From Giardia intestinalis (taxonomy: Eukaryota), in the NCBI GenBank assembly GCA_000002435.2, contig CM018791.1: a stretch of DNA of 64,000 nt. One strand, 5' to 3'. The translations under genes and the position numbers were made by a program. The stretch's first letter is position 1; every line of letters starts with the position of its first letter. This document shows positions 1-64,000 of this stretch, piece after piece. The notes below the pieces were generated by a model. That model was not told the origin of the DNA, searched no databases, and worked only from the letters and a program-made list of their open reading frames with translations.

Positions 1-633
1 CTGTCTGGGTGCCTTCGTCGGTTCAAAACTGCCACAAATCCACCTGAGAACATTTCAGAGGACACCTTTTCACACGCTGAGAACGCACGATTGGAGATTC
101 TTTTTCGCTATATAGAGCACGCCATGCAGCATCGTAGAGAGGCCAAAAAAGCCGCCGACAAGACCAGCGATAAGGCACCGCCCGACGCACTTTCAGACGC
201 TGTACGAGCGGTCGTCCAATCCCCTATTGCTCTATCTAGAATCATGCCCTTCCCTTCAGCTATCTCCGTGTACCATCCCACAACCATTTCGATACTGGAT
301 CCAGTCCAACCCTCCAACAATCTTGCCAAGGCCACCAGTGCAGCGTCGTTTGCTCGTCTGAAAGCAGCACTTAGAACAGGCTATTTTCAGTTGGGATCTC
401 TTATGATGATGCTCTGCGACAAGACTGCGCCCCTGAGCGTGATCCAGACTGAGTTCGACCTTCTCTTTTCCAACACTCTTGCTCACTTTGACGTGGAGCT
501 AGAGACGGTTCAGAGTCTTTCCACACCCCATAGTTTTGATTTCGCAAGCCCAAATGAGTATCTTCTTAATGTCAGTTCCGGGGCCATCTATCACGAGCTT
601 CTCAATGTCATGACTCTCTACCTCCTTGGTTAA
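1..633 (+). CDS. 3' portion of a gene cut by the window edge; hypothetical protein
   Basis: Frame 1 has no stop from nt 1 to the TAA at 631-633. The track ORF 91..633 starts at a TTG, so the true start lies upstream of the window. No recognisable domain. Confidence 0.5.
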   Translation: MSGCLRRFKTATNPPENISEDTFSHAENARLEILFRYIEHAMQHRREAKKAADKTSDKAPPDALSDAVRAVVQSPIALSRIMPFPSAISVYHPTTISILDPVQPSNNLAKATSAASFARLKAALRTGYFQLGSLMMMLCDKTAPLSVIQTEFDLLFSNTLAHFDVELETVQSLSTPHSFDFASPNEYLLNVSSGAIYHELLNVMTLYLLG

Positions 634-785
634 GATCACCCCTTGATAGAGACGAATGGAAGCATAACCGTGTGCTGCGTCTCCATTTTATCTTGTATTA
701 TCTATAAATGTAAATTATAGTGCGTTTCAATCCACAGAGCCCTGTCCCCCAAAATTCCGTTAATCTCAAAAAAAGCTGAACATTG

Positions 786-2189
786 ATGCAGAAGCAAAAG
801 AAGTTTCAAGTGGATGTGGAGGACCCATATACGCTCCAATCTGAGCTGCAGTTTCCAGGCTTGGTTGTCCTAGAAATATTTGCCCACTGGTGCGACGTCT
901 GTAAGTCTATCGACCCTATTTTTCGGAATCACTTCGTCGACCTTGCTACGCGGAAGCTGAAGTTTGTCCGGGTGCAGCACGCGTTTGTCCCCTGGCTGCG
1001 TAGGTACCACGGCCGCTGTCGACCAACCTTTTTATTCTTCGTCGGCGGCTCTTTAAAGGAGATTGTTGAGGGCATTGATACTCCTAGACTGGATACACTG
1101 ATCCCTCAGCTTGCGCCTGAAAACGAGGTTCCTTTGGAAAAGTTTGTTCCTGAAGAGCGTTTCCCAGAGCTCAACACCGATGAGGTGTACCTGCAGTACC
1201 TTACCCGTGTCGAGGAGCTGGAGCGTGAACGCACGATCGCTATTGAGGCAGGCACAGACACAGACATAGATCCCCGTGGGGAGTACAACTCTCTAGTTAA
1301 GGAGTTTGAGAGTAAGTTCCAATTGCCGATGTCAGCATACTCTCCTGGGTCATTTAGCGGCGAAAGGCCTCCACCAGTAGTAGCGAAGAAGAGTACAGAG
1401 AGCACGACTTTACAAGCAACCGAATTCGTTATGCAGCAATCTACAGAAGAACAGAAAGAGGTCATTCCTCCTGAAGCAGAGCCCGATACTAGCACTGTTC
1501 AACCAACGCAAGTAGAACTGGACGACAAGCCCGCTGAACAAGCTAAGGACGCTGAGGATGTCGCAGATAGTGCCGACGCTAATGCTGAGGCAGAGGAAGA
1601 GGGACAAAAGCCATTGTCCGATGTCGATGAAGAGCGTCTACGCACACCCGAGTCCAGAAACAGCACAGAAGACGACCAGCACAGATCTGCAGAGAAGAAC
1701 GAAGATGGGTCTGCGCTGGATCATCCAGATGTTGAGGGCCACGGAGATGCTGTGCGTCTAGATCGAGAGCCGCTTAAAGAGGGGCAGGAAGACTCAGAAG
1801 GCGCCTTTCACTATGAAACAGGCGCCAGTACAGAAGATGACCAGGATCATCAGCAAGGCTTGGATAGTCAGCGCTCCTATGAGCATCCCGCAGAGGAGAC
1901 ACCCGTAGACCAACCTGGGACAGAACAGGGGCAACCCGATGCTGAACAACACCAAGAAGAGGGGACATATGAGACAGAGGGAAATACTGGATTGCCAGAG
2001 GTTGATAACCCCCCTGAGGATGCTCCTGAGAACGAGGGCCTAGAAGAAAAGGAGGAACCAGCACGAAATATAGAGTCTGCTGGGACGAACGGGACAACCG
2101 ATGTGCTCGATTTTGCCTACACGCCCGAGAATGTGGACGGAGACATAGTGGACCTGCTGGAAACAGAGGAGGCCAACCAGGGGCAATGA
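786..2189 (+). CDS. Thioredoxin-fold protein with a long acidic (E/D/Q-rich) C-terminal extension
   Basis: The track start at 783 is TTG; the first ATG is at 786, preceded by an A-rich leader (ctcaaaaaaagctgaacatt). The N-terminal ~110 aa have thioredoxin-like layout with a WCDVC redox motif (LEIFAHWCDVCKSIDPIF). The remainder is low-complexity and acidic. Confidence 0.75.
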   Translation: MQKQKKFQVDVEDPYTLQSELQFPGLVVLEIFAHWCDVCKSIDPIFRNHFVDLATRKLKFVRVQHAFVPWLRRYHGRCRPTFLFFVGGSLKEIVEGIDTPRLDTLIPQLAPENEVPLEKFVPEERFPELNTDEVYLQYLTRVEELERERTIAIEAGTDTDIDPRGEYNSLVKEFESKFQLPMSAYSPGSFSGERPPPVVAKKSTESTTLQATEFVMQQSTEEQKEVIPPEAEPDTSTVQPTQVELDDKPAEQAKDAEDVADSADANAEAEEEGQKPLSDVDEERLRTPESRNSTEDDQHRSAEKNEDGSALDHPDVEGHGDAVRLDREPLKEGQEDSEGAFHYETGASTEDDQDHQQGLDSQRSYEHPAEETPVDQPGTEQGQPDAEQHQEEGTYETEGNTGLPEVDNPPEDAPENEGLEEKEEPARNIESAGTNGTTDVLDFAYTPENVDGDIVDLLETEEANQGQ

Positions 2190-2211
2190 ACTCTGTGTAA
2201 AGGAGCATTTA

Positions 2212-3114
2212 CTAAGAACCCACAAACCTTGGATAGTGGGGAGACAATTTTGGAGACAACGATCGCGTGCTTTCCTTCCGCAACCCTGCCTCTTCTAGGT
2301 TGCTGACTATTGCCTCCAGACGATCCAGTTTTTGTGTGACCATCAAGAGGTCTTCTGTAAATCGATTCAGGCTTTTGCTTTGCATATCAATTACAGAGGA
2401 AACGGAGTCAGCAATGAGGCGTAAGTGGGCGACAGTCTCTTTGGCAAAGACCTCCTGTTGTCGTGTCATCTTGGTCAGTTGATCCTGCAGACCAGCCATC
2501 CCTGCGCTAAGTCTTTGAATAAGCTGTGCAGACACCACCGAGGAGGAGCTTAGAGACCCGCTCGGGACAGGGTCGTGACCATAATGCTCATCTCGCTTCA
2601 AATAACTTGCAGTCTTACGATTGTATGAGCTACGATTGCGTGATATCGGGTCAGCGCAGGGCGTAGCTGTGTAGCTTTGGAGCACAGAGAAGGGGTCGTC
2701 TTTTTGAAGTGAGTTCACAGACAGGTGAGCGTCAACGGGTCTAGCGAAACGCTGAGAGCTACACGGTACGCTCGCAGTACGCCTTGTCCCTGCGACGGTG
2801 ACTCCGCCTGTCAGACGAGTAGGGCGAATACTCGAGGGCCTTGTATCGAGCGATATCTTGTTCACTTTATCAAAGAGACGATTCTCTCCTAAGAATTTAT
2901 TCTGACGCAACGACGACACATCCTGAGCGTGAGGATGTTGAAAACACTCTCCGGCATATTGAAGAAGTGTCTCCCAGTGGAGCTTAGAATGTAAATGCCT
3001 CGAAGACGGACATAGCTCGATGAAGAGGGTCGCCTGTGGGATTTGCTCGTCACTACCATACCAGAGGGCCACCCCGAGCCAGATTCGGATTCCGTTTTTA
3101 TCCCAGAGCCTGCT
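2212..3114 (-). CDS. Open frame with no ATG for ~205 codons, directly downstream of the flippase and overlapping its 3' end; C-terminal part is coiled-coil
   Basis: The minus-strand frame is open from 3114 down to the stop at 2212. The track start at 3072 is GTG, and the first ATG is at 2499. The frame overlaps the flippase frame over 2889-3114, offset by -1. See the matching finding. Confidence 0.4.
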   Translation of the reverse strand, partial: SRLWDKNGIRIWLGVALWYGSDEQIPQATLFIELCPSSRHLHSKLHWETLLQYAGECFQHPHAQDVSSLRQNKFLGENRLFDKVNKISLDTRPSSIRPTRLTGGVTVAGTRRTASVPCSSQRFARPVDAHLSVNSLQKDDPFSVLQSYTATPCADPISRNRSSYNRKTASYLKRDEHYGHDPVPSGSLSSSSVVSAQLIQRLSAGMAGLQDQLTKMTRQQEVFAKETVAHLRLIADSVSSVIDMQSKSLNRFTEDLLMVTQKLDRLEAIVSNLEEAGLRKESTRSLSPKLSPHYPRFVGS

Positions 3115-6100
3115 CTATACATGGGCTTACTTCGATCTCGTAAGACGCTGCGAGATAGGCCAGGATGGTCTTGGTTGAAAGAAGGCTTGCCTATGACAGC
3201 CACATTCTGTTGCGACTCACGCGTGCAACACCGTGGAACTTTGCATGTAGCACAATAAACTGGCTTTCTCATTGATCTGAGAATACGGACCACGTTTGGT
3301 TTAGAGAACCGGCGAACGATGCGTTCACCGACAAAAAGCAGTACAGTCGATATTGCGTTTGTTACGCATAAGCGCCAAAACATATCTAGAGAAAACACTT
3401 CGCTACGAGTCAAGGAGCCCGGATAAATGGCAACAACCAAGAATAGCATCAAGTAGCTGAGAAGCAAGGCAACGAGGAGCATAAGGGAAAAGCGATGGGT
3501 AGTCACAAGGATCAGGCAGAGCTCGCTCCACAGCAGTATGGCGAAGCTGAAAAACGTAAATCTGCTGACAGAAATGGGAAACGACGAGAAGATGTATGCA
3601 AGAAGAAACACTACCACTGCTATAATAAAGCCACTAAATGTCCAGAGAAAAAATGTCTTAAGGTTCAGAATAGATCCACGCGACGTAATCCGATAGATTT
3701 CTGGGTATTTTAGTACTAGTTGGTAGTCCACATCTTCGTTAATATAATAGTTGAACGGTGGAAACATTGTGAATAGCGTCACGTATCCCAAGAGGAGTAC
3801 CCCGGTGTGAAGAACGAGAGACGTGAAAAAGTAAAGGCAGGTGAAACAAATCTGGAGCAAGCATAGCGCAACCCCGCGCTGGACGATAAACTGGCATATC
3901 TGTGCACTACCCACGTAGCTACACTTGCCATACCATAACAGAAGCTTCTTCAGTCCTCGGAATTCTGTCATCACATAGTCTGCTGCGTTGGCCGCCTGGT
4001 TGCCCTCCTTGCCCCGCAGTCCTATGCCGACAGAGCAAGTTTCGATCAGGGGAACATCATTTGCCCCATCGCCTATCCCTAGGGATTTGCTGCCTGTGTA
4101 TACCGAAATGAGGCCTGCAACAAGGGCCTTCTGCGTTGGTGTGCAGCGGCAGCAGAGGACCGTTTCTGCCTTGCTAGCAATATTTGCAAAAAGCTCGCGC
4201 GTCTCTGCATCTGGTCCAAGACTCCCCTTACCGCGTCTGGGGTGTCCTGTAAGGTAGATAAGTAACCAGCGGGTGAATCTCCTCCAGATCCTTACACACG
4301 AGTGCAAAGGAAGAAGGTTCCCAGTGATGGGATGGATTGCATGTGTGTAGAAGTAGTCCACGGGGTAGTTACCGAGGAGTTTCTCCAGCGCTGATCCGTC
4401 TATGACGATGGTAACCTCATGTGTGAAGCTAACCATTTGAGAGAGCTCTTTCAGAACGGAGACTATTTCAACAGGGGTGAGCTCCTCCGTCAAGAAGTAG
4501 ATATGCTCACTCAAGCGCCCATAGCACGTGCTTGCTAAAACAAGAGACCCTGGGCGTTTCTTTCTATTGAGCCGCTTTTCTCTTCTGGAGGTGACACTCA
4601 TAAAGGAATTGGGATCATCTCGAATGGCTCTGCGGAGGATTGCCATGGGTGTCTTATCCTCTTGGCCCACTTCTATCTCAGATCTTGTAGGAATAGATAC
4701 AGCATCTAGAGATGGAGTAGTTGGATACTTACATGCCTCAGGATGCAGCGACTGAGTAGTCAAAGGCGCGGTATTCTCGGATGCACGAAGCTTGCTGGTA
4801 TGCTTCTTGACTGCTGTATTTGGGAGCAACCCGCACGACTGGGCTATGCTCAAGCATGTCACAACCTTGTCTCCGGTCAACATCCAGAACTTAATTCCTG
4901 CTCTTTTCAGATCCTGGATCGTTGCCTTCACATTGAGCTGGAGCTGATCTTCGATTCCTGTTACACACAAGACCTCCACCCCTGTCAGCAGAGTCTCTTC
5001 GCATTTCACGAGTATGGAATCTCGGTTTGCCAGATCTGCAGACGCAGCAGTAATGGATGAATGAAAATTACTAAGGTCGTCATCATCGAGCATGCGGTAC
5101 GCATACACGAGGGTCCTCCGCCCCAGCCCTGCCAAAGCATCGACGGTGTTTCGAAGCCATGGACAGTACTTGGCAAACACCTCAATAGTTGTGTCTGCTC
5201 CCTTAACGAAAATAAACGTGGTTCCGGTAGCAATGTGGTGAGTGACGACAGACATGCGCTTGGTCTCTGATGTAAATGGAAAGGTATGAAGAAGCTCAAA
5301 CTCTTGAGATCCTGTACTAGCAGTGTAGCGTACAAGATTATGTGACTTTTCTTCCAGTATATAGCCCCGCGCATGCATGCTTCTTATTATTGCAACCTCG
5401 TCGGGAGATGAGCCAATATATCGATTAAGGATCAGATTTTCGTCAATCTCGCGGCGCGTAAAGAGCAATTCTGTTGGTGAATCGGAAAGTGAGAGCGTCT
5501 GCACAGGCTGAGATCGATCTTCGAGCCCGATGGCCTCAGAGATGCTCGCGTCGAGAAAGCTAGTTGGCTCCTGAGACGTTCTCTGTTCAGATGATTGACT
5601 AGTGCTTGCTGAGCAAGTTCTTGGCTGCCTCCTCCTTCTTGGCCTAAGGGCGGTATCTTGCTCTGGTGAATCCTGATCCTCGCGGAACAACTCGACGTTG
5701 TGACATGTCATGATTGCAAAGAGGACGATGCGCTGCAATTCGCTAGCGTAATTATCAAATACGTGGACAGACAAGCTGGGCTTTTTTTCTCCAACAACCT
5801 CATGGAGCCACATCTCGTTCCGTGTCAGAGTCCCTGTTTTGTCGCTGAAGACATGGCTAATGCGGCCCAGCTCTTCAGCTAGATCGGTTGATCTGACCTC
5901 AATCCCACTTATGGTGTCGTCCCGCTTAATACTTCCGGCCATGACGAGCTTGCCGAAGTCATAGGAAACCTGCATGGCCAATGGAATAATCGAGCTGAGG
6001 ATTATGATCCAGCGAACGAAGACGATAATACTTCTGGTTGTGGTGGCAAATGTAACCAGCGCTGACAGGAGCAGACAGAAAATGAACATGCCCTTGACAA

Positions 6101-6914
6101 ACATGTTCAGCTCAACATCGAGAGACCCTTGTTTAACCCGTCGCCGTCCAAGGTTCTGCATAATGCGTGTGCTCTTCCCTGTGTAGACAACCAATCCCGT
6201 TGCGTATCCGCGCGCAAGACTGCAATTCATCCAGATTGCATTAGAAACTGTAATGGGTCCAATTACAGCGTCAGTTTGTGCGTTTTGAAGAACCCCGGAA
6301 AAGTGATAGAGATTATCCGATGGCTTGGCATAGGTAACGTGGATGGAATCAAGGACTGCAGAGAGCAGGTCCGGTGCTGCCAGTGTTTCTGGGCTATCGA
6401 CAGTACCAAGCAAAGGCATCTTGACCTTTAGATCTGTTTCCCCATCCAGATTGACTGTCTTGACATACAAATGATCCACGGCTTGGAGGATAACGATGTC
6501 CGCGGGAACCCTCTGATTTGGCTCTAGAAGCACGATGCTTCCAACCTTAATGTCTTCGGACTTGGTAGGAACGAGTCCATAGGGGCCAATGATATTGTAC
6601 TTGCCACTATTGACTAACTTGTCACGTCTTGCTCGATTCAGCTCATCATACAATTCGCGCCCAACACTGACTAGGACAATGAAACATAGAGGAAGGTAGT
6701 ATGTAAAGGCGAGGCCAACTTGAAGAGGGCGATAGAGCTGGAGAAAGGCTAGAACCAAGAAAAACTGGTTGAAGAAAAGCCGGAACTGTTTGAGGACAGC
6801 AACAAAGGGAAAAACAATCCAATTGTACTTCCGGGTCTTAATCTTGTTGGTGGGCATGGGTGCTTCCGTGGTGTCTGCGCAGACACCACGGAACCTGATG
6901 GATAGATGTTCCAT
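2889..6914 (-). CDS. P4-type ATPase (phospholipid flippase)
   Basis: Motifs present: DGET (NLDGETDLKVK), phosphorylation site DKTGTLT, hinge TGDK, GDGANDV. The P4-specific N-terminus is present (NKIKTRKYNWIVFPFVAVLKQFRLFFNQFFL), as are multiple TM segments. The track start at 6968 is TTG; the first ATG is at 6914 (MEHLSIRF). The C-terminal end is uncertain because of the overlapping frame at 2212-3114. Confidence 0.9.
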   Translation of the reverse strand: MEHLSIRFRGVCADTTEAPMPTNKIKTRKYNWIVFPFVAVLKQFRLFFNQFFLVLAFLQLYRPLQVGLAFTYYLPLCFIVLVSVGRELYDELNRARRDKLVNSGKYNIIGPYGLVPTKSEDIKVGSIVLLEPNQRVPADIVILQAVDHLYVKTVNLDGETDLKVKMPLLGTVDSPETLAAPDLLSAVLDSIHVTYAKPSDNLYHFSGVLQNAQTDAVIGPITVSNAIWMNCSLARGYATGLVVYTGKSTRIMQNLGRRRVKQGSLDVELNMFVKGMFIFCLLLSALVTFATTTRSIIVFVRWIIILSSIIPLAMQVSYDFGKLVMAGSIKRDDTISGIEVRSTDLAEELGRISHVFSDKTGTLTRNEMWLHEVVGEKKPSLSVHVFDNYASELQRIVLFAIMTCHNVELFREDQDSPEQDTALRPRRRRQPRTCSASTSQSSEQRTSQEPTSFLDASISEAIGLEDRSQPVQTLSLSDSPTELLFTRREIDENLILNRYIGSSPDEVAIIRSMHARGYILEEKSHNLVRYTASTGSQEFELLHTFPFTSETKRMSVVTHHIATGTTFIFVKGADTTIEVFAKYCPWLRNTVDALAGLGRRTLVYAYRMLDDDDLSNFHSSITAASADLANRDSILVKCEETLLTGVEVLCVTGIEDQLQLNVKATIQDLKRAGIKFWMLTGDKVVTCLSIAQSCGLLPNTAVKKHTSKLRASENTAPLTTQSLHPEACKYPTTPSLDAVSIPTRSEIEVGQEDKTPMAILRRAIRDDPNSFMSVTSRREKRLNRKKRPGSLVLASTCYGRLSEHIYFLTEELTPVEIVSVLKELSQMVSFTHEVTIVIDGSALEKLLGNYPVDYFYTHAIHPITGNLLPLHSCVRIWRRFTRWLLIYLTGHPRRGKGSLGPDAETRELFANIASKAETVLCCRCTPTQKALVAGLISVYTGSKSLGIGDGANDVPLIETCSVGIGLRGKEGNQAANAADYVMTEFRGLKKLLLWYGKCSYVGSAQICQFIVQRGVALCLLQICFTCLYFFTSLVLHTGVLLLGYVTLFTMFPPFNYYINEDVDYQLVLKYPEIYRITSRGSILNLKTFFLWTFSGFIIAVVVFLLAYIFSSFPISVSRFTFFSFAILLWSELCLILVTTHRFSLMLLVALLLSYLMLFLVVAIYPGSLTRSEVFSLDMFWRLCVTNAISTVLLFVGERIVRRFSKPNVVRILRSMRKPVYCATCKVPRCCTRESQQNVAVIGKPSFNQDHPGLSRSVLRDRSKPMYRAGSGIKTESESGSGWPSGMVVTSKSHRRPSSSSYVRLRGIYILSSTGRHFFNMPESVFNILTLRMCRRCVRINS

Positions 6915-6968
6915 TCCACACCTTTGTCCAATTTTACTGACGAACTTATTAAAAAACAGGGTTGTCAA
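6915..6968. promoter_or_regulatory. 54-bp divergent intergenic region between flippase and NSF (putative bidirectional promoter)
   Basis: It lies between ATG 6914 (-) and ATG 6969 (+). It contains an A/T-rich stretch (acttattaaaaaacag) of the kind found just upstream of Giardia start codons. Confidence 0.4.
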
Positions 6969-9380
6969 ATGTCTGGAGAGGGGTTCAGCTATAAAGCCGG
7001 TAAGTACCCTAGCACCTCTTTGCTCGAGACCAACTGTGCATACTTATGTCCTAGTGACTATGCTGCAGTTCTTGGCAACGAGAAGTCTGATAACGTCTAC
7101 CTCGAGAGGAACGGCCACGTCGTCCTACTGAGACCGGGAAGGGGCAGCGGGTCAGTTGCAGCCCACCACGACCCCATGCCCGAGGTTCCTCAGGGCGTGA
7201 TCCTCCTGTCAACGTTTCATAGAACAAAGTGGGCAGCGCCTTTGGACAATACTCCCATCACTGTGTCACGGTCCAAGTTTGACGCCACTGCCAGAGCCAC
7301 CACTGTGGTATTCATGATCAAGCCAATGGCTAAGCAACAAAAGCCAGTGACCATAGACACGGCAAAGCTCAAGGTCCGTATTACAGAGAAATTTGTCCAC
7401 CTCCCTCTTGCTATCGGTCAGGACCTTGCCATTAGTGACGGTTCTGACTTCTTCATCTTGGGGGTTGTTGGCATGTCTGGCAAGAACAAGGAGATAGTGA
7501 GCGACGAGACCACACTTGCTTTCTATAGGGATACTGAAGCAATCTTCCAGACTCAAACAAAGGAAATAAAGCTCACCGGGGAGTACGCAGTCGCAGAAGT
7601 CTCTGCGGTGGCTAAGGCGCTGATGAATCTCATCAACGACACGCCTGAGAAGAACGAGCAGGGGGGCATAACTAACGCAGAAAGCTTAGGAATAGGGGGC
7701 CTCAATAAGCAGTTTAAGGACATATTTAGGCGCGCATTCATGTCACGAATATTTCCACCGGACAAGTTGGCAGAGCTTGGCCAGACACACGTTAAGGGTC
7801 TCCTTTTGTACGGACCACCTGGCACGGGAAAAACGTTGACAGCCAGGAAGATTGGCGAGTTGCTGAACGCGCGGCCTCCAAAGATGGTTTCCGGTCCAGA
7901 GCTTCTGGATAAGTACGTTGGCGGGTCGGAGCAGAAGGTGCGCGATCTGTTCAGTGACGCGTTTGAGGAGTGGAAAGAGCGCGAGAATGCATCTGAGCTT
8001 CACATAATCATTATCGACGAGCTTGATGCGGTATGCAAACAACGAGGCAGCAAGTCGGACAACACTGGAACAATGGACAGCCTGGTTAATCAGCTACTTG
8101 CGATGATGGACGGGCCCGACGCGCTTGGTAACGTGCTTGTGGTTGGTATGACCAACAGGAAAGAGCTTCTGGACGAGGCTCTGATGCGTCCCGGCCGCTT
8201 TGAAGTGCACCTGGAGATTGGTCTTCCCGACTGCAGAGGAAGAGAGCAGATTCTGAGGATCCACACTAAAAACCTGGTTGCTGCCAAGTCTCTTGCAAGC
8301 GATGTCGATATCGCACATCTCGCTGAGCGCACTCCTAATTTCTCTGGCGCTGAACTAGCAGGTCTTGTTAGGTCTGCTACATCCTTTGCCATGGAGCGTG
8401 CTATTGAGAAAACAAAGTCGGTGGGTCCTAACAAGTTACCCAATTTGAACAAGGTTGACGTCCTGGTGGTGGCAGAGGACTTTGAAAGGGCCCTGGGGGA
8501 GGTTACAGCAGGATACGGCCAGGCAGACCGCACGCTACTAGATGCTGCAGCGCCTTTAAGTATCCTCAAGGCTACCGGCTACGAGTCTGTCGTCCAGCAG
8601 GCTGTGTCTTTTGGAGAGGCAGTCCTAAACAGCAGTATTACTACCGGCGCTATGCTGCTTGCAGCGCCTGCAGCTGGAACTGGTTGCACAGCTCTATGCT
8701 CTGTCATTGCGAAGAGGCTTGGATGTGAGTTTGTTCGAATTATCTCTGCAGAGCAGCTTGTTATGAGGACCTCGACAGAGTATGGGCGTGCAGACCTTAT
8801 ATGTCAAATCTTTGAGGCAGCCTACAGGGTCCCGCGCGCTCTAATAATTCTGGATGGCATAGAGTCCATCATACAGTATACGCCCATTGGCTTCCGATTC
8901 TCCAGTAATGTCCTCCAGACCCTCAACGCTCTCATTTGTAGACCAGCTCCGCCTGATCATAAACTTATTGTTCTCGGCACCACTACGTGCTTGACAGCAA
9001 TGAGCGACGTTGGGCTTGCAAGTGTCTTCGGTCAGGTTTGCAACATTCCATCCCTCACCCCCGACCAAGCCCTCTGCGCGCTCTGCGAATATGCCGCTGT
9101 TGCCCCCAATCTAGAGGAAAAACGCAACGCTACCCACCAAGTTAGCGTGAAATACTATCTCCAACCAAATCCCGTCAAGTATGAGGCGTATGCTGAATAC
9201 AAGCTCTTTTTGGAGAGGCAAAAGCAGGGTATTCCCATCACGATCCGCAATGTGCTACTTGCTTATGAAATGGCAAAGGTCACTGTCCGAAAGGATGCGC
9301 TCTCTCGTAACCCCAATGCGCAACAGGCCGTGATCACCGACTCCGTAATGGCCAGGACATTGAATGCAACGCTATCCTGA
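6969..9380 (+). CDS. NSF: N-ethylmaleimide-sensitive factor (NSF), vesicle-fusion AAA+ ATPase
   Basis: The D1 domain is NSF-like (GLLLYGPPGTGKTLTARKIGELLNARPPKMVSGPELLDKYVGGSEQKVRDLF) with a Walker B IIIIDELDA. A degenerate D2 P-loop follows (APAAGTGCT). I chose the start at ATG 6969 (MSGEGFSYK) behind the A-rich leader rather than the track's 6906. Confidence 0.9.
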   Translation: MSGEGFSYKAGKYPSTSLLETNCAYLCPSDYAAVLGNEKSDNVYLERNGHVVLLRPGRGSGSVAAHHDPMPEVPQGVILLSTFHRTKWAAPLDNTPITVSRSKFDATARATTVVFMIKPMAKQQKPVTIDTAKLKVRITEKFVHLPLAIGQDLAISDGSDFFILGVVGMSGKNKEIVSDETTLAFYRDTEAIFQTQTKEIKLTGEYAVAEVSAVAKALMNLINDTPEKNEQGGITNAESLGIGGLNKQFKDIFRRAFMSRIFPPDKLAELGQTHVKGLLLYGPPGTGKTLTARKIGELLNARPPKMVSGPELLDKYVGGSEQKVRDLFSDAFEEWKERENASELHIIIIDELDAVCKQRGSKSDNTGTMDSLVNQLLAMMDGPDALGNVLVVGMTNRKELLDEALMRPGRFEVHLEIGLPDCRGREQILRIHTKNLVAAKSLASDVDIAHLAERTPNFSGAELAGLVRSATSFAMERAIEKTKSVGPNKLPNLNKVDVLVVAEDFERALGEVTAGYGQADRTLLDAAAPLSILKATGYESVVQQAVSFGEAVLNSSITTGAMLLAAPAAGTGCTALCSVIAKRLGCEFVRIISAEQLVMRTSTEYGRADLICQIFEAAYRVPRALIILDGIESIIQYTPIGFRFSSNVLQTLNALICRPAPPDHKLIVLGTTTCLTAMSDVGLASVFGQVCNIPSLTPDQALCALCEYAAVAPNLEEKRNATHQVSVKYYLQPNPVKYEAYAEYKLFLERQKQGIPITIRNVLLAYEMAKVTVRKDALSRNPNAQQAVITDSVMARTLNATLS

Positions 9381-10312
9381 AGGGCTAGCGCTGTTTTAAT
9401 AGTTGAACACAAACCCTGAGCATCCATATTGCTGTTAGACTCTGTAAATTTTGAAGCTAAGCAGCCACAAGAGTCTGCTGAACTGGTAACTGCCAACGAT
9501 GGGGTTGGATAGGCTCGGCACTGCCTGGCTACAACTATTCATGTGTGGCATTGTGGTGCAGGGAATCTCTTTATGAATTCAAGAATATAAATCCACGGAT
9601 TGAAGCAATAAGGCACGCCCTGCTTGAGTCACAATTAGGCCAGTTGTCAAGCAAGAACATAGTACAATCTGATCTGGTGCACAAATTGGCATTGTCAACC
9701 TTTAAGCCCAGCAATTAACTTGCAGCCCAAAAGTATGTCTAGCGTATGAAAAAGCACGCTATAGTCTAGTATGCAATTGGTCCAAGACTACTGATGCTGT
9801 AATAAGCTGCTGCTTTATGCAAAAGTAAAAAGTAATGGCATAAAAACTAATGTGGACGGAAAACTACAAGCCAATCACGGCTGGCACAACATATCAGCCG
9901 CACATTTTGCTCCCAAGCAGCGCCTCTCCGGCCGGAGAGGACCTGTTTGTGCACGAAGATTACTTATGGTGCCTAGAAGACCACATCTGCTTCGACAGCG
10001 TCATAGAGACAGCCTTGACCCCGGGACAGGAGCTACGAGGCACAGCCCCCACTGAGAAAGAAAGCCAACGCAATCTAGACCTTCTCCTGGCAGTAATTTG
10101 ATTCTATGCACACCGTAAGATATGGGCGGTGGAGCAGCGAAGCAACGGAGCGACGCTTTCTGATCGTAACCTGTGTTCACCTTTTCGACCTATGCACAGA
10201 TAATTACGACTTTCGCGCTCATAACGCCCGCTTTAAAATCCTTTTGTGAACCCTTTTCATTAAATCAAAGTGAAACAGTCAAAAATTCACTCTAGGCTCG
10301 ATTCTAGACCTG

Positions 10313-11218
10313 ATGTCCCTCACTGTATCCGACCTCACCACGGAGCTGAAGAAGATTATAGATAGCAAAAACGAGTCCGCTCTTGTCCAGTTGACTTCGC
10401 AGTATGCGTCGAAGCACCGAGATAAGGTTGTAATTAACTACAAGTCCATCTATGGGATGTACCCTGCCGATGCAATCAAGAAAGCTCTAAAGTCAGGGCC
10501 TGCTGAAACGCTTCTGATGTATGCGTGGACAGATGCACAGGAGGTGCGTGCACGCCTACTCAACCAGGCCCTCAGTGGCAAGAACAACAAGTCTGCACTG
10601 ATAGACGTCGTCCTCTTTTGCGGCCCAGAAGACTGGTACGAGATGGGAGCACACTACACGCGCATATTTCAGAAAGTGGCCAACGACACCCTGCTCAGTG
10701 ATATCGGCAGCTCTGAGCCGTGGTCGCAACTCATCAAGGGGTGGATCAAACACGACAGATACGAGCGCAAGGCTATTAGTGAGGATGCCGCGGCGCTCAT
10801 GGGCTACTTGGAATCTGGCAACCCCGATGGCCTGATCGATCTCCTGTGCAACACCACAGAGGGAGAGTGGAAAAAGATAAATAAGGTGTTCACAGAGAAG
10901 TACGGCGTCGAGGTGGAGACCCTTATTGCGTCCAACTACGTGAAGACAGACATGGAGGCCCTGCTTACCGCCCACTTCTACCTGCTACAGCCCGGCTATG
11001 CCGCTGCCTACCTATGCTCCCTCGCCAACTCTGGCAAAAAGGGCGATAGTGACCGGATGGTTCGCATCACCTCTCTTATGTTCGACAAGGCATTAAAGTG
11101 TAAGTTTGCGTATGAAAAGTACGGCAAGCTCGGCTCAGACTTTAAGCGCCTCTACGACGCCCGTCTCGGGCGAGCTCTTTGTGCACTTTGGCGTGTTGAC
11201 ACCGAAGGCGCAAACTAA
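10313..11218 (+). CDS. alpha-giardin (annexin-like cytoskeletal protein)
   Basis: 301 aa, alignable over its whole length with the other alpha-giardins in this window. The family C-terminus is conserved ([21 protein letters not shown]...LWRV). ATG at 10313. Confidence 0.9.
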
Positions 11219-11269
11219 AGCGTGCATTTAACAGGTGTGAATTAATAATCGGCTTTTCACTGTCCGTCA

Positions 11270-12307
11270 ATGCCTGTTCTGACCCCCATAGGCGAGCTGG
11301 CAGAGAGTCTCTACAATGCGCTTAACCTCGTAGATTTTCAGGGAGCCGTAGCACTGGGATCAAGGTATCCGGCAGACCAAAGGGACAAGGTCCTTCCGCT
11401 GTTCATCACGAGGTATGGCGAGCTGCCCTCTGATATGATAGATAGGCTTTTTAAGCCACCGCAGAGAACAATCCTTGCTTATCTGTGGTCTCAGAAGCAC
11501 GAGGTGCGGGCGGCAATCCTTCTAAATGCAATCCGCACTTCGGATTATTCTACCATGATAGATCTGATTTTTCTTTCGTCGCACTCTGACTGGGAGTCTA
11601 TCCGCACACACTACACCAAAATGTGCGGTAGACAACTTGATGCCGATATCATCGGCAGCGTCAAGCCGAGTAAAAAGGAGGCTGCCCCAATATGGCCAGC
11701 TCTTGCCGAGGCCTGGCTACGTGGGACGCGTTCTGAGCGATACAATCCAGCAAACGAATCAGTACAGCTGGTGAATGCCATCAAACGGAAGGATTTCTCT
11801 GCCATAATATGGCTGATTGCCAATACGGTGTCCAGCGAGTGGGAAAAGATCGTTGCCATTACAGAGGAGGCCCTTGGGAGTACCCTTGAGGAGTTCTTTC
11901 TATGCAATCTTTCGTACGCAGATTGTGCGGCTTTCAGCATGGGTACAGGCGCTTTGATTAATCCCGGCCTTGGGGCAGCATTCGCCATATCCCGGGCCTG
12001 CTTTACGAATTACGAAGGAAAAGGGAAAGACACCCCCAAGGTGGAAAGGTCGGCCTCCAGACAGATGAAGGGATCAAAAAAGTTGAAAACTGGTACAATA
12101 AAGTTCGAGGAGACCCGCTCTTCCAAGAAGGGTGCAGAGTACAAGGGAGATGTGTCCCGACTAATCCGTGTATCGTCTCTCTTCTTCGACTCTTGTAATA
12201 AATGTAAGTTCTTCTATCGCAAGTACGGATCACTAGCAGCAGATCTGCGCTCTGGATTCGCGCCACCTTTATGCGAGGCCTTCATGCGGCTCTGGGATGT
12301 GGATTAG
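11270..12307 (+). CDS. alpha-giardin-like protein with a lysine-rich insertion in the last annexin repeat
   Basis: Same architecture as the neighbouring gene (…IRVSSLFFDSCNKCKFFYRKYG…LWDVD). It is about 40 aa longer because of the insert NYEGKGKDTPKVERSASRQMKGSKKLKTGTIKFEETRSSKKGAEYKG (about 12006-12150). Confidence 0.85.
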   Translation: MPVLTPIGELAESLYNALNLVDFQGAVALGSRYPADQRDKVLPLFITRYGELPSDMIDRLFKPPQRTILAYLWSQKHEVRAAILLNAIRTSDYSTMIDLIFLSSHSDWESIRTHYTKMCGRQLDADIIGSVKPSKKEAAPIWPALAEAWLRGTRSERYNPANESVQLVNAIKRKDFSAIIWLIANTVSSEWEKIVAITEEALGSTLEEFFLCNLSYADCAAFSMGTGALINPGLGAAFAISRACFTNYEGKGKDTPKVERSASRQMKGSKKLKTGTIKFEETRSSKKGAEYKGDVSRLIRVSSLFFDSCNKCKFFYRKYGSLAADLRSGFAPPLCEAFMRLWDVD

Positions 12308-12353
12308 TGCTTCGCTGTTAAACAGGGTAAACTGACGGACTTTAAAATTTTGG

Positions 12354-15300
12354 ATGCCCGCTCCGGTCTACTCTCACCAGCTAGACCGTGCACAGCCAGC
12401 GCAAAATGGAACACACTATCATCCATATGCAAAAGATGATAACATTCGCATTGAAGATCTCCAACAGCCGTCTGTTCAACTTCAGGGCAGAGATAACTAT
12501 GCAAATTTGCAGTCCATGAATGATGATCTAATGGCTTGCATATCAAACTCAGAATACACTCTAAGCAGTATTAGGCGTGACATGCAGAATCAAGCAAGGG
12601 CTTTGGGTACTAAGGCCAGCGTAAATCCAGAACTCAACGGTACTTCAAGTCCACAACAGCTAGGCCTTTCTAGGGGAGCGTCTCGCGGCGTCTCAGCAAC
12701 AACACCATCTAGACGCTACCATGACCAGGCCGACCCTCGTCCCATAGTTAGAGAGCGGCCCATGTCAGCTGACTCTGTGCGGTCTAACCTGGGCATCGCA
12801 ACCACAGAGAGCAGTGATCTCGAGGATCTGTTCATGCTTACCCCTCGATCATATGGTGTACTGGCCTCACAGCAGCCGGATTTTGCGTCATCACAGCACA
12901 TTCAGCAACGCGGGCATCGAGTTGCCAACAACAAGGATCTGTCACAGTACTATGAGGAGATAGACGCCGTAACAGCATTCAACGAGGGAATCATGCGTGA
13001 GAAGGCAGTTACAATAGATGCGTTAGAAAGGAACCTCAAGACTCTGAAGGTGGAACTAAACATAAAGGACAGGGAGATGGCTGCTGCAAGAGAACGGATA
13101 GCAGAGCTTGTTAAGGAGGTTACAGAGCGTGACAGCGAGATAAAAGGCCTCAAACATAAATTAGAAAATGTTAAACACAACGCAGAGCGGTTTATTCTGG
13201 CACGCGATGAGGAGATCGCACGTTTGGCTGAGGAGCTGGAGCAGATGGATGAGCACTATCAGCAGAAGATGAAATTGAAAGACTCTAAGCTCCACGCACA
13301 GCACGAAGAGCTAGTTCTTTTAACTGCTAAGGATGATGAAATAGCAGGACTTAGAAGCAAGCTATCGGTCCTTACAGAGCAGCTAGAGCACACAGAAAAC
13401 ACGTTTAAGGCAATAGTCAAGAGCAAAGATGAGCAGATAGAGACGCTGAAGGCCGATGTTCATGCTAAGCGTGACTATAGCCTTGAGCTCCAGCGCATCC
13501 ACGAAAGTCTATCTCAAGTTCGCAAGGACTGTGAGGAGCAGTTGCATCAGAAAGATGCCGAACTTTCCAAGCAGCGGGAGCAAGTGGAGACTGCTGAGAA
13601 GGAAAGGAGTTTGCTAGAAAATGAAGTTACTTCACTAAAGGCCATTGTAGAAAAGCAGGAGGATCTGGTTATCAAGCTCAAGGGGCAATTGGAGCGCAGT
13701 AATCCAGACGTTGAGCGACTGCAGCAGGAGCTCGATACTCTTCGAATAGAGTCACAGAAGGCTATTTCGGCCAAGGTCATAGAAGCTGAAGAGTTGAAGA
13801 GCAAGATTCACACATTAACGACTGAAATGCTCATGCTACCGACGCAGGAAGATATCCTTGAGGCACGAAACGAGGTTTCCAAGGTCACTGCATCTATGGC
13901 TGCCATGATTAAGACAAAAGATGCAGAGATCCTCAGTCTGAGGAGAAAGCTTGAAGACTATGTTGAACTATCGGAAGTTCAGCGACTGAAGGGAGAGCTT
14001 ACTCTTTCTAAGGCAGCGCTGGCAGATACCATTGTACAGAAGACGGCAGAAATCAGAGACTTGAAAGAGGAGATGGCAATTCTTCAAATCGATGAACATG
14101 CATCTGGAGCTCCTTCTGATGGTGGCAGCTTTGATGACAAGTTAAAGGACTTGGAGTCTAGTCAGAATGCGCTCGAAGTATCACTAGGCACGCAAGTTGA
14201 ACTAGGAGCGCTAAAGCGAATTTATAAGGAGGCGATGCTCGCCAGGGACCACCAGATTAAAACTCTTTCCCAGAGGATCAATGACGCAGACGCAGAGCTT
14301 GCCACTTATCGTGAGCGCATTGCTCATCTTGAAAGCACCTCGAAGGAAGCGCCCCATATGCAAGAACGTCCTGCTACAGATTCTGCTTCACCAGCCATCC
14401 ACGACCTGAGAAGCGAACTACAAAGCGTTAAGGACGCCATGGCTGCTGCAATGGTCCGTAATATGCGAGAAGTGGCTACCCTAGAACACCAAATAAACCA
14501 ACTGAAAGGTGAGAATGAGTCACTAAGGATAAAGAGGGACGATACCGTGGAGACTGTATCAATAGGCATCTGTTGTGAGCCTGAGGAGCAGAACGGTCGC
14601 GTGTCCTTTGAAGCGAGATATGCAAAATGTAGTCAGGAAAATGAGCGCCTCTCCAATGAGCTTCAGCTTATTGCACAGGAGCTGGCTAAGACACGGACGG
14701 CGTATTCAGACGTCATGAAGCAACTCAGCGGTCTGAACACAGAGCTGCTAATCACAAGAAACCAGGCTAGCGACGCGCTCAACACTCAGGCCCTTCTGGA
14801 GTCTACTCTGCAGGAGTATGAAAGGGAGGTAAGGACGCTGCGCGGTAGTCTTGAGAGCTCACTCCAGCAAAACAGAGAAGCCGATAGTGTCAACACTAAG
14901 TTGCAGGAGAGCCTCTCAGAGTCCCAGCTCTACGATCTTCAGCAAAAACTAGAGAAGTCACAGGCAGATTTAGAGCGACTGCGGGACGACTATAGCACCA
15001 TGCAAGCAACTAAGGATATGGTCATTCACAAGATCTCATCAGAGGTTATCCATCAACGCGAAATGGTTGACTTAGCCGGAGAAGACATGAACAGAAGGCT
15101 AAAGGAGGCCGAGGAAACAGTAGAAAGGCTCAATAACGAGCTTCTGACACAAAAAGAGGAGTTTGTGACGGTCGTGACAGATCTAGAACAGCAAGTGGAG
15201 AAGCTAAGCGCAGAATTACAAGGATCTCGTGAGTCTAATGAAGCCCTGATTGCACGGATGATGCGTGACATTACAGGCCTAGAAAAGGAGCGTAGCGATT

Positions 15301-17567
15301 TGGAGTCACAGCTGGAGACGGCGAAAGCCACATCCACGACTATTATAAAGGGCCTAGAAGATCAGGTGGCACAGTATGAGCAGAGGATTACAGACTCTCA
15401 ACAGGCTACCATGACCTCACAGAGCTCTGATAGACAACTTATCGAGGCCCTCACTGCTGAGCTATTCACAAACAAAGAGAAGGCCAATAAGACCATAAGT
15501 GATCTTACGGACAAGCTGAATGAGTTGCAAGAGAGGCTGAACGAGGAGAAAGAGGCAAGTGTGATCACTGTAACGCGCCTAACCAGCCAAAATAGCAATC
15601 TCATGTCTGCGACATCTAATCTTACCAAAGAATTGGAAATAACAAAAGAGTCTCTCCGCACAGTTACAGAAGAGTTGACCGGACAGATGTCAAAGATACA
15701 GCTTGATGCCAAGGAGCGAGAGCAGCTGCTTCAAAGCAAGCTTGACGAGGTTACAGCTGAAGCCGAAGCAGCTGCTATGCGCCTTCACGAGCAAGTGACT
15801 CAAAAGGACAGCGAGATAAGACAGCTTACCGATGCGCTAGCTGAGTCTGCTCTACATTTGGAGAAATTAGACACAGAGAGCAAGCAAACGATATCACAAC
15901 TAGTCAGCGAGCTGGCGGAGGCACGGGAAACCATCCAGTTCATTGAGCAAAAAAACCAGCGGGATATGTCCGAAATCAGAAACAGCATTGCTACCTTCAA
16001 GGAGACAACTATAGAGTCTCAAAGGCAACACGCTTTAGATCTAGAGCATAAGGACGCAACGATCGCGCAGTTATCCAATGAACTAGAAAGCATCAAGCAA
16101 GCCATGGAATCTGCTAATTCAGCGCATCAAGCAGTGCTTGAAAAGGTAATGAAAGAGTCTGGCGAGTTAGCTCTTCAAAACAGCAAGTTGAAGACTGAAA
16201 TCCGAGAGCTACATGAACAGTTTGCCAAGACTAATGAAGAGGCTCAGCTGGCCTTTCGTGATCAAATGGAAGGAGCTGATGTGAGAATAGGAGAGCTTCG
16301 GGCACAGGTGGAAGCACTTCAAAAGGATCTGGAGAAGATGACGGTTTCGCGAGACGTCCTCTTAGATAAGCTTTCAGCAACGCATACGAAGAACGAGACG
16401 GATTCGGTAAAGCAAGGAGTTCCTGACTACGATGCCCTATTGAGCATGAGCCAAAGTATTCTCAGCAAAGACGAAGAGATCACGACCCTACGCTCACAAG
16501 TAGAGCTCATGAATAGTAAGCTTATAGCCGAAGAGGAAAATAACAAAAGGGTTGTTGACCACCTGCAAGGAGCAATAGAAGTCATGAACACTCAATACGA
16601 GGAGCTCAGAAGCATGAAGGACTCTGTTATAGAACGGTTGACCCGCCAGGTGAGGAGCACCAGCTCACGAATGCCATCCAGACCAGATTCTGCTGCATCC
16701 TCGAGGCGGGGGTCCTCTGTTGTCAACGAAGCAGATCACAATAAGAAAATTCACGCTTTAACAAAGGAATTGAAGGAGGCCAAGGAGATCTTTATGTACA
16801 CTGTTAGTATGAAAAATGATGAGATAGAACGCCTGAAGGAACAGCTAAAAGAAAAGGAGGAATTCATAATGAGCTTGTCTGTGGGCAGTGTGCTTGCAGA
16901 AAGCTCAAGAAGGCCAACCGAGGAGCTTCTAGAGATCAAGCGTGGGATAAAAGAAAGCGCTTTTCACGCAGAGGATATTTCATGGGAACTTGAGGATTTG
17001 CAGCGGCAAAACTTAGAATTACGCGCCGAGATAGCAGCGCTTACAGAGAAGCAGGCCCTTGTTCCCGAAGCGTCAACACCACGAGGAATCACCGATATAA
17101 CTGGGTCCGCTCAGTCTGCTATGTGTAGCGCCTCCATGGTTGACTCGCTTGCAGCGCTTCACGCGGACCTGAAAGCAAAGGATGAAACAATCCTCAGTCT
17201 ACAAGGTAAGCTCGCGATGGCGCAAGAGGAGCGAGAGGCGAAGCTTACCCAATTGTCGAGAGAACTGGAGCAAACAAAAAGAGCTTTGAGGGACAAGGTT
17301 GATGAGATTGTTAACCTATTAGCTATCATAGACCGTGTGAAAACAGAGTATGAGAATTACCGGGCAAGTACCGCCGTTGAGCTTTCCGGGCTCCGAACTG
17401 CGTTAGAAAAGTATCGAGGAAGTAAAGAAATAGATGCTTCTGATGTACGGATAGCTGAGCTGGAGGCAGCACTGGAAGCAGCTAAAGAGCAACTTAGCGA
17501 GGTTCTAAAGACTAAAAATGAAGAAATCGAACAACTAAGCATTCGGCTCGCAGCTAGAAGTATTTAG
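12354..17567 (+). CDS. Giant coiled-coil protein (1737 aa)
   Basis: Uninterrupted ORF with ATG behind tttaaaattttgg. Heptad-rich E/K/L/Q composition throughout. The Ser-rich antisense ORFs are compositional artefacts. Confidence 0.85.
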   Translation: MPAPVYSHQLDRAQPAQNGTHYHPYAKDDNIRIEDLQQPSVQLQGRDNYANLQSMNDDLMACISNSEYTLSSIRRDMQNQARALGTKASVNPELNGTSSPQQLGLSRGASRGVSATTPSRRYHDQADPRPIVRERPMSADSVRSNLGIATTESSDLEDLFMLTPRSYGVLASQQPDFASSQHIQQRGHRVANNKDLSQYYEEIDAVTAFNEGIMREKAVTIDALERNLKTLKVELNIKDREMAAARERIAELVKEVTERDSEIKGLKHKLENVKHNAERFILARDEEIARLAEELEQMDEHYQQKMKLKDSKLHAQHEELVLLTAKDDEIAGLRSKLSVLTEQLEHTENTFKAIVKSKDEQIETLKADVHAKRDYSLELQRIHESLSQVRKDCEEQLHQKDAELSKQREQVETAEKERSLLENEVTSLKAIVEKQEDLVIKLKGQLERSNPDVERLQQELDTLRIESQKAISAKVIEAEELKSKIHTLTTEMLMLPTQEDILEARNEVSKVTASMAAMIKTKDAEILSLRRKLEDYVELSEVQRLKGELTLSKAALADTIVQKTAEIRDLKEEMAILQIDEHASGAPSDGGSFDDKLKDLESSQNALEVSLGTQVELGALKRIYKEAMLARDHQIKTLSQRINDADAELATYRERIAHLESTSKEAPHMQERPATDSASPAIHDLRSELQSVKDAMAAAMVRNMREVATLEHQINQLKGENESLRIKRDDTVETVSIGICCEPEEQNGRVSFEARYAKCSQENERLSNELQLIAQELAKTRTAYSDVMKQLSGLNTELLITRNQASDALNTQALLESTLQEYEREVRTLRGSLESSLQQNREADSVNTKLQESLSESQLYDLQQKLEKSQADLERLRDDYSTMQATKDMVIHKISSEVIHQREMVDLAGEDMNRRLKEAEETVERLNNELLTQKEEFVTVVTDLEQQVEKLSAELQGSRESNEALIARMMRDITGLEKERSDLESQLETAKATSTTIIKGLEDQVAQYEQRITDSQQATMTSQSSDRQLIEALTAELFTNKEKANKTISDLTDKLNELQERLNEEKEASVITVTRLTSQNSNLMSATSNLTKELEITKESLRTVTEELTGQMSKIQLDAKEREQLLQSKLDEVTAEAEAAAMRLHEQVTQKDSEIRQLTDALAESALHLEKLDTESKQTISQLVSELAEARETIQFIEQKNQRDMSEIRNSIATFKETTIESQRQHALDLEHKDATIAQLSNELESIKQAMESANSAHQAVLEKVMKESGELALQNSKLKTEIRELHEQFAKTNEEAQLAFRDQMEGADVRIGELRAQVEALQKDLEKMTVSRDVLLDKLSATHTKNETDSVKQGVPDYDALLSMSQSILSKDEEITTLRSQVELMNSKLIAEEENNKRVVDHLQGAIEVMNTQYEELRSMKDSVIERLTRQVRSTSSRMPSRPDSAASSRRGSSVVNEADHNKKIHALTKELKEAKEIFMYTVSMKNDEIERLKEQLKEKEEFIMSLSVGSVLAESSRRPTEELLEIKRGIKESAFHAEDISWELEDLQRQNLELRAEIAALTEKQALVPEASTPRGITDITGSAQSAMCSASMVDSLAALHADLKAKDETILSLQGKLAMAQEEREAKLTQLSRELEQTKRALRDKVDEIVNLLAIIDRVKTEYENYRASTAVELSGLRTALEKYRGSKEIDASDVRIAELEAALEAAKEQLSEVLKTKNEEIEQLSIRLAARSI

Positions 17568-17572
17568 ACCAC

Positions 17573-18535
17573 TTAAGATATTCCTTCAACCTTATGAGAG
17601 ATGAATCCAGACTTGCAGCATGGACAGACTGCACGATCGGTAACTGATTCATAGACATCTAAGCAGTTACTATGGAATAAGGCACTACAACAAGAAACAG
17701 TTGAGACTGTGCAAGAGTCTTTCTCGGAGTCTGATGCTAGACTGATGAACGGTCCCTTGTATTCAAAGCTTTCAAAGCAGATGGGACATGCCATACTTTG
17801 ACGTTGACGTGTCTTCTCAATAACAGAGATCCAGTTGACTGCACGTGTGGCCATGAATGCTTCGAAGAGATCGTTAGTCTCATCTATTTCCTTTTGCAAG
17901 CGCCCTAACTCGCTGTCTAGCTTAACTCTTTGAGTAAGCAAGTAAGAATTCATATTATCTGCAGCGTGCTCTAGCTCTGCAACCAGAGCCCCTGTACTGC
18001 GCTTGCGAAGGGCTCTGTAACAGCGGCGTCCAAAATATCCCCGTATTGCTGCCTGGATGTCTCTGGCTGCTGAGATGCACATGTATGATTTCAAAAAGGA
18101 AGATTCGCGCATATTAGCAGGTGTCATACAAACTGGGCAACACCACCGAGCCTTCGACTGGGTCATCCAATTTACGAAGCACTCCTTATGAACTGCATGG
18201 CTGCAAGAAGAACATAGCATTTCAGAAGAGCCGAAGCGCTGAAGACATATAGGACAATGCCGTTCTTCCCGGACGATCCACTTTAATTCAGCTCTCCTCC
18301 ACTCTTCATCGGTCAATGGGGGAGGAAGAGTAGACGGCACAAGCTTCATGCGCTCTGCCCGCGTGCTTGGAGCTTGGCTATCGGTTGTAAACCTTGCTTT
18401 TTGGACAACACTGAAGCCTGGCTTCAGACCCATCTTGTGGAGATTATGAGACATCAGCGCTGATGATGCAGTGGCGACAGACCCTGACAAGCTTTTCAGG
18501 AGTTTCTGGGTAGAGAAGGATAAAGTAGGCCGCAT
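17573..18535 (-). CDS. Double RING-finger protein with an IQ motif
   Basis: Contains a RING-H2 pattern (CPICLQRF…CSHAVHKEC…CCPVC), a canonical IQ motif (IQAAIRGYFGRRCYRALRK) and a second C-terminal RING-like Cys cluster (CPICFESF…HSNC…CPCC). Its stop lies 5 bp from the convergent coiled-coil gene's stop. Confidence 0.8.
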   Translation of the reverse strand: MRPTLSFSTQKLLKSLSGSVATASSALMSHNLHKMGLKPGFSVVQKARFTTDSQAPSTRAERMKLVPSTLPPPLTDEEWRRAELKWIVREERHCPICLQRFGSSEMLCSSCSHAVHKECFVNWMTQSKARWCCPVCMTPANMRESSFLKSYMCISAARDIQAAIRGYFGRRCYRALRKRSTGALVAELEHAADNMNSYLLTQRVKLDSELGRLQKEIDETNDLFEAFMATRAVNWISVIEKTRQRQSMACPICFESFEYKGPFISLASDSEKDSCTVSTVSCCSALFHSNCLDVYESVTDRAVCPCCKSGFISHKVEGIS

Positions 18536-19623
18536 GAAATGCCCGATTTGTTAATATTTACTATTACGCAAAATATACAGGAACAAAGATGGTCCCCTTG
18601 AAGAGGCCAGTGAAGAAGATAGTTCCCTCCCTGCCCACAGAGTCTACGTGACGCTACGGGCTCTTATTGCTGAAGTACTTGCTGACTAATTAAACTAAGC
18701 TCTTTGATAGAAAATAGATCATCGCACTACATAGGAGAATTGCATGCACAATAGCCTTACCGGCAGATAGGTAAAAAGCGAATGAAAAATTGTATTGTAC
18801 TATGAGCCAAACTTTATCTTATAAAGATTGAGGAATCCCAGGTAATATATAACGGTTTGAATGCCAGCAAGATTCGCGACCGCAGAGCACACTGCAATCT
18901 GGCGACTGGTTTGGCCATGCCGCTTCTTTATCCGTTAGAAACTCGGCTGGGAGCGACAAAGAGCACGTCGGGAGAACCCGGTGGGAGGGGACAGGCGGGG
19001 CTTTCTGCGCCACGGGGGGAACCACCGCAGGAGGACGTGCAGGCACGCAAGCCAGGCCACAGTAGACACGCGGGCGCCCCTGTAGACCGGGCCGGCAGCA
19101 GGCGTCCGTAGAATCCGCGCCAGAGCCAGCTGCTCAAAAAACTGGGCAGCCCCTGGTCGTGTGCAAGCCTTGCAGAGCACTGCGGCCCCCGACACTCGGC
19201 GACCCCTCTCAGAGCGGAAGACCCCGCGGGCCGCAGGCAGCAGCTCGTCGTCGGCGATGCCCCGAACGAGGGGGACGGCCCCAGCCTGCCCGCCTCCGCA
19301 GAGCTCCGGGTATCTGTAGACAAACCGGGGCTGCGCAGGGTGCGGCTCTCCCTGGCGGCCGAGGGCAGGGGTCCCCGGCAATACCAAAAAACTCCGATCA
19401 ATACATCAGCCCCGGCGCCGCCGTGTGCAAAGCAGTCTGTTCTGTGTGGCGGCCCAAGCCAGCTCGTACTGCGGCGATGGCCCGGGTGAGGGCGCCCTGC
19501 TCGCCCGACGGACCGGGGCAGGCAGGCAACAAACACCCGCTAAAGCTTTTATGCAAGGCCTGTACATATTTAATTTCACATTATTCGTTGGTCTGTTTTT
19601 AGTTTTATCGCTGCTTCTATCGG

Positions 19624-20433
19624 ATGGGCTCTGGGGCAATGACGGCGGAGACGCGCGCCTCCGTTCTGCTCGAGCTCGCGAAGCAGGTCGTCGCTGCCCG
19701 GCGGCTGGGAGAGACGGCCGAGAGCCTCGCGCGGCGGCCGCTGCTCCTCCACCGGCACGTGCTCCGGACGGCCATCGACTGGAAGAAGATCGCCCGCGCC
19801 CTGTCCGAGGACCGGAGCAGGATCTACCACTGGTACCGCGAGACGCACTCGCGGAGCATCCTCAACGTGAAGATGACCGGCGAGGACCGCAGGGCCATCA
19901 AGGCGATGATCATCGCCGGGGTCAGGGACCGGAGCGTCCTGGGCCCGGACTTCTACCGCAGGGTCCACGAGCGCTTCGGGGCGAAGTATCCGCGCCAGGA
20001 GCTGCGGATGACGTACAACAACGCGCTCCGCACCCAGGACGTCCGCGCCGCCCTGGAGGAGCACGGGGTGGTGCTGCCGCGCCGCACATACGGCCCGAGG
20101 GCGGCCAGGCAGGAGGAGGAGGCATCTCCTGTGGCGGCCACTCCCCCGCCCCCCTGCGTTTTTGGTTGCGCCGCGCCTCCGCTGGTGCCGCCCGTCGGGG
20201 GGCCGGTCTTTGTGGTCCCGGGCGCGGTCTCTGCGCTTCTGCCCCCGCACGCGCCGGGGTGCCTCGTCCTCGCCCTCCCACCCGGGGTCGTTCCTGGGCC
20301 CGGCGTCCTCCCGCTCCAGACGGGCCAGGGCCTCCTTGGGCCGCCCGTTGCCTTCGCGTGCGTGCCATGCTTCCCCCCTGCGGGCTACGGGGGCGTCCCT
20401 GGGTGCGCTGATGCGAGCCCCAGTAAGGGTTGA
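19624..20433 (+). CDS. Arm gene, copy 1: Myb/SANT-like helix-turn-helix protein with a proline-rich C-terminal tail (269 aa)
   Basis: The ATG is preceded by the only A/T-rich block in this part of the arm (19560-19623, catatttaatttcacattattcg…). Codon third positions are almost all G/C in this frame only. About 40% identity by eye over ~100 aa with the gene at 53268..54242 (IDWKKIARAL..YHWYRETH / MTGEDRRAI / RMTYNNALRTQDVRAAL). In both, exactly 50 residues precede the conserved W. Confidence 0.7.
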   Translation: MGSGAMTAETRASVLLELAKQVVAARRLGETAESLARRPLLLHRHVLRTAIDWKKIARALSEDRSRIYHWYRETHSRSILNVKMTGEDRRAIKAMIIAGVRDRSVLGPDFYRRVHERFGAKYPRQELRMTYNNALRTQDVRAALEEHGVVLPRRTYGPRAARQEEEASPVAATPPPPCVFGCAAPPLVPPVGGPVFVVPGAVSALLPPHAPGCLVLALPPGVVPGPGVLPLQTGQGLLGPPVAFACVPCFPPAGYGGVPGCADASPSKG

Positions 20434-20546
20434 GGACTGGAGAACCCGGCTTGCTTGACGATTGTCGAAGAGTGGCCGGCAGGAACAGCCGATGGTTGGA
20501 TCCCTGATCAGTGACGAGACAGTTATATCTAGAGCGTGTAGCATGC

Positions 20547-21262
20547 TCAACCACGGCACAGCGCAGGGCCCACCAGACACAGGCTACGACGGTCTGGATG
20601 TCGCGCAACCCGCATTCTGCGCATTGCTGAAGAGACCACACACAGCAGACGAAGGCAGGGCTCTCCCATGTGCCCAGACGACTCGAACACCGCGGTCTGG
20701 GCCAACGATCTACCAGACAGGCCCGTCCGGTAACAGGCGACTGAATGCTCTCTGGGCCGTGAGCTAAAGCTGATGTGCAGCTGGCCGGCCACGACATTCA
20801 CCCTGGCTGGCCCTCTGTCTTCACGCGCCGACACGCCAAGGAGCTGTAGGGAAGTCGTGTGCTGTCTTGGCAGGTATATTATTACCTCCATGTATGCACC
20901 CTGGATGCGGCCACCATAGCACAGCTGCATCTCTGATCGTCCTGTACACGCCTCCTGGCACGAGTAGGTGCGCAGGAGGGGGTGCACTGCCCACCGCCGA
21001 GAAATGGATGAGCTCCCCTGCTCAGGAGCCGACGACCGCCAGCCATGCCCAACGAGGTCCCCTGCAAGGAGGCCTGCTGAGCCAGCTCTTCCAGCGAGCC
21101 GTGTATCTGGAAGAGCTCCGCGTTGAATGGCTCCTTGATTAAGGAAGCCGGAGTCCAGCGCGATGTGACGCCTGTCCGTCTAAGGCTGAGACTTCGGTCT
21201 GGTGCTTGCTGCTGAGCGAGCATTAAATGAGGCTGGCCAAAGAAGCGGCTCAGGGCTTTCAT
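20547..21262 (-). pseudogene. Possible frameshifted gene in the arm (two same-strand overlapping ORFs)
   Basis: ORF 20882..21298 (ATG at 21262, MKALSRFFGQ…) and ORF 20547..20987 overlap on the same strand in different frames. Both have coding-like composition. No homology recognised. Mirrored exactly at 27823..28538. Confidence 0.25.
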
Positions 21263-23312
21263 AGCTCTGTGTCTTCTTGTTCTGTTCGACTGAAACACCT
21301 GATCTCAGTGCTGACTGTTGGGTCTCCTCCTGTGGACGTGGTCCGGAAGTCTCACAGAGGACCTGTTTTTTTGTAATTTCTTCTAAGACGAAGGTAAGTC
21401 GTTCTATAGGATTAGGACTACATCTGTAGAAGCACAGCCCCGGTTAAAGCAGTAACATACAATTCGCAGATGCGTAGAATGCTTGCAGGAGAAAGCAGTA
21501 AGGAAAGATATCTCGATCATGACATAGACGTGAGACAGCACCACAGGCTGCCCAAGCAACCGGTCTGGATACGAGGTGCGGCATGATTACCCTTATCTAT
21601 CCTTTGCCAGGTGAGGGAATTCGACATAGAGCCTAGTCACCCTAACGGTCAGAACCAAAGGCAAAAGCTAGACCTGTGGTGTGTTGGCAAGTGATGGACA
21701 CAAGGGCATCCCTGGATGGACTGTTGCATGAGAGGGCGAAGGCCCATAGAGATGGGTTGCTCTCAGCACCTGCAGTGGGCAGCTTGCTCCGCGGCCAACA
21801 AGTTGTTGGGTCAGAAACAAGCACGGACGATGCCTGTCAGATGGGTCCGAGCCAGTCACCCGATGCCCCCTACGGGCCTCGTCCAACCGACACTCTTGAT
21901 TCTTGTCGAATAGCTCAGACAGACTGGGGAGAGGAAGGACTACCAGTCACCAGAGCTTGCTGCAGTGGGAGAGCCGGGCTTGGCTCGTCCCCGTCTTCAC
22001 ACAAGAGCGGGGAAGTGGGTTTACTTGCGGGACCCTTGGGCCGCGGCTGCAGGGGGGCTCAGTACTAGAGCGCTAGAAATAGCTGGCTGTCGAAGTAAAT
22101 CGTCGCTTTCCGGGGATGACATCTTCCTCGACCAGGGCAGCAGAAGAGACCCTCAATGCATCTGCCGGTGCTGGGGTGCGTCCTACCCGTCAGCGGGGCT
22201 TCATGGCTCCACTGGAAAGCCCAATCGTCCGCTTCTTGCTGTGCTCAGAGGACAGAGAACTAGGCAGGCGTAGTCCCATCCGCCCACCGGAGGGCTATGA
22301 GCGCCCCCGTCGTCCCATTGAGCAGCACCAGGCGCAGAAGAGGTCTGCCGGAAATGCGCCAGATGCAGTCAACGCTTTTCTGGGTGTAGTGTTAACAGAA
22401 TCACACGCTACGACGCGTCCCAGACAGGCTCCACCTGGCAGCGGCGCCCCAGAGGCGGGCCCCGAGGGACAAAACATTTCTGGCCCTGCCCCTGCTCCAA
22501 TGCGAGCGGCCCGCGGACAGAGCCGAGGACGGGGGCCAGTGCTCGGCCTCCTGCTGGTGCGGTGGCGCCGGGAGACCACCGGACCATCGACTCGGCAGCG
22601 GCAACCGGTGGAACGCCCTGGGCTGCTGCTGTGCCCATGCGCCTGGAGCGCGCCGCAGCAGCCCGGGATGGGTCCGCAGACAGGCGTGCCGCCCCAGCCG
22701 TCCCGGGGGCCGGCTCCTCGTGGCGGGCGCTCCTGCTCCCTTTGACTTTTCAAATGGAGAACGCAGTTATGGATCCTAGTTCTGCTGCAGAAGGTGCCTT
22801 ATGAGACGCAGCACAGCCACACCAAGCGGTATCGGGGCTGAACACTCCTTGGGACGGGCTCCTGGCGCATCTGAGAGACGCTCGTTGCTGTGCACTGCCT
22901 CTCGGGCCTTGGATGCACGTTGTGCAGAGCTGCAGGAGTCGCCCTTGCAGTTGTCAGTGGGCCGTTGATGGAGCCATTGAAAGCTCTGGACCGCTACTGG
23001 GCAGTACTGTCCCAGTGCACGTGTGGCAGCTTTGGCTCGCACTGGATGGTCCGTACAGATTGCAACGGAGCCACGAGGTGCATTAGTATGACATACACAT
23101 TGAGACAGTTGCAGTTCTATTCGGTCCAATCCACCTCCTTCTGGCCCTGTGCCGAGATTGCAGATTGCAAGTAGTGTTCGCGATAGACCCGGTGAGTGTT
23201 GATTCCATCAGCGCCTGTGGTCAACGTGTGCCAGAAGGATCAATCAACTGCATCAATCGACGCGGATTGACTGATGTACCGCGAGTATGTTCCTACCAAT
23301 CTATCAATCGGG

Positions 23313-23319
23313 CAATGTT
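23313..23319 (+). promoter_or_regulatory. vsp initiator-like context (CAATGTT) around the start codon
   Basis: The sequence caATGtt fits the PyA-ATG-TT initiator context that I recall being reported for many vsp genes. The assignment is from memory of the vsp literature and is not independently testable here. Confidence 0.35.
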
Positions 23320-25534
23320 TGGCAGTTTTGTTCTCGCGGGGGTACTCGTCCAGATTGCATGGGCAGGAAAAGCAACAGAGCGCGCGCAAGAAGCTCAATG
23401 CGCAGATAACACTAATTGCGCAGCAGAAGCATGCAACGTTCTGATCGGTGGTAAATTGTATTGCTCTCGATGTAACACAGGATTTGTTCCTATCAATGGA
23501 CAATGTGCAGACAAAGAAGGTGCAACAGATAAGTGCAAAGATGGCTCCGGAGGCGATACAGCTGATCAGACCTGTGGACAGTGCGCCGAGCAGACTTTCA
23601 TGTACAAGGGCGGCTGTTACGAAGCAGCCCAGCAGCCCGGACAGACCATGTGTCAGGCGGCAGATGCTGGAGTATGCACACAAGCCGCGCAAGGATACTT
23701 CGTGCCGCCGGGCGCAGACGCCTCTCACCAATCGGTTATACCATGTGGAGACGAAGAGGAAATAACGGTTAAAAACGATAAAAAGTACAAGGGCGTGCTG
23801 CACTGCACTCGGTGTAACGCTCCCACAGAAGCAGCAGATGCTAACGCCAAGGCCGCCACATGCACTGCGTGCCAGGCAGATAGGTATCTGAAGACAGCCA
23901 AGGACCAAGCCACCTCCTGCGTGACAGAGCAAGAGTGCACCGGCACCGAAGGGTTCTTCGCGAAAAATGGCGGCACCAAAACCTGTGAGGCGTGCGCTGA
24001 AACATGCAAGACCTGTAAGACCGAGGCTGCGAAGTGCACCTCTTGCAAGGACGACAAGCCGTACCTGAAGAAGGATAATGGCAGCGACACTGGCACGTGC
24101 GTCACCGAAGCTGAGTGCAAGACTGGAAACACCCACTACCCCGACGACACTGAGCCGAAGACGTGCAAGACGTGCGCCGAGGGGACCTCCGACGGGTGTG
24201 CGACGTGCGAGAAGGGCGCCGATGGAGCAGTCGCCTGCAAGACGTGCGGAAACCAGAAGAAGGTCCAGCCAAACAAGAAGGGGTGCGTTGAGAACTGCCC
24301 CTCGAACTCCAACGATAAGAAGACCCCTGGCACCTGTGAGTGCGTTGAGGGCTACGTTCCCGAGGAGGCCGGCACCGGGTGCACGAAGAAGCCCGACCCC
24401 CCTGCGGCGCCGTGCAACACCCCCGGCTGCAAGACGTGCAGTGAGCCGAAGACAAGCAAGGAGGTGTGCACAGAGTGCGAAGACCCCAAGGCCCTCACGC
24501 CCACGGGCCAGTGCATCTACGGTTGTGAGCACCTGGAAGGCTACTACGAGGGCACCAGCGAGGGGGGCAAGAAGGCCTGCAAGAAGTGCGAGGTCGAGAA
24601 CTGCCTCCTGTGCAACGAAAACGGACAGTGCGAGACCTGCAAGGACGGATACTACAAGAAAGAAACCGCCTGTGCCAAGTGCGATACCTCGTGCAAGACG
24701 TGCGCGAACGGGGAGCCCAACGGGTGCACGAGCTGCGAGGCTAAGAAGGCCCTCAGCTACGAAGGAGAGGGCAACACGGGGACGTGCAAATCAGAATGCA
24801 AACCGGGTACTAACAACTGCGAGAAGTGCGAGCTGACAGTCGATGGCACGGCCTACTGCTCCAAGTGCAAGGACGCCAACCAGTTCCCGCAGAACGGAGT
24901 CTGCTCGGCGGCGGCCGGAAAGGCTATTACGTGCACTACCAAAGGGACTGGTGTCTGTGACAAATGCGCCAACGGGCTTCTTCGGATGAACGGAGGCTGC
25001 TATGAGACGACCAAGTTCCCTGGAAAGAGCGTCTGTGAGGAAGCAGCATCGGCTGGGGATACCTGCCAAGTAGAGGCTCCAGGCTATCATCTTAATAACA
25101 ATGACCTTGTGACTTGCTCGGCCGGATGTAAGACGTGCACTAGTAACACCGTGTGTACTGAATGCATGGATGGGTATGCAAAGACTGATAATAAGTGCAC
25201 AAAGTGTGCCACTGGCTGTGCTACTTGTGCAGGATCCGCCTCAAATTGCGACACTTGCAGCACTGGGTACTACAAGTATAAGAACGCCTGTGTGTCTTGC
25301 ACGGAAAGCAACAGTGATAAGACTATCACCGGCGTCGCCAACTGCGCCAACTGCGCTCCTCCACTCAACAATAAAGGGTCTGTCCTCTGCTACCTCGTGC
25401 AGAGTGGCGAGAACACTAACAAAAGTGGTCTCAGCGCAGGCGCCATCGCGGGCATCGCTGTTGCTGTCATCATTGTTGTCGGCGGCCTCGTCGGTTTCCT
25501 TTGCTGGTGGTTTATGTGCAGAGGCAAGGCGTAG
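23315..25534 (+). CDS. Variant-specific surface protein (VSP), 739 aa
   Basis: Signal peptide MFGSFVLAGVLVQIAWAG, about 28 CXXC motifs and two GGCY motifs (KGGCYEA, NGGCYET). C-terminal TM helix followed by the invariant cytoplasmic tail CRGKA (…GFLCWWFMCRGKA*). The track start at 23165 is a TTG; the signal peptide begins at ATG 23315. Confidence 0.95.
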   Translation: MFGSFVLAGVLVQIAWAGKATERAQEAQCADNTNCAAEACNVLIGGKLYCSRCNTGFVPINGQCADKEGATDKCKDGSGGDTADQTCGQCAEQTFMYKGGCYEAAQQPGQTMCQAADAGVCTQAAQGYFVPPGADASHQSVIPCGDEEEITVKNDKKYKGVLHCTRCNAPTEAADANAKAATCTACQADRYLKTAKDQATSCVTEQECTGTEGFFAKNGGTKTCEACAETCKTCKTEAAKCTSCKDDKPYLKKDNGSDTGTCVTEAECKTGNTHYPDDTEPKTCKTCAEGTSDGCATCEKGADGAVACKTCGNQKKVQPNKKGCVENCPSNSNDKKTPGTCECVEGYVPEEAGTGCTKKPDPPAAPCNTPGCKTCSEPKTSKEVCTECEDPKALTPTGQCIYGCEHLEGYYEGTSEGGKKACKKCEVENCLLCNENGQCETCKDGYYKKETACAKCDTSCKTCANGEPNGCTSCEAKKALSYEGEGNTGTCKSECKPGTNNCEKCELTVDGTAYCSKCKDANQFPQNGVCSAAAGKAITCTTKGTGVCDKCANGLLRMNGGCYETTKFPGKSVCEEAASAGDTCQVEAPGYHLNNNDLVTCSAGCKTCTSNTVCTECMDGYAKTDNKCTKCATGCATCAGSASNCDTCSTGYYKYKNACVSCTESNSDKTITGVANCANCAPPLNNKGSVLCYLVQSGENTNKSGLSAGAIAGIAVAVIIVVGGLVGFLCWWFMCRGKA

Positions 25535-25549
25535 ACTTAGATAGTAAAT
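25535..25549 (+). terminator. Extended vsp poly(A) signal ACTTAGATAGTAAAT
   Basis: It lies immediately after the TAG stop (25532-25534). It matches the vsp consensus ACTYAGRTAGTRAAY, which contains the general Giardia poly(A) signal AGTRAAY. Confidence 0.8.
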
Positions 25550-27822
25550 GCGTCGATTCGCCTTCTTAAGGCGTGGAACTCTCGTTACGTCCACACTGCA
25601 AATGTGCTTGACGATTTCTAACATCTGGATTTTGTATAGCAGTCTGGAGTCGTGTGTGTGACTTTACTTTTATTCCACACTTCCAATAGTTTGCCACTGG
25701 ACTTCGCCTGCAAATGCAGCCTAGGAGTGCATGAATAAATAAACTTACATGTCTTCTTGGTAGAGCAAAGCAGACCCCTACTTGAGGACTTGGACCCGCT
25801 ACTCTATGCTTGTATCTGACGTAGTCGCACTTAGCCAAGGTGCACACCCTACTATCACTCGATAGCTCACCCTCTCGTTGTCTTAAAGGAGCAGCTCTTA
25901 GACTGCTGCCCAGTTGACTTTACCAAGTACTTGCTTATTTAAGCGAACTGTGAACGAACTTTCTGAATACCAGGTGAACCCTTATATCTAAAGACTACGA
26001 CACGTTCCTCATGTTCCAGTTCTACTGTAGTGACCTGTGAGGATGGTTGTATCCAATCTCAGTCCTCCAGCATATAGAGTATACACTAGTAACCATTTGT
26101 ACTTCATAACCTGTCTTTGTCTTCGAACGTGACTGAGCGACCGGATTATTCGCATGGGTTTAGCCCATATCTAAATAAGATCGAGAAGAGGCCACAAGAA
26201 TACTTTCTATAGCAAAGCTGGAGCTGCTAGCTACATATGCAACAGTTAGCCCCGCACCAGCAATCGATGCAACGGGGATGTGTGCCCACCCGAGCAGTAC
26301 ACAGCTGGCTACCCGTAATTATGCTCTCCATTTGAAAAGTCAAAGGGAGCAGGAGCGCCCGCCACGAGGAGCCGGCCCCCGGGACGGCTGGGGCGGCACG
26401 CCTGTCTGCGGACCCATCCCGGGCTGCTGCGGCGCGCTCCAGGCGCATGGGCACAGCAGCAGCCCAGGGCGTTCCACCGGTTGCCGCTGCCGAGTCGATG
26501 GTCCGGTGGTCTCCCGGCGCCACCGCACCAGCAGGAGGCCGAGCACTGGCCCCCGTCCTCGGCTCTGTCCGCGGGCCGCTCGCATTGGAGCAGGGGCAGG
26601 GCCAGAAATGTTTTGTCCCTCGGGGCCCGCCTCTGGGGCGCCGCTGCCAGGTGGAGCCTGTCTGGGACGCGTCGTAGCGTGTGATTCTGTTAACACTACA
26701 CCCAGAAAAGCGTTGACTGCATCTGGCGCATTTCCGGCAGACCTCTTCTGCGCCTGGTGCTGCTCAATGGGACGACGGGGGCGCTCATAGCCCTCCGGTG
26801 GGCGGATGGGACTACGCCTGCCTAGTTCTCTGTCCTCTGAGCACAGCAAGAAGCGGACGATTGGGCTTTCCAGTGGAGCCATGAAGCCCCGCTGACGGGT
26901 AGGACGCACCCCAGCACCGGCAGATGCATTGAGGGTCTCTTCTGCTGCCCTGGTCGAGGAAGATGTCATCCCCGGAAAGCGACGATTTACTTCGACAGCC
27001 AGCTATTTCTAGCGCTCTAGTACTGAGCCCCCCTGCAGCCGCGGCCCAAGGGTCCCGCAAGTAAACCCACTTCCCCGCTCTTGTGTGAAGACGGGGACGA
27101 GCCAAGCCCGGCTCTCCCACTGCAGCAAGCTCTGGTGACTGGTAGTCCTTCCTCTCCCCAGTCTGTCTGAGCTATTCGACAAGAATCAAGAGTGTCGGTT
27201 GGACGAGGCCCGTAGGGGGCATCGGGTGACTGGCTCGGACCCATCTGACAGGCATCGTCCGTGCTTGTTTCTGACCCAACAACTTGTTGGCCGCGGAGCA
27301 AGCTGCCCACTGCAGGTGCTGAGAGCAACCCATCTCTATGGGCCTTCGCCCTCTCATGCAACAGTCCATCCAGGGATGCCCTTGTGTCCATCACTTGCCA
27401 ACACACCACAGATCTAGCTTTTGCCTTTGGTTCTGACCGTTAGGGTGACTAGGCTCTATGTCGAATTCCCTCACCTGGCAAAGGATAGATAAGGGTAATC
27501 ATGCCGCACCTCGTATCCAGACCGGTTGCTTGGGCAGCCTGTGGTGCTGTCTCACGTCTATGTCATGATCGAGATATCTTTCCTTACTGCTTTCTCCTGC
27601 AAGCATTCTACGCATCTGCGAATTGTATGTTACTGCTTTAACCGGGGCTGTGCTTCTACAGATGTAGTCCTAATCCTATAGAACGACTTACCTTCGTCTT
27701 AGAAGAAATTACAAAAAAACAGGTCCTCTGTGAGACTTCCGGACCACGTCCACAGGAGGAGACCCAACAGTCAGCACTGAGATCAGGTGTTTCAGTCGAA
27801 CAGAACAAGAAGACACAGAGCT

Positions 27823-28538
27823 ATGAAAGCCCTGAGCCGCTTCTTTGGCCAGCCTCATTTAATGCTCGCTCAGCAGCAAGCACCAGACCGAAGTCTCAGC
27901 CTTAGACGGACAGGCGTCACATCGCGCTGGACTCCGGCTTCCTTAATCAAGGAGCCATTCAACGCGGAGCTCTTCCAGATACACGGCTCGCTGGAAGAGC
28001 TGGCTCAGCAGGCCTCCTTGCAGGGGACCTCGTTGGGCATGGCTGGCGGTCGTCGGCTCCTGAGCAGGGGAGCTCATCCATTTCTCGGCGGTGGGCAGTG
28101 CACCCCCTCCTGCGCACCTACTCGTGCCAGGAGGCGTGTACAGGACGATCAGAGATGCAGCTGTGCTATGGTGGCCGCATCCAGGGTGCATACATGGAGG
28201 TAATAATATACCTGCCAAGACAGCACACGACTTCCCTACAGCTCCTTGGCGTGTCGGCGCGTGAAGACAGAGGGCCAGCCAGGGTGAATGTCGTGGCCGG
28301 CCAGCTGCACATCAGCTTTAGCTCACGGCCCAGAGAGCATTCAGTCGCCTGTTACCGGACGGGCCTGTCTGGTAGATCGTTGGCCCAGACCGCGGTGTTC
28401 GAGTCGTCTGGGCACATGGGAGAGCCCTGCCTTCGTCTGCTGTGTGTGGTCTCTTCAGCAATGCGCAGAATGCGGGTTGCGCGACATCCAGACCGTCGTA
28501 GCCTGTGTCTGGTGGGCCCTGCGCTGTGCCGTGGTTGA
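27823..28538 (+). pseudogene. Mirror copy of the possible frameshifted arm gene
   Basis: ORFs 27787..28203 and 28098..28538 are identical in translation to 20882..21298 and 20547..20987. Confidence 0.25.
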
Positions 28539-28651
28539 GCATGCTACACGCTCTAGATATAACTGTCTCGTCACTGATCAGGGATCCAACCATCGGCTGT
28601 TCCTGCCGGCCACTCTTCGACAATCGTCAAGCAAGCCGGGTTCTCCAGTCC

Positions 28652-29461
28652 TCAACCCTTACTGGGGCTCGCATCAGCGCACCCAGGGACGCCCCCGTAG
28701 CCCGCAGGGGGGAAGCATGGCACGCACGCGAAGGCAACGGGCGGCCCAAGGAGGCCCTGGCCCGTCTGGAGCGGGAGGACGCCGGGCCCAGGAACGACCC
28801 CGGGTGGGAGGGCGAGGACGAGGCACCCCGGCGCGTGCGGGGGCAGAAGCGCAGAGACCGCGCCCGGGACCACAAAGACCGGCCCCCCGACGGGCGGCAC
28901 CAGCGGAGGCGCGGCGCAACCAAAAACGCAGGGGGGCGGGGGAGTGGCCGCCACAGGAGATGCCTCCTCCTCCTGCCTGGCCGCCCTCGGGCCGTATGTG
29001 CGGCGCGGCAGCACCACCCCGTGCTCCTCCAGGGCGGCGCGGACGTCCTGGGTGCGGAGCGCGTTGTTGTACGTCATCCGCAGCTCCTGGCGCGGATACT
29101 TCGCCCCGAAGCGCTCGTGGACCCTGCGGTAGAAGTCCGGGCCCAGGACGCTCCGGTCCCTGACCCCGGCGATGATCATCGCCTTGATGGCCCTGCGGTC
29201 CTCGCCGGTCATCTTCACGTTGAGGATGCTCCGCGAGTGCGTCTCGCGGTACCAGTGGTAGATCCTGCTCCGGTCCTCGGACAGGGCGCGGGCGATCTTC
29301 TTCCAGTCGATGGCCGTCCGGAGCACGTGCCGGTGGAGGAGCAGCGGCCGCCGCGCGAGGCTCTCGGCCGTCTCTCCCAGCCGCCGGGCAGCGACGACCT
29401 GCTTCGCGAGCTCGAGCAGAACGGAGGCGCGCGTCTCCGCCGTCATTGCCCCAGAGCCCAT
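28652..29461 (-). CDS. Arm gene, copy 2: Myb/SANT-like protein with proline-rich tail (269 aa)
   Basis: The translation is identical to 19624..20433. The same A/T-rich leader is mirrored at 29462-29525. Confidence 0.7.
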   Translation of the reverse strand: MGSGAMTAETRASVLLELAKQVVAARRLGETAESLARRPLLLHRHVLRTAIDWKKIARALSEDRSRIYHWYRETHSRSILNVKMTGEDRRAIKAMIIAGVRDRSVLGPDFYRRVHERFGAKYPRQELRMTYNNALRTQDVRAALEEHGVVLPRRTYGPRAARQEEEASPVAATPPPPCVFGCAAPPLVPPVGGPVFVVPGAVSALLPPHAPGCLVLALPPGVVPGPGVLPLQTGQGLLGPPVAFACVPCFPPAGYGGVPGCADASPSKG

Positions 29462-30913
29462 CCGATAGAAGCAGCGATAAAACTAAAAACAGACCAACGA
29501 ATAATGTGAAATTAAATATGTACAGGCCTTGCATAAAAGCTTTAGCGGGTGTTTGTTGCCTGCCTGCCCCGGTCCGTCGGGCGAGCAGGGCGCCCTCACC
29601 CGGGCCATCGCCGCAGTACGAGCTGGCTTGGGCCGCCACACAGAACAGACTGCTTTGCACACGGCGGCGCCGGGGCTGATGTATTGATCGGAGTTTTTTG
29701 GTATTGCCGGGGACCCCTGCCCTCGGCCGCCAGGGAGAGCCGCACCCTGCGCAGCCCCGGTTTGTCTACAGATACCCGGAGCTCTGCGGAGGCGGGCAGG
29801 CTGGGGCCGTCCCCCTCGTTCGGGGCATCGCCGACGACGAGCTGCTGCCTGCGGCCCGCGGGGTCTTCCGCTCTGAGAGGGGTCGCCGAGTGTCGGGGGC
29901 CGCAGTGCTCTGCAAGGCTTGCACACGACCAGGGGCTGCCCAGTTTTTTGAGCAGCTGGCTCTGGCGCGGATTCTACGGACGCCTGCTGCCGGCCCGGTC
30001 TACAGGGGCGCCCGCGTGTCTACTGTGGCCTGGCTTGCGTGCCTGCACGTCCTCCTGCGGTGGTTCCCCCCGTGGCGCAGAAAGCCCCGCCTGTCCCCTC
30101 CCACCGGGTTCTCCCGACGTGCTCTTTGTCGCTCCCAGCCGAGTTTCTAACGGATAAAGAAGCGGCATGGCCAAACCAGTCGCCAGATTGCAGTGTGCTC
30201 TGCAGCCGGGGATCTTGCTGGCATCTCACGCGACCGGGCTCTGGGTGTGCCTGCTCAACAGTAGCTACCTCATCCACAGAGTGCTGATGCAGATATTATG
30301 CGCTACGTATCAGTGACCACAGGGGCACCGATAGACAGGGTCTCAGCCTCAGTGCACAACGAAGGTTATCAAGCATAGCGAGGCTTACATACTGAGCATG
30401 GGTCCGTGCCCCGCGTGGTCTTCTTAAGAACTAGTGCATGAGTGTTTGTGAGACGATGCTATCCGTATGAGGCGGGCTATCCGTCGTACGCGAAGTGCAG
30501 TACGGCAGAAGTGGGTGATGCAGGAACCAGAGGGGGTGCTTCAGCACATCAGTCGTCGGCCCCTCTGCCTTCTGTCACGCCTGATGGACTCTCCTCTACT
30601 ATCGCAACTCAGTCGTGGTTGTCTGAGGAGAGGACTAGGTATTCAGTAGACAATGGAATCGCGTGGCCTGGACGCGATTTCGTGATGGCCAACACGGGTT
30701 ATCAGGCTGGCTGTGGTCTGGATATGTGGTACAGCTTCCTTCACTCAAGCAGGGGTTAACACCTGCACTAATACAGATCTACAATAAGACATACACCATG
30801 CCCAGTACAGTTGAAAGATAAAACAGAAAGATATTATATTAAACGATAGTTATATTTGCCGTCAATTGTTATTAATAGAGCTAACACCCCTGGTCAAAAA
30901 AACGTTCGCTGTG

Positions 30914-31702
30914 ATGTCCCGGCATTGGGTCCACACCCCGTCAAACACGATAGTATGGGCTGCAAACAGCATGGTTCCTGGCGAAGAGCTGCCTGGAGTT
31001 CCGAATACCTCTCTTCCTGGCCAAGGAGTTGTTCGGGTGGACGAATCTTTCGTCGCGAGTGTCGTGGGAAACATGAAGCAGGTTGGCAAGATAGTGTCTG
31101 TTCAGCCATCGTGTTTACACATCTACGAACCTGTCACAGCAGATGTCGTCCTTGGGCGCGTCGTTCGTCTTCTGCCGAATAAGTGGGTCCTGGACATAGG
31201 TGCAATACAGCATGCTACTCTCCACATTGATAACTTGAACATACCGGGGATCCAGCGGGTAAGGGACACTGCAGATGAAAGCAATATGCGCCAGTGGCTT
31301 GACGTGGATCAGCTTATTTCGTGCGAGGTAAAGCAGGGCTATGCACTTCTTACTCGGAGTGCACAGTTCGGGGTGTTGAACCATGGCGTACTAGTGAAGG
31401 TGCCTCCTTGCGCAGTGGGCCCATCGACTACCGCGTTTGCAAACCTGGACTCTCTGAATGTGCATGTTATTCTCGGCAGGAATGGATGGATTTGGATTTC
31501 TGAGATGCGGAATCCCAGTGATACTAGAGAGACAGTTCGAGACAGTGCATCTCCGACTCCTTCCAAGGAGCAACTGCAAGCGATATCCCATGTAGCGCAA
31601 CTTTTACAGACCATGTGTGCCGCTGGAGAGCGTGTTACTCCTGCGTCCATCCTTTCAGCAAGCAAAAGGCATCTCGAACCCGGATGCTCTCCTAAGACTT
31701 AG
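30914..31702 (+). CDS. RRP4: Exosome complex component RRP4-like (S1 + KH domains)
   Basis: The layout matches RRP4/EXOSC2: N-terminal …MVPGEELPG…, an S1 region (ADVVLGRVVRLLPNKWVLDIGAIQHATLHIDNLNIPG…QLISCEVKQ), then LLTRSAQFGVLNHGVLVKVPP…VILGRNGWIWISE. The track start at 30866 is TTG; the ATG at 30914 follows an A-rich leader. Confidence 0.75.
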   Translation: MSRHWVHTPSNTIVWAANSMVPGEELPGVPNTSLPGQGVVRVDESFVASVVGNMKQVGKIVSVQPSCLHIYEPVTADVVLGRVVRLLPNKWVLDIGAIQHATLHIDNLNIPGIQRVRDTADESNMRQWLDVDQLISCEVKQGYALLTRSAQFGVLNHGVLVKVPPCAVGPSTTAFANLDSLNVHVILGRNGWIWISEMRNPSDTRETVRDSASPTPSKEQLQAISHVAQLLQTMCAAGERVTPASILSASKRHLEPGCSPKT

Positions 31703-31832
31703 CACTGTGAATAGCCTATAGATAGCCACTATTTACTAGCGTTGACCAAGCGGTCAATAGCCTGCAGCAGACGGACTGGCTCATGATGCACAGCTCACCT
31801 GCATCATTGTGCTCGCATCCTGTAAACAAAAA

Positions 31833-32645
31833 ATGCCCAAAGCAGAGGCCGATATGATACGAAAGATTTATAAGCAGAACCTTGCAGACTACGTGCAGTT
31901 ACATGGACAGTTGGATGCATCACCATTAGGAATAACATCCGCGCAGGCATTGCTTCCAGGAAACTCTCGTACAAGGCAGGCGCCTGACCCATCATCTTCG
32001 GCTTCTGAAGCTCAGCCAGCCCTTGACTCTCCCACTGAGCAGCAGCTCTCCAATAGTGGATCATTAAGGCGTCATCCCCACGACGCGGAGAACATATTTC
32101 TCAGTGCACTCATTGAGGCAGGAAGCACTAGGGCTTACGTCAAAGACAAGTCAATAAGCACAAGCGTCCAGGCACAGGGGGATGAACACTTTGTTCCGCT
32201 TACCGAGGACTTCATCAAGCTTAACCGCATCTTGGCAGACTTTCCCTACAACGCAGCTCTAAATGCTAAGCTTTCTCCACGTACCGCGTCGCCCCTTTCT
32301 TCCATAGTTTACAATAAGGATATTAAAGGGCGGCAGGACGGTAGGTCAAGGGTTGCTCGACCGACTTCTGCACCATCGTTGAGAACACGCAGAGACGTGT
32401 ACATGGTGAATGCGCTCGTCGAGAAGCTTCATATGGCAACGAACGATCTCATGCACGAAAGGAGGCGTCGGATGGAACTGGAAACCCGGCTGCTGCAGAG
32501 CAACGAAGCCATCTTCCGGGCTGCATACTCTCAAGCGCGTGTCATGGTGCTTGTTGAGTTGAGAGAGGCACTACTAACAGCACTGACTGCTAGCACAGGA
32601 GAGCTGCCTGAAATCCTTTCTGATGCGCTCCGGAGCCTCTCCTGA
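31833..32645 (+). CDS. Hypothetical protein (270 aa) with a short C-terminal coiled coil
   Basis: The track start at 31809 is GTG; the first ATG is at 31833, behind aaacaaaaa. No recognisable domain. Confidence 0.6.
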   Translation: MPKAEADMIRKIYKQNLADYVQLHGQLDASPLGITSAQALLPGNSRTRQAPDPSSSASEAQPALDSPTEQQLSNSGSLRRHPHDAENIFLSALIEAGSTRAYVKDKSISTSVQAQGDEHFVPLTEDFIKLNRILADFPYNAALNAKLSPRTASPLSSIVYNKDIKGRQDGRSRVARPTSAPSLRTRRDVYMVNALVEKLHMATNDLMHERRRRMELETRLLQSNEAIFRAAYSQARVMVLVELREALLTALTASTGELPEILSDALRSLS

Positions 32646-32827
32646 GCTCTTCTGAATTTAGACTCGACACCGTCGGGATTCCAATTCTGTCACCAAAGGC
32701 AGAGGAGTAAATAGCTTATTTTCATGGATGGTCTAGCCTACTCTCTGACTGATTGCTTCTCGCTATATCTGCCATACGGAGTCTAGAGGCTGGTGAAGCT
32801 TAGATTTAGGATTCTTGTCGTTAAAAA

Positions 32828-35800
32828 ATGTCTAGGCCCTCCACCGCGCAAGGACGGCAAAGGAGCTTGGAGCAAGACAGCGTGAGTTCTCTCCTACTAA
32901 ATACCTCAAATAGGAGTCTTGTTGTCGATGACTTGGGCACTTTGGGGCTGATAGAAGAGAGAATTCAGCAGAACATTCTTCGGTCAGACGTTCTCTCTCG
33001 CTACTTTAGCAACGAAAAGATAAAAGAGCAGAATGAACTAATCAAGAGCAAATACCTCCAGAGCCTTGTTAAACTGTCGGAGACAGAGGTGATTGAGGAA
33101 TCTTATAAAGCCATCAATGATAAGTACATAAAACTTGAGGACGCATACACAGACATGCGGAAGATGAACGAGCAGCTTCTTGAGAGCCTTAAGGAAGCGA
33201 AGATCACAATTAATCAACTGAGCGGGGGATCTGGGAAGTCTGGCACGGCAGAGATCATTTCCGGGAATATTGCCCTTTCCACCGCGCAGAGCCGCACCAT
33301 CTCGACCCTTCATAAGTTATTTACTGACCTAGACATGATCCAGGTTCCGACTGAACAGGCCAATAACATGAGCGAGCCAGAGTTGGTGCAAATGGCCGCA
33401 ATCAACCTCGCAGTCCAATACAAAAGACTCAAGGTTGATGCCGACAGTCGTCGCTCCTTCTCCACAGAGAGTGAGGCGCAGATGGACAACCTCCAGCGCC
33501 AGATTGTCAAGATAGAGTTGGAGTTAGTGGAAAGCAGAAACATGGTTTCCTTCTTAGAAAAAGAGTGTGACAGGCTCAAGAATAGCAACCAGGAAGTGGT
33601 AAATCTACGTACACAGGTTTCTCAGCGTGATGAGATACTCCAAGACAAAAGCATGCTAATAAGCACTCTCCAGAACCAGATAAAGGTTATGCAGGCAGAA
33701 AAGGTCGATGCCGACCAAGCCACTTTTGTGGCCCGGAACGATTTGAGCCTAGCAGAAGAGACCATCAAGGAAAAGAGCGTAACGATCGAGAAGCTCATGG
33801 AGAAGCTGTCGAAACTCAAAAAGACATCACAGGTGGCGATAGAGCAGAGAGACCAGGACGCAGTTGAGCTAGCGAGGTCTGTTGCAGATATGCGTCAAAA
33901 ACTCAGCGATACCGTTGATGAGAAGCAGCGCATAGTCCATCAGCTACACATAGATATGGATAGTATGAAGAAGTCCCACGAGGAGAGCATTTCGCAGCAC
34001 AAAAGCGAAATCGAGGCAATCAAAAGTGCATTTGACGAGTCCACGTTTATTAAGAACGCTCGCATCAGCAAGCTCACAACCGAGTTGACAGAGACGCAGA
34101 CACAGTTAGCAAGCGCTTTGGAGAAAAATCAGGAGCTTCAGTCTGAGTCCAAAAAGGCTCAGCACGCAGCAGAAGTCCTGCTCGCGGAAAGAGAGATAGC
34201 AAATACAACTCTTACTCAAGAGCTACAAGCAACTAAGGGGGAGCTGGAAGCAGTAAGAAAGTCTAATCACGAGCAGGTCAATTCGTACGAATCTCTTCTT
34301 CAAAAGACGCAGCAGAGCTATGAGGCTCTCTTAAGGGAAAAAGAAGACACGATACTTAAGCTTAATCTAGAATGCGATAACGCTAAGAAGGCTTTTGATG
34401 ATCATTCTGAGCAGTCGACGGCCCATGTTCAAGCGTTACGCGAAGAGGTTGAGCGCGTCAGACACACCAGCGAAAACCTTCTTCAGGAAAAAATGGGGGT
34501 TATCAATCGGTTGACTGCAGAGATACAAGCCATCAAGCTTGACGGGGAGCGAGCCTTAGACAGCAAGGATACTCAGATAGCAGAGCTACAGAAGAACGTC
34601 AGTTCTTTGATGGAAGACTTAACCAAAACGTCCTCAAACTCATCTGCAGAGCTCAGCCGACTAACTAACTTGTTAGAAGCAACCAGGAAGGACTACGTGC
34701 AACGACTAGAATCAAAGGACGAGCAGCTGCGGATTGCTACTAACGAATACAAAGAGAATATGGAAAAGCTGGATGCAGTTTTTGCCAAAAAGGATGCAGA
34801 GCTTTCAAAGCAAACTGCCGCACTACACGCTCTCCGTGATGAGCTATCCCAAGTTAAGTCAAATCATCTTTTGGAAGTTGATAGGCTTCTGAAAGAAGTT
34901 AATTCTGCTCAGCAAAACACATCCATGACCTTGCTTTCTAACCAGGACGAAATTTCTCGCCTTGGAAGAGAACTAGACGTAGTCAAGAATTCGGCGTCCA
35001 TTAACGAAGTTGAGGCAAATAAAAAGATCCAGAGTCTAAATCTGAAGATCATCTCTTTACAACAAGAGCTGCAAGACTCCAAGAACGAGGCCGATGCTGC
35101 ACTCAAAGAAAAGGTACGTGAACTGGATACTCTCCGGCTTCTCATGGATGACAGCACATCCACTGCAGCAAAGGCTGCACAAAATCTTCAGAACACTGTC
35201 GACAAGCTCCAACAGGAACTCTCCTCTGTGTCATCGGACAAGCTTGCTATCTCGGCGGAAATGAATCGAGTGGTTTCAGAGCTAAAGCACGAGCTCTCAA
35301 CTGAGAAACAAATGCGAGAAGCAGAGAATTCTCGGGCACAGCTCCAGATATCCCATCTGGAGGCACAAGTCAAAGATGCAGCAAAGGCCAAGGACAGCGA
35401 AGTGACAAGGCTCCTCTCAGACCTAAAGACTGTAAAGGAGGAGCTTGCTATCGTAGTGGATCAGAAGGATGCCAAGATTGCAGAAATTTCCCGAAAATTA
35501 GAAGATACATTCCACAAACTGCAAAGGTCTGAGCAGACGGTTGAGGTCCTTCAGGCTGCAAAAGAGAAAGAGCTGTCTGTAGCCAAACTAAATACCGATC
35601 AAACAATTGCGCTGTTAAACGACCGCGTTGCTAATCTTGCCGCTGAATTGAACAAGCAGAAGAACGAGACTGAGGAGCTTCTGGCGTTTAAAGACTTACA
35701 ATACAAGCAATTACAGAAACAATTAGAGGACTCTAGGACTGAAGTCACTGAGGCAACCAGTTCTGGCAGGGCCGAGATCTCTAGGCTCCAGCTCCAGATA

Positions 35801-37690
35801 GATAATCTTGGCGAAGCGTTATTACAGGCCCAGATAGAGTATGCACAAAAAGAAGATGCACTCAAGGATGATCTAAATAGTGCCAAGGCTGTGCTTCTTG
35901 CCGAGTCAGCCGAGAAGGATGCCATCATTTCTACGTTGAAGAAAGATCTGACAAATCTGCGTGCTGAGCTGCTCTCGTCCGAAGAGGCCAAAGATGTGAC
36001 AATTGCACGGTACAAGCAGGATTGCGAAAACCTCCAAACATCCTTGACAAAGTCAATAGAGAAGAAGGAGGAGGCGTATAACATCCTCAAGCAAGAGTTT
36101 GCAGGTTATAAGAAGGACGTGAGCGCTGCAAAGCAAGCGTACGAGGCGCAGATAGCAAGCCTCACAGGAGACCTGGCAGCCGCCAAGAAGAAGTCAGAGC
36201 AGCTTGAGATGGAGATAGAGAGAGAAATGAAGCATGCTTCAGCATCGAGCAAGAAGGCGCAAGCAGAGTTGAAAGTGACAATCGATCAGAAGCAGCGCGA
36301 GTTGGAAGAACTTCAGAAAGAGTACCTTTCCTCACAGGCCGAGGCCTTGTCCACCAACAAGCGCCTACAAGATGAAATAGACAAGCTTATACAGGACAAG
36401 GGAGGTCTCATCAATCAAATATCGAGTCTGAAACAGGAGATATCGGTATCATCCGCTGACAGAGAGCATCAAGCTAAAAAAGCCGACAAAGATATCAAGA
36501 CACTTCAAGACGCTCTACGCATAGCAGAAGAGGATAAAAGAGTTTTGGAGTTGGAGGGAAACAGCAAGCTGGAGGAGATTAAACAGCAATATGAGTGCTT
36601 GATATCAGAGAAGAATAAGTCTATCACAGAACTCAATCAAAAGGTTCGAGACATGTACAATGAAGTCATCGAAGCCCAAGCAGCCAAAAACAATGAAATT
36701 GCCAGGGCTGCAGAGGAGCTTACTAAGAAGAGCCAGACACATCTCGATATCGTAAGTGAAAAGGACGAAAAACTCGCCAAAATGGAGGCGGATTTGGCCA
36801 GGGTCCAAAAGGAGCTTCGTGCGTTAGAGATCTCAAAGAAGGAAACAGAGGCACTCCTCAAGCGAGAACAGGGAGAGCTAACACTAAGATATAGCGCAGA
36901 GACCAACATGAAGGACGAGAGAATAGTAGCTCTGGAGAAGGAGCTTGGATCTTTTAAAGATAACTTAGCTAGAACGACAAAGCTCAAGGACGACGAGATA
37001 AGAGACCTGGAAGCACAGCTGCGTGATACGAAGAAGAAGTCGCAGACAGCACTAAATGAAAACACGCAGCTAATAGATTCCATTCAAGTGAAGATGGATA
37101 GCGTGAAGCAGGAGTCCGCAGAAGCTCTTAAGAAGAAGTCTGCAAAGATCGAGGAGCTAAAGGCAGAGCTGAGCCACACACTAGAAGAACACTCTACCTT
37201 TGCTATGAAGAAGGATGCAGAGATCCAAGAACTGACACGGAAACTAGGCACTCTGGAGGCCCAGCTTGGCCAGACTGTTTCCTCGGTAGTATATGATGCC
37301 GTCAAAGAGCAGTTGGATGAAAAGGAGCGGGACACAGTTGAACTTCGTGCGGAGATTGCGCGTCTCAAGGAGGCGTCACAGGCAACGTCCATGGTCAGTG
37401 GAGAGGAGAACACAAAACTTGCGCTGAAAGTTAAGCAGCTCGAAGCGGAGCTAGAGGAGCTACGCGCTTATCACGACTTTATTAAGCCCCAAGTGATGGA
37501 ACAGAAGCTTGAGGAGATGAATGCTGCACCGCCCACAGAGGAAGCGTCGTTTATGAAACAGTTAATCAAGGAGAATGGCTACCTCAAGCAGCGCCTGAAC
37601 CAGATCGCACTGGGTAGTGACGAATCTACATCTCGCAATTCTAGTATATCCGAAGGGCGGCGTCCAGGAGGCCGCTTACGAACCAAGTAA
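32828..37690 (+). CDS. Giant coiled-coil protein (1620 aa)
   Basis: ATG behind ttaaaaa. Continuous heptad-type E/K/L/Q-rich sequence. Confidence 0.85.
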   Translation: MSRPSTAQGRQRSLEQDSVSSLLLNTSNRSLVVDDLGTLGLIEERIQQNILRSDVLSRYFSNEKIKEQNELIKSKYLQSLVKLSETEVIEESYKAINDKYIKLEDAYTDMRKMNEQLLESLKEAKITINQLSGGSGKSGTAEIISGNIALSTAQSRTISTLHKLFTDLDMIQVPTEQANNMSEPELVQMAAINLAVQYKRLKVDADSRRSFSTESEAQMDNLQRQIVKIELELVESRNMVSFLEKECDRLKNSNQEVVNLRTQVSQRDEILQDKSMLISTLQNQIKVMQAEKVDADQATFVARNDLSLAEETIKEKSVTIEKLMEKLSKLKKTSQVAIEQRDQDAVELARSVADMRQKLSDTVDEKQRIVHQLHIDMDSMKKSHEESISQHKSEIEAIKSAFDESTFIKNARISKLTTELTETQTQLASALEKNQELQSESKKAQHAAEVLLAEREIANTTLTQELQATKGELEAVRKSNHEQVNSYESLLQKTQQSYEALLREKEDTILKLNLECDNAKKAFDDHSEQSTAHVQALREEVERVRHTSENLLQEKMGVINRLTAEIQAIKLDGERALDSKDTQIAELQKNVSSLMEDLTKTSSNSSAELSRLTNLLEATRKDYVQRLESKDEQLRIATNEYKENMEKLDAVFAKKDAELSKQTAALHALRDELSQVKSNHLLEVDRLLKEVNSAQQNTSMTLLSNQDEISRLGRELDVVKNSASINEVEANKKIQSLNLKIISLQQELQDSKNEADAALKEKVRELDTLRLLMDDSTSTAAKAAQNLQNTVDKLQQELSSVSSDKLAISAEMNRVVSELKHELSTEKQMREAENSRAQLQISHLEAQVKDAAKAKDSEVTRLLSDLKTVKEELAIVVDQKDAKIAEISRKLEDTFHKLQRSEQTVEVLQAAKEKELSVAKLNTDQTIALLNDRVANLAAELNKQKNETEELLAFKDLQYKQLQKQLEDSRTEVTEATSSGRAEISRLQLQIDNLGEALLQAQIEYAQKEDALKDDLNSAKAVLLAESAEKDAIISTLKKDLTNLRAELLSSEEAKDVTIARYKQDCENLQTSLTKSIEKKEEAYNILKQEFAGYKKDVSAAKQAYEAQIASLTGDLAAAKKKSEQLEMEIEREMKHASASSKKAQAELKVTIDQKQRELEELQKEYLSSQAEALSTNKRLQDEIDKLIQDKGGLINQISSLKQEISVSSADREHQAKKADKDIKTLQDALRIAEEDKRVLELEGNSKLEEIKQQYECLISEKNKSITELNQKVRDMYNEVIEAQAAKNNEIARAAEELTKKSQTHLDIVSEKDEKLAKMEADLARVQKELRALEISKKETEALLKREQGELTLRYSAETNMKDERIVALEKELGSFKDNLARTTKLKDDEIRDLEAQLRDTKKKSQTALNENTQLIDSIQVKMDSVKQESAEALKKKSAKIEELKAELSHTLEEHSTFAMKKDAEIQELTRKLGTLEAQLGQTVSSVVYDAVKEQLDEKERDTVELRAEIARLKEASQATSMVSGEENTKLALKVKQLEAELEELRAYHDFIKPQVMEQKLEEMNAAPPTEEASFMKQLIKENGYLKQRLNQIALGSDESTSRNSSISEGRRPGGRLRTK

Positions 37691-37753
37691 TTCCTGGCTC
37701 TGCTCGTCCATAGCTTTGTCTTCCTTCCTCCTTCCCGCTAATAAATTAATTTT

Positions 37754-38794
37754 ATGCTGGATCTTCTTCGAAATCTATACAGGGCTATGGAAGGCGATAA
37801 CACGGAGCTTGCATGCACGTGTATTCCTTCAGATTCTCAAATTCCGGATCTCAAGTCTCTCTGCTCTTCGCTTTCATATAGCAACCTGGTTGATGGGCTT
37901 CTTGCAGTCACGTGGCTCTTGCAGCAGAGCATCGGAGAGGCCTACAATAAGTATGCCAGCTGTCTTGGAAACGCCATCATGCGGTGTTGCATTGACCAAG
38001 CCCGCGAGGTCACCCCGCTACAAACCTATAAACCAATTCCGATAAGCGACCACCCACGTAAGGCGGTCGCCAGTAAGCTCACAGATTGCATTAACTTATT
38101 ACGGATATTAAAGATAGACAGTGGCAGCGACGATCCATTCATCACGCGCCTCGAAAGCCTCTCAGACGCTGAGCTAACAACGTTTCGTACTGCAATTGCG
38201 CCACATATGAGGCGGCATTTTAGCGAGGTTGGAGACGAGGTCCGCGAGGAAGCTCAGATGGACAATCCCGCAACCGTATATGCCGTGTACCAGTCTGACT
38301 GTTCTCATCAGCCTTATGTATATTTCTATCTGCCCAAAAACCCTCTCTTCATTGCTGACCTGATAGAGTCATCCCTTTTCAATGCGTTCTCAGGCGGATA
38401 CACAAAAGAATATGAGGTCCTGGAGAGAAACAGACAGGGGCTAGCTCAATCATACGTCGACAAGTTTATCCTCATACACTCCGCCCTTACACATCCGGGA
38501 AACCTGGATCTTTGTGCATCAGTGTTTATGCAGGTAATAAAGCCACAGGAGCTTGTGCACATGAGCGTAATAGAATTAGAGCCAGCAGAATGCCGTGAGC
38601 TGAGAAATAAGGCGAGAGAGGAGATAATGGCTAGTGTAGATCTGAAGAGGTTTGTCCAGCATACAGGAATACAGTGCAAAAAGTGCAAGCAAGAGACCGT
38701 TGTTCGCTTGGAGAAGCAGACAAGAAGCGCTGACGAGGCTACGACAATAGAATACACGTGTTCCAGCTGCGGACACAGATGGAGAGTAAACTAG
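37754..38794 (+). CDS. TFIIS: Transcription elongation factor TFIIS (S-II)
   Basis: The C-terminal zinc ribbon carries the signature CKKCKQETVVRLEKQTRSADEATTIEYTCSSCGHRWR (QTRSADE acidic hairpin). A central-domain-like region precedes it. ATG behind ataaattaatttt. Confidence 0.85.
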   Translation: MLDLLRNLYRAMEGDNTELACTCIPSDSQIPDLKSLCSSLSYSNLVDGLLAVTWLLQQSIGEAYNKYASCLGNAIMRCCIDQAREVTPLQTYKPIPISDHPRKAVASKLTDCINLLRILKIDSGSDDPFITRLESLSDAELTTFRTAIAPHMRRHFSEVGDEVREEAQMDNPATVYAVYQSDCSHQPYVYFYLPKNPLFIADLIESSLFNAFSGGYTKEYEVLERNRQGLAQSYVDKFILIHSALTHPGNLDLCASVFMQVIKPQELVHMSVIELEPAECRELRNKAREEIMASVDLKRFVQHTGIQCKKCKQETVVRLEKQTRSADEATTIEYTCSSCGHRWRVN

Positions 38795-38830
38795 TGCCCA
38801 CTAAGCTCCTCAAGTGTTACACCGCCACAA

Positions 38831-39544
38831 TCAGGTGGGCGAATCTTTAGCCCCCATCTGTTCCTCGAGCATCTCTTTCCTCTTTGCATTATATTCTGCA
38901 ATCTTCGCCCGCAGCTTGTCTTCCAGAGACCCGCAGAACGAAGAGAAGTTTGGAATTTCCATGGGATCAAAGGCACTGTCCGGAAGCCAGGGGACGGGCT
39001 CCACGGCGATATTTGCCATGTTGACGCAACTCTTTTCGTTGTTAATAAAGCCCTCCACATCCACGAGAAGTCCTCCAGTTGTACGAACCCTCGTATGGTT
39101 GACAGTTAAGATGTGCTCGTTTGTGCTCAAGATTGTACGCAGGAACTCCTTCTCGGAGACAACAGGATTCCCAGTAAGGTCAACATTAGTCAGATTAGCC
39201 ATCTTAGATAGATGCCGAAGCTCTTCCAGAGAAGATATTTTGCAGCCGACAAGGGAAATGGTCTCTGCTGTGCAGACAGATACCCCTTCATCAGTCAGTT
39301 CTCCTAGAAAACCCAACGAGGTAATCGGATTCCCGTCCAAAATAAGGATCTGCAAGGATGGCATCTTCTTCACAAAAGGGGCTGATCTAAGCTTATTATT
39401 GGAGAGGTTTAGATAAAAAACGGCTGTACAGAGCTCTAAAATGGTGGCGTCATCAACGTCCCGGTCTATCACGCTGAGCCGCGTGACGTTAGAAAGCGAA
39501 AATTCGCCGCTGAGCTGCTTAACCTCTACATCAGACAGCCGCAT
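38831..39544 (-). CDS. Leucine-rich repeat (LRR) protein
   Basis: Repeats of the LxxLxLxxNxL type (LNLSNNKLRS, LQILILDGNPITSL, LTNVDLTGNPV). The track start at 39595 is TTG; the first ATG is at 39544 (MRLSDVEVKQL). Confidence 0.8.
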   Translation of the reverse strand: MRLSDVEVKQLSGEFSLSNVTRLSVIDRDVDDATILELCTAVFYLNLSNNKLRSAPFVKKMPSLQILILDGNPITSLGFLGELTDEGVSVCTAETISLVGCKISSLEELRHLSKMANLTNVDLTGNPVVSEKEFLRTILSTNEHILTVNHTRVRTTGGLLVDVEGFINNEKSCVNMANIAVEPVPWLPDSAFDPMEIPNFSSFCGSLEDKLRAKIAEYNAKRKEMLEEQMGAKDSPT

Positions 39545-39591
39545 GGTCGACAGCAGTGGCAGGTGCCAAGCGGCAAAGATCGGTACCAAAA

Positions 39592-41457
39592 TCAAATTTT
39601 AATTTTTGTTTTCCGATACCCTGACAGCATTTCGCTGAGGGTCTGGCAGACTTGTTCTGCGGTCATCCGCGCGTTCATATCCAGACAAAGTAAATTGGTG
39701 ATCAAATCCACCACCCTATCAGACGGATTGCACACATAACAGGTCCCTGAACACAGATCTGCCCGTGCCCTGTCCATCAGCGAACCTCTTCCCGGTATCT
39801 CTGCGAAGTTGTTGGGAGCCAGAAATAAATTAATGTTCCCGACAAAGCATGCAAATGCTACAACCCCATAGGAGTACATATCGCTTGCTGGGCCGAAAAC
39901 CCCCTGCAGAAGTTTTTCGGGAGCAGTAAAGGGCTTTGTCCCTGCTAGAGAGGTGACCATCTGAACTTCTTTCTTGTCCGCCAGCGGCTTCACAAGGGTA
40001 AAATCGCTCAGTTTCCAGACACCCCCCTCTGCGAGGAGAATATTGCGCAATGAAATGTCGTTATGTGTGATTGGAGAATCTAATGTATGCAAATATTTAA
40101 GGGCTTCTGCAATCTGGAGTAGTATTGTTAGGAGCTCATGCTCTGTTCGTGCCTGCTTGTCGCTGCGGCAAAGGAGGGCAAGAAAATCATGCAGATCACC
40201 ACCTTCGCACAGCTCCATGGAAAGTGCAATTTCATTGTATGGTTCGTAAGCCGGATTGAGAACGATGCGCCCAGTGGTTGAATTCACAAAGATCGGGTCA
40301 GAATTCAGCTGGACGATGTTAGGATGCTTCAAGTGATGATATATTGCCGCTTCTCTGTTAAGGAACAGCCACCGCTTGGTCTCTGCTATGTGTTCATCTC
40401 CTTCCAGTGAAGTCTCTTTACGGGATATCTTCAGTGCAACAATCTGTGCTGTGCTCAAATCCATTGCCTTATAAACGGTGGAAAACCCGCCAGACCCCAA
40501 TTTCTTCATCAATATATATCGGGGACGAACAGTGGATGCCACCGGCGGGAGCTTTACCGTCTGGTAGTTCCGCACAGTCACGTCTGCATTCATCGGAAAG
40601 AGTACTGGAAGAGATTCGTTGTTATAGTAGTTGCTTAGACAATACGTCGAAACCTGGCGCCTGATCACACCATCCTCTTCAGCTTGGAGGTTGATTACAT
40701 CCAACTCAGTCAGCAAGGACCTGCACTCTATGGCAGCAGCATTATACTGAGCCGTGTATGTAGCCCTATCCTTTGGACTTAGCCTTCCTTTGAGCCGCCC
40801 CTCCAAGTCTGCAATCCGCTCTTTTAGTTGCTTGAGCGCGTGCTGCTTCTCATAATGGGCGACGGAATACACAGCACTCGTTTGCTTCTGTAGCGCCCGT
40901 GGCGGGGCGAACATCCTATTAGCATCGTACCTAAGCATGAGATACTTACGCTCAAGACCAGCCAGTTCAAGACCCAGAGAAATATGATTGCGATACAGCC
41001 TATCATGCGAGTCTGCGGGATGTGGTGGAGGTGGTGTTTGGTTTGCTTGGAAGGACCCTGACGAATAAACAGGGTTGGCAGCAGAGGCTCCTCCCAAGAC
41101 GGGTAACTGAGCTGTCTTTGTGAAAGGAGCTTTTTGGGCAGTCTCTTGGTGAAAGATTTTACTTGGAGAGCTACGGCTTGCCTGTGGCGTCTTCTGGTCT
41201 AGCTGTCCTGACTGCACGGGTGTGCTAGTAAGGCTTGTAGGGACCTCTTCTGTCTCTGGAAGCTTGTTTTCCCTAGCATCTAGCATAAGCTGAACGATCT
41301 TCTCCTCTGTCCATAGATTTGGAAAGCGCTTGGCGATGTTCTTTGCCAACTCTTCAATGGTCGCGTTAGAAGCGGTAAGATCCATAGCTTTAATGGCTCT
41401 AATTGCCTGTATTTTTCGGTGTCTAACCGAGCCTGTCACCACTGCGCCGTCGGGCAT
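39592..41457 (-). CDS. Protein kinase-like protein with divergent catalytic motifs and an N-terminal coiled-coil extension
   Basis: Motifs: GSGGFSTVYKA, VALKI, HPNIVQL, HNDISLRNILL in place of HRDLKPxN, DFT in place of DFG, APE, and DMYSYG. The track start at 41517 is TTG; I chose ATG 41457, which has cttaaaaatcag about 30 bp upstream. Confidence 0.75.
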   Translation of the reverse strand: MPDGAVVTGSVRHRKIQAIRAIKAMDLTASNATIEELAKNIAKRFPNLWTEEKIVQLMLDARENKLPETEEVPTSLTSTPVQSGQLDQKTPQASRSSPSKIFHQETAQKAPFTKTAQLPVLGGASAANPVYSSGSFQANQTPPPPHPADSHDRLYRNHISLGLELAGLERKYLMLRYDANRMFAPPRALQKQTSAVYSVAHYEKQHALKQLKERIADLEGRLKGRLSPKDRATYTAQYNAAAIECRSLLTELDVINLQAEEDGVIRRQVSTYCLSNYYNNESLPVLFPMNADVTVRNYQTVKLPPVASTVRPRYILMKKLGSGGFSTVYKAMDLSTAQIVALKISRKETSLEGDEHIAETKRWLFLNREAAIYHHLKHPNIVQLNSDPIFVNSTTGRIVLNPAYEPYNEIALSMELCEGGDLHDFLALLCRSDKQARTEHELLTILLQIAEALKYLHTLDSPITHNDISLRNILLAEGGVWKLSDFTLVKPLADKKEVQMVTSLAGTKPFTAPEKLLQGVFGPASDMYSYGVVAFACFVGNINLFLAPNNFAEIPGRGSLMDRARADLCSGTCYVCNPSDRVVDLITNLLCLDMNARMTAEQVCQTLSEMLSGYRKTKIKI

Positions 41458-41535
41458 GTGTGGCACCGGCTCTTGCTCTAATCTGATTTTTAAGAGCACG
41501 CCAGAGCATTTACACAACGCTTCCTGCGGGCCTAC

Positions 41536-42183
41536 TTAAGGAAGAAACGGGGGATAAAGGTGGATTCGTCTAAGTCTGTGACGGACCACAAAAAGGGCCG
41601 TCGCACAGAATGCCAGAAAGAGGCCCCTGACAATCCGTTTATCTCTTCGCTCGATTTTATCAATCTCCGAAATGCACCGACGGCCCTCTACAGTTGCCAT
41701 GGCAATGCTATCGTGGCTCTGTGAGACACTGCGAAGAACGTCCGTCGACGCCTGGAGCGCCCGCAGACAGTCCTCACTTCGCGTGGCCTCTTGGGAGAGA
41801 ATTCTATAGACGTTCTCCAGACGCGATATTACATCAACGTTTGTGCGCACCCGTTCGTTATCCTCTAGATTTGCTTGTCTCTTACTGTGCTTCATGGCCA
41901 TGTTCTGGGCCTTTACATCTGCCACAAACTTCGCTCTTAGAGCATCCAAGTCATTTTGAAGGGTGTCTGCACTGACTTGGTAGATCGAAATAGCTCTGCT
42001 CTCGGCCGGATACATTGCAGAGAAGTCAGCTATAAGCAGTCCTACCTGTTCCAGCTGCTGTCGCATGCGCTCTATGCGCGCAAGAACTTGTTGCTCTGGA
42101 AGATTAAGGATATCCATCGACTGCAGAGCCGCATACTCACAGGAGACATCGTCTAGAGCAGCCCGAATCAGCTGAGCATTCAT
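41536..42183 (-). CDS. Tail-anchored coiled-coil protein, possibly SNARE-like (Sec20/Use1 type)
   Basis: 215 aa. Helical heptad regions are followed by a single C-terminal TM segment (IVRGLFLAFCATALFVV) close to the stop. The functional family assignment is tentative. Confidence 0.6.
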   Translation of the reverse strand: MNAQLIRAALDDVSCEYAALQSMDILNLPEQQVLARIERMRQQLEQVGLLIADFSAMYPAESRAISIYQVSADTLQNDLDALRAKFVADVKAQNMAMKHSKRQANLEDNERVRTNVDVISRLENVYRILSQEATRSEDCLRALQASTDVLRSVSQSHDSIAMATVEGRRCISEIDKIERRDKRIVRGLFLAFCATALFVVRHRLRRIHLYPPFLP

Positions 42184-42191
42184 AGTTCTTA

Positions 42192-43718
42192 TTAATTTAC
42201 AGATTGTACGTCAGACTTTCGACGCACAGTTTTCCCGGTGAGCGTGAATAGCTCAAACACGTACTCTGTGAGCACAGCCTTTTCAACCTCTTCAGGGGTC
42301 TTTTGCTTGAGCTCTGGAAGGGAGAACCAGCAAAGAACGGTGCTAACAAGACCCACGCAAAAATACAAGAAGAACGTGATGTAGAGGATGTCGAGGGTAT
42401 ACGGGAATGAAATCATGACCACTATGGATATGATGCGAAAGATGAGAAACGTGAAGCTCATGAGTCGTATCCGGATCCGCTGGGGAAAGCTCTCTCCGCA
42501 GACGGTGAAAATAAGGGGACCTATCGAGAAGTTGAAAGCAAGAAAATAGAGAAATATAGAGACTAGCAGTAATACAGTAGTAACTGTTTGATTGGTTATG
42601 AGGTAAGAGGTCATCAGGAGAATCAGAGAGAAGAGAATGATAGGCATCCCAATAAAGATCAGGTATCTGCGCCCTTTCTGCTCTACTAAAGGGATTGCGA
42701 TGATACCAGCTAACACGCACCACAAAGCAAGAAGGGCCGCGCCGACAACGTCGCTGTCAGGAAAGCTAAGCTGTTTGAAAATGGACCCAGCGTACAAGAG
42801 AATGGCATTAACGCCCACTCCTTGCTGCATGAGGGGCATGCACACAGAGATAAAAACGCAACGACGGTAGATACGGTTGCAGAATATCTCTTTTAAAGGG
42901 ACTGGAGAATCGCTACTCTGGCTTGATGGATTGGTCGCAGACCTAGCCCCATTCTCCACTACAGTCAGAATAGTAGCGCGGGACACTCCACTGATGTCTG
43001 TACACGACGATGACGCTGGGACAGTCGTCTGACTCATTTCTATGAAAGACGACTGTTGCGGATGCGGATGTGGATGTGGATGCTGTTGCTCGTGATCGGG
43101 CAATGCGCTCAGAGGAAGCTCCTTGATTGGGATGGCAAGTACGAACACAACGATGCAGCTGAGGATGGTGAAGCCAGTAGGAACTTGCCACGTAGATGGC
43201 CAATGCTTGACAATAATGACAAGCAGATAGACGAAAAACGTCCCCAAGGAGTTTCCTAGTTGGAGACAGGACGTAAGGCGACCACGAATTTCGCTAGGAG
43301 ATAGCTCAGATATCCACGCTGGAAAAACGATGAGGAACGAGGTCGACGGAACCCCAACAAGAAATCGCATGATTATGAGATACAAGTAGTTCACGGGGAT
43401 AAGTGTCAGCCCGAGAAGGCCGGCCACTAGCACAGCAAAAAGCATGCAAGCAGCCTTGCGCCCTATTCTGTTGACGATTGGGGCTGTAATGAAGATGCTT
43501 GCGAAAGATCCGATGACGATACTTGATGTAAGAAATGAAAAGATGGTCCGGTTACGCGCATCGGTCCCGTCAGGATCGAAGCCCCCAGTAATCTGCGCGT
43601 ATGCACGTAGGACTGTGAGAGGAACATTGGCCAGTACAGACCCGATGTTGAAGCCACCGGCCAATATGAGGAACACAAGAAGCACTATCTGTGTTCTATT
43701 TCGTGTTTGATGAGACAT
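42192..43718 (-). CDS. Major facilitator superfamily transporter (sugar-porter-like)
   Basis: About 12 predicted TM helices. MFS loop motif NRIGRK between TM2 and TM3, plus PAWISELSPSEIRGRL. The central cytoplasmic loop contains a His/Pro repeat (HEQQHPHPHPHPQQ). Confidence 0.85.
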   Translation of the reverse strand: MSHQTRNRTQIVLLVFLILAGGFNIGSVLANVPLTVLRAYAQITGGFDPDGTDARNRTIFSFLTSSIVIGSFASIFITAPIVNRIGRKAACMLFAVLVAGLLGLTLIPVNYLYLIIMRFLVGVPSTSFLIVFPAWISELSPSEIRGRLTSCLQLGNSLGTFFVYLLVIIVKHWPSTWQVPTGFTILSCIVVFVLAIPIKELPLSALPDHEQQHPHPHPHPQQSSFIEMSQTTVPASSSCTDISGVSRATILTVVENGARSATNPSSQSSDSPVPLKEIFCNRIYRRCVFISVCMPLMQQGVGVNAILLYAGSIFKQLSFPDSDVVGAALLALWCVLAGIIAIPLVEQKGRRYLIFIGMPIILFSLILLMTSYLITNQTVTTVLLLVSIFLYFLAFNFSIGPLIFTVCGESFPQRIRIRLMSFTFLIFRIISIVVMISFPYTLDILYITFFLYFCVGLVSTVLCWFSLPELKQKTPEEVEKAVLTEYVFELFTLTGKTVRRKSDVQSVN

Positions 43719-43952
43719 TTAGCCGGTGGAAGATAGACTACTGACAAGCTTTAGTCCGGAGACACTCTGGTTTGGGCAGCCAATAATTTTTTAGCTGAGG
43801 ACAGCTCTGCCAGACTCTGACCCGGCTGTGGAGCTAATTATACTGGACCTGGTCAGACTGGCTACAGAGGAGGGCGTGCCGTTCCCTGCTTTTTGTTCTT
43901 TTTGAACCGGCTCAGGGGTTTTTATCACATTTTAATCTAAAATTCCAGTGTT

Positions 43953-45428
43953 ATGGGATCGTCCTCTGGCGCTCAGGGAAAGACTAAGGGGTCGTCCATC
44001 CAGGCGTACAGGAGTATCAAGATTAAGGGTGTCGTGTACAATGTCTGGCTGCGCTTTAAAACGGGGGATTTCTCTGTCCATCTTGAGAATGATGAAACTG
44101 GAGAACACTGGTTCAACGCGTTCACGCCTGAATATATAGATGAAATGACACGCAAAACGGGAAACCAACGGCGCTATGACGTATTCACAAGTATGCTGAC
44201 CTCGGCTTTGGAGAAGACAAGCTCTCGTCGGCCGAACAGTCAAACTCCTTTGGACTTAAGTCTCGATTTGCTCTTTGTGGAGGATCTCGAGCGCATGAGG
44301 GATGCGAATGGTGGGGCACACAGCGACTCTGTTGATGCAACGATCCAATCGGCTGCCAACAAGTCGCGTTGCTTCCTCATCGTGGCATACGCAGTAGAGT
44401 TTGAGCGCACCTTCTACCCTCTTCCGCTCAACAAGTCCGGACCACCGAGCACAAACCTCGAGGAATGGCTCTTATTTGCATATCGGCATACGAAGGAGCA
44501 AGCAAGACGGATGATGGAGGAAAGCAGTCTGAACGAAGGGATAGTCAGCATGAGTGGGACAGATACCCAGAAGCTTCGGACAGAGCTTAAAAAGCAGAAG
44601 GAGATAATATTTTCTCTGGAAAAGGAGCGGAACAAGGCTTTGGAAGTTTCAAAGAAACTACTAACGGAAAACAACATACTAAAGGAGCAGCTAACTCACA
44701 TCAAGGATTCTATCGTGTCCAGAACCGCCAGCAATGGAAGATCGCTAAGCCGTGACCTATCAGGTAGAACGTTGAAATCTGAATCTGCCAACACGAGGTC
44801 AACTAGACCCTATGCGGAACAGTCACACAAGAGTAGGAGCCAACGATACTACAGAGAGGGAGAGACAAGTAGACCTCCCTCGCAAACTCATTCTCGTGCA
44901 TCGAGTCGGTCTGCGAGCAATACTGCCAAAAGATCAACATCTCGTCACGTCTCAGAACAGCCTTCCCCTGCTGTGGCATCTGGGTACCTCAACCTCTCCC
45001 ATGCACGGTCACGCAGTGCATCGATTGGCAACTCGCAAACATTACGTGGATCCTATACCAGCTCGATGAGCGCTTCGCTAAACCCATTCAAGCGTACCAC
45101 ATCCACAATCTATTCTAATAGTGCGTCAGAGTTTGATGAAGGCCTCTCACAGCAGCTTGTTGAGAAGGCTAGAAGGTCTAGCAGCCGGAGCTCTGAAGGC
45201 CGCCGAAGAAAGCGGTCGTCTTCGTCACACAGGAACAGAGATTCTGTGGTTCTAGACGATTACAATGATAGAGGAAGCGGGCATCACGGATCTAGCTCCA
45301 GCAGGACTCGAACACAGAGAAGCGCTCAATATGAGGAGCCTCAAGACGATAGACACAGATCCGGAAGTGGTAGGAGGAAACACAGGAAAGAGCACTCTGG
45401 TGCATCTAGATCTGAAAAATATTATTAG
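43953..45428 (+). CDS. CCDC61: CCDC61/VFL3-like basal-body protein with a Ser/Arg-rich C-terminal half
   Basis: The N-terminal ~170 aa match my recollection of the CCDC61 head domain (…FTPEYIDEMTRKTGNQRRYDVFTSMLTSAL…LDLLFVEDLE…CFLIVAYAVEFERTFYPLPL). A coiled coil and an S/R-rich tail follow. Confidence 0.7.
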   Translation: MGSSSGAQGKTKGSSIQAYRSIKIKGVVYNVWLRFKTGDFSVHLENDETGEHWFNAFTPEYIDEMTRKTGNQRRYDVFTSMLTSALEKTSSRRPNSQTPLDLSLDLLFVEDLERMRDANGGAHSDSVDATIQSAANKSRCFLIVAYAVEFERTFYPLPLNKSGPPSTNLEEWLLFAYRHTKEQARRMMEESSLNEGIVSMSGTDTQKLRTELKKQKEIIFSLEKERNKALEVSKKLLTENNILKEQLTHIKDSIVSRTASNGRSLSRDLSGRTLKSESANTRSTRPYAEQSHKSRSQRYYREGETSRPPSQTHSRASSRSASNTAKRSTSRHVSEQPSPAVASGYLNLSHARSRSASIGNSQTLRGSYTSSMSASLNPFKRTTSTIYSNSASEFDEGLSQQLVEKARRSSSRSSEGRRRKRSSSSHRNRDSVVLDDYNDRGSGHHGSSSSRTRTQRSAQYEEPQDDRHRSGSGRRKHRKEHSGASRSEKYY

Positions 45429-45448
45429 ACCCTACCTTGTAAATCATC

Positions 45449-48400
45449 TCATCCGTTGGGGGGCGCTAACATGAGTATTTCGGTATTAGCCTTTCTTAGG
45501 TCTGAGATCATGCGATTGAGCTTGTGTACTTCAAGTTCCTTTGCGCGCAGATTGGCCTGCAGTATCTCTACCGTGGTCGTTGCAGCGATGTAGTTCTGAA
45601 CAGAGAGCCCCGATACGATTCTCGAATCTCTGCCCGAAAGGTCTCTAATAGTTTGGAATAATTGGCTAATAACTGTCTCATAAGCATCGCTTATTTCTCG
45701 ATGCTGCTCTACGCCGTTTAGAAAAGTTCCATTGACATCCCTGACGACAACTCGGATCTCTGGATGGCCTAGCATCTGCTCCAACTGTGCACAGGTCAGC
45801 AGATGGCGGTTTTTCATGTCCTCGTAACTCTGTTGCAGCCTCTCTAGGTCGTTAGTAAGCTCTCTGCATGTACTCTCCAAGCGGGTGACGTACAGTCCAG
45901 GGGAGCCGTTATATTCTGGCGGAACATGGATGCCCTCAATGATCTGCTTTAAGCGCGCAAGATCACGGGTAATGTTGGCACCATCAGAGTCACTGCAGTG
46001 ATCCTTGAGAGCCTTGATTTGCTGCTCTGACTTCGAGAGCTCCTGGCGCAGATGTGCATTCTCTAGCACAAGCTTCACATGAGCGTCATCAACTGCTTTA
46101 GATGTTGTGCCACGAGGTGCGAGAGCACCAAGAACGGCACACGGCGAGGTCTGCAACTGTTTGTTAGACTGATCTGTCTTCAGAGGGTGTGCAAGCATGA
46201 CAAGTCTCTCGTTATCTTCCTCGAGCTCTTTGATACGGGCCTGCAAGCCTAGCACTTCGTCATGGAGAGTCAGCTGGAGGCTTTGAAGTTCCTGCTGCTG
46301 ACCTGCAATTATAGCGGCTTGATCAGCACCTCTATTCTGTAATTCTGTACACATTTCTTGCAGTCTGCTGCAGTCGTCAGAAGCTCGCTGCATGCTCTCT
46401 AATGTCTCCCTGAGTCGCAGCTCGGCTACCTCGGCACGAGTCGTTATTGCCTTATTCTCCTCTAGACTCGCTTTGTGCTCCGATTCCAAACATTGAAGAC
46501 GCTTCTCGAGATTCAGCGCATTACACACGAGTGCGTTTTCATCATCTGTCTTAAGTGTACGAAGCTGTGTAATGATGGCTTCTAAATCCTTCTTCTCAGC
46601 GTACATAGCCTGGAATTGCTTATCAGATGAATCTTTGAGCTTTTCAAGTGCAGCCCTAAGAGATGCTGCTTCCTCCTCAAGGAGACGATGCTCTTCCAGG
46701 CTAACTGTTGTCTTGAGATGCTCCTTAAGCGCCTCGCTTGTCTTTCGTTTGAAGTCGCGAAGTTCGTCTGTGAGCTTTGTGTTGGCTCTTGAAAGCCTTT
46801 CATTCTCAGCTCGCATCCTCCAAACCTCTTGAGTAAGGGCCACGTGGGCCTGCTGTATTTCGTTTGCCTTCTGAAGTGTTACCTCTGACTCTCGTTGCTT
46901 TTCCTCTAAGGACAAGATTTTCTGTTGCATAGACACCGTGGAAAGCTGCTCGTCGCTTAGCTGCGTATACGTTGCATGCTGAGAGTAAGCATAGGCATGC
47001 AAAGTATCATACTTCTTCTGCAGTTCGACCGCCTCATTAACTGCCTTCTCCTTTTCTGCCGAGGTGTCAAGAAGCTCCTCGCTCAAAAGCCGAAGACGCT
47101 CCATCAGAGACACGTTTTCTGCTGCAAGATCTTGTGCCAAGTCATCCTTAACGACGGTCTCTCTTTCCAGGAAGTCGTGTTCCGTCTGAGTGGCTGACGA
47201 GACGGTCAGTGGCGGAGCTGGTGCTGTTTGTAATGCTTCAAGAGCGGTTTCCATAGACAGTAGCTCTCTGTTGAGACGTAAGTTTTCCTTTGTAAGTTCC
47301 TTAAGCTCATCGTTAGCCTTGGACAGCTCCTCTTTACATCTAGTGGTCTCCTGCAGGTAATCTAGGGCGTTATTTCGTGTGTCAACTAGTTGGTTCCGTA
47401 TTGCAAAGCAGTGCTCACGTTCCTGTGCAAGCTCTGCCTCTACTTTGGCAAGCGTCGCTTCTGTAGCTACAAGCTTGCTCATCGTAAGGTCGAGATCTCG
47501 AGCCGTAAGGGTTGACTGTATGTCGACGTTGGCAGCTGCTGTACATTGTGCGGCAGATTGCTGGATCTCAGTTTGAATTTCAGTTTGAATTGCCTTTTGG
47601 TCACATGCAGCCGCAACAGCCCTTGGAGTTTTTTCATTATAACCCAGATATGCATCAGTTTGTGTTGCACATTCTATACTAGCATGTGGAGCGGTTGTCT
47701 CTGTTGCAAGATGGGCCCGGGCTGCGGATGCTTCGTAGATAAAGAGCTTTCTCTCCAAGTCATTGACCTTTGCAACCAAAACATCGTTATCCTCTATAAT
47801 TGCCGAAATATTTCCTTGATTGAAAGACCGTTTAAGCTCTATGAGCATGCTTTTCAACTTCTTATTCTTTTCGCGAAGCTCACTATTCTGCTGCTCAAGC
47901 GCCTGCTGGTGGGATGCGTAATATATTTGCTGCAAATAGCTTGGTTGCGAAGAATGTGCTGATTCAACCGGTTCTCCTGTGTTCTGCTTTTTGGCTGGCA
48001 CCTGAAGATCTAAGGGGCATTCCATTAGCATATCTACCGAACCGCCTAGTGTAGTTGTCAAAGACTTGTCTTTGTCTCCATTACTACTGGCGTGGCGTGG
48101 GGGTATAATGAGGCTGTGCTGGCCGCTAACGGTGATGGTCGAAGAGCATGTCTTGCTAGCAGGCTTATGTAGTGCGGAGAGGACTGGGTTTATCGTGGAG
48201 CAATCTATAGACACTGTTTCCCCGCTATGCAATTCGTTTGCTGTGTCGATGGGCGCGGATACGGAAAGGTCTGGTAGTCGGTTAATGGGGATTGATTTCG
48301 AGCAGGGTACAACAACCGGCGAGCTCTGGCTTTCGTGTTGATCCGTTGACACACGGGTGAAGCTTTCCAATGCTGCTGTGACGTCTTCGAACCTCTCTCG

Positions 48401-49348
48401 CAGAGTGGCCATCTCTTGCTTCATGAGTTTATTGTCTCCAGTTATGGCCCAAAGAAGATTCTCAAGGGAGCTTTCGTTCTTTGTGTGGCGAAGTCGTCGC
48501 TTGATGGACGTAGCAGGCGAGGAAGAAGAGACAAAGCTGAGACGTCGGGGGCTGCATGCAGTAAGTGCCTTGGCCCGCCGCTTGCTACCAATTGTACTAC
48601 TCTTTACAAAGTGATACTTATGCTGCCGTCTGTAGAGATTGGTTAGTACACTTGCGTGGGCGGGATAGGGCCCCTTTGTGACAGATGCTATACTGGGTAT
48701 TCCGGCAACGGTGCTATTTAGGGCATGAGAGGAGGTAGACGCTGATCGCCCCTTGCAAGACGGTACCCTAGTCCCCGAAGGACCAGAGATAGATGCCCTC
48801 CTGCTGGAAGCAGAGTTGAGGGAGGTAGAGCGAGAGGAGACACTCTCTTGAATCTCTTCCAACATGGTGTAGGGCCTGTGCCGGAGTACATGCTTAGAGT
48901 CACGCTCTGCTGGCTTCTGCGAAGAAGGACGCTGGTGGCGGTCTGATGATCGAGGCCTTGCTATCTTCTTAGTATGGATAGTGAAAAGCTCCGGGGTGGC
49001 CTGCACACTCGTCAACGACGGCTGAACGGAAAAAGAAGACAGAGGGGGTGTCTGAAGACATGCCCTCAATCTGTCTATCTCTGCATTGGCAATCGCTAGC
49101 TTCTTTTCAAGGTCCACACTATGGACAAGAAGTGCCTGAGAGGCGCCCCGGAGGCACGAATATTTTGACAAAAGCATGGATACTGGAGCAGTGGATAAAT
49201 CCGAGTCGCTGTCCGAAAGAAGGGCCTGCATGTTCTTGATGGGATCCAATGTCATCTTAAAGAGAAACGAGTCTGCCGCGTCTCCAGCGCCCGTACTGCT
49301 GTCTGCAGCGCTAGGAACAGGATCTAACAAGACTCCAGAACCACACAT
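45449..49348 (-). CDS. Giant coiled-coil protein (1299 aa) with a Ser-rich N-terminal region
   Basis: Uninterrupted ORF with ATG at 49348. The C-terminal ~800 aa are heptad-rich. Contains an in-frame 12-nt tandem duplication (47568-47591, EIQTEIQT). Confidence 0.85.
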   Translation of the reverse strand: MCGSGVLLDPVPSAADSSTGAGDAADSFLFKMTLDPIKNMQALLSDSDSDLSTAPVSMLLSKYSCLRGASQALLVHSVDLEKKLAIANAEIDRLRACLQTPPLSSFSVQPSLTSVQATPELFTIHTKKIARPRSSDRHQRPSSQKPAERDSKHVLRHRPYTMLEEIQESVSSRSTSLNSASSRRASISGPSGTRVPSCKGRSASTSSHALNSTVAGIPSIASVTKGPYPAHASVLTNLYRRQHKYHFVKSSTIGSKRRAKALTACSPRRLSFVSSSSPATSIKRRLRHTKNESSLENLLWAITGDNKLMKQEMATLRERFEDVTAALESFTRVSTDQHESQSSPVVVPCSKSIPINRLPDLSVSAPIDTANELHSGETVSIDCSTINPVLSALHKPASKTCSSTITVSGQHSLIIPPRHASSNGDKDKSLTTTLGGSVDMLMECPLDLQVPAKKQNTGEPVESAHSSQPSYLQQIYYASHQQALEQQNSELREKNKKLKSMLIELKRSFNQGNISAIIEDNDVLVAKVNDLERKLFIYEASAARAHLATETTAPHASIECATQTDAYLGYNEKTPRAVAAACDQKAIQTEIQTEIQQSAAQCTAAANVDIQSTLTARDLDLTMSKLVATEATLAKVEAELAQEREHCFAIRNQLVDTRNNALDYLQETTRCKEELSKANDELKELTKENLRLNRELLSMETALEALQTAPAPPLTVSSATQTEHDFLERETVVKDDLAQDLAAENVSLMERLRLLSEELLDTSAEKEKAVNEAVELQKKYDTLHAYAYSQHATYTQLSDEQLSTVSMQQKILSLEEKQRESEVTLQKANEIQQAHVALTQEVWRMRAENERLSRANTKLTDELRDFKRKTSEALKEHLKTTVSLEEHRLLEEEAASLRAALEKLKDSSDKQFQAMYAEKKDLEAIITQLRTLKTDDENALVCNALNLEKRLQCLESEHKASLEENKAITTRAEVAELRLRETLESMQRASDDCSRLQEMCTELQNRGADQAAIIAGQQQELQSLQLTLHDEVLGLQARIKELEEDNERLVMLAHPLKTDQSNKQLQTSPCAVLGALAPRGTTSKAVDDAHVKLVLENAHLRQELSKSEQQIKALKDHCSDSDGANITRDLARLKQIIEGIHVPPEYNGSPGLYVTRLESTCRELTNDLERLQQSYEDMKNRHLLTCAQLEQMLGHPEIRVVVRDVNGTFLNGVEQHREISDAYETVISQLFQTIRDLSGRDSRIVSGLSVQNYIAATTTVEILQANLRAKELEVHKLNRMISDLRKANTEILMLAPPNG

Positions 49349-49437
49349 CCAAGCGGAAGGCCGTATATGTAGAAGTTAGTGCAAGATGTTAGTACAAGAT
49401 TTTACTTAAAAAGCTAAGGTTTATTTCGTTGGCCTTA

Positions 49438-49782
49438 ATGGAGTATGACAACACAGATTTCCTTATTGCGTTCATGGATACACACTCGAAGGACGCTGTA
49501 CGGCGACTACCAATTTCGCGTGTTCGCGCAATTTGCCGAACTGTCCCAACCATCACTCTCCTTTCTGCTGAGGCGCCCCTGCTGATCTCCAGACTTGCTG
49601 AGCTTTTTATTGCCGACGTTACAAATCAAAGCTACCAGATGGCTATTCGAAGTAACGCGACAACGGTCACAGAGGATGACGTCGCTCATGTTTTTAACGT
49701 CACCCCAGAGTACGACTTCCTAGCCATTCTTAGAGCGCTCCGGAAGAATACCAACGACTCTGCCTCTGAGAAAGAAGAGTGA
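49438..49782 (+). CDS. Histone-fold protein of the NF-YC / NC2-alpha (DRAP1) / Dpb3 type
   Basis: H2A-like histone-fold pattern: RRLPISRVRAICRTVPTITLLSAEAPLLISRLAELFIADVTNQSYQMAIRSNATTVTEDDVAHVF. The track start at 49429 is TTG; the first ATG is at 49438. Confidence 0.7.
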   Translation: MEYDNTDFLIAFMDTHSKDAVRRLPISRVRAICRTVPTITLLSAEAPLLISRLAELFIADVTNQSYQMAIRSNATTVTEDDVAHVFNVTPEYDFLAILRALRKNTNDSASEKEE

Positions 49783-49865
49783 ACTCCCCTGTGTGGCTCG
49801 ATGCTCCTTGTTTACTGACTGCACAGGATGCCAAGGCCCCGAAAGGACGAGGCGGTCCTGTTACA

Positions 49866-51542
49866 TCATTTAGTGGGCTTCCTTACAGAGGTCTTTTGCT
49901 CCCCGTCTTTCTTGATCGGCGCCAGCGCCTGGGGCTTAACGCGAGAGCCAGAAAGTGGGGCCAGGGCACCAGCCGAGCCAGGAGCCTTTGCGCTTCCAAG
50001 GCGCTCCTGTGGCTTACTGCGCAGTCCCTTGTCTCCGGAAAGAGAAGACGTCGAGCTTGTCTGACTGTTTGCGGGGATGGTCATTTTGGTGAGGTTCTTT
50101 GCACTAGCACCTGTTCCAGTCTGGCCGTTCGGGAGCTCCGGCTTAGCCAAGCCAGCAGCAGCCTTGGGCTTATCTGGCATCGAATGCGTTGGTCGTCCCA
50201 CCGGCTGTTTTTCAGGAGCAGGGCGGATCGTGTTCTTTAAGGATGGTTTCGTGGCTTGCTTTGCCGATTGTGTAGTGGCAAGAGGAGCAGCTGGCTCTGG
50301 TGCCTCGGTTGGGTCAGGTATGTTGGCCATCCAAATGCCATATCCGGCGCCGCCATATGCAACGTAGCGCGTGTCAGGAGACATCGCGGTGGCAAACCCG
50401 CTCTTTGGAAGGCGCACACCCCCTAAGACTTCACCTGTTTTATAATCCAGCACCTTTGCCTCGTTCGCCCCACTGCCACATGCAGATACCAGAGGGATAG
50501 CAGGGTTTTTGGACACACTAACAGAGTAGATAAGGGTGGTCTCTAAGGTGTTGGCTACTAGTTTGGACTTCCACGGCGCTTCAGTGCCGCTAGTGTCTAA
50601 CATAAGCTCCATGCCAATCTTTGCAGCTTTTCGCTCTAGCTCCCTATCTGCATCACTGTCGCTGCCCGATTGCTCATCTTCTAGTGCAGCAACTTGATCT
50701 GTATATGCTGCAATGCGCTCTGCCCGGAGCTTGTTCTTTGCTTCCTCTTTGCAGTCGTCCAGGTAAGCGTCGATTGCAACCTGGTACTCCTCTACACTAG
50801 CAGCAGGAGGAACGTGCTTTGACCAGTCATAGATTGCAAGGGTATCACGAGTGCGCAGATCGTAGACATGAATTTGATCTGTCCCCTTCCATGACCCCAC
50901 AACTAAGTAGCTCCCCACGGTGTCCAGAGACTCCCCGCACACATTGGGGCCATAGTAGGACCAAACAGAGTGGCCAACGCGGATGTCCCAGATCTGAATA
51001 GTGTTGTCCCAGCCACCAGATGCGATTATATTGGCATCGTCTGCTCTATAACGGGCTGAAAATATCCGGTTCGCATGACCAGAAGTCGTCTCCTCATTTC
51101 CATGTCGCAAGGAGCACAAGAGCTGGTTGGTACTCTCGTCGTAACAGCGGATCACCATGTCCTTGCCGGCCGTCAGAAAGGACGTTCCATCAGGACTAAA
51201 TGTACAGGTGTATAGCTCATTGTTGTCCTCGGTGAACGTATGTAACATTGACCCTCGGGAGACGTGCCAATGACACACTTGACCAACTGACGACACGCTC
51301 AACAGAAGAGGAACGGAGCCTGCGCTAGTGACGTTGCAGAACGAGAGAGATGGAATGGGGTGCTGGCTGCTGTGCTGCAGCTTGTGAAGTCTCCGCCCGG
51401 AGGCCGGGTTGTAGAGACGAGCAGTCCCATCGCCGTACCCAGCTGCGAGAACAGCGCCGTCAGCAGAGAACTCTAGCTTGTAAATATCCAGGGGGTCGTC
51501 ACGGATCTCCGGCCGGAGCTTGAAAGGAGGACAGGCTTTCAT
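49866..51542 (-). CDS. WD40-repeat protein with an acidic insertion and a low-complexity Pro/Lys/Ala-rich tail
   Basis: Multiple WD-type repeats (…GDGTARLYN, …VCHWHV, …VIRCYD, …TIQIWDI, …IHVYDL). ATG at 51542. Confidence 0.85.
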   Translation of the reverse strand: MKACPPFKLRPEIRDDPLDIYKLEFSADGAVLAAGYGDGTARLYNPASGRRLHKLQHSSQHPIPSLSFCNVTSAGSVPLLLSVSSVGQVCHWHVSRGSMLHTFTEDNNELYTCTFSPDGTSFLTAGKDMVIRCYDESTNQLLCSLRHGNEETTSGHANRIFSARYRADDANIIASGGWDNTIQIWDIRVGHSVWSYYGPNVCGESLDTVGSYLVVGSWKGTDQIHVYDLRTRDTLAIYDWSKHVPPAASVEEYQVAIDAYLDDCKEEAKNKLRAERIAAYTDQVAALEDEQSGSDSDADRELERKAAKIGMELMLDTSGTEAPWKSKLVANTLETTLIYSVSVSKNPAIPLVSACGSGANEAKVLDYKTGEVLGGVRLPKSGFATAMSPDTRYVAYGGAGYGIWMANIPDPTEAPEPAAPLATTQSAKQATKPSLKNTIRPAPEKQPVGRPTHSMPDKPKAAAGLAKPELPNGQTGTGASAKNLTKMTIPANSQTSSTSSLSGDKGLRSKPQERLGSAKAPGSAGALAPLSGSRVKPQALAPIKKDGEQKTSVRKPTK

Positions 51543-53267
51543 TAGAAGTGCTTCGCCTGACGGTTATAATAGCAATTTCCATTAAAATATATGGTTAACA
51601 TGTACACTACTTCCTCTGCCAAGGTAGCCCTTCCCAATGGCAACACACCCCAGCAAATGGGCAGTCTGACTGTTCAACAAACATTGCTGTAAGAACACTA
51701 CGATCGTGTAATAACTGTCAATCCTACTGTAACTTTTGATATGTACTAGATTGGTCTCGCATAAATTAAAATTTACTAGCCCGTGATAGGATGAAACCGG
51801 TGCTAGCATATGCACCCACGTAGAGTCGTAAGCAAGCAATCTTGAAGGAAATCCATTCTATGGCCATCAGAGAACGCTGCTCCAGAAAGCAAAGCAGGGG
51901 CGAGACAACTGATCTTTGAGTGGAAACAATGCATCAATTGAAGAGACCGTGAAGCAGGCATTCAGTGCTAGGGACATGTTAGTCAATTCTGGTCTGATGA
52001 CACAAAGTCTGCTACCGATCGAGTGAGATAGCCCTTCCTCGGCCAAAACGATGCATATAGCAGTAACCCTTGCTTTGTCTGCCATAAGAAACTCGCCTCT
52101 ATAAGATGTGGCGCACAAGGAAGGCAAGTTGCCTCCAAAAACTTGTTCCATAGTCATCGAGCCACGTACCCCCTAGCTGAACGGCAATTCATGGGAATGT
52201 CCGGCAAAAGAGCCCCATATATCGCCGAAAGCGTAGAGAAACAGCGTGTAGTACTCCAAAAGATAAAACAGATCCGTCGCGTCTCGTAGGCGTGGCACAG
52301 AATAAAAGCGTGCAGCCAGGGAACAAGTGCAGAGCGAAATAAGCATTGCTAAGCGTTTAGAGCTGCAATGCAGTGAAACAAAAGCATAGAATCGTGGAGC
52401 TGTAGTGAGAAGTGGGCAGTCGCATCCTTGTGGAAGACGCCGAGCCACACAAGCCCCACGCCATGTAGCAGTGCATCAAAGGGGGTGCAGTATGTGCTAA
52501 TTTTCAAAGAAGGACATGTAAACACTCCTCCACCACAATTATAATAAAAAGCGAGCTACTTGGAGTCGTGTCGTCACTCACTTGTACCTGGAACCTGCAC
52601 GCCTGCTCATAACTGTGCCGCGCACACTCAGCTGGGCAATCTGTGCACTGTCTGGAGCTATTGTGATAGGTGACAGCCCCTTCTCAAGTCCGCTTGGGGC
52701 CATGGGTGGACGCCAACCGAAAGATCCTGGGCTGTAGAGCCCCGGGCTGCGAGATACCATTCCTATATGCTGGAAATACGTACGTACAGCTGCTCTGCCT
52801 CAGAGTAGCCTCGGAAACGGCCGATTTGTGCAACTTGCCATGAAAACTGGATTTCAGGTCAAACGCAAATCAATTTCGAAAGAGCCATCACTTTTACCAA
52901 AAGAAATAAGACGGCGGTACACATGCCACAGCATGGTGCCAGGTGCCATCAACCCTCAATAGAACCTTACTGTAAGCCCCCGCTATTTTACTGTAAGCTG
53001 GACAAATGATTTTGACAAGGACAATTATCGCGAACCGCAGGATATGGGCCGCTGCAGATGGCAATGAATGTAAACTAACAGAGTTGTAAACAGTGTTTGG
53101 TCCCGCCTAGGTCATGGGATGAAAGGGCGGTCAACTTTGTCTCTGCAGGACAGAGGCGCTCCGCAAGAAGCCATGTGACACATACTAAAGAACAACACGA
53201 TCATGTTAGAAAGCTAATAATACAGGTGAGTTACATGAAAATTAAATGTCCAGTAAGCTGTAAAAAA

Positions 53268-54242
53268 ATGGATCTGCTCAATACGTATAGCCCGAAGCAT
53301 CTCTCTATCTTGTCGGCCGTCGCCGCGCACGTAAAAGAGGTTCTGTTTCTTCCGTCTACAGTGGAAGAGCTGCTTGAAAACCTAGAGTACCTGCACAAGT
53401 GTGTCAGCAAGGTTCGGGTCAAGTGGCAGGCAATATCAAAGGACATCGGTATCACAGGACGGGAAGCATATAGATGGTATAACGAGGTGCACGTCCGTAA
53501 GCTGTTTCGCGGTATCATGACCCCCGAGGACCGCCAAGCCCTCCAAGGGATTATTCTACAAGGAATTTATGACAGAAGCATCCTTCTGCCTAACTTTCGG
53601 AAGGTTGCTCGGTCTAAGCTGTGTGCTGATTACCCTCTCCAGATCTTCACAATGACATACAATAACCTTTTGCGGTCGAAGACTGTGCGAGAGGCTCTGA
53701 TCTACGAGAGGGTGCTGCTCCCGATGCGCTCGGCTCCCTCCAGGCCGTCCAGGCAGCCCGCCCCCGAGGTGTCTGGGCCCGCTCCGGTTAGCCAGGTCGC
53801 CATGGAACCCCCTCCGTATTTTCCACGATTTCCCTCTGTGGCTCCCCCGCCCCAGATGGTTCCACCTTACATGGCTCCTCCACCCCACATGCGCCATCCA
53901 TTTTTCGGTATAGAGTCCCACCAGGCCCAAAGCTGGCCAAATCCTTTTGCTTGTAGCGTTCCACTGGATAGAGTTTATCCCTACTCCTATCCCTATCCAT
54001 ACTCGGGTGAGTACGCGCACAATTTCGCTCCCGATGCGCCTCTCCCTGGTATGAGAGACGCCCCCATGGGCAACTCGGGATTGTACCTGAGTACTGCCCC
54101 GGACATGAATTCGTCTTGTTCTGGTCACTCGTTTTTCGACGAGATAGCCAATAAAAGTGATAGCAATCAGGTTCTATTGGCTTCTAGCGTGGCCCAAGGA
54201 GACTATTCTTCTGGTTCGAGCTACGATCATATGCATGTATAG
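53268..54242 (+). CDS. Single-copy paralogue of the palindrome arm gene: Myb/SANT-like protein with a Pro/Tyr-rich tail (324 aa)
   Basis: The track start at 53097 is TTG. ATG 53268 follows taaaaaa and restores collinearity with the arm protein, with 50 residues before the conserved W in both. Conserved blocks: VKWQAISKDI..YRWYNEVH, MTPEDRQAL, DRSILLPNF, TMTYNNLLRSKTVREAL. Ordinary GC content. Confidence 0.75.
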   Translation: MDLLNTYSPKHLSILSAVAAHVKEVLFLPSTVEELLENLEYLHKCVSKVRVKWQAISKDIGITGREAYRWYNEVHVRKLFRGIMTPEDRQALQGIILQGIYDRSILLPNFRKVARSKLCADYPLQIFTMTYNNLLRSKTVREALIYERVLLPMRSAPSRPSRQPAPEVSGPAPVSQVAMEPPPYFPRFPSVAPPPQMVPPYMAPPPHMRHPFFGIESHQAQSWPNPFACSVPLDRVYPYSYPYPYSGEYAHNFAPDAPLPGMRDAPMGNSGLYLSTAPDMNSSCSGHSFFDEIANKSDSNQVLLASSVAQGDYSSGSSYDHMHV

Positions 54243-54278
54243 GTTAGATTATAAATTCTTCAAGAGTAAATAGTCGTT

Positions 54279-55229
54279 ATGGACTCGCTTCTGGCGGCAA
54301 TAGCAAGCCTGCGCGAGAACCCGGGAGCGAGGGGGGTGCAGACCGATAACGTTATCCTACAGGACCGGGCTCAGGGGCTGACCACGGTTGTCCTGCGGCG
54401 CAGAGAGGCCTTAGAGTCGAAGGTTAAGAGTCTCAAGTCTCAGACACCAGATGCACTGGGATCGCCAGACCCAGCTGACCAGCTTGTGATGGCGCCACAC
54501 AATGGCCTTATACTCATCAGGAACAGATTCAACATTATGGATGTACATCTACTCCTCTGCGCTGCAGAATTCGTCCATCAACTACAGCCTCTGGTGCTGA
54601 GTGACATGGAAGTAGTGCAGCCTCTTCTAGGGCGCGGAATTTTGGCTGCGTACAATGCCGGCAAGCTATCAGGGGCCAGTCAGCCCCGCAAACACATCCA
54701 ATTGATAGGGCTTCCTTTCCTCTCCAAGAATGAGTGGAATGTCTTTCCACTGAGGGCCCTTGTAGAACGTGAGCTTTCAGACCCAGATAGATGTGATGAA
54801 CCAGCTCAACTTTCCGTGTTTGCTGGGCGGAACCACGGGGTGATTCGCTTCAAAAGACCTCCATCACCAGCGAAGCTATATGCGCATTACACCAAGCTCC
54901 TAGAATATTGCAATGCTGGTGATCTTATCACCGTCAACAAGCACGAACTCGGCCTAGGCTTCGACAGGCCCTCGGCCAGTGCGCCTGAAGATGCTAGTGA
55001 TGAGTGCATGGTACAGGTTTATCGCCGCGATTTTTCATTGCTCATTGCTGAGGAGTTCATCTTCATAGGTGTGCGCGAAACTGAAAAGCCCTTTGAAATA
55101 GGGTGTAACAGCATAAGCTACACAGGAAACCTGTTTGTTAGCAGTGATGATCAGGAGCGGACAGTCGCTGAGGTGGGGCCGTTTGCTGTGCTGGCTGCGG
55201 GTCTGGAAGAACTTCCGCCTAAAAAATAA
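54279..55229 (+). CDS. Hypothetical protein (316 aa)
   Basis: Clean ATG-to-TAA ORF with no recognisable domain. Its stop overlaps the start of the next gene (TAATG at 55227-55231). Confidence 0.7.
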   Translation: MDSLLAAIASLRENPGARGVQTDNVILQDRAQGLTTVVLRRREALESKVKSLKSQTPDALGSPDPADQLVMAPHNGLILIRNRFNIMDVHLLLCAAEFVHQLQPLVLSDMEVVQPLLGRGILAAYNAGKLSGASQPRKHIQLIGLPFLSKNEWNVFPLRALVERELSDPDRCDEPAQLSVFAGRNHGVIRFKRPPSPAKLYAHYTKLLEYCNAGDLITVNKHELGLGFDRPSASAPEDASDECMVQVYRRDFSLLIAEEFIFIGVRETEKPFEIGCNSISYTGNLFVSSDDQERTVAEVGPFAVLAAGLEELPPKK

Positions 55230-56119
55230 TGTCTGCCACGGTATCCACAGTGTCCGCGGATCTTCACAAAGCAATAGATGCTGGAGACGAGGACAAGATA
55301 ACCAAGATTACTGCGTCGTATGGATCTGAGCAGCGCGATAAGATCATTCCAGCCTATCACGCAAACTATGGCATCCCTCCCTCGGAAGCCATCCGCAAAG
55401 CGTTTAAGACAGGCTTCTATGAAACAATGATTGTGCACGCGTGGACTTCACGCTTTGAGCTCCGGGCGAAATTGATTCACGAGTCTATTAAAGGGAAGAT
55501 AGATGTGATAACACTACTGGATCTGGTTATAGCTTGCATGCCTGACGACTGGTACGGCACGAAGGTCTGTTACACAAAGCTCTATGGACGCGAACTTGTT
55601 AGAGAAATAGACGAAGTGATAGGGGTGGGTACTCCTTGGCAGAGTCTTGTTTCTGGCTGGGTCAAGCATGATAGAAAGTATCGCAAGTCAATAAAGAGTG
55701 ATGCGGAGGCGTTTCGAATGGCGCTAGACAGTGACAACTACGAAGTCCTCGGAAGTATGCTTGCGACAAGTGTCCCAGATGAATGGATGCGGATTGCCGC
55801 TGCATACGAAGAGACCACTGGGATGCCTATTGACCAGGCGATTGCATCCCGGTACGTGAAGGTGGACCAGACGGCCTTAATTCTAGCACACCACTGGCTT
55901 TGCGACCCGGGCCAGGCGGCTGCGTATATCTGCTCTCAGTGTTGCGCTGAGCGCAAAGGCAACTACGCACGGATTTGTCGCTTCACCTCCATGATGTACG
56001 ACCATTGCCTGAAGTGCAAGTACGCCTACAGGGCGTATGGGTCCCTCGCAATGGATATTCGGAAATGCTTCGAGCCTAAGCTAGCAAAGCATCTGCTAGT
56101 CTTTTGGCGCGTGGAGTAG
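55229..56119 (+). CDS. alpha-giardin (annexin-like), array member 1 of 4
   Basis: 296 aa with the family architecture and C-terminus (RFTSMMYDHCLKCKYAYRAYG…FWRVE). Confidence 0.9.
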   Translation: MSATVSTVSADLHKAIDAGDEDKITKITASYGSEQRDKIIPAYHANYGIPPSEAIRKAFKTGFYETMIVHAWTSRFELRAKLIHESIKGKIDVITLLDLVIACMPDDWYGTKVCYTKLYGRELVREIDEVIGVGTPWQSLVSGWVKHDRKYRKSIKSDAEAFRMALDSDNYEVLGSMLATSVPDEWMRIAAAYEETTGMPIDQAIASRYVKVDQTALILAHHWLCDPGQAAAYICSQCCAERKGNYARICRFTSMMYDHCLKCKYAYRAYGSLAMDIRKCFEPKLAKHLLVFWRVE

Positions 56120-56226
56120 TCTAGAGTTTGCGCATCTCATGAGTAAAGGCATGGTCTACTTGCAGTTTGAAACACGGTCATAATACTTTGGATAATTTGG
56201 CAGGCATCCAAAAAATAAAACCGCAA

Positions 56227-57120
56227 ATGGTCACCACGGTCCAAGATCTTGCAGAGCAGCTGAGGCAGGCTGTCGAAAGTTCCAATGAGCAGATGATAGC
56301 AGGACTGGCTAGCGCATACAGCGGTAAAGAACGAGAGAAGGTTCTGAGGGCGTATCTGAGCGCAACAGGTACCACTGCTGCCGACGCTATTCGTAAGGCC
56401 CTCAAGAACGGCCCCACCGAGAACTTGCTCGCCTATCTTTGGGATAAGCCCGGAGATGTGCGTGCCAAACTTATCCGCAACGCGCTTTCGGGGAAGAACG
56501 ACGAAGCTGCCCTTATTGACCTTGTTATCCACTGCAGTTCTGAGGATTGGTACAATACATGCACGGAGTATACAACAGATTACAAAAGGGTTCTCAACGA
56601 CGACCTTCTTTCAGACATAGGGACAAAGGAGCAGTGGACAAAGGTTTTCAAGCACTGGATCCTCCACAAGAGGTCTGACCGCTTCGACATCGATGGAGAT
56701 GAGAAGCGCCTGGTCACAGCCATCGGCAAGAAGGACTACGACACCATTGCAGAGATGCTAGGAACCACATCGGTCAGCGAGTACGCAAACATAGTCAGGA
56801 GAGCTGAGGTAACCTTGGGCAAAACCATAGACCAGGCCCTCTCTGCGGTCTGGTCTAAGCAAGACTTGGCAGTGCTTCTAGCCGCGCACTACGAGCTCCT
56901 CCACCCGGCGCGTCTAGCCTTCCACTTGCTTAAGCAGGCGCTCGACGGCAAAAAGCCCGATGAGGCGCGCATCATACGCATCACGGCCCTTACTTTCGAC
57001 ACCTGCCTTGCGGTGAAGTATGCAGCATCCGAGGCTGGCTACGACATTGGTTCTGCATTCGCTAAGGCCCTAGATAAGCGTCTCGCTCCCCTGATTAAAA
57101 TCCTCTGGCGTGTTATGTAA
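56227..57120 (+). CDS. alpha-giardin, array member 2 of 4
   Basis: The track start at 56167 is TTG; ATG 56227 follows aaaaaataaaaccgcaa. Family C-terminus present (RITALTFDTCLAVKYAASEAG…LWRVM). Confidence 0.9.
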   Translation: MVTTVQDLAEQLRQAVESSNEQMIAGLASAYSGKEREKVLRAYLSATGTTAADAIRKALKNGPTENLLAYLWDKPGDVRAKLIRNALSGKNDEAALIDLVIHCSSEDWYNTCTEYTTDYKRVLNDDLLSDIGTKEQWTKVFKHWILHKRSDRFDIDGDEKRLVTAIGKKDYDTIAEMLGTTSVSEYANIVRRAEVTLGKTIDQALSAVWSKQDLAVLLAAHYELLHPARLAFHLLKQALDGKKPDEARIIRITALTFDTCLAVKYAASEAGYDIGSAFAKALDKRLAPLIKILWRVM

Positions 57121-57318
57121 AGGCGGCTATTACGCTTTCGAGTAAACGATCTCCAGTTGTGTGAGCCAAAGGAGAAACAGTGGCCGGCTCCCTCTTTTTG
57201 TTTTCTGGCCCAGGTTCTCTAGGAGCCCATCTACGGTTTACCTGGGCTCGTATGAAGCCCTGTAAACCTTCGAACCCTTCGCATCAGTTGGTAGAGGTCT
57301 CAGGGGCAGGAAAAAATA

Positions 57319-58227
57319 ATGACGTCCACTGTTGCTCAGATATGCTCGGATCTCAAGGGGGCTATCGACAAAAAAGACGAGCTTCGAATTGCCTTCATTG
57401 CCTCTGAATATTCGTCGCCGAGTCGTCTTAAAATCGCGCAGAGCTATGAAGCAACCTACAAAACCCCGATCACTGAAGCCATCAAAAAGTCCCTGAAAGG
57501 AGGAACTGCCGAGGATTTACTGGTGAATATGTGGGTCAGTAGACATGAGCATCGCGCAGAGCTGATAAATAAAGCCCTAGGCGGTTCCAGCGACGAAGAG
57601 GCGATTCGCGAACTGGTGTTTCTCTGCAATCCTGAAGATTGGCACGAGACCGCGTCTGTTTATAACCAAAAGTATCAGAAGATCATGCAGGACGCCGTCA
57701 CAAAGGCGATTGGAAGCAAAAGTCATTGGGCAAAGCTTGTGGCAGGTTGGATGGAACACAAACGTGAAGATAGGGGGTCGGTTGAAAACGATGTCAAGTA
57801 TTTGAAGGAGCTCATAGACGCACCCGTGACGGACGGAAATGCGTTAGCGCAATTCTTTGCCAGCACAACCCCTGATGAGTACACTCAGATAGCAGACAAG
57901 TTTTGCGAAGAATATAATTTAAGCATTGATCAGGCTCTTGTGAGGCCGCTAAAGGAGAACGAAGACGATCTGGAGGCATATGCTGCTGCCCACTTTGCGC
58001 TCCACGGGCTTCCCGTCTTGGCGGCCCAACTCATCAACAAAGCATGCAGACCCAAGAACGGAAACGAGCGAAGTATCTGCAGAATAACAACCCTCATGGT
58101 TGATCAGTGCTTGGCGGCAAAGTATGCGTATAAACTCTATGGAGACATGGGGGCAGACCTGTCTCGCTGCTTTGACGAGCGAATGGCCCCTATTTTGCGC
58201 ACGCTATGGCGCGTCACAGATGCATAG
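57319..58227 (+). CDS. alpha-giardin, array member 3 of 4
   Basis: ATG behind ggaaaaaataATG. Family motifs present (RITTLMVDQCLAAKYAYKLYGDMGADLSRCFDERMAPILRTLWRV). Confidence 0.9.
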   Translation: MTSTVAQICSDLKGAIDKKDELRIAFIASEYSSPSRLKIAQSYEATYKTPITEAIKKSLKGGTAEDLLVNMWVSRHEHRAELINKALGGSSDEEAIRELVFLCNPEDWHETASVYNQKYQKIMQDAVTKAIGSKSHWAKLVAGWMEHKREDRGSVENDVKYLKELIDAPVTDGNALAQFFASTTPDEYTQIADKFCEEYNLSIDQALVRPLKENEDDLEAYAAAHFALHGLPVLAAQLINKACRPKNGNERSICRITTLMVDQCLAAKYAYKLYGDMGADLSRCFDERMAPILRTLWRVTDA

Positions 58228-58296
58228 GATAAGCGAACTCATGATGGAAATTCAAATTACCTTAAAATATATTTTCTGAGCGCTTACATTTAGAAA

Positions 58297-59187
58297 ATGC
58301 CGAAGCTATCCCAGATCGTCGCTGACATGAAGCAGGCCATCGATGCCAAGGACGAGGCCCAGATCGCGTTCATAGCGTCGGAATACTCTGCAGATGCGCG
58401 TCAGAGGATTGCGCAGGGGTACAGGGACCAATACGGCAAGGAGCTCCCCGACGACATCAAGAAGGCGCTCAAGGGCGGCTCCGAGGAGAGCCTCCTGATG
58501 GATCTCTTCAGCGATCGTCACGAGGTCCGCGCCCAGCACATCCGCGACGCGCTTTCCGGCAAGAACGACCACATGGCCTTCTTCGACACAGTCATTCTGT
58601 GCACCCCCGAAGACTGGCACGAGACCGTCGCCGCCTACACGAGGATGTTCAAGAAGCCCCTCGTCGAGGACTTCATGAAGGATGTCGGCCGCAAGGAGAA
58701 TTGGTGTCTTTTCATGGAGAAGTGGATGGCTCACGAGCGCACTAGCCGTGAAGGCAGCCCTGACGAGGAAGCAGAGAAACTGAACAAGGCGTTCAGTGAG
58801 AGCGACCACGACTACATTTCCAGCTTCATGGCTGGGGTGCCTCCCGAAGAATACAAGTCCATCAACACCAGCTTCAAGAGCCTTACAGGAAAGGGCATCG
58901 ACCAGGCCTTCGCCACCATCTATACGGGGACTGACTACTACTCCCTGTACTGCGCCCACTTTGCTCTTCTTGGCATGCACAAGCTTGCCGCCTACCTGGT
59001 CAACTGCGCCTGCAACGATAAGGGCGACGAGAAGCGCATGAGGAGGATCACGGGCATGATGGTCGACAAGTGCTTGGCTGCAAAGTATGCCTACAAGACC
59101 TACGGGAGTATGAAAGCCGACGTCGAAAGGTGCTTTGATAAGCGCATGGCTCCGATCCTCTGTACCCTCTGGCGCCTAAGGGAGTGA
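58297..59187 (+). CDS. alpha-giardin of the alpha-1/alpha-2 type, array member 4 of 4
   Basis: Very close to the alpha-1/alpha-2 giardin sequences as I remember them (MPK…AIDAKDE.QIAFIASEYSA…GKELPDDIKKALKGGSEESLLMDLFSDRHEVRAQHIRDALSG…RMRRITGMMVDKCL). An AGTGAAT poly(A) signal lies at 59217-59223. I cannot fix the paralogue number without a database. Confidence 0.95.
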   Translation: MPKLSQIVADMKQAIDAKDEAQIAFIASEYSADARQRIAQGYRDQYGKELPDDIKKALKGGSEESLLMDLFSDRHEVRAQHIRDALSGKNDHMAFFDTVILCTPEDWHETVAAYTRMFKKPLVEDFMKDVGRKENWCLFMEKWMAHERTSREGSPDEEAEKLNKAFSESDHDYISSFMAGVPPEEYKSINTSFKSLTGKGIDQAFATIYTGTDYYSLYCAHFALLGMHKLAAYLVNCACNDKGDEKRMRRITGMMVDKCLAAKYAYKTYGSMKADVERCFDKRMAPILCTLWRLRE

Positions 59188-59237
59188 GCGCCTTTACTGC
59201 GGGGTTTCCTTTCGCTAGTGAATTGCCTAGCGGGTGT

Positions 59238-62198
59238 TTACTGCCTTCTGTTTCTTTTTGCCCTGTCCTGGCGGTCCAAGATGCTATCCTGCGATGAGAG
59301 GTCTTTCGAGAACGGATGCGAGAAGTCTGGGATTGCTACATGCCGTCCACCTGACTGTGAGGGTGAGTAGGACTGGAGTAGCGGCAAGGAGTGGGAGCTC
59401 ATGTTGTCCATAGAGCTGTATGCCTGATCAATCTGCCCATTTCCTGCTTGTCCTCTGCGGGTTTTTTGTTTCAGATCTGAGCTGCCTAACCGAGAGGGGC
59501 CGTACTCTATGCTTAGTTCTCTATTAACCAACTGAACAGCCTTTGCTCGCTTGCTTGCCAGTGTATATTTATATCTATATTTCAAGAACAGAGAGAGGAC
59601 CGTGATGAAGAGGAGCAGGATGAGTGTCGCAACGGACCAGAACACGACAATAAGGGCTATAGACATCTTAGAATGATAACCAACAAAGCTTATGAACTCC
59701 TCTCCACTGAAAGAAGAGGAAAGATACCGAGTCTCGTAAAACTGAATGGTAGTCCTATCGATGGTGTGCCCCCAGATAGGGTCTACTATCGGCTGGTTGG
59801 TAAGATTGCTTGCAGCGGTATCGACAGCTGCCACAACCACTAAGTAGTAAGGCTCGTGCTTGTACGAAGGAAGGTCAACGGGAATGCGAAGCATGGACCA
59901 GGTGTTATTTGCTTGCTCGATAAACTCAGGAGTATATATTTCAGTATTGTCTGCAGCGGGTGCAACGACCCACTCGCTTACTCTATAAACAACATTAGAT
60001 GTATCCATATCTTGTACACTAGGTGTATGCTCTAGTGCCCCCTCTAGCCCACATCTGGAAATAGGGACCATCGGATAGGCCTGTCTAACCTCAGCCACGG
60101 ATGCACACGGGACCAAGTAAACGGCGTATGCAATATGAATGCCGGCCTCTCCGGTGTAAGCGGTGTACCTTTGTGCCGGTGCCTTGGCGCTATCCACCTC
60201 AATTATGTCAGACATAAGTCCCGTATGGATTCTAACTCGCGAATCGCCAATGATGATCCCCGCAAACCTTGTTAAATACCCAATTTTATAAGAGATTGCT
60301 GAGGGAGAGACATATTCTGTATCAAGGATCCTAACAAATGTAGCGTATGACGAGTACACAGGGGCATACACCATTGCCTCTGTGATAGGAACAAGCATGT
60401 CCAGGAAATTGATTCCCGAATGATCCATGTTGTCGGTCAGGCGGAGCTTAATTGGTTTTTTGTTGCTTTGATTTGAAAGGAACAGAGACGTATTACAAAC
60501 ATCAAAATAGATGTACCCACTGAGAGTGCTGACTCCCGTAGTGTGGCCAGAGTCTATGTAATATAGGTTCAAGGCCGATAGTGGATTGCTCTCTGTTCCA
60601 TAGAGCAATCCTGGTCTCAACGGAGCTGGCTTGGCCGCGTTTAGAATCAGGAGATCCAAATCAACAGAATGTTCAAGCTTTATATAGATTGAGCCGGTAT
60701 CTGGCTGTACTGAGAAGTCTTCTGGGCGAATCCGGAGGACAGCAGATTTATTTGTTATTGCCTCGAGATAGGTTGGTATGACAGAGCTCCCTGCATAGTT
60801 AACTCCACTAAGGTGGGGGAAGTTCATAACGTAAGCAAGAGAGTTATGAGTTTCGTTCGGATAGACAAGCGTAGTACTTAAGAAGAACTGCACATACGGG
60901 TGAAAGTTGGGAATAGAGACTTCGTAGAACGGGCGGAGCGTGATAACAACAACGAGCTCATCATCTATCCAGCCAGGATTCTCTATGATGAGAAGGGTTG
61001 CCTTGTTGCGATTATTTTTATTCACGAAGGATAGTGTCTCTGTGGCGCCGGTTATGAAGTTAACGTTAGTAAGGAATATCTTGCAGCTCCCGGCACTCTT
61101 TAAATTATATATCTCTGCTGACGTTGAGGCCTGGTACCCGGCAAACGAGGATAAGTCGGAGACATAGATAGAGGAAAGGTATCCTGGCGGAGTTACCTCC
61201 TGTACGGTCATCCACGCGTACCGAAGAGTGTTCTGCAGTATTAGGGAGCAGGCTACACTAAGGATATTATATCTAAGACAGATCCTGATGGAGGAATAAG
61301 GAATGCGCTCGGCGTCGAGACAGGTCGAGCCTATTAGTATTTGTGTTCCTGCTCGATAGTCAGATATGTCAACGGTATAGTGTATGGGTACATTATAATA
61401 GTCTATCTGCAAGTCAGGAGTAAAGCGCTGGTAGCGCTCAACATACGATATTGTCAAAGAGGAGAGTTCGTCGTGGAGATTGACAGTAAGGTAGTAGAAG
61501 CTTGACTCCATAAAGAGGCGCTTTGGGAGCGTTAAGTGGTCCTCTTGGTCGTTGGTAGCAGCAACGTACTGATACGTGTTACCAACAGAGCGAATGAGTA
61601 GGGTGGTAGGGTTGGCCAGCGACTCTCTTTTTGTAGCGAACGGTTGAGAATGAAGATCGATGAAGCAAGTAGGAGGAGCGTTCGCAGGTGTTTTATCGCC
61701 ATCAGAGAATGTGAGGAGGATGTCATGGAGTCCATCGTTTGCTAAGGCGAGAACACGCTCGCTTGCACGTGCATTGCCAGCAATAGTTATACTTTTTCCA
61801 TATATCAACTGCCTAAAGAGCCCGGCTGTGAAGTTTATGGTCGTAGGCATGGTAGCCTGGACTGTGAAATCGATGACAGATGGTGTAGAGCTTTCAGATA
61901 GCTGAATCAAGGAGGCTACTGTTTCCAACGGAATGGCAGTCATGTTGCTTCCCGTCGTTAACAAAAGCGGTATCCTCCCTACAGATACGCTCACAGTCGA
62001 CGTCTTTGCATAGGAAGTAAGGTTGACGCATAGGAGAGGCGAACTATTATGAACTGGCGTATATGTATACCTTATAGTGGCTGTGGAGTCTATGTCTAGA
62101 GAGATTGGTTCCATGTCCTTTATATTATAGACTCCTTCAGTGCTATGGGACGCTAGTATCATGGAAAGAAGAGCGAGTTGCAGTGTTCCCGGCCCCAT
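59238..62198 (-). CDS. Large type I membrane protein (986 aa), hypothetical
   Basis: The track start at 62207 is TTG; ATG 62198 gives the signal peptide MGPGTLQLALLSMILASHS. Features: a large ectodomain rich in N-glycosylation sequons, one TM helix near the C-terminus (IALIVVFWSVATLILLLFITVLSLFL) and a short cytoplasmic tail. Confidence 0.8.
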   Translation of the reverse strand: MGPGTLQLALLSMILASHSTEGVYNIKDMEPISLDIDSTATIRYTYTPVHNSSPLLCVNLTSYAKTSTVSVSVGRIPLLLTTGSNMTAIPLETVASLIQLSESSTPSVIDFTVQATMPTTINFTAGLFRQLIYGKSITIAGNARASERVLALANDGLHDILLTFSDGDKTPANAPPTCFIDLHSQPFATKRESLANPTTLLIRSVGNTYQYVAATNDQEDHLTLPKRLFMESSFYYLTVNLHDELSSLTISYVERYQRFTPDLQIDYYNVPIHYTVDISDYRAGTQILIGSTCLDAERIPYSSIRICLRYNILSVACSLILQNTLRYAWMTVQEVTPPGYLSSIYVSDLSSFAGYQASTSAEIYNLKSAGSCKIFLTNVNFITGATETLSFVNKNNRNKATLLIIENPGWIDDELVVVITLRPFYEVSIPNFHPYVQFFLSTTLVYPNETHNSLAYVMNFPHLSGVNYAGSSVIPTYLEAITNKSAVLRIRPEDFSVQPDTGSIYIKLEHSVDLDLLILNAAKPAPLRPGLLYGTESNPLSALNLYYIDSGHTTGVSTLSGYIYFDVCNTSLFLSNQSNKKPIKLRLTDNMDHSGINFLDMLVPITEAMVYAPVYSSYATFVRILDTEYVSPSAISYKIGYLTRFAGIIIGDSRVRIHTGLMSDIIEVDSAKAPAQRYTAYTGEAGIHIAYAVYLVPCASVAEVRQAYPMVPISRCGLEGALEHTPSVQDMDTSNVVYRVSEWVVAPAADNTEIYTPEFIEQANNTWSMLRIPVDLPSYKHEPYYLVVVAAVDTAASNLTNQPIVDPIWGHTIDRTTIQFYETRYLSSSFSGEEFISFVGYHSKMSIALIVVFWSVATLILLLFITVLSLFLKYRYKYTLASKRAKAVQLVNRELSIEYGPSRLGSSDLKQKTRRGQAGNGQIDQAYSSMDNMSSHSLPLLQSYSPSQSGGRHVAIPDFSHPFSKDLSSQDSILDRQDRAKRNRRQ

Positions 62199-62270
62199 TA
62201 TGGGCAAAACTGTTTGTAGAGATGAGGATGGGTTTGCTTTTTATTTTTCTCTGAGTATTTCTACTCTACC
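62199..62270. promoter_or_regulatory. 72-bp divergent intergenic region (putative bidirectional promoter)
   Basis: It lies between ATG 62198 (-) and ATG 62271 (+) and contains the T/A-rich run ggtttgctttttatttttctctgagtattt. Confidence 0.35.
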
Positions 62271-64000
62271 ATGCCTCCTCTGGCCCGTAGAGACCTTACC
62301 ATTCCTGCAGCCCTGCGCGCTATCTCTCGACAAACAGGGCACCGCATCTCATGTGATGAGAAGCGTGCGAAGTCAAGCATCTCTCAGTTTCGCAGCCACT
62401 CCCCTCAACCGTCATACCTTGCATCGGAAGCCCGTCTCAGTGGATACAAAAGTATATTTAAGGCGCAAAATCCACCGAAAGTCCTTTCCAGTATTGATGC
62501 TTTTCTTCGTCCGAACGAAGAAAAGAAAGAACCCATCTCCCCGCCATCAGAGGCGGTCATAGGCTCGCCAAGGATGTTTACCATGAGCCCAAAGTTTGCC
62601 AGAAGTAAGGCACTTGGCATAGATCCCCGCTCTCTAGCGCCCTCAGACAATATTTACTATAAAGCAGCCGAGTTTCCCAGTCAAAATGCAGAGTTCTACA
62701 GCAATCAGCCACCACCCATCACAAGCAGCCTCCCAGATACAGCATACAGCAAGGCGGTTCATCCTCCGACAACCGAGGACGGAATCCGACGTGTGGGCAG
62801 CGTCATGTCTGTGTTGCGGCCAACAGATGCGGCTCCCCGACTAGAAAAGGCGCAAGCAGCAGACTTCCTTTTAGAACAACTCATAGAGAACTCGGTTCAG
62901 ATCCTGCACGGGCTCGGACTCAGTAGGATTTATGAAGCAAACCAGACCCAAAATTGGTATGAATGTGAGGTAATTGCAAAAATGGGTGATAAGTTTGAAG
63001 TGTACTTTCCTGCTATCAACCATAAGAAGATAGTAACATTGAAGAACCTAATATTAAAGCAAATTACGATCACACAGGCCTCTGATGTTACTCTTCCTAT
63101 GTTGCCAAACTACAGTTCGCAGAACACCAACTCAATGGCTGCAATCACTAATGCAATACCCACAGTTCCTGAGGCACAGAGTTTAGCACACGCTCCTTTC
63201 TCACCTCCCTCTGAACAGAGAGACAAGGGCACAGTTGCAGACTCCGCACACATGGCCTCATTCAGTACACTTGCTGATAAGCCAGCGGTTGTTCTTCCTC
63301 CAAGAAAAAAATCCAGACCAGCTCCTCACACCGCTAGTTCTGACTCACATTACCAGTCAGTGCCCATTACCTTAGATGATATAGCAGAAGCAACAGACTC
63401 TCAGCAGATCAATCTGTTTGATGAATCTTTTGATAACTCATCTTTTACCCACGTAATCACACAACCCTATGTTCATGTAACGGTATCTCCCTGTATGCCC
63501 TGCATCTCTCTGGAGCCACCTAGCAGTATGAGCGCATCGGAATGCACAGTAAGAAGTGATATTCAACCCGCACCAGAGCTTGAGGAGCCCGGCTGTGCTA
63601 ACCTTTCCGTCATGGCAGATATGCTCAGTGATCTTATTAATGAAATCACACCAGCGTATAACACGTCACTATTTGGGAAGCGCCCCTCCTCCTGTCGACT
63701 GAATATCACGGACGCTCAATCTGATCCCGATGCAGTCCCTTCAAATATGTACAGGGGACATGCAAATCATACTGGTGCTCCATTTGATTGCGTAGAGTTG
63801 TATGAGGCCACTGAGCAGCCAAACAACGCTAACACTACTTTTGAGTGTACAGATTTCCTTGAGCAGGTGCTGAATAGCGCTAGTCCAGAGGTAAACAATG
63901 ACCCCAAGGAGTCATCTCTTACGGCGAACATTGTTCTCACCGATGCTAAAGGCCCACCAGATATATTCCTTTCCAACGACACAACGACTAGCAAGACCGA
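62271..64000 (+). CDS. 5' part of a gene running off the window end (at least 576 codons); hypothetical, Ser/Pro-rich
   Basis: It is absent from the ORF track because no stop occurs before nt 64000. I translated the frame by hand: stop TGA at 62223-62225, first ATG at 62271 (MPPLARRDLTIPAAL…), then open to the end (…LSNDTTTSKT). The segment WYECEVIAKMGDKFEVYFPAINHKKIVTLKNL could be a small Tudor/SH3-like barrel; this is very tentative. Confidence 0.7.
   Translation, partial: MPPLARRDLTIPAALRAISRQTGHRISCDEKRAKSSISQFRSHSPQPSYLASEARLSGYKSIFKAQNPPKVLSSIDAFLRPNEEKKEPISPPSEAVIGSPRMFTMSPKFARSKALGIDPRSLAPSDNIYYKAAEFPSQNAEFYSNQPPPITSSLPDTAYSKAVHPPTTEDGIRRVGSVMSVLRPTDAAPRLEKAQAADFLLEQLIENSVQILHGLGLSRIYEANQTQNWYECEVIAKMGDKFEVYFPAINHKKIVTLKNLILKQITITQASDVTLPMLPNYSSQNTNSMAAITNAIPTVPEAQSLAHAPFSPPSEQRDKGTVADSAHMASFSTLADKPAVVLPPRKKSRPAPHTASSDSHYQSVPITLDDIAEATDSQQINLFDESFDNSSFTHVITQPYVHVTVSPCMPCISLEPPSSMSASECTVRSDIQPAPELEEPGCANLSVMADMLSDLINEITPAYNTSLFGKRPSSCRLNITDAQSDPDAVPSNMYRGHANHTGAPFDCVELYEATEQPNNANTTFECTDFLEQVLNSASPEVNNDPKESSLTANIVLTDAKGPPDIFLSNDTTTSKT

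Follow-up and report, generated by a model that had tools for sequence, protein, structure and literature searches.

A near-perfect palindrome around the single-copy VSP9B10A gene of Giardia intestinalis: an inverted duplication that is probably old and maintained by gene conversion

Inverted pairs of identical vsp genes (the vsp1267 type) are a recognized feature of Giardia, with 14 pairs described by Adam et al. (2010) and 19 duplicated pairs by Xu et al. (2020). The ORFs of a pair lie 2190–3847 bp apart in the former study and mostly 2648–3846 bp apart in the latter, where one pair is separated by 12440 bp. In these pairs the vsp genes themselves form the near-identical arms, which end in abrupt divergence points and flank 2–4 kb of unique DNA; in some cases the spacer also harbours a gene, either a reverse-transcriptase remnant or a NEK kinase.

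Comparable structures are found in other organisms. Within one genome, the arms of primate sex-chromosome palindromes exceed 99.9% identity, a level upheld by arm-to-arm gene conversion; orthologous palindromes occur in diverged lineages, where the arms group by genome and not by side, their boundaries shift over time, and the unique spacer is invertible by crossover between the arms. Plastid inverted repeats and the yeast 2-micron plasmid carry long identical inverted repeats around a single-copy segment, which adopts both orientations via homologous recombination, and the repeat copies are homogenised by copy correction. Finally, bacterial invertons (Hin, Fim, Bacteroides promoters) comprise a surface-antigen determinant on a segment that is invertible between inverted repeats of tens of bp, where a site-specific recombinase acts and inversion switches a promoter/coding junction.

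Here, we describe a palindrome on chromosome 3 of Giardia intestinalis WB, in which inverted arms enclose a single VSP gene. The window is the whole stretch of DNA analysed (64 kb), and the features within it are the following:

18861–22772, plus strand: left arm, on the RING side, with a near-perfect core at 18882–22760
26313–30224, minus strand: right arm, on the RRP4 side, reverse complement of the left arm
18861–18881, mirrored at 30204–30224: outer edge zone of the arms, 4 mismatches in 21 nt
21673, with partner position 27412: the sole arm-to-arm difference in the core, C versus T
19624–20433, plus strand: GL50803_00d60974, 269-aa hypothetical protein, left-arm copy (exact match to KAE8302586.1/KAE8302588.1)
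28652–29461, minus strand: GL50803_0060974, identical right-arm copy (exact match to the same two entries)
20434–22772: arm DNA of about 2.3 kb, apparently non-coding; the part at 21865–22772 also corresponds to the P15 palindrome arm
22773–26312: spacer (loop) of 3540 nt, single-copy by repeat search and base-by-base check
23315–25534, plus strand: VSP9B10A, ORF GL50803_101074, 'VSP with INR', 739 aa (exact match to KAE8302587.1 and AAG16629.1)
25543–25549, plus strand: AGTAAAT polyadenylation-signal motif, starting 9 nt past the VSP stop codon

A repeat search of the window yields one inverted pair with arms of 3912 nt and a spacing of 3540 nt, which is also the sole repeat of at least 60 nt. 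Base-by-base pairing (x + y = 49085) confirms the near-perfect palindrome proposed in an earlier note on this DNA: the core of 3879 nt contains a single mismatch, and N bases are absent from the palindrome sequence. Since the innermost stretch at 22761–22772 matches at 7 of 12 positions, the inner limit of 22760 favoured in that note is preferable to 22772. At either end the identity between the arms drops abruptly, reaching chance within about 20 nt. All ORFs of each arm have identical counterparts on the opposite strand of the other, as had been claimed, and the symmetry axis, estimated at about 24542 and computed here as 24542.5, falls inside the VSP gene of the spacer. The GC content of the arms is 63%, compared to 49% in the remaining window.

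The gene in the loop was predicted to be a single complete VSP gene, and it is one: it matches the Pfam VSP family (E=2.6e-153), has a signal-peptide-like N-terminus and ends in CRGKA. The Giardia polyadenylation motif has the consensus AGTRAAY, and both the AGTAAAT signal and the VSP start region lie within the loop. The expected unique flanks are likewise in place, a RING gene at 17573–18535 and the RRP4 gene at 30914–31702. The name VSP9B10A for ORF 101074 is taken from PMC7332775.

The locus shares with the known inverted vsp pairs the organism, the near-identity of the copies, the abrupt divergence points and a similar scale, the distance being 3540 nt from arm to arm and 8.2 kb between the two 269-aa ORFs. 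In contrast to those pairs, the arms carry the non-VSP gene 60974/d60974, and VSP9B10A lies in the single-copy loop; a Pfam search of the arm ORFs found no VSP domain. The palindrome is absent from the published pair tables (Adam et al., 2010; Xu et al., 2020), which cover VSP pairs only, and the view that duplicated flanks around a single VSP gene are a distinct architecture holds against the pairs listed there. The locus thus differs from the known inverted duplications of Giardia, which normally have VSP genes in their arms. Nor are the arms anonymous flanking DNA: the gene in them belongs to a multi-copy family with dispersed members.

Other isolates were compared with regard to the age of the structure. 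The left outer junction at 18861 is also present in DH (assemblage AII) and two ENA assemblies, and the right outer junction at 30224 in ERZ27317378; the flanks of the isolates sharing these junctions differ from WB by 1.5–2%. In P15 (assemblage E), contig L016 contains a palindrome at the orthologous position, adjoining the orthologous RING and coiled-coil genes. Its arms (2778–3950 and 7279–8451; 1173 nt) are 97% identical and enclose a spacer of 3328 nt with the orthologous VSP gene (61.5% aa identity), and its inner limits are offset by about 150 nt from those of WB. Over 764 shared columns the left and right arms are 100% identical in WB and 97.1% in P15, while WB and P15 arms are 71.6–71.9% identical to each other. 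Because the arms of P15 resemble each other (97%) far more than they resemble those of WB (about 72%), the pattern reflects concerted evolution and not recent duplication. As judged from these assemblies, the comparison shows that the palindrome is older than the split of assemblages A and E, and that its arms evolve in concert, with near-identity inside each genome and divergence from one lineage to the next. Less probably, A and E each acquired an inverted duplication at this site on their own.

Within assemblage A, the WB arm shares 92.9% identity with its ortholog in ERZ28528424, compared to 98.4% for the flank. The outer 213 nt of the two ERZ27317378 arms are 92.5% alike, and the WB arms are identical over this stretch apart from the four edge mismatches. 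The outer edge zone looks like an unconverted margin; at its mismatch sites the WB left arm agrees with a paralogue located beside a kinesin gene in DH.

The earlier note had also proposed that recombination between the arms could invert the loop, and between lineages such inversion is borne out. The RING gene and the VSP gene are on the same strand in P15 and on opposite strands in WB. Correspondingly, the RING-proximal arm meets the 3' side of the VSP gene in P15 and in L001, an assemblage-A-like contig with a flipped spacer, and the 5' side in WB. The P15 contig could be assembled unambiguously from reads longer than 200 nt, since 200 nt is the longest identical run between its arms. L001 stems from a short-read SPAdes assembly, and short reads cannot phase identical arms of 3.9 kb; because its arm seems to combine stretches of the left arm type with stretches of the right arm type, as found in a near-identical sample, the L001 path may be chimeric. 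On the evidence of the contigs, the orientation of the spacer relative to the unique flanks varies between lineages.

Flip-flop may still be active within a WB culture, as suggested by nanopore reads that Pollo et al. (2020) mapped to the isolate's own assembly. Over ORF 101074, their Table S3 gives two inversion calls, INV 73920-84146 (15 reads) and INV 74984-83080 (24 reads). Transferred to the window, the two calls break 576/561 and 1640/1627 nt into the arms, in mirrored positions, and the midpoints fall within 8 nt of the palindrome axis. The genotype field reads 1/1:0:N in all calls visible in that table, and hence gives neither an allele fraction nor a count of reads in the reference orientation. 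The possible coexistence of both isomers in WB rests on Sniffles calls in a supplementary table, and aligners can misbehave at inverted repeats.

We consider it likely that the locus is an old inverted segmental duplication, which is maintained by gene conversion, brackets the single-copy VSP9B10A gene and allows the loop to invert by arm-to-arm recombination. Intrachromosomal homologous recombination between the arms, when resolved as non-crossover gene conversion, would homogenise them; the same recombination, resolved with crossover, would invert the spacer. Conversion tracts that extend or retract could make the arm boundaries drift, yielding arms of 1.17 kb in P15 and 3.9 kb in WB, and inversion would be a by-product of recombination rather than a switch. 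The locus thereby resembles the primate palindromes in its arm identity, its ortholog in a diverged lineage with arms grouping by genome, its invertible spacer and its shifting boundaries. It is ten to a thousand times smaller, however, and its host is a tetraploid protist that is largely asexual; the gene in the arms does not belong to the testis-type ampliconic kind, and any signal of GC-biased conversion is inseparable from the high GC content of the whole gene family. With the plastid repeats and the 2-micron plasmid it shares the homogenised inverted repeats around a segment found in both orientations, yet the Giardia locus is chromosomal, lacks a dedicated recombinase such as FLP, and its two orientations are known between lineages.

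Inversion probably leaves VSP9B10A expression unaffected. As had been anticipated, it alters the orientation of the VSP gene relative to the unique flanks only; the same 3.9 kb lie on either side in both orientations, and a regulatory role is therefore unlikely. The palindrome might nevertheless serve antigen control, either as a source of read-through dsRNA or because the loop orientation relative to the unique flanks biases which of the chromosome copies express the VSP gene. Both 269-aa genes point toward the VSP gene, and a canonical poly(A) signal is missing for 1.6 kb 3' of their stop codons; read-through from these convergent genes could thus yield VSP transcripts of both polarities (sense and antisense), whichever way the loop lies. 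On such a view, selection would be the reason why assemblages A and E have both kept the palindrome. We regard such a function as unlikely.

The arm gene belongs to a Giardia-only, GC-rich, multi-copy family, which raises the question of whether a mobile element, inserted twice, gave rise to the arms and thus to a cassette that could move or invert the VSP gene like a composite transposon. WB contains at least 7 copies with at least 90% aa identity on at least 4 different chromosomes, as well as more distant members. The outer 1.5 kb of the arm are 94% identical to the kinesin-adjacent copy in DH, with homology beginning exactly at the arm edge, and the composition of 63–72% GC looks foreign. 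However, Pfam searches of the arm ORFs, including the 269-aa gene, found no transposase, reverse-transcriptase or integrase domain, and the outer junctions at 18861 and 30224 have neither terminal repeats nor a target-site duplication. The copy at the kinesin locus keeps its synteny between DH and P15 and is hence stable. On the right arm, homology to this paralogue continues for about 46 nt past the outer edge, to 30270, such that the left arm is shortened relative to both, and the inner 0.9 kb of the arms lie outside the high-identity dispersed unit, yet form the conserved arm in P15. A mobile-element cassette is quite unlikely. GC3 in the 269-aa gene is 0.89, rising to 0.96 in its conserved N-terminal domain; because single-copy paralogues are as GC-rich as the arms, the high GC content is no evidence of GC-biased arm-to-arm conversion.

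As to the origin of the arm identity, the earlier note had left a choice between a very recent inverted duplication and continuing arm-to-arm conversion; the latter is strongly favoured over the former by the shared junctions and the P15 arms. A duplication in the WB lineage without gene conversion, where identity merely indicates youth, would account for one difference in 3879 nt, and duplicated sequence makes up 6.9% of the WB genome (Xu et al., 2020). It is very unlikely in view of the outer junctions shared with isolates whose flanks have already diverged, the 7.5% divergence between the outer arm parts in ERZ27317378, the palindrome in P15, and the clustering of the four edge mismatches beside a perfect interior.

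A single antigen gene in an invertible segment, whose orientation varies from lineage to lineage and perhaps also inside WB, likewise recalls a programmed inverton turning VSP9B10A on and off by phase variation as in bacteria. Yet the identical arms of 3.9 kb leave the neighbours of the VSP gene unchanged in either orientation, its start region and poly(A) signal travel with the loop, and the short repeats, switched junction and site-specific recombinase of bacterial invertons are lacking, a Pfam search having found no recombinase domain in arm or spacer ORFs. VSP switching in Giardia is reported to proceed without DNA rearrangement. A programmed switch is highly improbable.

That a long-read assembler created the palindrome or its loop orientation is scarcely credible. 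An apparent break in the 2007 assembly falls at this locus (the old accessions of the VSP gene, RRP4 and 33023 are consecutive and unrelated to that of the coiled-coil gene on the opposite side), the second 269-aa copy was added only in 2020 as 'd60974', and ten short-read assemblies end at or just inside the outer arm edge, but such breaks are expected of a real repeat, independent assemblies of other isolates contain each of the two outer junctions as well as either type of inner junction, the P15 assembly runs through arms whose identical stretches do not exceed 200 nt, an independent WB nanopore hybrid assembly has ORF 115614 at the same offset from the VSP gene as the window, the inversion calls visible in Table S3 have mirrored breakpoints in both arms, and PacBio fold-back artefacts lack a unique spacer of 3.5 kb.

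A palindrome maintained by conversion offers a small, clean and experimentally tractable case of concerted evolution in a tetraploid, mostly asexual protist, and a readout of intrachromosomal homologous recombination in Giardia, by conversion as well as crossover. A well-known VSP gene lies on a segment that inverted during evolution and may still invert in culture, while switching is held to be rearrangement-free. Read mapping, structural-variant calling and knock-in design at the locus have to reckon with two isomers and identical arms, which also help to account for the breaks in short-read assemblies; some of the long-read "inversions" reported in Giardia may represent the same flip-flop at inverted repeats.

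Inward of the 269-aa gene, the arms appear to be non-coding. The region at 20434–22772 revealed no frame-specific conservation by tblastx, its stop-to-stop ORFs have no Pfam match, and an Rfam match was not found. The 269-aa protein itself has neither a Pfam nor a PDB profile match; its AF2 model contains a helical domain (residues 1–150, pLDDT about 90), for which Foldseek, used with regard to a three-helix DNA-binding fold (Myb/SANT, homeodomain-like), gave E values of 0.4 or worse. VSP9B10A, on the other hand, is among the best-studied Giardia antigens and has been described as a frequently expressed VSP.

In Giardia intestinalis WB, the DNA between the RING finger gene and the RRP4 gene is organized as a near-perfect palindrome with long inverted arms, as the earlier note had claimed. 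A repeat finder returned one inverted pair, 18861-22772 and 26313-30224, with arms of 3912 nt set 3540 nt apart, and this is the sole repeat of at least 60 nt across the 64-kb window. With positions paired as x + y = 49085, the arms differ at a single site (21673) over 18882-22760, the outermost 21 nt contain four clustered mismatches (18874, 18876, 18879 and 18881), and the match drops to chance level past 22760 and ahead of 18861. The sequence of the palindrome includes no N bases, and a repeat this long cannot have arisen by chance. Each ORF in one arm reappears on the opposite strand of the other, again as described from the sequence. The chromosome of WB clone C6 that bears the palindrome measures 1,973,847 bp, and exact protein look-ups identified the genes along the locus, in annotated order:

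Coiled-coil protein, KAE8302584
RING finger protein, KAE8302585
19624-20433, left arm, GL50803_00d60974 (269 aa), KAE8302586
23315-25534, loop, VSP with INR, KAE8302587
28652-29461, right arm, GL50803_0060974 (269 aa), KAE8302588
RRP4, KAE8302589
GL50803_33023, KAE8302590

The loop gene is identical to AAG16629.1, which corresponds to ORF 101074, VSP88 or VSP9B10A according to a proteomics paper (PMC7332775). VSP9B10A is a complete VSP (Pfam VSP, E=2.6e-153) with a CRGKA end, and an AGTAAAT motif begins 9 nt past its stop codon, in line with the single complete VSP initially assigned to the loop. The "d" prefix in the WB annotation denotes a duplicated gene (Xu 2020). WB harbours 14 identical inverted vsp pairs (Adam 2010) or, in a later count, 19 duplicated VSP pairs, with 6.9% of the genome duplicated in total (Xu 2020); the ORFs of known pairs are 2-4 kb apart, sometimes with a reverse-transcriptase remnant or a NEK kinase between them (Adam 2010; Xu 2020). 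The palindrome shares with these pairs a comparable scale and abrupt boundaries, yet the roles are reversed: a non-VSP gene (60974/d60974) is duplicated in the arms and the VSP forms the single-copy loop, a distinction that had been drawn correctly from the start.

Other isolates and assemblages, to which the earlier note had pointed for comparison, carry the junctions (assemblage A) or a palindrome of their own round an orthologous VSP (P15, assemblage E). Of these comparisons, the one with P15 is decisive. The inverted repeat on P15 contig ACVC01000215.1 adjoins the orthologous coiled-coil and RING genes; its arms (2778-3950 and 7279-8451 of the stretch L016) are 1173 nt long and 97% identical, and the 3328-nt spacer holds a VSP of 744 aa that is 61.5% identical over the full length. 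Across 764 alignable arm columns, arm-to-arm identity is 100% within WB and 97.1% within P15, but only 71.6-71.9% between WB and P15. Because the arms group by genome rather than by side, they bear the signature of arm-to-arm gene conversion, and the palindrome is old, with arms evolving in concert. A very recent inverted duplication, also offered as an origin for arms so long and alike, leaves the grouping by genome unexplained, and continuing conversion is the part of that proposal which stands.

The extent of the arms differs between the two lineages. P15 arms match WB 21865-22772 plus approximately 150 nt farther inward, and the RING-proximal side of P15 shows single-copy homology to WB 20696-21865 as well, without the part containing the 269-aa gene. 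A 1.95-kb segment with this gene is absent on the P15 RING side (L016 9400-10010 versus window 18749-20695). Past the far arm, P15 has another VSP (L016 992-2344) in place of RRP4, and synteny therefore breaks at the palindrome. Homology to a paralogue at a kinesin gene locus continues for about 46 nt past the outer edge of the right arm (window 30225-30270 versus L015 9191-9237 and L002 9216-9236, the kinesin loci of DH and P15), but on the left it ends precisely with the arm. This asymmetry suggests the left arm to be a copy of the right one, and we infer that extension of the arms carried the outer, gene-bearing part from the right side to the left. At the four edge mismatches (18874-18881), the left arm of WB differs from its right arm but agrees with the DH paralogue at the kinesin locus, a hint that dispersed family members may undergo ectopic conversion.

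Within assemblage A, DH (assemblage AII) and two ENA assemblies have the left junction (RING flank/arm, 18861), and ERZ27317378 has the right one (arm/RRP4 flank, 30224). Left and right arms of ERZ27317378 are only 92.5% alike over their outer 213 nt, a stretch that in WB is identical apart from the four edge mismatches. Between WB and ERZ28528424 the orthologous arms are 92.9% and the adjacent flank 98.4% identical, and the right-flank contig of a sample similar to ERZ28528424 ends 328 nt inside the arm. The flanks of two ENA samples are 99.9% identical (L001 9224-9700 versus L006 1-213 and L014 1-328), and the left arm of one follows the left-arm type of the other for approximately 100 nt and then its right-arm type; this mosaic in L001 stems either from a conversion tract or from a chimeric path in the assembly. 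Breaks of short-read contigs at 18890 were rejected as proof that the palindrome exists, since the first 30 nt of the arm also occur in a paralogue.

The loop itself is inverted between lineages. RING gene and VSP lie on opposite strands in WB but on the same strand in P15, and in an alignment of the inner junctions the RING-proximal arm runs into the 3' side of the VSP in P15 and into its 5' side in WB, which upholds the earlier proposal of loop inversion via the arms. The longest identical run of the P15 arms is 200 nt, and thus reads of more than 200 nt could assemble this contig across the arms unambiguously. The assemblage-A-like contig ERZ28528424 NODE_591 (L001, SPAdes) has the order left flank, arm, VSP 3' side; its orientation was given less weight, since arms of 3.9 kb cannot be phased with short reads and the arm appears, in its outer part, to mix left-type and right-type sequence of the near-identical sample. 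In an assemblage B contig, a VSP tail and the RING gene share a strand and are 1.46 kb apart, and no arm homology is detectable. This arrangement fits an ancestral P15-type orientation, with the assemblage B VSP as a candidate orthologue only. In GS_B (L018 1-2137), the DNA directly upstream of the RING gene contains, on its strand, the 3' end of one VSP and a C-terminal fragment of a second.

Published long-read data bear on inversion within WB. Pollo et al. 2020 aligned uncorrected WB nanopore reads with that isolate's own hybrid assembly and used Sniffles for structural-variant calling. ORF 101074 is placed at utg53_pilon 77798-80014, and inversions over it are listed at 73920-84146 (15 supporting reads) and 74984-83080 (24 supporting reads) (Pollo et al. 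2020 Table S3). From these coordinates we computed offsets and midpoints, with the conversion to window positions anchored on the VSP (offset 54483). Measured inward from the outer edge of each arm, the breakpoints of the two calls lie at 576/561 nt and 1640/1627 nt, and both midpoints (79033 and 79032) match the axis of the palindrome (79025.5). Mirrored breakpoints in identical arms are the aligner output expected for a read from the flipped isomer, i.e., with the other spacer orientation, because its arm-spacer-arm portion aligns fully to the reverse strand. Every call in the portion of Table S3 covered here has the genotype field 1/1:0:N, and the isomer ratio is therefore not derivable. 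On the strength of these published calls, coexistence of both isomers in WB is slightly favoured; the palindrome locus is not discussed in the paper.

Two outcomes would follow from homologous recombination of the arms with each other on a single chromosome: non-crossover resolution would result in conversion and keep the arms identical, and crossover resolution would invert the spacer. The unconverted outer margin (4 mismatches/21 nt) and the lineage-specific arm lengths fit conversion tracts of variable extent. The palindrome behaves like sex-chromosome palindromes and plastid inverted repeats. Unlike site-specific invertons, it has far longer arms and no recombinase gene at the locus; it does not belong to the inverton class, nor is it a transposon. 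VSP9B10A possesses its own start region and poly(A) signal, and the same 3.9 kb flanks the loop on either side. Owing to these identical flanks and the self-contained VSP, inversion alters only the VSP orientation relative to DNA more than 3.9 kb away, as had been reasoned for the unique flanks. A regulatory effect of inversion is unlikely, and the palindrome most likely plays no direct role in antigenic switching. Taken together, the original observation is confirmed and its interpretation largely supported. We found no description of the palindrome locus in the literature, although 60974/d60974 are annotated, and it serves as a tidy, testable example of how a palindrome is maintained and its loop inverted around a well-known antigen gene.

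Each arm comprises approximately 760 nt of upstream sequence, the 810-nt gene (269 aa) and about 2.3 kb without sign of coding, where tblastx against paralogous loci reveals equal similarity in all frames. Stop-to-stop ORFs of the arms yielded no Pfam match. The GC content of the arms is 63% versus 49% in the rest of the window. Known non-coding RNA (rRNA or other) was ruled out as the cause, as Rfam gave no matches in the whole window at the gathering threshold or in 18800-26400 in E-value mode. The high GC was also rejected as specific evidence for GC-biased arm-to-arm conversion: paralogues that occur as single copies in DH, P15 and GS have an equally high GC content, which is therefore a trait of the 269-aa family, not of the palindrome.

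This protein family is confined to Giardia, with at least seven WB copies at ≥90% amino acid identity spread over at least four different chromosomes, and more distant members that are approximately 44% identical. Family members have in common a helical domain, strongly conserved over roughly 150 residues, and after it a disordered tail rich in proline. Searches of Pfam and PDB gave no match for the 269-aa protein, and its resemblance to a Myb or homeodomain-like fold is weak. The family alignment (A2) features an almost invariant motif block (RIYHWYRETH..., YPRQELRMTYNN), and the gene displays extreme codon bias (GC3 0.96 in the conserved domain). Two blocks of the apparently non-coding inner arm (~22072-22100 and ~22370-22435, with mirror copies in the right arm) have hardly changed between assemblages A and E (L016 arms), against an overall arm identity of 72%. 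The motif AGTAAAT at 22094, inside one of these blocks, is the earliest canonical poly(A) signal reached after the 269-aa gene, and may mark a long 3' UTR or an unannotated transcript. In assemblage B (GS_B, L003 404-4497), a VSP gene is followed 1.7 kb downstream by another family member (63% identical), and the association of the family with VSP genes may be recurrent.

Follow-up and report, generated by a model that had tools for sequence, protein, structure and literature searches.

Two near-identical arms of a palindrome in Giardia duodenalis WB are much richer in G+C than the DNA around them, which raises the question of whether the palindrome itself generated this composition or was built from DNA that already had it. 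The question was addressed in a window of 64,000 nucleotides, the whole stretch of DNA that was analysed and to which all positions refer unless a contig is named. The answer that we consider probable is that the GC-rich island belongs to the duplicated sequence and was not made by the palindrome, a fixation bias accompanying exchange among copies being proposed as its source.

The palindrome and its base composition

The order of genes at the locus is RING-finger, 269-aa gene, VSP, 269-aa gene (inverted) and RRP4, whose protein products are the series KAE8302585-89. The features are as follows.

18861..22772, no strand, left arm of the inverted repeat (63.0% GC; repeat finder and arm-to-arm comparison)
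26313..30224, no strand, right arm of the inverted repeat (63.0% GC; repeat finder and arm-to-arm comparison)
22773..26312, no strand, unique spacer between the arms (3540 nt, 53.9% GC)
23315..25534, + strand, VSP gene in the spacer, "VSP with INR", KAE8302587 (Pfam VSP domain, E = 2.6e-153, and exact protein look-up; GC 56%, GC3 0.65-0.66)
19624..20433, + strand, 269-aa gene, left copy (GL50803_0060974 / GL50803_00d60974 pair, KAE8302586 and KAE8302588; GC 72%, GC3 0.885)
28652..29461, − strand, 269-aa gene, identical right copy (other member of the pair; KAE8302588 by gene order)
20434..22772, no strand, inner 2.3 kb of the arm, which looks non-coding (59-60% GC overall; 49% in a dip at 21251-21750, 68% in another peak at 22300-22772)

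The arms are 3912 nt long each and 99.97% identical. They match exactly from ~18882 to 22760 save for one mismatch (21673/27412), and their identity fades in the last ~10-20 nt at both ends. Short-read assemblies stop at 18890-18911, the palindrome being resolved by long reads only.

The preliminary description recognized the arms as a GC-rich island from hand-counted 60-nt lines and noted that reading frames are open on both strands; recomputation agrees on each point. The GC content of the spacer is intermediate between that of the arms and that of the remainder of the window (49.3%). Outside the palindrome, windows of 3912 nt have a mean GC of 49.4% (sd 1.4%) and a maximum of 52.4%. The counted lines come close to their recomputed values of 78% (19681), 65% (21001) and 70% (22441) in the arms and 57% (18601) and 45% (18721) outside. 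The arms carry many overlapping ORFs of 100-334 aa on both strands, as rare stop codons would lead one to expect. The GC step is sharp at the outer arm boundaries and the composition is uneven along the arm, with 68% at 18861-20395, a 500-nt stretch at the genome average (the 49% dip) and again 68% near the spacer. The region 18861-30224 taken as a whole, VSP included, has 54-63% GC vs 49.3% outside, and the inner part of the arm together with the VSP is a high-GC island of the kind already described for Giardia VSP loci. Neither codon periodicity nor an Rfam match was found in the inner arm (20434..22772), and no Pfam domain in the six frames of 20434-23164. Its nucleotide homology to the DH locus is patchy (68%) and shows no preferred reading frame.

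The 269-aa protein features a putative Myb/SANT-like helical amino terminal domain followed by a disordered tail rich in Pro, Gly, Ala and Val, the tail of its normal-GC relatives being rich in Ser, Thr, Asn and Gln. Pfam Myb models remained below threshold (the best, Myb_DNA-bind_8, reached E = 0.038 and 13.8 bits vs a cutoff of 27, for the paralogue only), and the family gave no PDB sequence match and no significant Foldseek match. GC1/2/3 of the gene are 0.73/0.55/0.885, with a GC3 of 0.96 in codons 1-150, in line with the earlier remark that nearly all of its third positions are G or C and those of its paralogue at 53268 (GC3 0.58) are not. The 25 other long ORFs of the window have a GC3 of 0.551 +/- 0.068 (maximum 0.80), which places the arm gene ~4.9 sd out. 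Note that the adjacent non-coding DNA has a GC of 0.61-0.64, much below the GC3 of the conserved domain (0.96-0.99), a gap that leaves room for some codon-level selection or for a constraint that keeps AT in the non-coding parts.

A dispersed family of GC-rich units

The outer ~1.5 kb of each arm corresponds to a single copy of a unit that is ancient, dispersed and multi-copy, and that combines the Giardia-specific Myb/SANT-like gene with ~760 nt of upstream non-coding DNA. The copies in the window and a more distant paralogue are:

18861..20395, + strand, core of the dispersed GC-rich unit, left copy (68.4% GC; most of the 269-aa gene preceded by 763 nt of non-coding-like DNA)
28690..30270, − strand, core of the dispersed unit, right copy (homology to copies at other loci extends 46 nt past the arm end)
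53268..54242, + strand, paralogue GL50803_0014552 (GC 53%; GC1/2/3 = 0.57/0.44/0.58)

At a different locus, on DH contig L005, positions 9238-10754 are 94.8% identical to 18861..20395, and positions 9191-10754 are 94.2% identical to 30270-28690 of the window; identity of the unit core to P15 contig L001 is 82%. Indels of 1, 2 and 4 nt separate the aligned copies in the upstream part of the unit. The 269-aa family has at least seven copies at >=95% identity in WB, distributed over four chromosome-sized contigs (five loci beyond the palindrome pair), its members being GL50803_0060974, d60974, 0061066, 103981, 137682, 114778 and 112150. The five further copies are known by protein identity, from which alone the extent and GC of the unit at these loci are deduced.

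The DH L005 copy lies among unique genes, with a kinesin on one side and Ank and other genes on the opposite side, and no inverted repeat is present within 10 kb either way. Its gene (GC 72%, GC3 0.90) is inside a ~5-kb island at about 9250-14500, and no VSP is found among the genes called within 10 kb, showing that the GC enrichment does not depend on a VSP. The copy of P15 (assemblage E), at the same kinesin locus, has a GC3 of 0.95 and that of GS_B (assemblage B) a GC of 69% and a GC3 of 0.85. Because the DH, E and B copies are equally GC-rich, this composition is older than the A/E/B split and therefore older than the present arms. GC-biased gene conversion (gBGC) driven by arm-to-arm recombination had been put forward in the preliminary description, which itself named equally GC-rich single-copy orthologues elsewhere as decisive against it; equally GC-rich copies were found at another locus and in other assemblages. 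The outer arm boundary is also the boundary of the dispersed unit, and the sharp outer GC step was therefore inherited with the unit. The inner end of homology to the other copies tapers gradually with no sharp stop, and the aligned boundaries of the two loci compared showed neither terminal inverted repeats nor target-site duplications. A segment of ~110 nt around the ATG is identical in all copies, and upstream blocks are conserved between assemblages A and E.

The GC enrichment is absent from the nearest relative outside the A/E/B clade and from the other paralogues. The 53268-54242 paralogue shares 36% identity over 192 aa with the arm protein (E = 8e-30), the sister gene P0008/L004 has a GC3 of 0.38, and P0011/L006 has a GC3 of 0.49 in a context of 46% GC. 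The 19 homologues all resemble Giardia sequences: those with names come from Giardia and the rest cluster with them. The existence of a low-GC sister gene and of normal-GC paralogues implies that the GC-rich state evolved within Giardia.

Origin and maintenance of the GC enrichment

Changes polarised with P15 as outgroup amount to 12 AT-to-GC vs 32 GC-to-AT overall (implied equilibrium GC ~0.43), counts that are small, concern the most recent branch only and could be confounded by unsampled paralogues. Since its split from the other assemblage A copies the WB palindromic copy has accumulated 4 AT-to-GC vs 10 GC-to-AT changes. Because recent changes run mostly from GC to AT, any force that raised GC is past or acts at fixation only. 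The differences that separate assemblage A from P15 are symmetric in composition (77 vs 65; GC 67% vs 66%), which points to an old, stationary GC-rich state.

Whatever their locus, the three assemblage A copies lie equally far apart (4.3-4.6%), and their informative sites form a mosaic (the three possible groupings receive 11, 9 and 6), which may be signs of exchange. The unit or arm diverges 2-6 times as much as its flanks, again a possible sign of exchange. In the comparison of WB with an AII-like isolate, arm non-coding DNA differs by 6.35%, flanking third codon positions by 2.5% and flanking intergenic DNA by 3.5%; at the same locus, the outer 460 nt of WB and DH differ by 8.7% vs 1.4% in the flank. 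Within DH, the copy at the RING locus and that at the kinesin locus are also 8.7% apart in the outer 460 nt, so that homogenisation within a genome is far from complete. In the contig of the AII-like isolate the left arm is joined to the opposite spacer end, as flip-flop recombination would give, an orientation that suggests possible flipping of the VSP.

GC-biased fixation, stemming from a local mutation bias or from a gBGC-like bias in repair, would have raised the GC of the unit and may be tied to frequent non-allelic exchange among family copies. The enrichment would be ancient and by now roughly stationary, and arm-to-arm conversion would hold the two WB arms identical without having made them GC-rich. 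As expected of gBGC, all classes of sites are enriched, in non-coding and coding DNA, at GC1, GC2 and GC3 and in the amino acid composition of the tail, and the enrichment is strand-symmetric; the expected excess of AT-to-GC changes on the affected lineage is missing from the small sample of polarised changes. A broader gBGC-like process operating through exchange among dispersed copies is the best, though unproven, explanation. A reading in which ongoing non-allelic conversion of a unit present at >=7 sites on four chromosomes drove the near-saturated GC3 (0.96-0.99) and recoded the protein tail, and in which the palindrome may flip the enclosed VSP, is doubtful.

The least probable of the explanations considered is that recombination between the arms raised their GC by gBGC. 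Ongoing homogenisation would account for arms that are 99.97% identical yet 5.5% different from the arm of the AII-like isolate, and both the spacer orientation in the AII-like contig and the sharp change at the outer boundaries fit this idea. However, the enrichment is neither restricted to palindromic copies, as the DH copy testifies (those of P15 and GS_B being GC-rich too), nor uniform along the arms, which include 49% GC at 21251-21750. It is also older than the A/E/B split, its outer step came with the dispersed unit, and the changes on the WB lineage run more often towards AT than towards GC. Translational selection for G- or C-ending codons in a highly expressed gene, also raised in the preliminary description, is improbable, if somewhat less so. 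All 26 optimal codons of Giardia end in G or C (PMC8393687) and the GC3 of the conserved domain far exceeds the GC of the adjacent non-coding DNA, but each arm also holds ~3.1 kb of non-coding-like DNA that is likewise rich (60.6% GC), GC1 and GC2 are raised too and the composition of the disordered tail is shifted. In addition, C and G are equally used at four-fold sites of the A, E and B copies (0.47 and 0.48), unlike in the C-biased annexin-like gene at 58297-59187 of the same window (C 0.56, G 0.20), whose GC3 is high with normal GC1 and GC2.

A foreign segment or mobile element with its own composition (horizontal island, transposon or retroelement relic) is very improbable, given the Giardia-like nature of all 19 homologues, the normal-GC paralogues and the low-GC sister gene. 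The six frames of 20434-23164 and the ORFs tested singly (including 18928-19536) yielded neither a reverse transcriptase nor a transposase, nor any other Pfam domain, and the aligned boundaries of the two loci, with neither terminal repeats nor target-site duplications and with a gradual inner decay, do not favour a mobile element either. Of the alternative "foreign or relocated origin" in the preliminary description, the second term comes close to the present account, the outer ~1.5 kb being a dispersed multi-copy unit, and the first is not supported. Maintenance of the GC-rich non-coding DNA by selection for a function, be it VSP control by a regulatory or chromatin island or a role as an RNA, structured or non-coding, is about as improbable as a foreign source. 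According to Franzen et al. (PMC2723961), high-GC islands may play a part in VSP regulation, and the upstream blocks shared by A and E and the invariant ~110 nt around the ATG are consistent with function. Against it stand the island of the DH kinesin locus with no VSP within 10 kb, the rate of evolution of most arm non-coding DNA, ~2x that of neighbouring neutral proxies, and the lack of an Rfam family match.

Comparison with known systems

The palindrome would have inherited the composition of its arms from a pre-existing GC-rich repeat family, which changes the explanation of the island. This unstudied multi-copy Myb-like family marks fast-evolving, assembly-breaking GC islands that are sometimes beside VSPs, and it would be a convenient natural system in which to ask whether gene conversion in a diplomonad, be it mitotic or ectopic, favours GC. 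If conversion did drive its GC, the family would be a compact and clean gBGC-like example in sub-assemblage AI, which has been argued to be asexual. If the VSP does flip, DNA would be rearranged at an antigen locus, though antigenic variation in Giardia is thought to proceed without DNA rearrangement. Nothing published is overturned, high-GC VSP islands and WB inverted duplications both having been reported previously.

Compared with Myb/SANT-like DNA-binding proteins such as SNAPC4, R2R3-MYB, c-Myb, TRF1, Reb1 and Rap1, the 269-aa family is found only in Giardia-like sequences. The strand symmetry and the joint shift of coding DNA, non-coding DNA and amino acids, in a multi-copy sequence whose mosaic sites may reflect exchange, resemble gBGC in multi-copy or palindromic sequences (mammalian and avian hotspots, sex-chromosome palindromes). 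The differences are that no AT-to-GC excess emerged here, that the enrichment is independent of the palindrome and that meiotic recombination is unproven in sub-assemblage AI. Gene-conversion tracts of assemblage A are GC-enriched (0.541 vs 0.488) and VSP-enriched, with a median length of 3.3 kb (PMC12669663) that the tract size of 1.5-4 kb at this locus resembles.

High-GC islands at Giardia VSP loci were published by Franzen et al. 2009 (PMC2723961), Jerlstrom-Hultqvist et al. 2010 (PMC3091692) and Rodriguez-Walker et al. 2022 (preprint 10.1101/2022.03.07.483299). The present island is likewise discrete, surrounds a VSP, is well above the 49% average, occupies a synteny-variable place and has an atypical nucleotide signature. 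Its peak, however, is the flanking multi-copy Myb-like unit (68-72%) and not the VSP (only 56%), and at the DH kinesin locus the unit also forms an island with no VSP within 10 kb. The long-read assembly of WB features "d" locus tags, 19 inverted VSP pairs and 6.9% of the genome duplicated (Xu et al. 2020, PMC7000408). The palindrome shares with the inverted gene pairs the near-perfect inverted duplication of a few kb, the ~3 kb spacer, the "d" tag and the need for long reads. In the published pairs the VSPs are duplicated, whereas in this palindrome the duplicated gene encodes a hypothetical Myb-like protein and the VSP forms the single-copy spacer.

The palindrome and its base composition

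The repeat finder gave a single inverted pair in the window, with arms of 3912 nt each and 3540 nt between them; no further copy of arm or spacer was found in these 64 kb. Compared base by base, the arms show one internal mismatch (21673/27412), and a few extra mismatches in the outermost 10–20 nt, where identity decays. The features that enter the argument are:

18861–22772, left arm
19624–20433 (+), gene of the 269-aa protein
22773–26312, spacer
23315–25534, VSP gene
26313–30224, right arm
28652–29461 (-), identical second copy of the 269-aa gene
53268–54242 (+), paralogue of the 269-aa gene
58297–59187 (+), annexin/alpha-giardin-like gene

By exact protein look-up the window belongs to Giardia WB and encodes the consecutive GenBank proteins KAE8302585–KAE8302589.

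Table. Protein order by exact look-up
KAE8302585: RING finger
KAE8302586: 269-aa protein
KAE8302587: "VSP with INR"
KAE8302588: 269-aa protein, identical second copy
KAE8302589: RRP4

The identical 269-aa pair carries the tags GL50803_0060974 and GL50803_00d60974, in which "d" marks a duplicated gene in the WB long-read annotation (PMC7000408). The ORF in the spacer encodes a VSP, with a CRGKA tail and a match to the Pfam VSP domain (E = 2.6e-153). A 50-nt direct repeat within it (24162–24211/24690–24739, 76% identity) reflects the CXXC-repeat structure and is ordinary for VSPs.

G+C amounts to 63.0% in the arms, 53.9% in the spacer and 49.3% in the remainder of the window, and 3912-nt windows away from the palindrome average 49.4% (sd 1.4%) with a maximum of 52.4%. 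This confirms the GC-rich arms of the preliminary description, whose hand-counted 60-nt lines come on recomputation to 78, 65 and 70% for the three arm lines and 57 and 45% for the two beyond the arm; the overlapping open frames that it reported are present as ORFs of 100–334 aa on both arm strands. The enrichment is not even within the arm, being 68% at 18861–20395, 49% at 21251–21750 and 68% at 22300–22772.

The 269-aa gene has GC1/2/3 values of 0.73/0.55/0.885 (GC3 0.96 for codons 1–150), versus 0.57/0.44/0.58 for its paralogue, which is 36% identical (E = 8e-30). The arm gene is extreme and the paralogue ordinary, as had been claimed, when set beside 25 other long ORFs in the window (GC3 0.551 +/- 0.068). 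Genome-wide, the mean GC3 of Giardia is 51.7%, and gene GC ranges from 39 to 81% (sd 5.2%; PMC8393687). Codon periodicity in the arm is limited to 19624–~20100, where GC3 reaches 0.97–0.99. The annexin/alpha-giardin-like gene has a GC3 of 0.80 with normal GC1 and GC2 and strongly prefers C at four-fold sites (C 0.56 versus G 0.20); the window offers in it a case of selection-type codon bias to set against the arm gene.

The remaining ~3.1 kb of each arm show no codon periodicity. Pfam finds no domain in five arm ORFs or in the six-frame translations of 20434–23164, and tblastn of the arm ORFs against the DH locus gives matches in all frames alike, which indicates homology of the non-coding type; on these grounds undetected genes or pseudogenes were rejected for this part of the arm. 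The 763-nt region upstream of the 269-aa gene carries indels of 1, 2 and 4 nt between copies and is therefore not protein-coding. A ribosomal or other known RNA as source of the GC-richness was rejected, since Rfam gave no match in the whole window at the gathering score and, at E <= 1 over 18700–23200, one chance match only (Guanidine-II, E = 0.68).

A stretch of ~110 nt around the 269-aa start codon (19530–19640; 29445–29555 in the other arm) is almost invariant across the copies of WB, the AII-like isolate, DH and P15; within assemblage A the copies match completely or almost completely, and P15 carries ~6 changes. Its AT-rich core TGTACATATTTAATTTCACATTATTC is invariant in 5/5 copies. The remainder of the compared unit differs by 4–17% on average, and the outer 460 nt by 25–27%. 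The stretch is thus unusually constrained and may act as a promoter or as a leader.

A dispersed repeat unit at the outer arm ends

Homology of the window arm to the copies at the DH kinesin locus (contig L005, 129 kb) and in assemblage E isolate P15 (contig L001) begins precisely at 18861, the outer edge of the arm, with 94–95% identity as far as 20395 and patchy 68% identity beyond. Each arm thus carries one member of a repeat family in its outer 1.5 kb, and the abrupt change in GC at the arm edge is the limit of this unit. Its highly conserved part ends inwards at "...PPAGYGG", past which GL50803_00103981 and DHA2_153281 diverge completely. The 90% protein cluster comprises five more WB loci on chromosome-sized contigs (GL50803_0061066, 00103981, 00137682, 00114778 and 00112150) and the DH protein DHA2_153281; including the palindrome pair, the family spans contigs of 1.54, 1.97, 2.76 and 4.02 Mb, all at at least 95% identity. 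A search of the literature for these gene IDs found no paper. The DH gene lies at a locus other than that of the palindrome, with Rer1, a Cpn60/TCP1-family (chaperonin) gene and kinesin on one side and ankyrin-repeat and other genes on the opposite one, and no inverted repeat is found within 10 kb on either side. The P15 copy occupies the same kinesin locus, its contig ending within the gene, while the assemblage B copy (GS_B) is flanked by a VSP and a NEK kinase.

On the right-arm side the homology reaches 46 nt past the arm end (30225–30270 versus L005 9191–9237), while on the left it stops at 18861. From this alignment the right arm looks the more complete and is possibly the original copy, with the left arm apparently derived.

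The 1.5-kb unit is equidistant (4.3–4.6%) among three assemblage A copies, namely those of the WB RING locus, the RING locus of an AII-like isolate and the DH kinesin locus. All three are 16–17% from P15, although the P15 copy is the positional orthologue of that in DH, with a difference of 13.5% between their flanks, and informative sites for the three possible groupings number 11, 9 and 6. Between WB and the AII-like isolate, non-coding arm DNA differs by 6.35%, versus 2.5% at flanking third codon positions and 3.5% in flanking intergenic DNA. At the locus they share, WB and DH differ by 8.7% over the outer 460 nt (18861–19321 versus L012 1–461) and by 1.4% in the flank; comparison of the two DH loci with each other (L012 1–461, L005 9238–9707) also gives 8.7% for these 460 nt. 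The unit is thus not cleanly homogenised within one genome, and simple per-genome concerted evolution was rejected. It is hypervariable and mosaic, a pattern compatible with patchy conversion that draws on a set of diverged copies. A 2025 population study of assemblage A reports conversion tracts with a median of 3.3 kb that are enriched in GC and in VSPs (PMC12669663).

In AI-type short-read assemblies, six of the contigs listed break at 18890–18911, 30–50 nt inside the arm; across their first 1500 nt five are identical to WB and one is 98.5% identical. A seventh, also WB-identical, reaches 18989; the DH contig ends 460 nt into the arm. Breaks just inside the arm fit the presence of the repeat there in many isolates, and the repeat accounts for the assembly gaps. 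In an AII-like metagenome contig (ENA ERZ28528424, NODE_591; L003/L011) the left flank and arm are followed by the spacer in reverse, entered from its other end. The junction (L003 13040–14062 versus window 26342–25322) matches right-inner, not left-inner sequence, so that the VSP-bearing spacer is opposite to its WB orientation. This may reflect flip-flop inversion between the arms or the path chosen by the assembler.

Origin of the GC-richness

The preliminary description favoured GC-biased gene conversion (gBGC) driven by recombination between the arms. Copies at other loci are as GC-rich, the non-palindromic one of DH among them. The GC-richness is thus independent of the palindrome, an outcome that the preliminary description itself had named as refuting its gBGC explanation.

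Table. Composition of copies in other genomes
DH copy, non-palindromic, island ~9250–14500: GC 72%, GC3 0.90
P15 copy, partial: GC 70%, GC3 0.95
GS_B copy, assemblage B: GC 69%, GC3 0.85

The 49% GC stretch within identical arms further disfavours arm-to-arm gBGC, as do the changes on the WB lineage (4 AT-to-GC versus 10 GC-to-AT), which hold no AT-to-GC excess. The initial observation was thus correct and the mechanism favoured for it mostly wrong. Assemblage A and P15 differ in a compositionally balanced way (77 sites with G/C in A and A/T in P15, 65 the reverse) and the compared copies have similar GC (67% versus 66%), so the GC-rich state is older than the A/E/B divergence. Neighbour joining on the conserved domain unites the GC-rich genes in one clade, whose sister P0008 (Logan assembly) has 41% GC, a GC3 of 0.38 and AT-rich surroundings; P0011 forms a separate clade (GC3 0.49, 46% GC context), and the window paralogue has a GC3 of 0.58. 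With relatives of normal or low GC outside the clade, the enrichment arose within the ancestral lineage of G. duodenalis A/B/E.

Selection on codons, proposed as an alternative, would act on the coding sequence, yet non-coding arm DNA has 60.6% GC and GC1 and GC2 of the arm gene are also raised. Four-fold sites carry C and G alike (0.47/0.48) across the A, E and B copies, unlike those of the annexin-like gene. The predicted disordered tail (residues 159–269, pLDDT <50; 20100–20433, last 110 codons) is rich in Pro/Gly/Ala/Val in the GC-rich clade and in Ser/Thr/Asn/Gln in normal-GC relatives; base composition seems to have pulled its amino-acid content along. Together these shifts point to a strand-symmetric compositional pressure rather than tRNA-matched codon selection. 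A foreign origin of the segment is unlikely, because every homologue found resembles Giardia sequence. Against a GC-raising force active now count the lineage-specific changes polarised with P15, 12 AT-to-GC versus 32 GC-to-AT (implied equilibrium GC ~0.43), numbers that are small and that unsampled paralogues may confound. For these reasons a gBGC-like bias, linked to exchange between copies and by now stationary, is the best inference for what would have raised the GC, rather than something shown.

The encoded protein and known Giardia systems

The AlphaFold model of the 269-aa protein (18-sequence alignment) has an all-helical domain with pLDDT >90 at ~residues 10–150, followed by the disordered tail. 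A PDB sequence search with the family profile gave no match, and neither Foldseek against the PDB nor Pfam gave anything significant. The protein is a putative, Myb-like DNA binder and at most a candidate member of any defined Myb family.

High-GC islands at Giardia VSP loci have been known since 2009 and 2010 (PMC2723961, PMC3091692), and the WB long-read genome paper of 2020 reported inverted duplications, with 6.9% of the genome duplicated and 19 inverted VSP pairs listed (PMC7000408). The VSP is duplicated in those pairs, whereas in this palindrome it is the single-copy centre. No description of this multi-copy Myb-like unit forming the GC peak turned up in the searchable literature, and it is apparently the new element at a locus whose island and inverted duplication belong to known classes.

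Follow-up and report, generated by a model that had tools for sequence, protein, structure and literature searches.

What places a single variant-specific surface protein (VSP) gene of Giardia between two inward-facing copies of another gene, and do transcripts from those copies reach it? The question is raised by a locus in the window analysed here, a 64,000-nucleotide stretch of chromosome 3 of Giardia intestinalis WB, in which the sole repeat of at least 150 nt is a long inverted repeat around vsp9B10A. A repeat search and a base-by-base check placed the left arm at 18861-22772 (plus strand) and the right arm, its reverse complement, at 26313-30224 (minus strand). Each arm measures 3,912 nt, and the single-copy spacer between them (22773-26312) 3,540 nt. 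The arms mismatch at 10 positions, nine of which fall in the ragged ends (the first ~21 nt and the last ~12 nt); the single internal mismatch sets 21673 opposite 27412. The cores (18882-22760 and 26325-30203) are accordingly identical at 3,878 of 3,879 positions (99.97%), which makes a chance origin impossible, and at each arm end identity collapses within about 12-21 nt. The cassette lies between two conserved housekeeping genes, RING-finger and RRP4. The inverted repeat around vsp9B10A in WB is thus confirmed as real. The interval 19560-29525 given in the first-pass annotation is a mirror pair that spans from one arm-gene start to the other, and the repeat itself reaches ~700 nt beyond it at either end.

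The spacer holds the only VSP gene of the unit, and in a single copy. By open reading frame and Pfam, this is the much-studied VSP9B10A (GL50803_101074, vsp88), complete with 739 aa at 23315-25534 on the plus strand, with a Pfam VSP match of 5e-153, the signal peptide MFGSFVL, a GGCY motif, the CRGKA end, and an extended poly(A) signal. The region immediately upstream (23060-23314, plus strand), which ends in the VSP initiator CAATGTT, is the best-conserved part of the cassette, being 85% identical between assemblages A and E. The vsp88 initiator is listed in Additional file 1 of Adam 2010, and the gene carries no context flag in that 2010 catalogue. VSP9B10A is among the dominant VSPs of the WBC6 proteome (PMC7332775), and a chromosomally tagged copy of its gene is inducible with histone deacetylase inhibitors (PMC7066823). 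Since VSP9B10A is demonstrably expressed, the inverted-repeat context is not a constitutive silencer.

Each arm contains one credible gene, occupying ~810 nt of its 3.9 kb. The left copy (19624-20433, plus strand) encodes 269 aa and appears in the WB annotation as GL50803_0060974 / GL50803_00d60974; the right copy (28652-29461, minus strand) is an identical duplicate, recognized from its open reading frame and the same annotation. The two point inward with the VSP gene in the loop, as the first-pass annotation had proposed; their stops are 8.2 kb apart, and 2.9 and 3.1 kb separate them from the VSP. The encoded protein belongs to an orphan family with a conserved, all-alpha N-terminal domain of about 155 aa and a Pro-rich tail, and its fold is weakly suggestive of a Myb or homeodomain. 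Pfam gave no match for the protein or its distant relatives, Myb/SANT sequence models went unmatched, a PDB sequence search with the protein found nothing, and no VSP domain was found in the gene. At least five further copies, more than 90% identical to the arm gene, are present in WB. An A+T-rich stretch just upstream of its ATG (19555-19620, plus strand; mirror copy 29465-29530, minus strand) is plausibly a Giardia promoter or initiator. The remainder of the arms is GC-rich (0.53-0.73), and no coding signature was found there outside the arm gene. A non-coding tail (20434-22110, plus strand; mirror copy 26975-28651, minus strand) follows the arm-gene stop and reaches as far as a conserved AGTAAA; it shows patchy homology to sequence downstream of DH, a distant paralogue, and to the flank of the VSP gene in strain P15, and no frame-specific conservation was found in it. 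Beyond the VSP itself, Pfam gave no match in any long open frame of the unit. A retrotransposon remnant, such as occurs between some vsp pairs, was also sought by tblastn with a Giardia reverse transcriptase, and nothing in the unit scored better than E = 0.8.

A comparison with P15 (assemblage E) bears on what the cassette is. At the orthologous locus, P15 carries an inverted repeat around the orthologous VSP, with arms of 1,173 nt that differ at 33 positions (97.2% alike). The two cassettes are collinear from ATG to ATG, stop to stop, and AGTAAA to AGTAAA, and the inner arm ends of P15 map to WB 22900 and 26197, only ~120 nt inward of WB's own ends at 22772 and 26313. Identity between WB and P15 is 87% in the flanking genes, about 70% in the spacer, and about 72% in the arms; arm divergence is therefore about 28% between the genomes, against 0.03% and 2.8% within them. 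Because the arms are only about 72% alike between WB and P15, they appear to evolve in concert, although arms that group by genome are predicted both by concerted evolution and by recent independent duplication. The arm gene and about 2 kb with it are absent from the P15 locus and so from the P15 repeat. Therefore, convergent arm genes are not the conserved feature of the cassette.

The lineages also differ in the direction of the spacer. On the P15 contig L024, the flanks of the window match the reverse complement and the spacer matches the forward strand, so that the WB spacer, collinear with that of P15, is inverted relative to the RING-finger flank. Its orientation relative to the RING-finger gene is opposite in WB to that in P15, in an assemblage AII contig, and probably in GS, a difference that is seen between lineages only and that rests on assemblies. 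The P15 path hangs on the 33 differences between its arms. The AII contig (L001) extends from the flank across the entire arm and on into the spacer; it departs from the window order at 22772 and keeps to the flipped-spacer path for 990 nt beyond the arm. This path is possibly arbitrary, as a short-read contig is crossing a 3.9-kb repeat. In GS, a VSP gene has its 3' end directed at the RING gene, but with an identity of only 37% this VSP is possibly not the orthologue. Short-read contigs of independent AI-like isolates end at window positions 18877-18989, the outer arm boundary, which is apparently common to AI and AII isolates. The inverted repeat at the orthologous P15 locus and the opposite spacer orientation between lineages are new here.

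Taken with these comparisons, the locus is probably an old inverted-repeat cassette around vsp9B10A, maintained by homologous recombination between its arms. It is best read as a variant of the inverted duplications already known in Giardia and not as a device built around convergent arm genes. Under this explanation, (i) the repeat would be older than the split of assemblages A and E; (ii) gene conversion between the arms would homogenize them; (iii) crossing-over between the arms would flip the spacer, as in plastid inverted repeats; and (iv) in the A lineage, the repeat would have spread outward, engulfing the neighboring Myb-like gene and its long non-coding tail and so giving rise to the gene pair GL50803_0060974 / d60974. 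A flip would leave the surroundings of the VSP within 4 kb as they were, since the arms mirror each other, and the inversion is therefore probably neutral for expression.

The same observations could also arise if the A and E lineages had each acquired, separately and recently, a functionless inverted segmental duplication and the two framed the same VSP by coincidence. WB does contain many inverted duplications with copies 2.6-3.8 kb apart and a tendency to spacers of ~3 kb: published descriptions count 14-19 identical inverted vsp pairs, whose copies are 2-4 kb apart, and put the duplicated part of the genome at 6.9% (PMC2996952; PMC7000408), and the published spacing of such pairs is 2,190-3,847 bp (PMC2996952). 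The virtual identity of the WB arms is what a young duplication predicts, and the arm lengths in the two lineages are very unequal (3.9 vs 1.17 kb). However, it is the orthologous VSP that lies inside both repeats, the inner ends agree to within ~120 nt on both sides, and the AI and AII isolates apparently have the same outer boundary. We regard such a coincidence as unlikely.

A further reading, raised by the first-pass annotation, is that the cassette may act through RNA. Read-through would run antisense to the VSP if it came from the right copy and sense if it came from the left, and a transcript crossing the whole unit could form a stem of 3.9 kb; these expectations of the first-pass annotation follow from the geometry and hold for arms of 3,912 nt with a near-identical core. 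In such a transcript, or through arm-gene read-through, double-stranded RNA could be processed by Dicer into small RNAs that modulate VSP9B10A or the arm-gene paralogues. Not only are the long inverted repeat and the convergent open reading frames suited to this, but Giardia possesses Dicer, Argonaute, and RdRP, and earlier work has linked RNAi to the control of vsp genes (PMC8957917; PMC2817412). Overlapping transcripts occur in 81% of Giardia tail-to-tail gene pairs, and a few 3' UTRs reach several kilobases (PMC3610916). No canonical AGTRAA stands close to the arm-gene stop, the further WB copies of the gene could offer targets in trans, and Giardia contains repeats that generate endo-siRNA (Liao 2014, cited in PMC11080815).

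Conserved poly(A)-type hexamers nevertheless lie between each arm gene and the VSP. In the left arm, TTTACTT (minus-strand AGTAAA, 22020) and AGTAAATC (plus strand, 22094) stand back to back, 74 nt apart, at 22020-22099, with a mirror pair at 26986-27065 in the right arm; both are kept in AII and in both P15 arms, and the DH paralogue shares the one on the plus strand. The poly(A) signal that belongs to the VSP (25543-25548, plus strand), within ACTTAGATAGTAAA, is conserved in P15 at L024 6606, and a minus-strand AGTAAA 130 nt past the VSP stop (25663-25669) has a P15 counterpart 135 nt past the stop of its VSP. Thus each of the four AGTAAA hexamers in the arm and spacer of WB has a P15 equivalent at the orthologous position, although the sequences have diverged by about 28%. 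A left-arm transcript meets one of these hexamers (22094) ahead of the VSP. A right-arm transcript meets two on the minus strand (26986 and 25663) before turning antisense to the VSP, and the second of these would, we infer, terminate leftward transcripts before they enter the VSP gene. The path of an 11-kb hairpin transcript contains three plus-strand AGTAAA (22094, 25543, and 27060), all conserved in P15.

In the recombination-maintained cassette that we favor, these signals would stop arm-gene transcripts at about 22100 and 26980, and the arm units would then normally be insulated from the VSP. The median Giardia 3' UTR is 80 nt, although some reach several kilobases, and 46.8% of mapped WB poly(A) sites are without such a signal, so that polyadenylation is possible in its absence (PMC3610916). 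A role for double-stranded RNA is further opposed by the 2.9-3.1 kb between the arm genes and the VSP, by a P15 repeat that is without the arm gene, by the expression of VSP9B10A, and by the absence of the arm-gene family from the small-RNA gene table of PMC11080815, a table built on the old annotation and perhaps limited to uniquely mapped reads. In addition, a hairpin puts the VSP in the single-stranded loop, and its siRNAs would therefore correspond to the arms rather than to the VSP. The signals read from the sequence tend to speak against a double-stranded RNA or read-through function, which we consider quite unlikely, while low-level read-through or small RNAs may occur.

By analogy with boundary elements, the arms could also be paired insulators that shield the epigenetic state of vsp9B10A from its housekeeping neighbors. 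The circumstantial points in favor are an arrangement kept across assemblages, a response of vsp expression to histone acetylation that includes vsp9B10A (PMC7066823), and the placement between RING-finger and RRP4. Such repeats are, however, not known around most solitary vsp genes, and the non-coding arm diverges by 4-11% between AI and AII where the flanks diverge by 0-2%, suggesting little sequence constraint; a boundary function is very unlikely. That the repeat was falsely duplicated or mis-joined in the long-read WB assembly is extremely improbable: near-perfect long arms do resemble a collapse or expansion error, and the exact WB gene products are absent from the contig index, but independent short-read assemblies break at the arm boundary, the AII contig connects the flank with the arm and the spacer, the P15 locus carries an inverted repeat of its own, the one internal mismatch tells the arms apart, and WB annotators recorded the duplicate arm gene.

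Among known systems, the closest are the inverted vsp pairs of the vsp1267 type (Adam 2010, Xu 2020), in the same genome, which share near-identical inverted copies, abrupt divergence points, a single-copy middle of 2-4 kb, an association with vsp genes, and broken short-read and Sanger assemblies. There, however, it is vsp genes that make up the arms, around a middle that is either non-coding or occupied by a reverse transcriptase remnant or a NEK kinase, whereas here a non-vsp gene and non-coding DNA form the arms around a single vsp; moreover, conservation in another assemblage and an orientation difference are unreported for those pairs. Incidentally, vsp1267 and vsp9B10A both rank among the VSPs that experiments on WB have most often used as expressed variants. 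Plastid inverted repeats and the yeast 2-micron plasmid likewise have kilobase arms that are near-identical within a genome and diverge between lineages, a central segment found in both orientations, and arm boundaries that expand and contract. Unlike them, the cassette is on a nuclear chromosome, shows no evident FLP-like dedicated recombinase, and is seen to change orientation only between lineages.

Other systems resemble the cassette in fewer respects. The siRNA loci of Trypanosoma brucei are of the inverted-repeat or convergent-unit type. These and the hairpin-RNA endo-siRNA loci of Drosophila and plants share a long near-perfect inverted repeat and a host with Dicer and Argonaute, but such loci are defined by one arm-spanning transcript and abundant Dicer products, whereas the WB cassette would be a candidate by its sequence and has a long spacer (3.5 kb) with an expressed protein gene and conserved poly(A) signals in the path. 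In Schizosaccharomyces pombe, the identical inverted repeats IR-L and IR-R (about 2 kb) bracket an epigenetically controlled domain, the silent mating-type region; their boundary activity is demonstrated, whereas the WB arms are at most candidate boundaries, and their domain is a single gene in 3.5 kb. The bacterial Hin and Fim systems and shufflons also bound a surface-antigen region with inverted repeats and occur in two orientations. Their repeats are short, a site-specific recombinase acts on them, and inversion connects or disconnects a promoter; with the mirror-symmetric, kilobase-long arms of WB, promoter and gene move together, and inversion should not switch expression.

Finally, the inverted-repeat frame might be a conserved cis-acting part of the vsp9B10A locus that sets how often this gene is chosen, through arm double-stranded RNA, a paired boundary, or recombination. 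We offer this as a long shot, albeit a directly testable one, since VSP9B10 already has a monoclonal antibody and tagged lines, and both RNA and small-RNA data are publicly available for it. As vsp1267 and vsp9B10A are both in inverted-repeat structures, inverted-repeat context would, if the idea were true, be a general bias in VSP choice.

A repeat scan of the window found one inverted repeat, with arms at 18861-22772 and 26313-30224 and 3,540 nt in between, and no other repeat of 150 nt or longer in the 64 kb. A base-by-base comparison of the arms gave 10 mismatches, and because nine of them fall in the ragged ends (outermost 21 nt, innermost 12 nt), the true arms are 18882-22760 and 26325-30203, identical at 3,878 of 3,879 positions; the single internal mismatch lies at 21673/27412. 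The interval in the first-pass annotation (19560-29525) is an exact mirror pair running from arm-gene start to arm-gene start, but the repeat goes about 700 nt further outward on each side. Each arm holds one credible gene, at 19624-20433 on the plus strand in the left arm and, as its mirror copy, at 28652-29461 on the minus strand in the right arm, both facing the loop as had been claimed. The pair is named GL50803_0060974 and GL50803_00d60974, where the "d" marks a duplicate in the WB annotation (PMC7000408). Exact protein matches in the window were obtained for the WB RING-finger protein, a coiled-coil protein, RRP4, and the arm gene.

The experiments from which the RNA-interference model of antigenic variation in Giardia arose used VSP9B10 as one of their reference antigens. 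The sole VSP of the spacer (23315-25534, plus strand) is complete at 739 aa, with a Pfam VSP match of 5e-153, the signal peptide MFGSFVL, a GGCY motif, a CRGKA end, a start codon within the initiator CAATGTT, and an extended poly(A) signal, ACTTAGATAGTAAA, 3′ of its stop. Its exact sequence is that of KAE8302587.1, XP_001706983.1, and AAG16629.1, and this protein is identified in PMC7332775 as VSP9B10A (ORF GL50803_101074), among the dominant VSPs of the WBC6 proteome. A chromosomally tagged vsp9B10A was silent in untreated cells and was induced by trichostatin A or splitomicin (PMC7066823). The catalogue of Adam (2010) lists it as vsp88 on chromosome 3 (739 aa, initiator CAATGTT) and gives it no context flag, that is, no tail-to-tail, head-to-head, inverted-pair, or linear-array label, as for a solitary gene; therefore, its inverted-repeat setting was unrecognised at that time.

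The assemblage E (P15) contig with the orthologous RING gene, L024, has an inverted repeat of its own, with arms of 1,173 nt at 2778-3950 and 7279-8451 (33 mismatches, 97% identity) and a spacer of 3,328 nt, in which lies a VSP with 61.5% protein identity to VSP9B10A. In a global alignment of the WB and P15 cassettes, the start codons, stop codons, and AGTAAA hexamers fell on one another, and the inner ends of the P15 arms correspond to WB 22900 and 26197, only about 120 nt inside the WB ends. WB and P15 are ~72% identical in the arms, ~70% in the spacer, and 87% in the neighbouring genes, while the arms within each genome are 97-99.97% identical (P15 and WB, respectively), and so the arms appear to evolve in concert. 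The simplest reading of these alignments is that the inverted repeat predates the A/E split and that gene conversion would have homogenised its arms separately in each lineage. Giardia is prone to inverted duplications with spacers of ~3 kb, which might favour independent events in A and E; however, the breakpoints nearly coincide on both sides, which would then have to be a coincidence. The cassette's most conserved stretch is the 250 nt 5′ of the VSP start (window 23060-23314; L024 4095-4362), which is 85% identical between A and E, more than the VSP coding region (~70%) or the arms (~72%), is not A+T-rich, and may be a conserved vsp upstream control element.

The P15 arms match only the inner part of the WB arm, at about WB 21745-22900. 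On the RING side of P15, single-copy homology extends out to WB 20903, and WB 18748-20903 (2 kb, including the arm gene) is absent from the P15 locus. Since the P15 repeat lacks the arm gene, the conserved cassette does not include convergent arm genes, which are particular to the A lineage. There, the repeat has evidently expanded outward and taken in the arm gene and its tail, and the gene part was either lost from the P15 locus or never present in it. To the right of the cassette, synteny is broken, because RRP4, the WB right-hand neighbour, sits on a different P15 contig. Assemblages A, E, and B all carry vsp sequence in the position adjoining the RING gene: outside the P15 repeat there is another VSP, unrelated to the first (L024 992-2344, minus strand), and in GS, fragments of VSPs occur at 1.5 kb from RING (L026 1-1864).

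The orientation of the loop also differs between genomes. In the WB window, RING (minus strand) and the VSP (plus strand) lie on opposite strands, with the VSP 5′ end facing RING, whereas in P15 they share a strand and the VSP 3′ end faces RING; consistently, L024 aligns with the window flanks as its reverse complement and with the spacer as its forward strand. The AII contig L001, assembled from short reads across a long repeat, follows the window as far as 22772; its next 990 nt run along the reverse complement of the spacer's right end, on the VSP 3′ side. In GS, a VSP 3′ end points at RING too, although this VSP may not be orthologous. As read from these assemblies, the WB spacer is therefore inverted relative to the others, as crossing-over between inverted arms would produce. 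The analysis confirms the observation of the first-pass annotation and makes it more precise: VSP9B10A is the gene in the loop, and the surrounding repeat has an architecture conserved across assemblages and is homogenised and flipped.

Between WB (AI) and AII, the flanks are 98-100% identical. In the flanking genes, divergence is 0-2%, but at the outer arm boundary it leaps to 4-11% (L001, L007, and L008 against window 18750-23750), and it remains high across the non-coding arm and the spacer. Within the arm gene, the conserved N-terminal part (19500-20249) is ~98.5% identical, whereas the bin that includes the Pro-rich C-terminal part is at 89%; identity in the visible part of the spacer is 91-98%. 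The non-coding arm is only 89-97% identical and therefore appears to be without strong sequence constraint. The non-gene part of the arm (3.1 kb per arm) has a GC content of 0.53-0.73, compared with ~0.49 in the flanks, which could be attributed to GC-biased gene conversion in a constantly converting repeat. Two other sources of GC-rich sequence were ruled out: rDNA debris, by the lack of any rRNA match, and retrotransposon debris, by the lack of reverse-transcriptase similarity. The P15 arms are GC-enriched too, up to 0.67 (L024 3000-4000).

The arm gene belongs to a small orphan family, with at least five further copies of >90% identity on several WB chromosomes, paralogues of 40-45% identity in DH and P15, and, in GS, a relative at 63%; a profile search matched only 78 cluster representatives among 1.84 billion. 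Family copies elsewhere in WB include GL50803_0061066, 103981, 137682, 114778, and 112150. A 33% paralogue (N-terminal domain) lies 23 kb off at window 53097-54242 (plus strand), in a gene-dense context with no surrounding repeat, and because this context is ordinary and repeat-free, the family has housekeeping-looking members beside its amplified copies. In DH (contig L002, AHGT01000031.1; interval of interest 16554-18026, minus strand), the paralogue of the arm gene lies 5.7 kb from a reverse-transcriptase ORF and adjoins an ankyrin-repeat gene, surroundings typical of the variable multigene-family neighbourhoods described for Giardia. The DH contig shares the arm gene and, in patches as far as WB 22090, the tail that follows it, and gene plus tail is therefore an old unit. 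This non-coding tail of 1.66 kb (20434-22110, plus strand; mirror 26975-28651, minus strand) aligns in patches with L002 10880-13396, at 67-75% identity to the tail of a paralogue with only ~45% protein identity. The arm-gene stop is without a poly(A) signal, and the tail ends at a conserved AGTAAA; the tail could be (i) an unusually long 3′ UTR or (ii) a separate non-coding transcript.

No coding signal was found in the non-gene 3.1 kb of the arm. The ten longest open frames of the arms had no Pfam match, a 291-aa frame antisense to the arm gene had no homologue anywhere, and in tblastx of WB against P15 and against the paralogous locus all six frames scored alike. Rfam searches were empty at gathering thresholds over the entire window, and for 18500-26400 they remained so at E up to 1; a structured RNA in the unit was rejected on these grounds. 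No tandem repeats or short local hairpins of note were seen in arm and spacer. The genes downstream of a distant family member (L016) were considered as an intact version of the arm tail and had no match to the arm.

The usual poly(A) signal of Giardia, AGTRAA, is present only four times in one arm and the spacer together, never near the arm-gene stop: 22094 and 25543 on the plus strand, the latter being the VSP's own signal 3′ of the gene, and 22020 and 25663 on the minus strand; the right-arm mirror copies are at 26986 (minus) and 27060 (plus). All four are conserved in P15 at orthologous positions (L024 3126, 6606, 3051, and 6732; mirrors 8098 and 8173), the 22020/22094 pair is also kept in AII, and the 22094 signal is kept in the DH paralogue, exactly at the end of the paralogue homology. 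Transcripts of the arm genes, or a separate tail transcript, would be expected to end near 22100 and 26980, and a further minus-strand signal would stop leftward transcripts 130 nt short of the VSP.

These signals bear on the earlier suggestion that the inward-facing arm genes, or a hairpin transcript, are a source of dsRNA or antisense RNA at the VSP. The locus has the geometry of hairpin-RNA siRNA loci but none of their demonstrated RNA features. Moreover, the antisense route from the right arm gene meets two conserved signals over 3.1 kb before the VSP, the sense route from the left arm gene meets one over 2.9 kb, and a full hairpin transcript would have three to pass. By comparison, the median 3′ UTR in Giardia is 80 nt, although UTRs running to kilobases are known and overlap is pervasive among convergent genes that lie close together (PMC3610916). 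The P15 repeat without an arm gene and the known expression of VSP9B10A likewise speak against the suggestion. Neither the small-RNA table of PMC11080815 nor the supplements of PMC3610916 list any gene ID of the arm family, and a gene-ID search of the accessible papers found no mention of these genes. Arguing from the sequence, we consider a hairpin or read-through role at VSP9B10A improbable; were it real, this would be a defined endogenous hairpin locus beside an antigen gene.

It is very unlikely that the inverted repeat is an assembly artefact, since seven mapped Logan short-read contigs (98.5-100% identical to WB) stop at window 18877-18989, the outer arm boundary, L001 spans the flank, the entire arm, and part of the spacer, and the arms differ at one internal base. 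Among short-read contigs with an identical RING protein, from many independent isolates, 87/103 index blocks are in the 5-10 kb class; on the RRP4-side flank, only 1 kb contigs were recovered.

WB contains 14-19 identical inverted vsp pairs, 2-4 kb apart, and 6.9% of its genome is duplicated (PMC2996952, PMC7000408). The present locus shares the structural features of these pairs but differs in the defining one, as what is duplicated here is a non-vsp gene, with the vsp placed between the copies. A second design is thereby added to the inverted vsp pairs already known, with non-vsp arms and a vsp in the loop, and the concerted arms, shifting boundaries, and flipped centre liken it to a plastid-type inverted repeat. 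In practice, arm reads and both GL50803_0060974 copies are multi-mappers, targeting or tagging constructs for the locus may recombine with either arm, and claims on antisense or small RNAs at vsp9B10A must account for the repeat. For a parasite that is binucleate and tetraploid, the locus offers a natural case in which to study gene conversion and mitotic recombination, and its main value is as a defined, testable structure tied to one of the best-studied Giardia antigens.

What the first reader, a model, noticed from the sequence alone, without database searches (positions are those of the whole stretch)
21673..27412. Arms differ at one internal position, and identity ends abruptly at both borders
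The only internal difference I found is C at 21673 versus A at 27412 (G expected). It shows up as V/I and G/D changes in two mirrored ORF pairs. At the outer ends, the last 21 bp (18861-18881 / 30204-30224) carry 5 mismatches before similarity disappears. At the inner ends, identity stops exactly at 22760/26325. The next ~85 bp show only patchy inverted similarity, for example cggggctgaac at 22833-22843 versus 26245-26254, offset by 2 nt. A jump from ~100% to roughly 60% or lower is what concerted evolution confined to a conversion tract would produce. A simple recent duplication would have no diverged continuation. I did not compare every base, so synonymous-like differences in singly covered stretches could have escaped.
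Basis: seen in the sequence. Interest (0 to 1): 0.45.

Follow-up and report, generated by a model that had tools for sequence, protein, structure and literature searches.

The report
Gene-converted inverted duplication around Giardia VSP
Two 3.9-kb mirror-image copies of a GC-rich segment flank a surface-antigen (VSP) gene in Giardia intestinalis WB, and comparison with other isolates shows they are an old duplication kept almost identical by gene conversion, which is a known kind of structure in this parasite.

Summary
Arms 18861-22774 and 26311-30224 are inverted copies with 3878 of 3879 matching bases in their interior. The outer edge is degenerate over 21 bp (4 mismatches, not 5) and the inner edge over 14 bp (6 mismatches, all transitions).

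The window is Giardia intestinalis WB. Each arm carries one copy of a 269-aa orphan gene (GL50803_0060974 / d60974). That gene lies in a 1.5-kb GC-rich core belonging to a dispersed multi-copy family. The centre holds one complete VSP gene.

Family homology runs about 46 bp past the outer border of arm 2 but stops exactly at 18861 on arm 1. The abrupt borders are therefore duplication end points, and arm 1 is the derived copy.

Both arm-flank junctions are shared with assemblage AII isolates, so the duplication predates the AI/AII split. WB arms differ from AII arms by 4-9%. DH arms are identical to each other, while another AII sample has arms 7.5% apart with a mosaic pattern. Identical inverted pairs with abrupt divergence points are already documented in WB, so interest is modest.

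The parts
18861..22774 (+). Arm 1 of the inverted duplication. It is the derived, truncated copy and abuts the RING-finger gene flank.
   Evidence: The junction at 18861 is shared by WB, DH (L003), N591 (L001) and k141 (L004). Family homology stops exactly here.
26311..30224 (-). Arm 2 of the inverted duplication. It is the older copy and abuts the RRP4 flank.
   Evidence: The core next to RRP4 is also present in DH (L018) and P15 (L019). Homology to paralogues continues to about 30270.
18882..22760 (.). Homogenised interior of arm 1 (partner 26325-30203): 3878/3879 matches.
18861..18881 (.). Outer degenerate edge (partner 30204-30224): 17/21 matches. The arm 1 version equals the DH kinesin-locus paralogue, while the arm 2 version resembles AII arms.
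22761..22774 (.). Inner degenerate edge (partner 26311-26324): 8/14 matches, and all 6 mismatches are transitions.
21673..21673 (.). The single internal difference (partner 27412). Arm 1 has C, as does isolate N591. Arm 2 has the derived T (A on the + strand).
18861..20393 (+). Multi-copy GC-rich core unit in arm 1, made of a 680-bp 68% GC leader, an AT-rich promoter-like stretch and the ORF. The arm 2 copy is 28692-30270.
19624..20433 (+). 269-aa orphan gene GL50803_0060974. The N-terminal 150 aa form a conserved helical, Myb/homeodomain-like domain and the C-terminus is disordered and Pro-rich.
28652..29461 (-). Identical second copy of the 269-aa gene (GL50803_00d60974), convergent with the first.
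20434..22760 (+). Non-core part of arm 1 (59% GC) with no annotated gene and no Pfam hit on any ORF. It is only 68-71% similar to the DH paralogue over 20903-22090.
22775..26310 (.). Unique centre between the arms.
23315..25534 (+). Complete VSP gene ('VSP with INR', KAE8302587.1), 739 aa. It has a signal peptide and a CRGKA tail, and AGTAAAT follows the stop codon.
17573..18535 (-). Left unique flank: RING-finger gene.
30914..31702 (+). Right unique flank: exosome RRP4 gene.

Best explanation
This is an old inverted segmental duplication on the 1.97-Mb chromosome of Giardia intestinalis WB.

Origin. A copy of a dispersed GC-rich unit sat next to RRP4, together with about 2.4 kb of adjoining sequence; this is arm 2. 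The unit carries a 269-aa Myb-like orphan gene. It was duplicated in inverted orientation next to the RING-finger gene, giving arm 1, which lacks the outermost ~46 bp of the unit. The two copies enclose a 3.5-kb segment holding one VSP gene.

Maintenance. Since then the arms have repeatedly exchanged sequence by intrachromosomal non-allelic gene conversion, and the core has also exchanged with other family copies. In WB the arms are homogenised over 18882-22760.

Borders. Similarity ends abruptly because the duplicated segment ends there. The last 21 bp (outer) and 14 bp (inner) of homology have diverged. I infer this is because conversion tracts need homology on both sides and rarely reach the extreme ends.

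Consequences. A crossover between the arms would invert the VSP-bearing centre; this is inferred and only weakly indicated. The high GC content is plausibly a by-product of biased conversion, also inferred.
For: - Identity of the locus: the arm ORF equals GL50803_0060974/d60974 of WB. The gene order by consecutive accessions is RING, 60974, VSP, d60974, RRP4.
- Arm identity and edges.
- Arm 2 is the older copy. Paralogues at another locus (L017 in DH, L016 in P15) align up to 46 bp beyond 30224 but only from 18861 on arm 1. The core next to RRP4 is also present in DH and P15.
- The duplication predates the AI/AII split. Identical L-flank/arm 1 and R-flank/arm 2 junctions occur in WB, DH and ERZ27317378, and the arm 1 junction also occurs in ERZ28528424.
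- Arms are isolate-specific. WB arms are 99.1-100% alike and DH arm 1 versus arm 2 is 100% over 461 bp, yet WB versus DH is 91.3-91.8%. WB versus N591 is 95.8% in the core and 93.8% in the non-core arm, against 98.7% for flanking genes.
- Homogenisation is variable and tracts are mosaic. k141 arm 1 and arm 2 differ at 16/213 sites. N591 arm 1 equals k141 arm 1 in columns 0-100 and k141 arm 2 in columns 100-213. DH arms equal k141 arm 2 in columns 0-100.
- The whole family evolves in concert. The two P15 copies are 97% alike but only 73-79% like assemblage A copies.
- Edge mismatches are 9/10 transitions, matching the local ts:tv of 6-9:1. This is what diverged homologous sequence shows, not chance matches.
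- Published context: conversion regions in Giardia are GC-enriched, have a median length of 3.3 kb and are VSP-enriched (PMC12669663). Identical inverted pairs with abrupt divergence points exist in WB (PMC2996952). Duplications make up 6.9% of the WB genome (PMC7000408).
Against: - Only WB shows both complete arms. Other isolates come from short-read or 454 assemblies that give 213-1533 bp of an arm, and two of them are metagenome assemblies.
- The DH right-flank contig leaves the WB structure after the 1.5-kb core and may be chimeric.
- The only contig that crosses a whole arm (L001) may reflect an arbitrary assembler path, so the inverted orientation of the centre is weak evidence.
- Short-read polishing of the WB assembly could have erased small real differences between the arms.
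- No S/W asymmetry was seen between WB and N591 arm alleles (92 versus 102), so GC-biased conversion is not demonstrated.
Confidence: 0.7

Rival explanations
1. A single recent event in the WB/AI lineage copied one arm wholesale over the other. Candidates are break-induced replication, fold-back repair or one very long conversion tract. On this reading the identity reflects one event rather than ongoing concerted evolution.
For: Identity is uniform across 3.9 kb with one derived transition. Nothing inside WB shows multiple tracts. AI is described as nearly clonal (PMC12669663).
Against: Other isolates show different states of homogenisation and mosaic tracts, so exchange between the arms is recurrent at the species level. 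This rival differs from the best explanation only in the number of events on the WB branch.
Confidence: 0.15
2. An assembly or polishing artefact: the inverted repeat, or its near-perfect identity, was created by the PacBio assembly or by short-read polishing of WB.
For: The older WB assembly lacked these two gene identifiers, since 60974/d60974 are new IDs. Identical pairs are known to have terminated contigs (PMC2996952). Multi-mapping reads can homogenise repeats during polishing.
Against: Both arm-flank junctions are recovered independently in DH and ERZ27317378. WB-like short-read contigs stop 16-129 bp inside arm 1, as expected for a true repeat. Each arm has its own unique flank and its own 21-bp edge.
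Confidence: 0.06
3. A mobile element: a composite transposon or a large element with terminal inverted repeats that carries the VSP gene as cargo.
For: The core is multi-copy and dispersed, with at least 6 WB paralogues above 90% identity. The ORF domain resembles Myb and Tc3-transposase HTH folds.
Against: No transposase, reverse transcriptase or other Pfam domain was found on any arm ORF. Copies sit at orthologous positions in assemblages A and E. There is no target-site duplication, because the arm 2 flank is family sequence and the arm 1 flank is unique. The arms extend 2.4 kb beyond the shared core.
Confidence: 0.04
4. A programmed invertible switch that controls VSP expression by flipping the centre.
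For: In contig L001 the arm attached to the left flank continues into the opposite end of the centre.
Against: No recombinase is encoded. The arms are kilobases long rather than short recombination sites. The orientation in L001 could be an arbitrary assembler choice. VSP switching is reported as epigenetic or RNAi-based (PMC2996952 abstract; PMC12669663).
Confidence: 0.03

Closest known systems
Identical inverted gene pairs of Giardia WB (14 vsp pairs in Adam et al. 2010, PMC2996952; 'd' duplicate genes and 19 VSP pairs in Xu et al. 2020, PMC7000408)
   Same: Two identical ORFs lie in inverted orientation in the same genome. Their flanks are nearly identical up to a point of abrupt divergence, and a few kb of unique DNA lies between the repeats (3.5 kb here; 2.2-3.8 kb between ORFs in the vsp pairs). 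The repeat broke older and short-read assemblies.
   Different: Here the duplicated gene is a Myb-like orphan gene and the VSP sits, single-copy, in the spacer. The two ORFs are 8.2 kb apart. The published pairs were interpreted as recent duplications, whereas this one is shown to predate the AI/AII split.
Concerted evolution of large inverted repeats by intramolecular gene conversion (plastid inverted repeats and human Y-chromosome palindrome arms; from general knowledge)
   Same: Arm-to-arm identity far exceeds orthologue identity between lineages. Identity is confined to the duplicated segment. A unique spacer can invert by crossover.
   Different: The arms are much smaller. They also exchange sequence with dispersed paralogues. 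Homogenisation is incomplete in some isolates.
Gene-conversion regions reported between Giardia AI and AII (PMC12669663)
   Same: GC-enriched, median length ~3.3 kb and enriched for VSP loci. This locus is 59-72% GC, 3.9 kb long and flanks a VSP.
   Different: That study infers exchange between sub-assemblages. Here the exchange is between paralogous arms within one chromosome, a situation that could mimic such signals.

Membership tests
Giardia identical inverted gene pairs (Adam 2010 / Xu 2020) | Two identical ORFs in inverted orientation | tested here: met
   The ORFs at 19624-20433 (+) and 28652-29461 (-) give one protein sequence held under two accessions, KAE8302586.1 and KAE8302588.1.
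Giardia identical inverted gene pairs (Adam 2010 / Xu 2020) | Flanks nearly identical up to a point of abrupt divergence | tested here: met
   The interior matches at 3878/3879, and matching falls to chance level beyond the 21-bp and 14-bp edges.
Giardia identical inverted gene pairs (Adam 2010 / Xu 2020) | The paired genes are vsp genes separated by 2-4 kb of non-coding DNA | tested here: not met
   The paired gene has no VSP domain. The spacer between the arms is 3.5 kb but contains a complete VSP gene. The paired ORFs are 8.2 kb apart.
Concerted evolution by non-allelic gene conversion | Paralogues within a genome are more alike than orthologues between lineages | tested here: met
   WB arms are 99.97% alike and DH arms 100% alike (461 bp), while WB versus DH is 91.3-91.8%. 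The P15 copies are 97% alike but 73-79% like assemblage A copies.
Concerted evolution by non-allelic gene conversion | The duplication is older than the lineages compared (shared breakpoints) | tested here: met
   The same arm 1 junction at 18861 and the same arm 2 junction occur in AI and AII isolates.
Concerted evolution by non-allelic gene conversion | Mosaic tracts with variable end points | tested here: met
   Informative-site table: N591 arm 1 switches from the k141 arm 1 type to the k141 arm 2 type near column 100. DH arms are converted up to the edge, and WB arms up to 21 bp from it. Caveat: two of the samples are metagenome assemblies.
Concerted evolution by non-allelic gene conversion | GC-biased outcome | tested here: inconclusive
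   The arms are 59-72% GC against 39-50% in neighbouring intergenic DNA, and the ORF has GC3 of 0.89. No S/W asymmetry was found between WB and N591 alleles.
Transposon with terminal inverted repeats / composite transposon | Encoded transposase or reverse transcriptase, and target-site duplication | tested here: not met
   No Pfam hit on any arm ORF. The two outer flanks share no direct repeat, and one of them is family sequence.
Site-specific invertible DNA switch | Short inverted recombination sites plus a dedicated recombinase | tested here: not met
   The arms are 3.9 kb long. No recombinase domain was found in the arms or the centre.
Myb/SANT-like DNA-binding proteins (for the arm ORF) | Sequence match to a Myb/SANT profile or a clear structural match | tested here: inconclusive

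The most novel reading that the evidence does not exclude
The structure could be functional for antigenic variation. The two convergent copies of the Myb-like gene point into the VSP from both sides. Read-through transcription would give sense and antisense VSP RNA, or a transcript spanning both arms would give a long hairpin. Either would feed the RNAi-type silencing of VSPs. Arm-to-arm recombination would flip or replace the VSP cassette. More broadly, the GC-rich Myb-like units might be recombination hot spots that seed VSP-locus rearrangements across Giardia lineages.
Probability: 0.06. Interest if true: 0.7.

Novelty: new member of a known kind. Interest (0 to 1): 0.3.

Why it matters
Identical inverted gene pairs in Giardia WB were called a cryptic observation and assumed to be recent duplications (PMC2996952). 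This locus gives a concrete case in which the breakpoints are shared between sub-assemblages and the arms are isolate-specific. Such pairs can therefore be old and maintained by gene conversion.

This bears on three practical points. The first is how VSP-associated regions diversify. The second is the interpretation of recombination and gene-conversion signals between AI and AII, because paralogous exchange can mimic them. The third is the reliability of short-read assemblies and SNP calls in these regions. Beyond that, the finding is an expected property of large inverted repeats.

Tried and rejected
- Megablast of 18500-30600 against the plasmid, E. coli and phage collections found no match. 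The bacterial mobile-element idea was dropped once Pfam identified a Giardia VSP.
- Rfam at gathering and E-value thresholds, and tRNA search, found nothing. The GC-rich arms are not degenerate rDNA.
- Pfam on 20 arm and centre ORFs found only the VSP.
- Extension alignments beyond both borders scored at chance.
- Exact look-ups of the WB paralogues (P0001, P0023) and of the window ORF were not on record, so the other WB copies could not be read.
- A metagenome scan with a conserved 20-mer at the inner border returned one unrelated contig.
- A test for S/W allele asymmetry as a sign of GC-biased conversion found none.
- The two giant flanking coiled-coil genes share only compositional similarity.
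- A profile search of the ORF domain found 72 clusters but no informative domain in the distant members.
Full report
**Observation**

A repeat search finds one inverted pair, 18861-22772 and 26313-30224, separated by 3540 nt. An ungapped in-register comparison gives the following.
- The interior, 18882-22760, matches its partner at 3878 of 3879 positions. The single difference is 21673 C against 27412 A.
That is 17/21 matches, with P about 1e-7.
- Past 22760 the next 14 bp keep 8 matches, and all 6 mismatches are transitions. Random 14-mer pairs from the centre reach this at a frequency of 0.0004.

Beyond these edges in-register matching is 71/300 and 76/300, which is chance. Local alignments of 100, 300 and 600 bp extensions do not exceed shuffled controls at the inner ends, nor at the outer ends for 100 and 300 bp. 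The 600-bp outer extension scores above the shuffles (z 4.1; 3 of 500 shuffles reach it). That alignment pairs segments about 330 bp out of register, far from the border, and I did not follow it up.

The V/I and G/D differences are real. They lie in 60-72-aa ORFs with TTG or GTG starts, and consecutive GenBank accessions leave no annotated gene there.

**What the locus is**

The arms are 59-72% GC in a ~49% GC background. Searches against plasmid, E. coli and phage collections found nothing. Pfam identifies the long ORF in the centre as a Giardia variant-specific surface protein, E = 2.6e-153.

Exact-sequence look-ups place the window on the 1,973,847-bp chromosome of G. intestinalis WB C6.
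- The arm ORF is GL50803_0060974 / GL50803_00d60974.
- The centre gene is 'VSP with INR', KAE8302587.1.
- The flanks are a RING-finger gene and RRP4.
- The accession order RING (…585), 60974 (…586), VSP (…587), d60974 (…588), RRP4 (…589) shows that nothing else is annotated in the arms.

The VSP runs 23315-25534. It has a signal peptide and the CRGKA tail, and AGTAAAT follows the stop codon. The two arm ORFs converge on it.

**The arm gene**

The 269-aa ORF belongs to a protein family with no Pfam domain; every source-named hit is from Giardia. It has at least six WB paralogues above 90% identity, 19 clusters at 90% identity, and 72 clusters at 50% identity among 1.8 billion representatives.
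- The N-terminal 150 residues are strongly conserved, with 41 invariant positions.
- They fold confidently as a helical domain, pLDDT about 90.
- There is no Pfam or PDB sequence match.
- An AT-rich stretch lies immediately upstream of the ATG.

I treat 'Myb-like DNA-binding protein' as a lead, not a classification.

**Why the borders are abrupt**

A paralogous copy at a different locus (kinesin / TCP1 / Rer1 neighbourhood) is present in DH (L017) and P15 (L016). It aligns to the window from exactly 18861 on arm 1. On arm 2 it continues 25-46 bp beyond the border, to about 30270. High similarity to this paralogue covers only 18861-20393, a 1.5-kb 'core'. The remainder of the arm is 68-71% similar to it or unrelated. 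The core next to RRP4 is also found in DH (L018) and P15 (L019).

Arm 2 is therefore the older, complete family member. Arm 1 is an inverted copy of [core minus ~46 bp, plus 2.4 kb of adjoining sequence]. The loss of similarity at both borders marks the ends of the duplicated segment, not the limit of a conversion tract within longer homology.

**Old duplication, isolate-specific arms**

The left-flank/arm 1 junction is base-for-base the same in WB, DH (L003) and two ENA assemblies (L001 from ERZ28528424; L004 from ERZ27317378). The right-flank/arm 2 junction is the same in WB, DH (L018) and ERZ27317378 (L020). The inverted duplication therefore predates the AI/AII split.

The arms nevertheless behave as follows.
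- WB arms are virtually identical to each other.
- WB arms differ from AII arms by 8-10% in the outer 461 bp. Along the whole arm the difference is 4.2% in the core and 6.2% in the non-core part. For comparison, it is 1.3% in flanking genes and 3.4-4.5% in neighbouring intergenic DNA.
- DH arm 1 and arm 2 are 100% identical over 461 bp, including the terminal 21 bp.
- In ERZ27317378 the arms differ at 16 of 213 sites.

The informative sites are mosaic.
- N591 arm 1 equals k141 arm 1 over the first 100 columns (0 differences).
- N591 arm 1 equals k141 arm 2 over the next 113 columns (0 differences).
- DH arms equal k141 arm 2 in the first 100 columns.

This pattern is what recurrent arm-to-arm conversion with variable end points produces. 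The family as a whole behaves the same way. The two P15 copies, at different loci, are 97% identical to each other but only 73-79% identical to the assemblage A copies at the orthologous loci.

**The edges**

Nine of the ten edge mismatches are transitions. This agrees with the local transition:transversion ratio of 6-9:1, so the edges are truly homologous sequence that has diverged by about 19% and 43%. They are the only parts of the duplication that have escaped homogenisation in WB. I infer this is because conversion needs homology on both sides.

The single interior difference is a derived C-to-T in arm 2, because N591 has C.

**Caveats**

- Only WB provides both full arms.
- The DH right-flank contig leaves the WB arrangement after the core and runs into an unrelated 2253-aa gene. 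Its ORF has the C-terminus of WB GL50803_00103981, which lies on another chromosome. The contig may therefore be chimeric through the repeat. For that reason I rely only on the outer ~460 bp, most of which lies within roughly one read length of the unique flank. The read length is my assumption about the DH sequencing, not something I checked.
- L001 crosses a whole arm and enters the centre from the opposite end, 26324 towards 25322. This is what a crossover between the arms would give, but an assembler could also choose that path arbitrarily.
- Polishing could hide small differences between the WB arms.
- GC-biased conversion is plausible given the GC content, and published Giardia conversion regions are GC-rich, about 3.3 kb long and VSP-enriched (PMC12669663). 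The allele asymmetry test was nevertheless negative.

**Comparison with what is known**

Adam et al. described 14 identical inverted vsp pairs in WB. Their flanks are nearly identical up to abrupt divergence points and they are separated by 2-4 kb. The authors regarded them as probably recent duplications and 'cryptic' (PMC2996952). Xu et al. report that 6.9% of the WB assembly is duplicated and label duplicate genes with 'd', as for this gene (PMC7000408).

The present structure has the same architecture with the roles exchanged: a non-VSP gene is duplicated and the VSP sits in the spacer. It is a new member of a known kind. The added value is evidence that such a pair is ancient and maintained by conversion. 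I found no paper naming these gene identifiers or describing concerted evolution of Giardia inverted duplicates.

**Verdict**

The feature is real but ordinary for this genome.

Noticed in passing
L019 8358-9354 and L016 9197-10192 (P15): Two copies of the core at different loci in assemblage E are 97% identical to each other. They are only 73-79% identical to assemblage A copies at the orthologous loci. This indicates concerted evolution across dispersed family members, not only between the two arms.
   Followed up: partly
L018 1-7828 (DH contig AHGT01000033.1): In DH the core next to RRP4 is followed by an unrelated 2253-aa gene instead of the rest of the arm and the VSP. The ORF there (277 aa) has the C-terminus of WB GL50803_00103981, which is on another WB chromosome. 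This is either an assembly chimera through the repeat or a real rearrangement.
   Followed up: partly
L019 4024-4214 and 8176-8359 (P15): A 190-bp inverted repeat (91% identity) directly abuts the truncated core and encloses a zinc-finger gene. A VSP gene lies further upstream, so the same region carries inverted repeats and a VSP in assemblage E.
   Followed up: no
window 19624-20076 (and 29009-29461 on the - strand): The N-terminal 150 aa of the arm ORF is a well-conserved helical domain with weak structural similarity to Myb, SANT, homeodomain and Tc3 HTH folds. It defines an orphan family of 72 clusters at 50% identity that has no Pfam model.
   Followed up: partly
window 18861-19540: A 680-bp, 68% GC leader upstream of the arm ORF belongs to the conserved multi-copy core but has no annotated gene. 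A 202-aa GTG-start ORF on the minus strand was called by an automatic gene caller in L001. Its role is unknown.
   Followed up: no
window 30225-30526: WB-like short-read contigs from the right flank (L014, L015) stop about 300 bp or more outside arm 2 rather than at its border. This suggests a further repeated or hard-to-assemble stretch between arm 2 and RRP4.
   Followed up: no
window 12354-17567 and 32828-37690: Two giant coiled-coil genes with strong A-over-T skew lie on either side of the repeat in the same orientation. BLASTP shows only coiled-coil compositional similarity (26% identity over 305 aa), so they are not a duplicated pair.
   Followed up: yes
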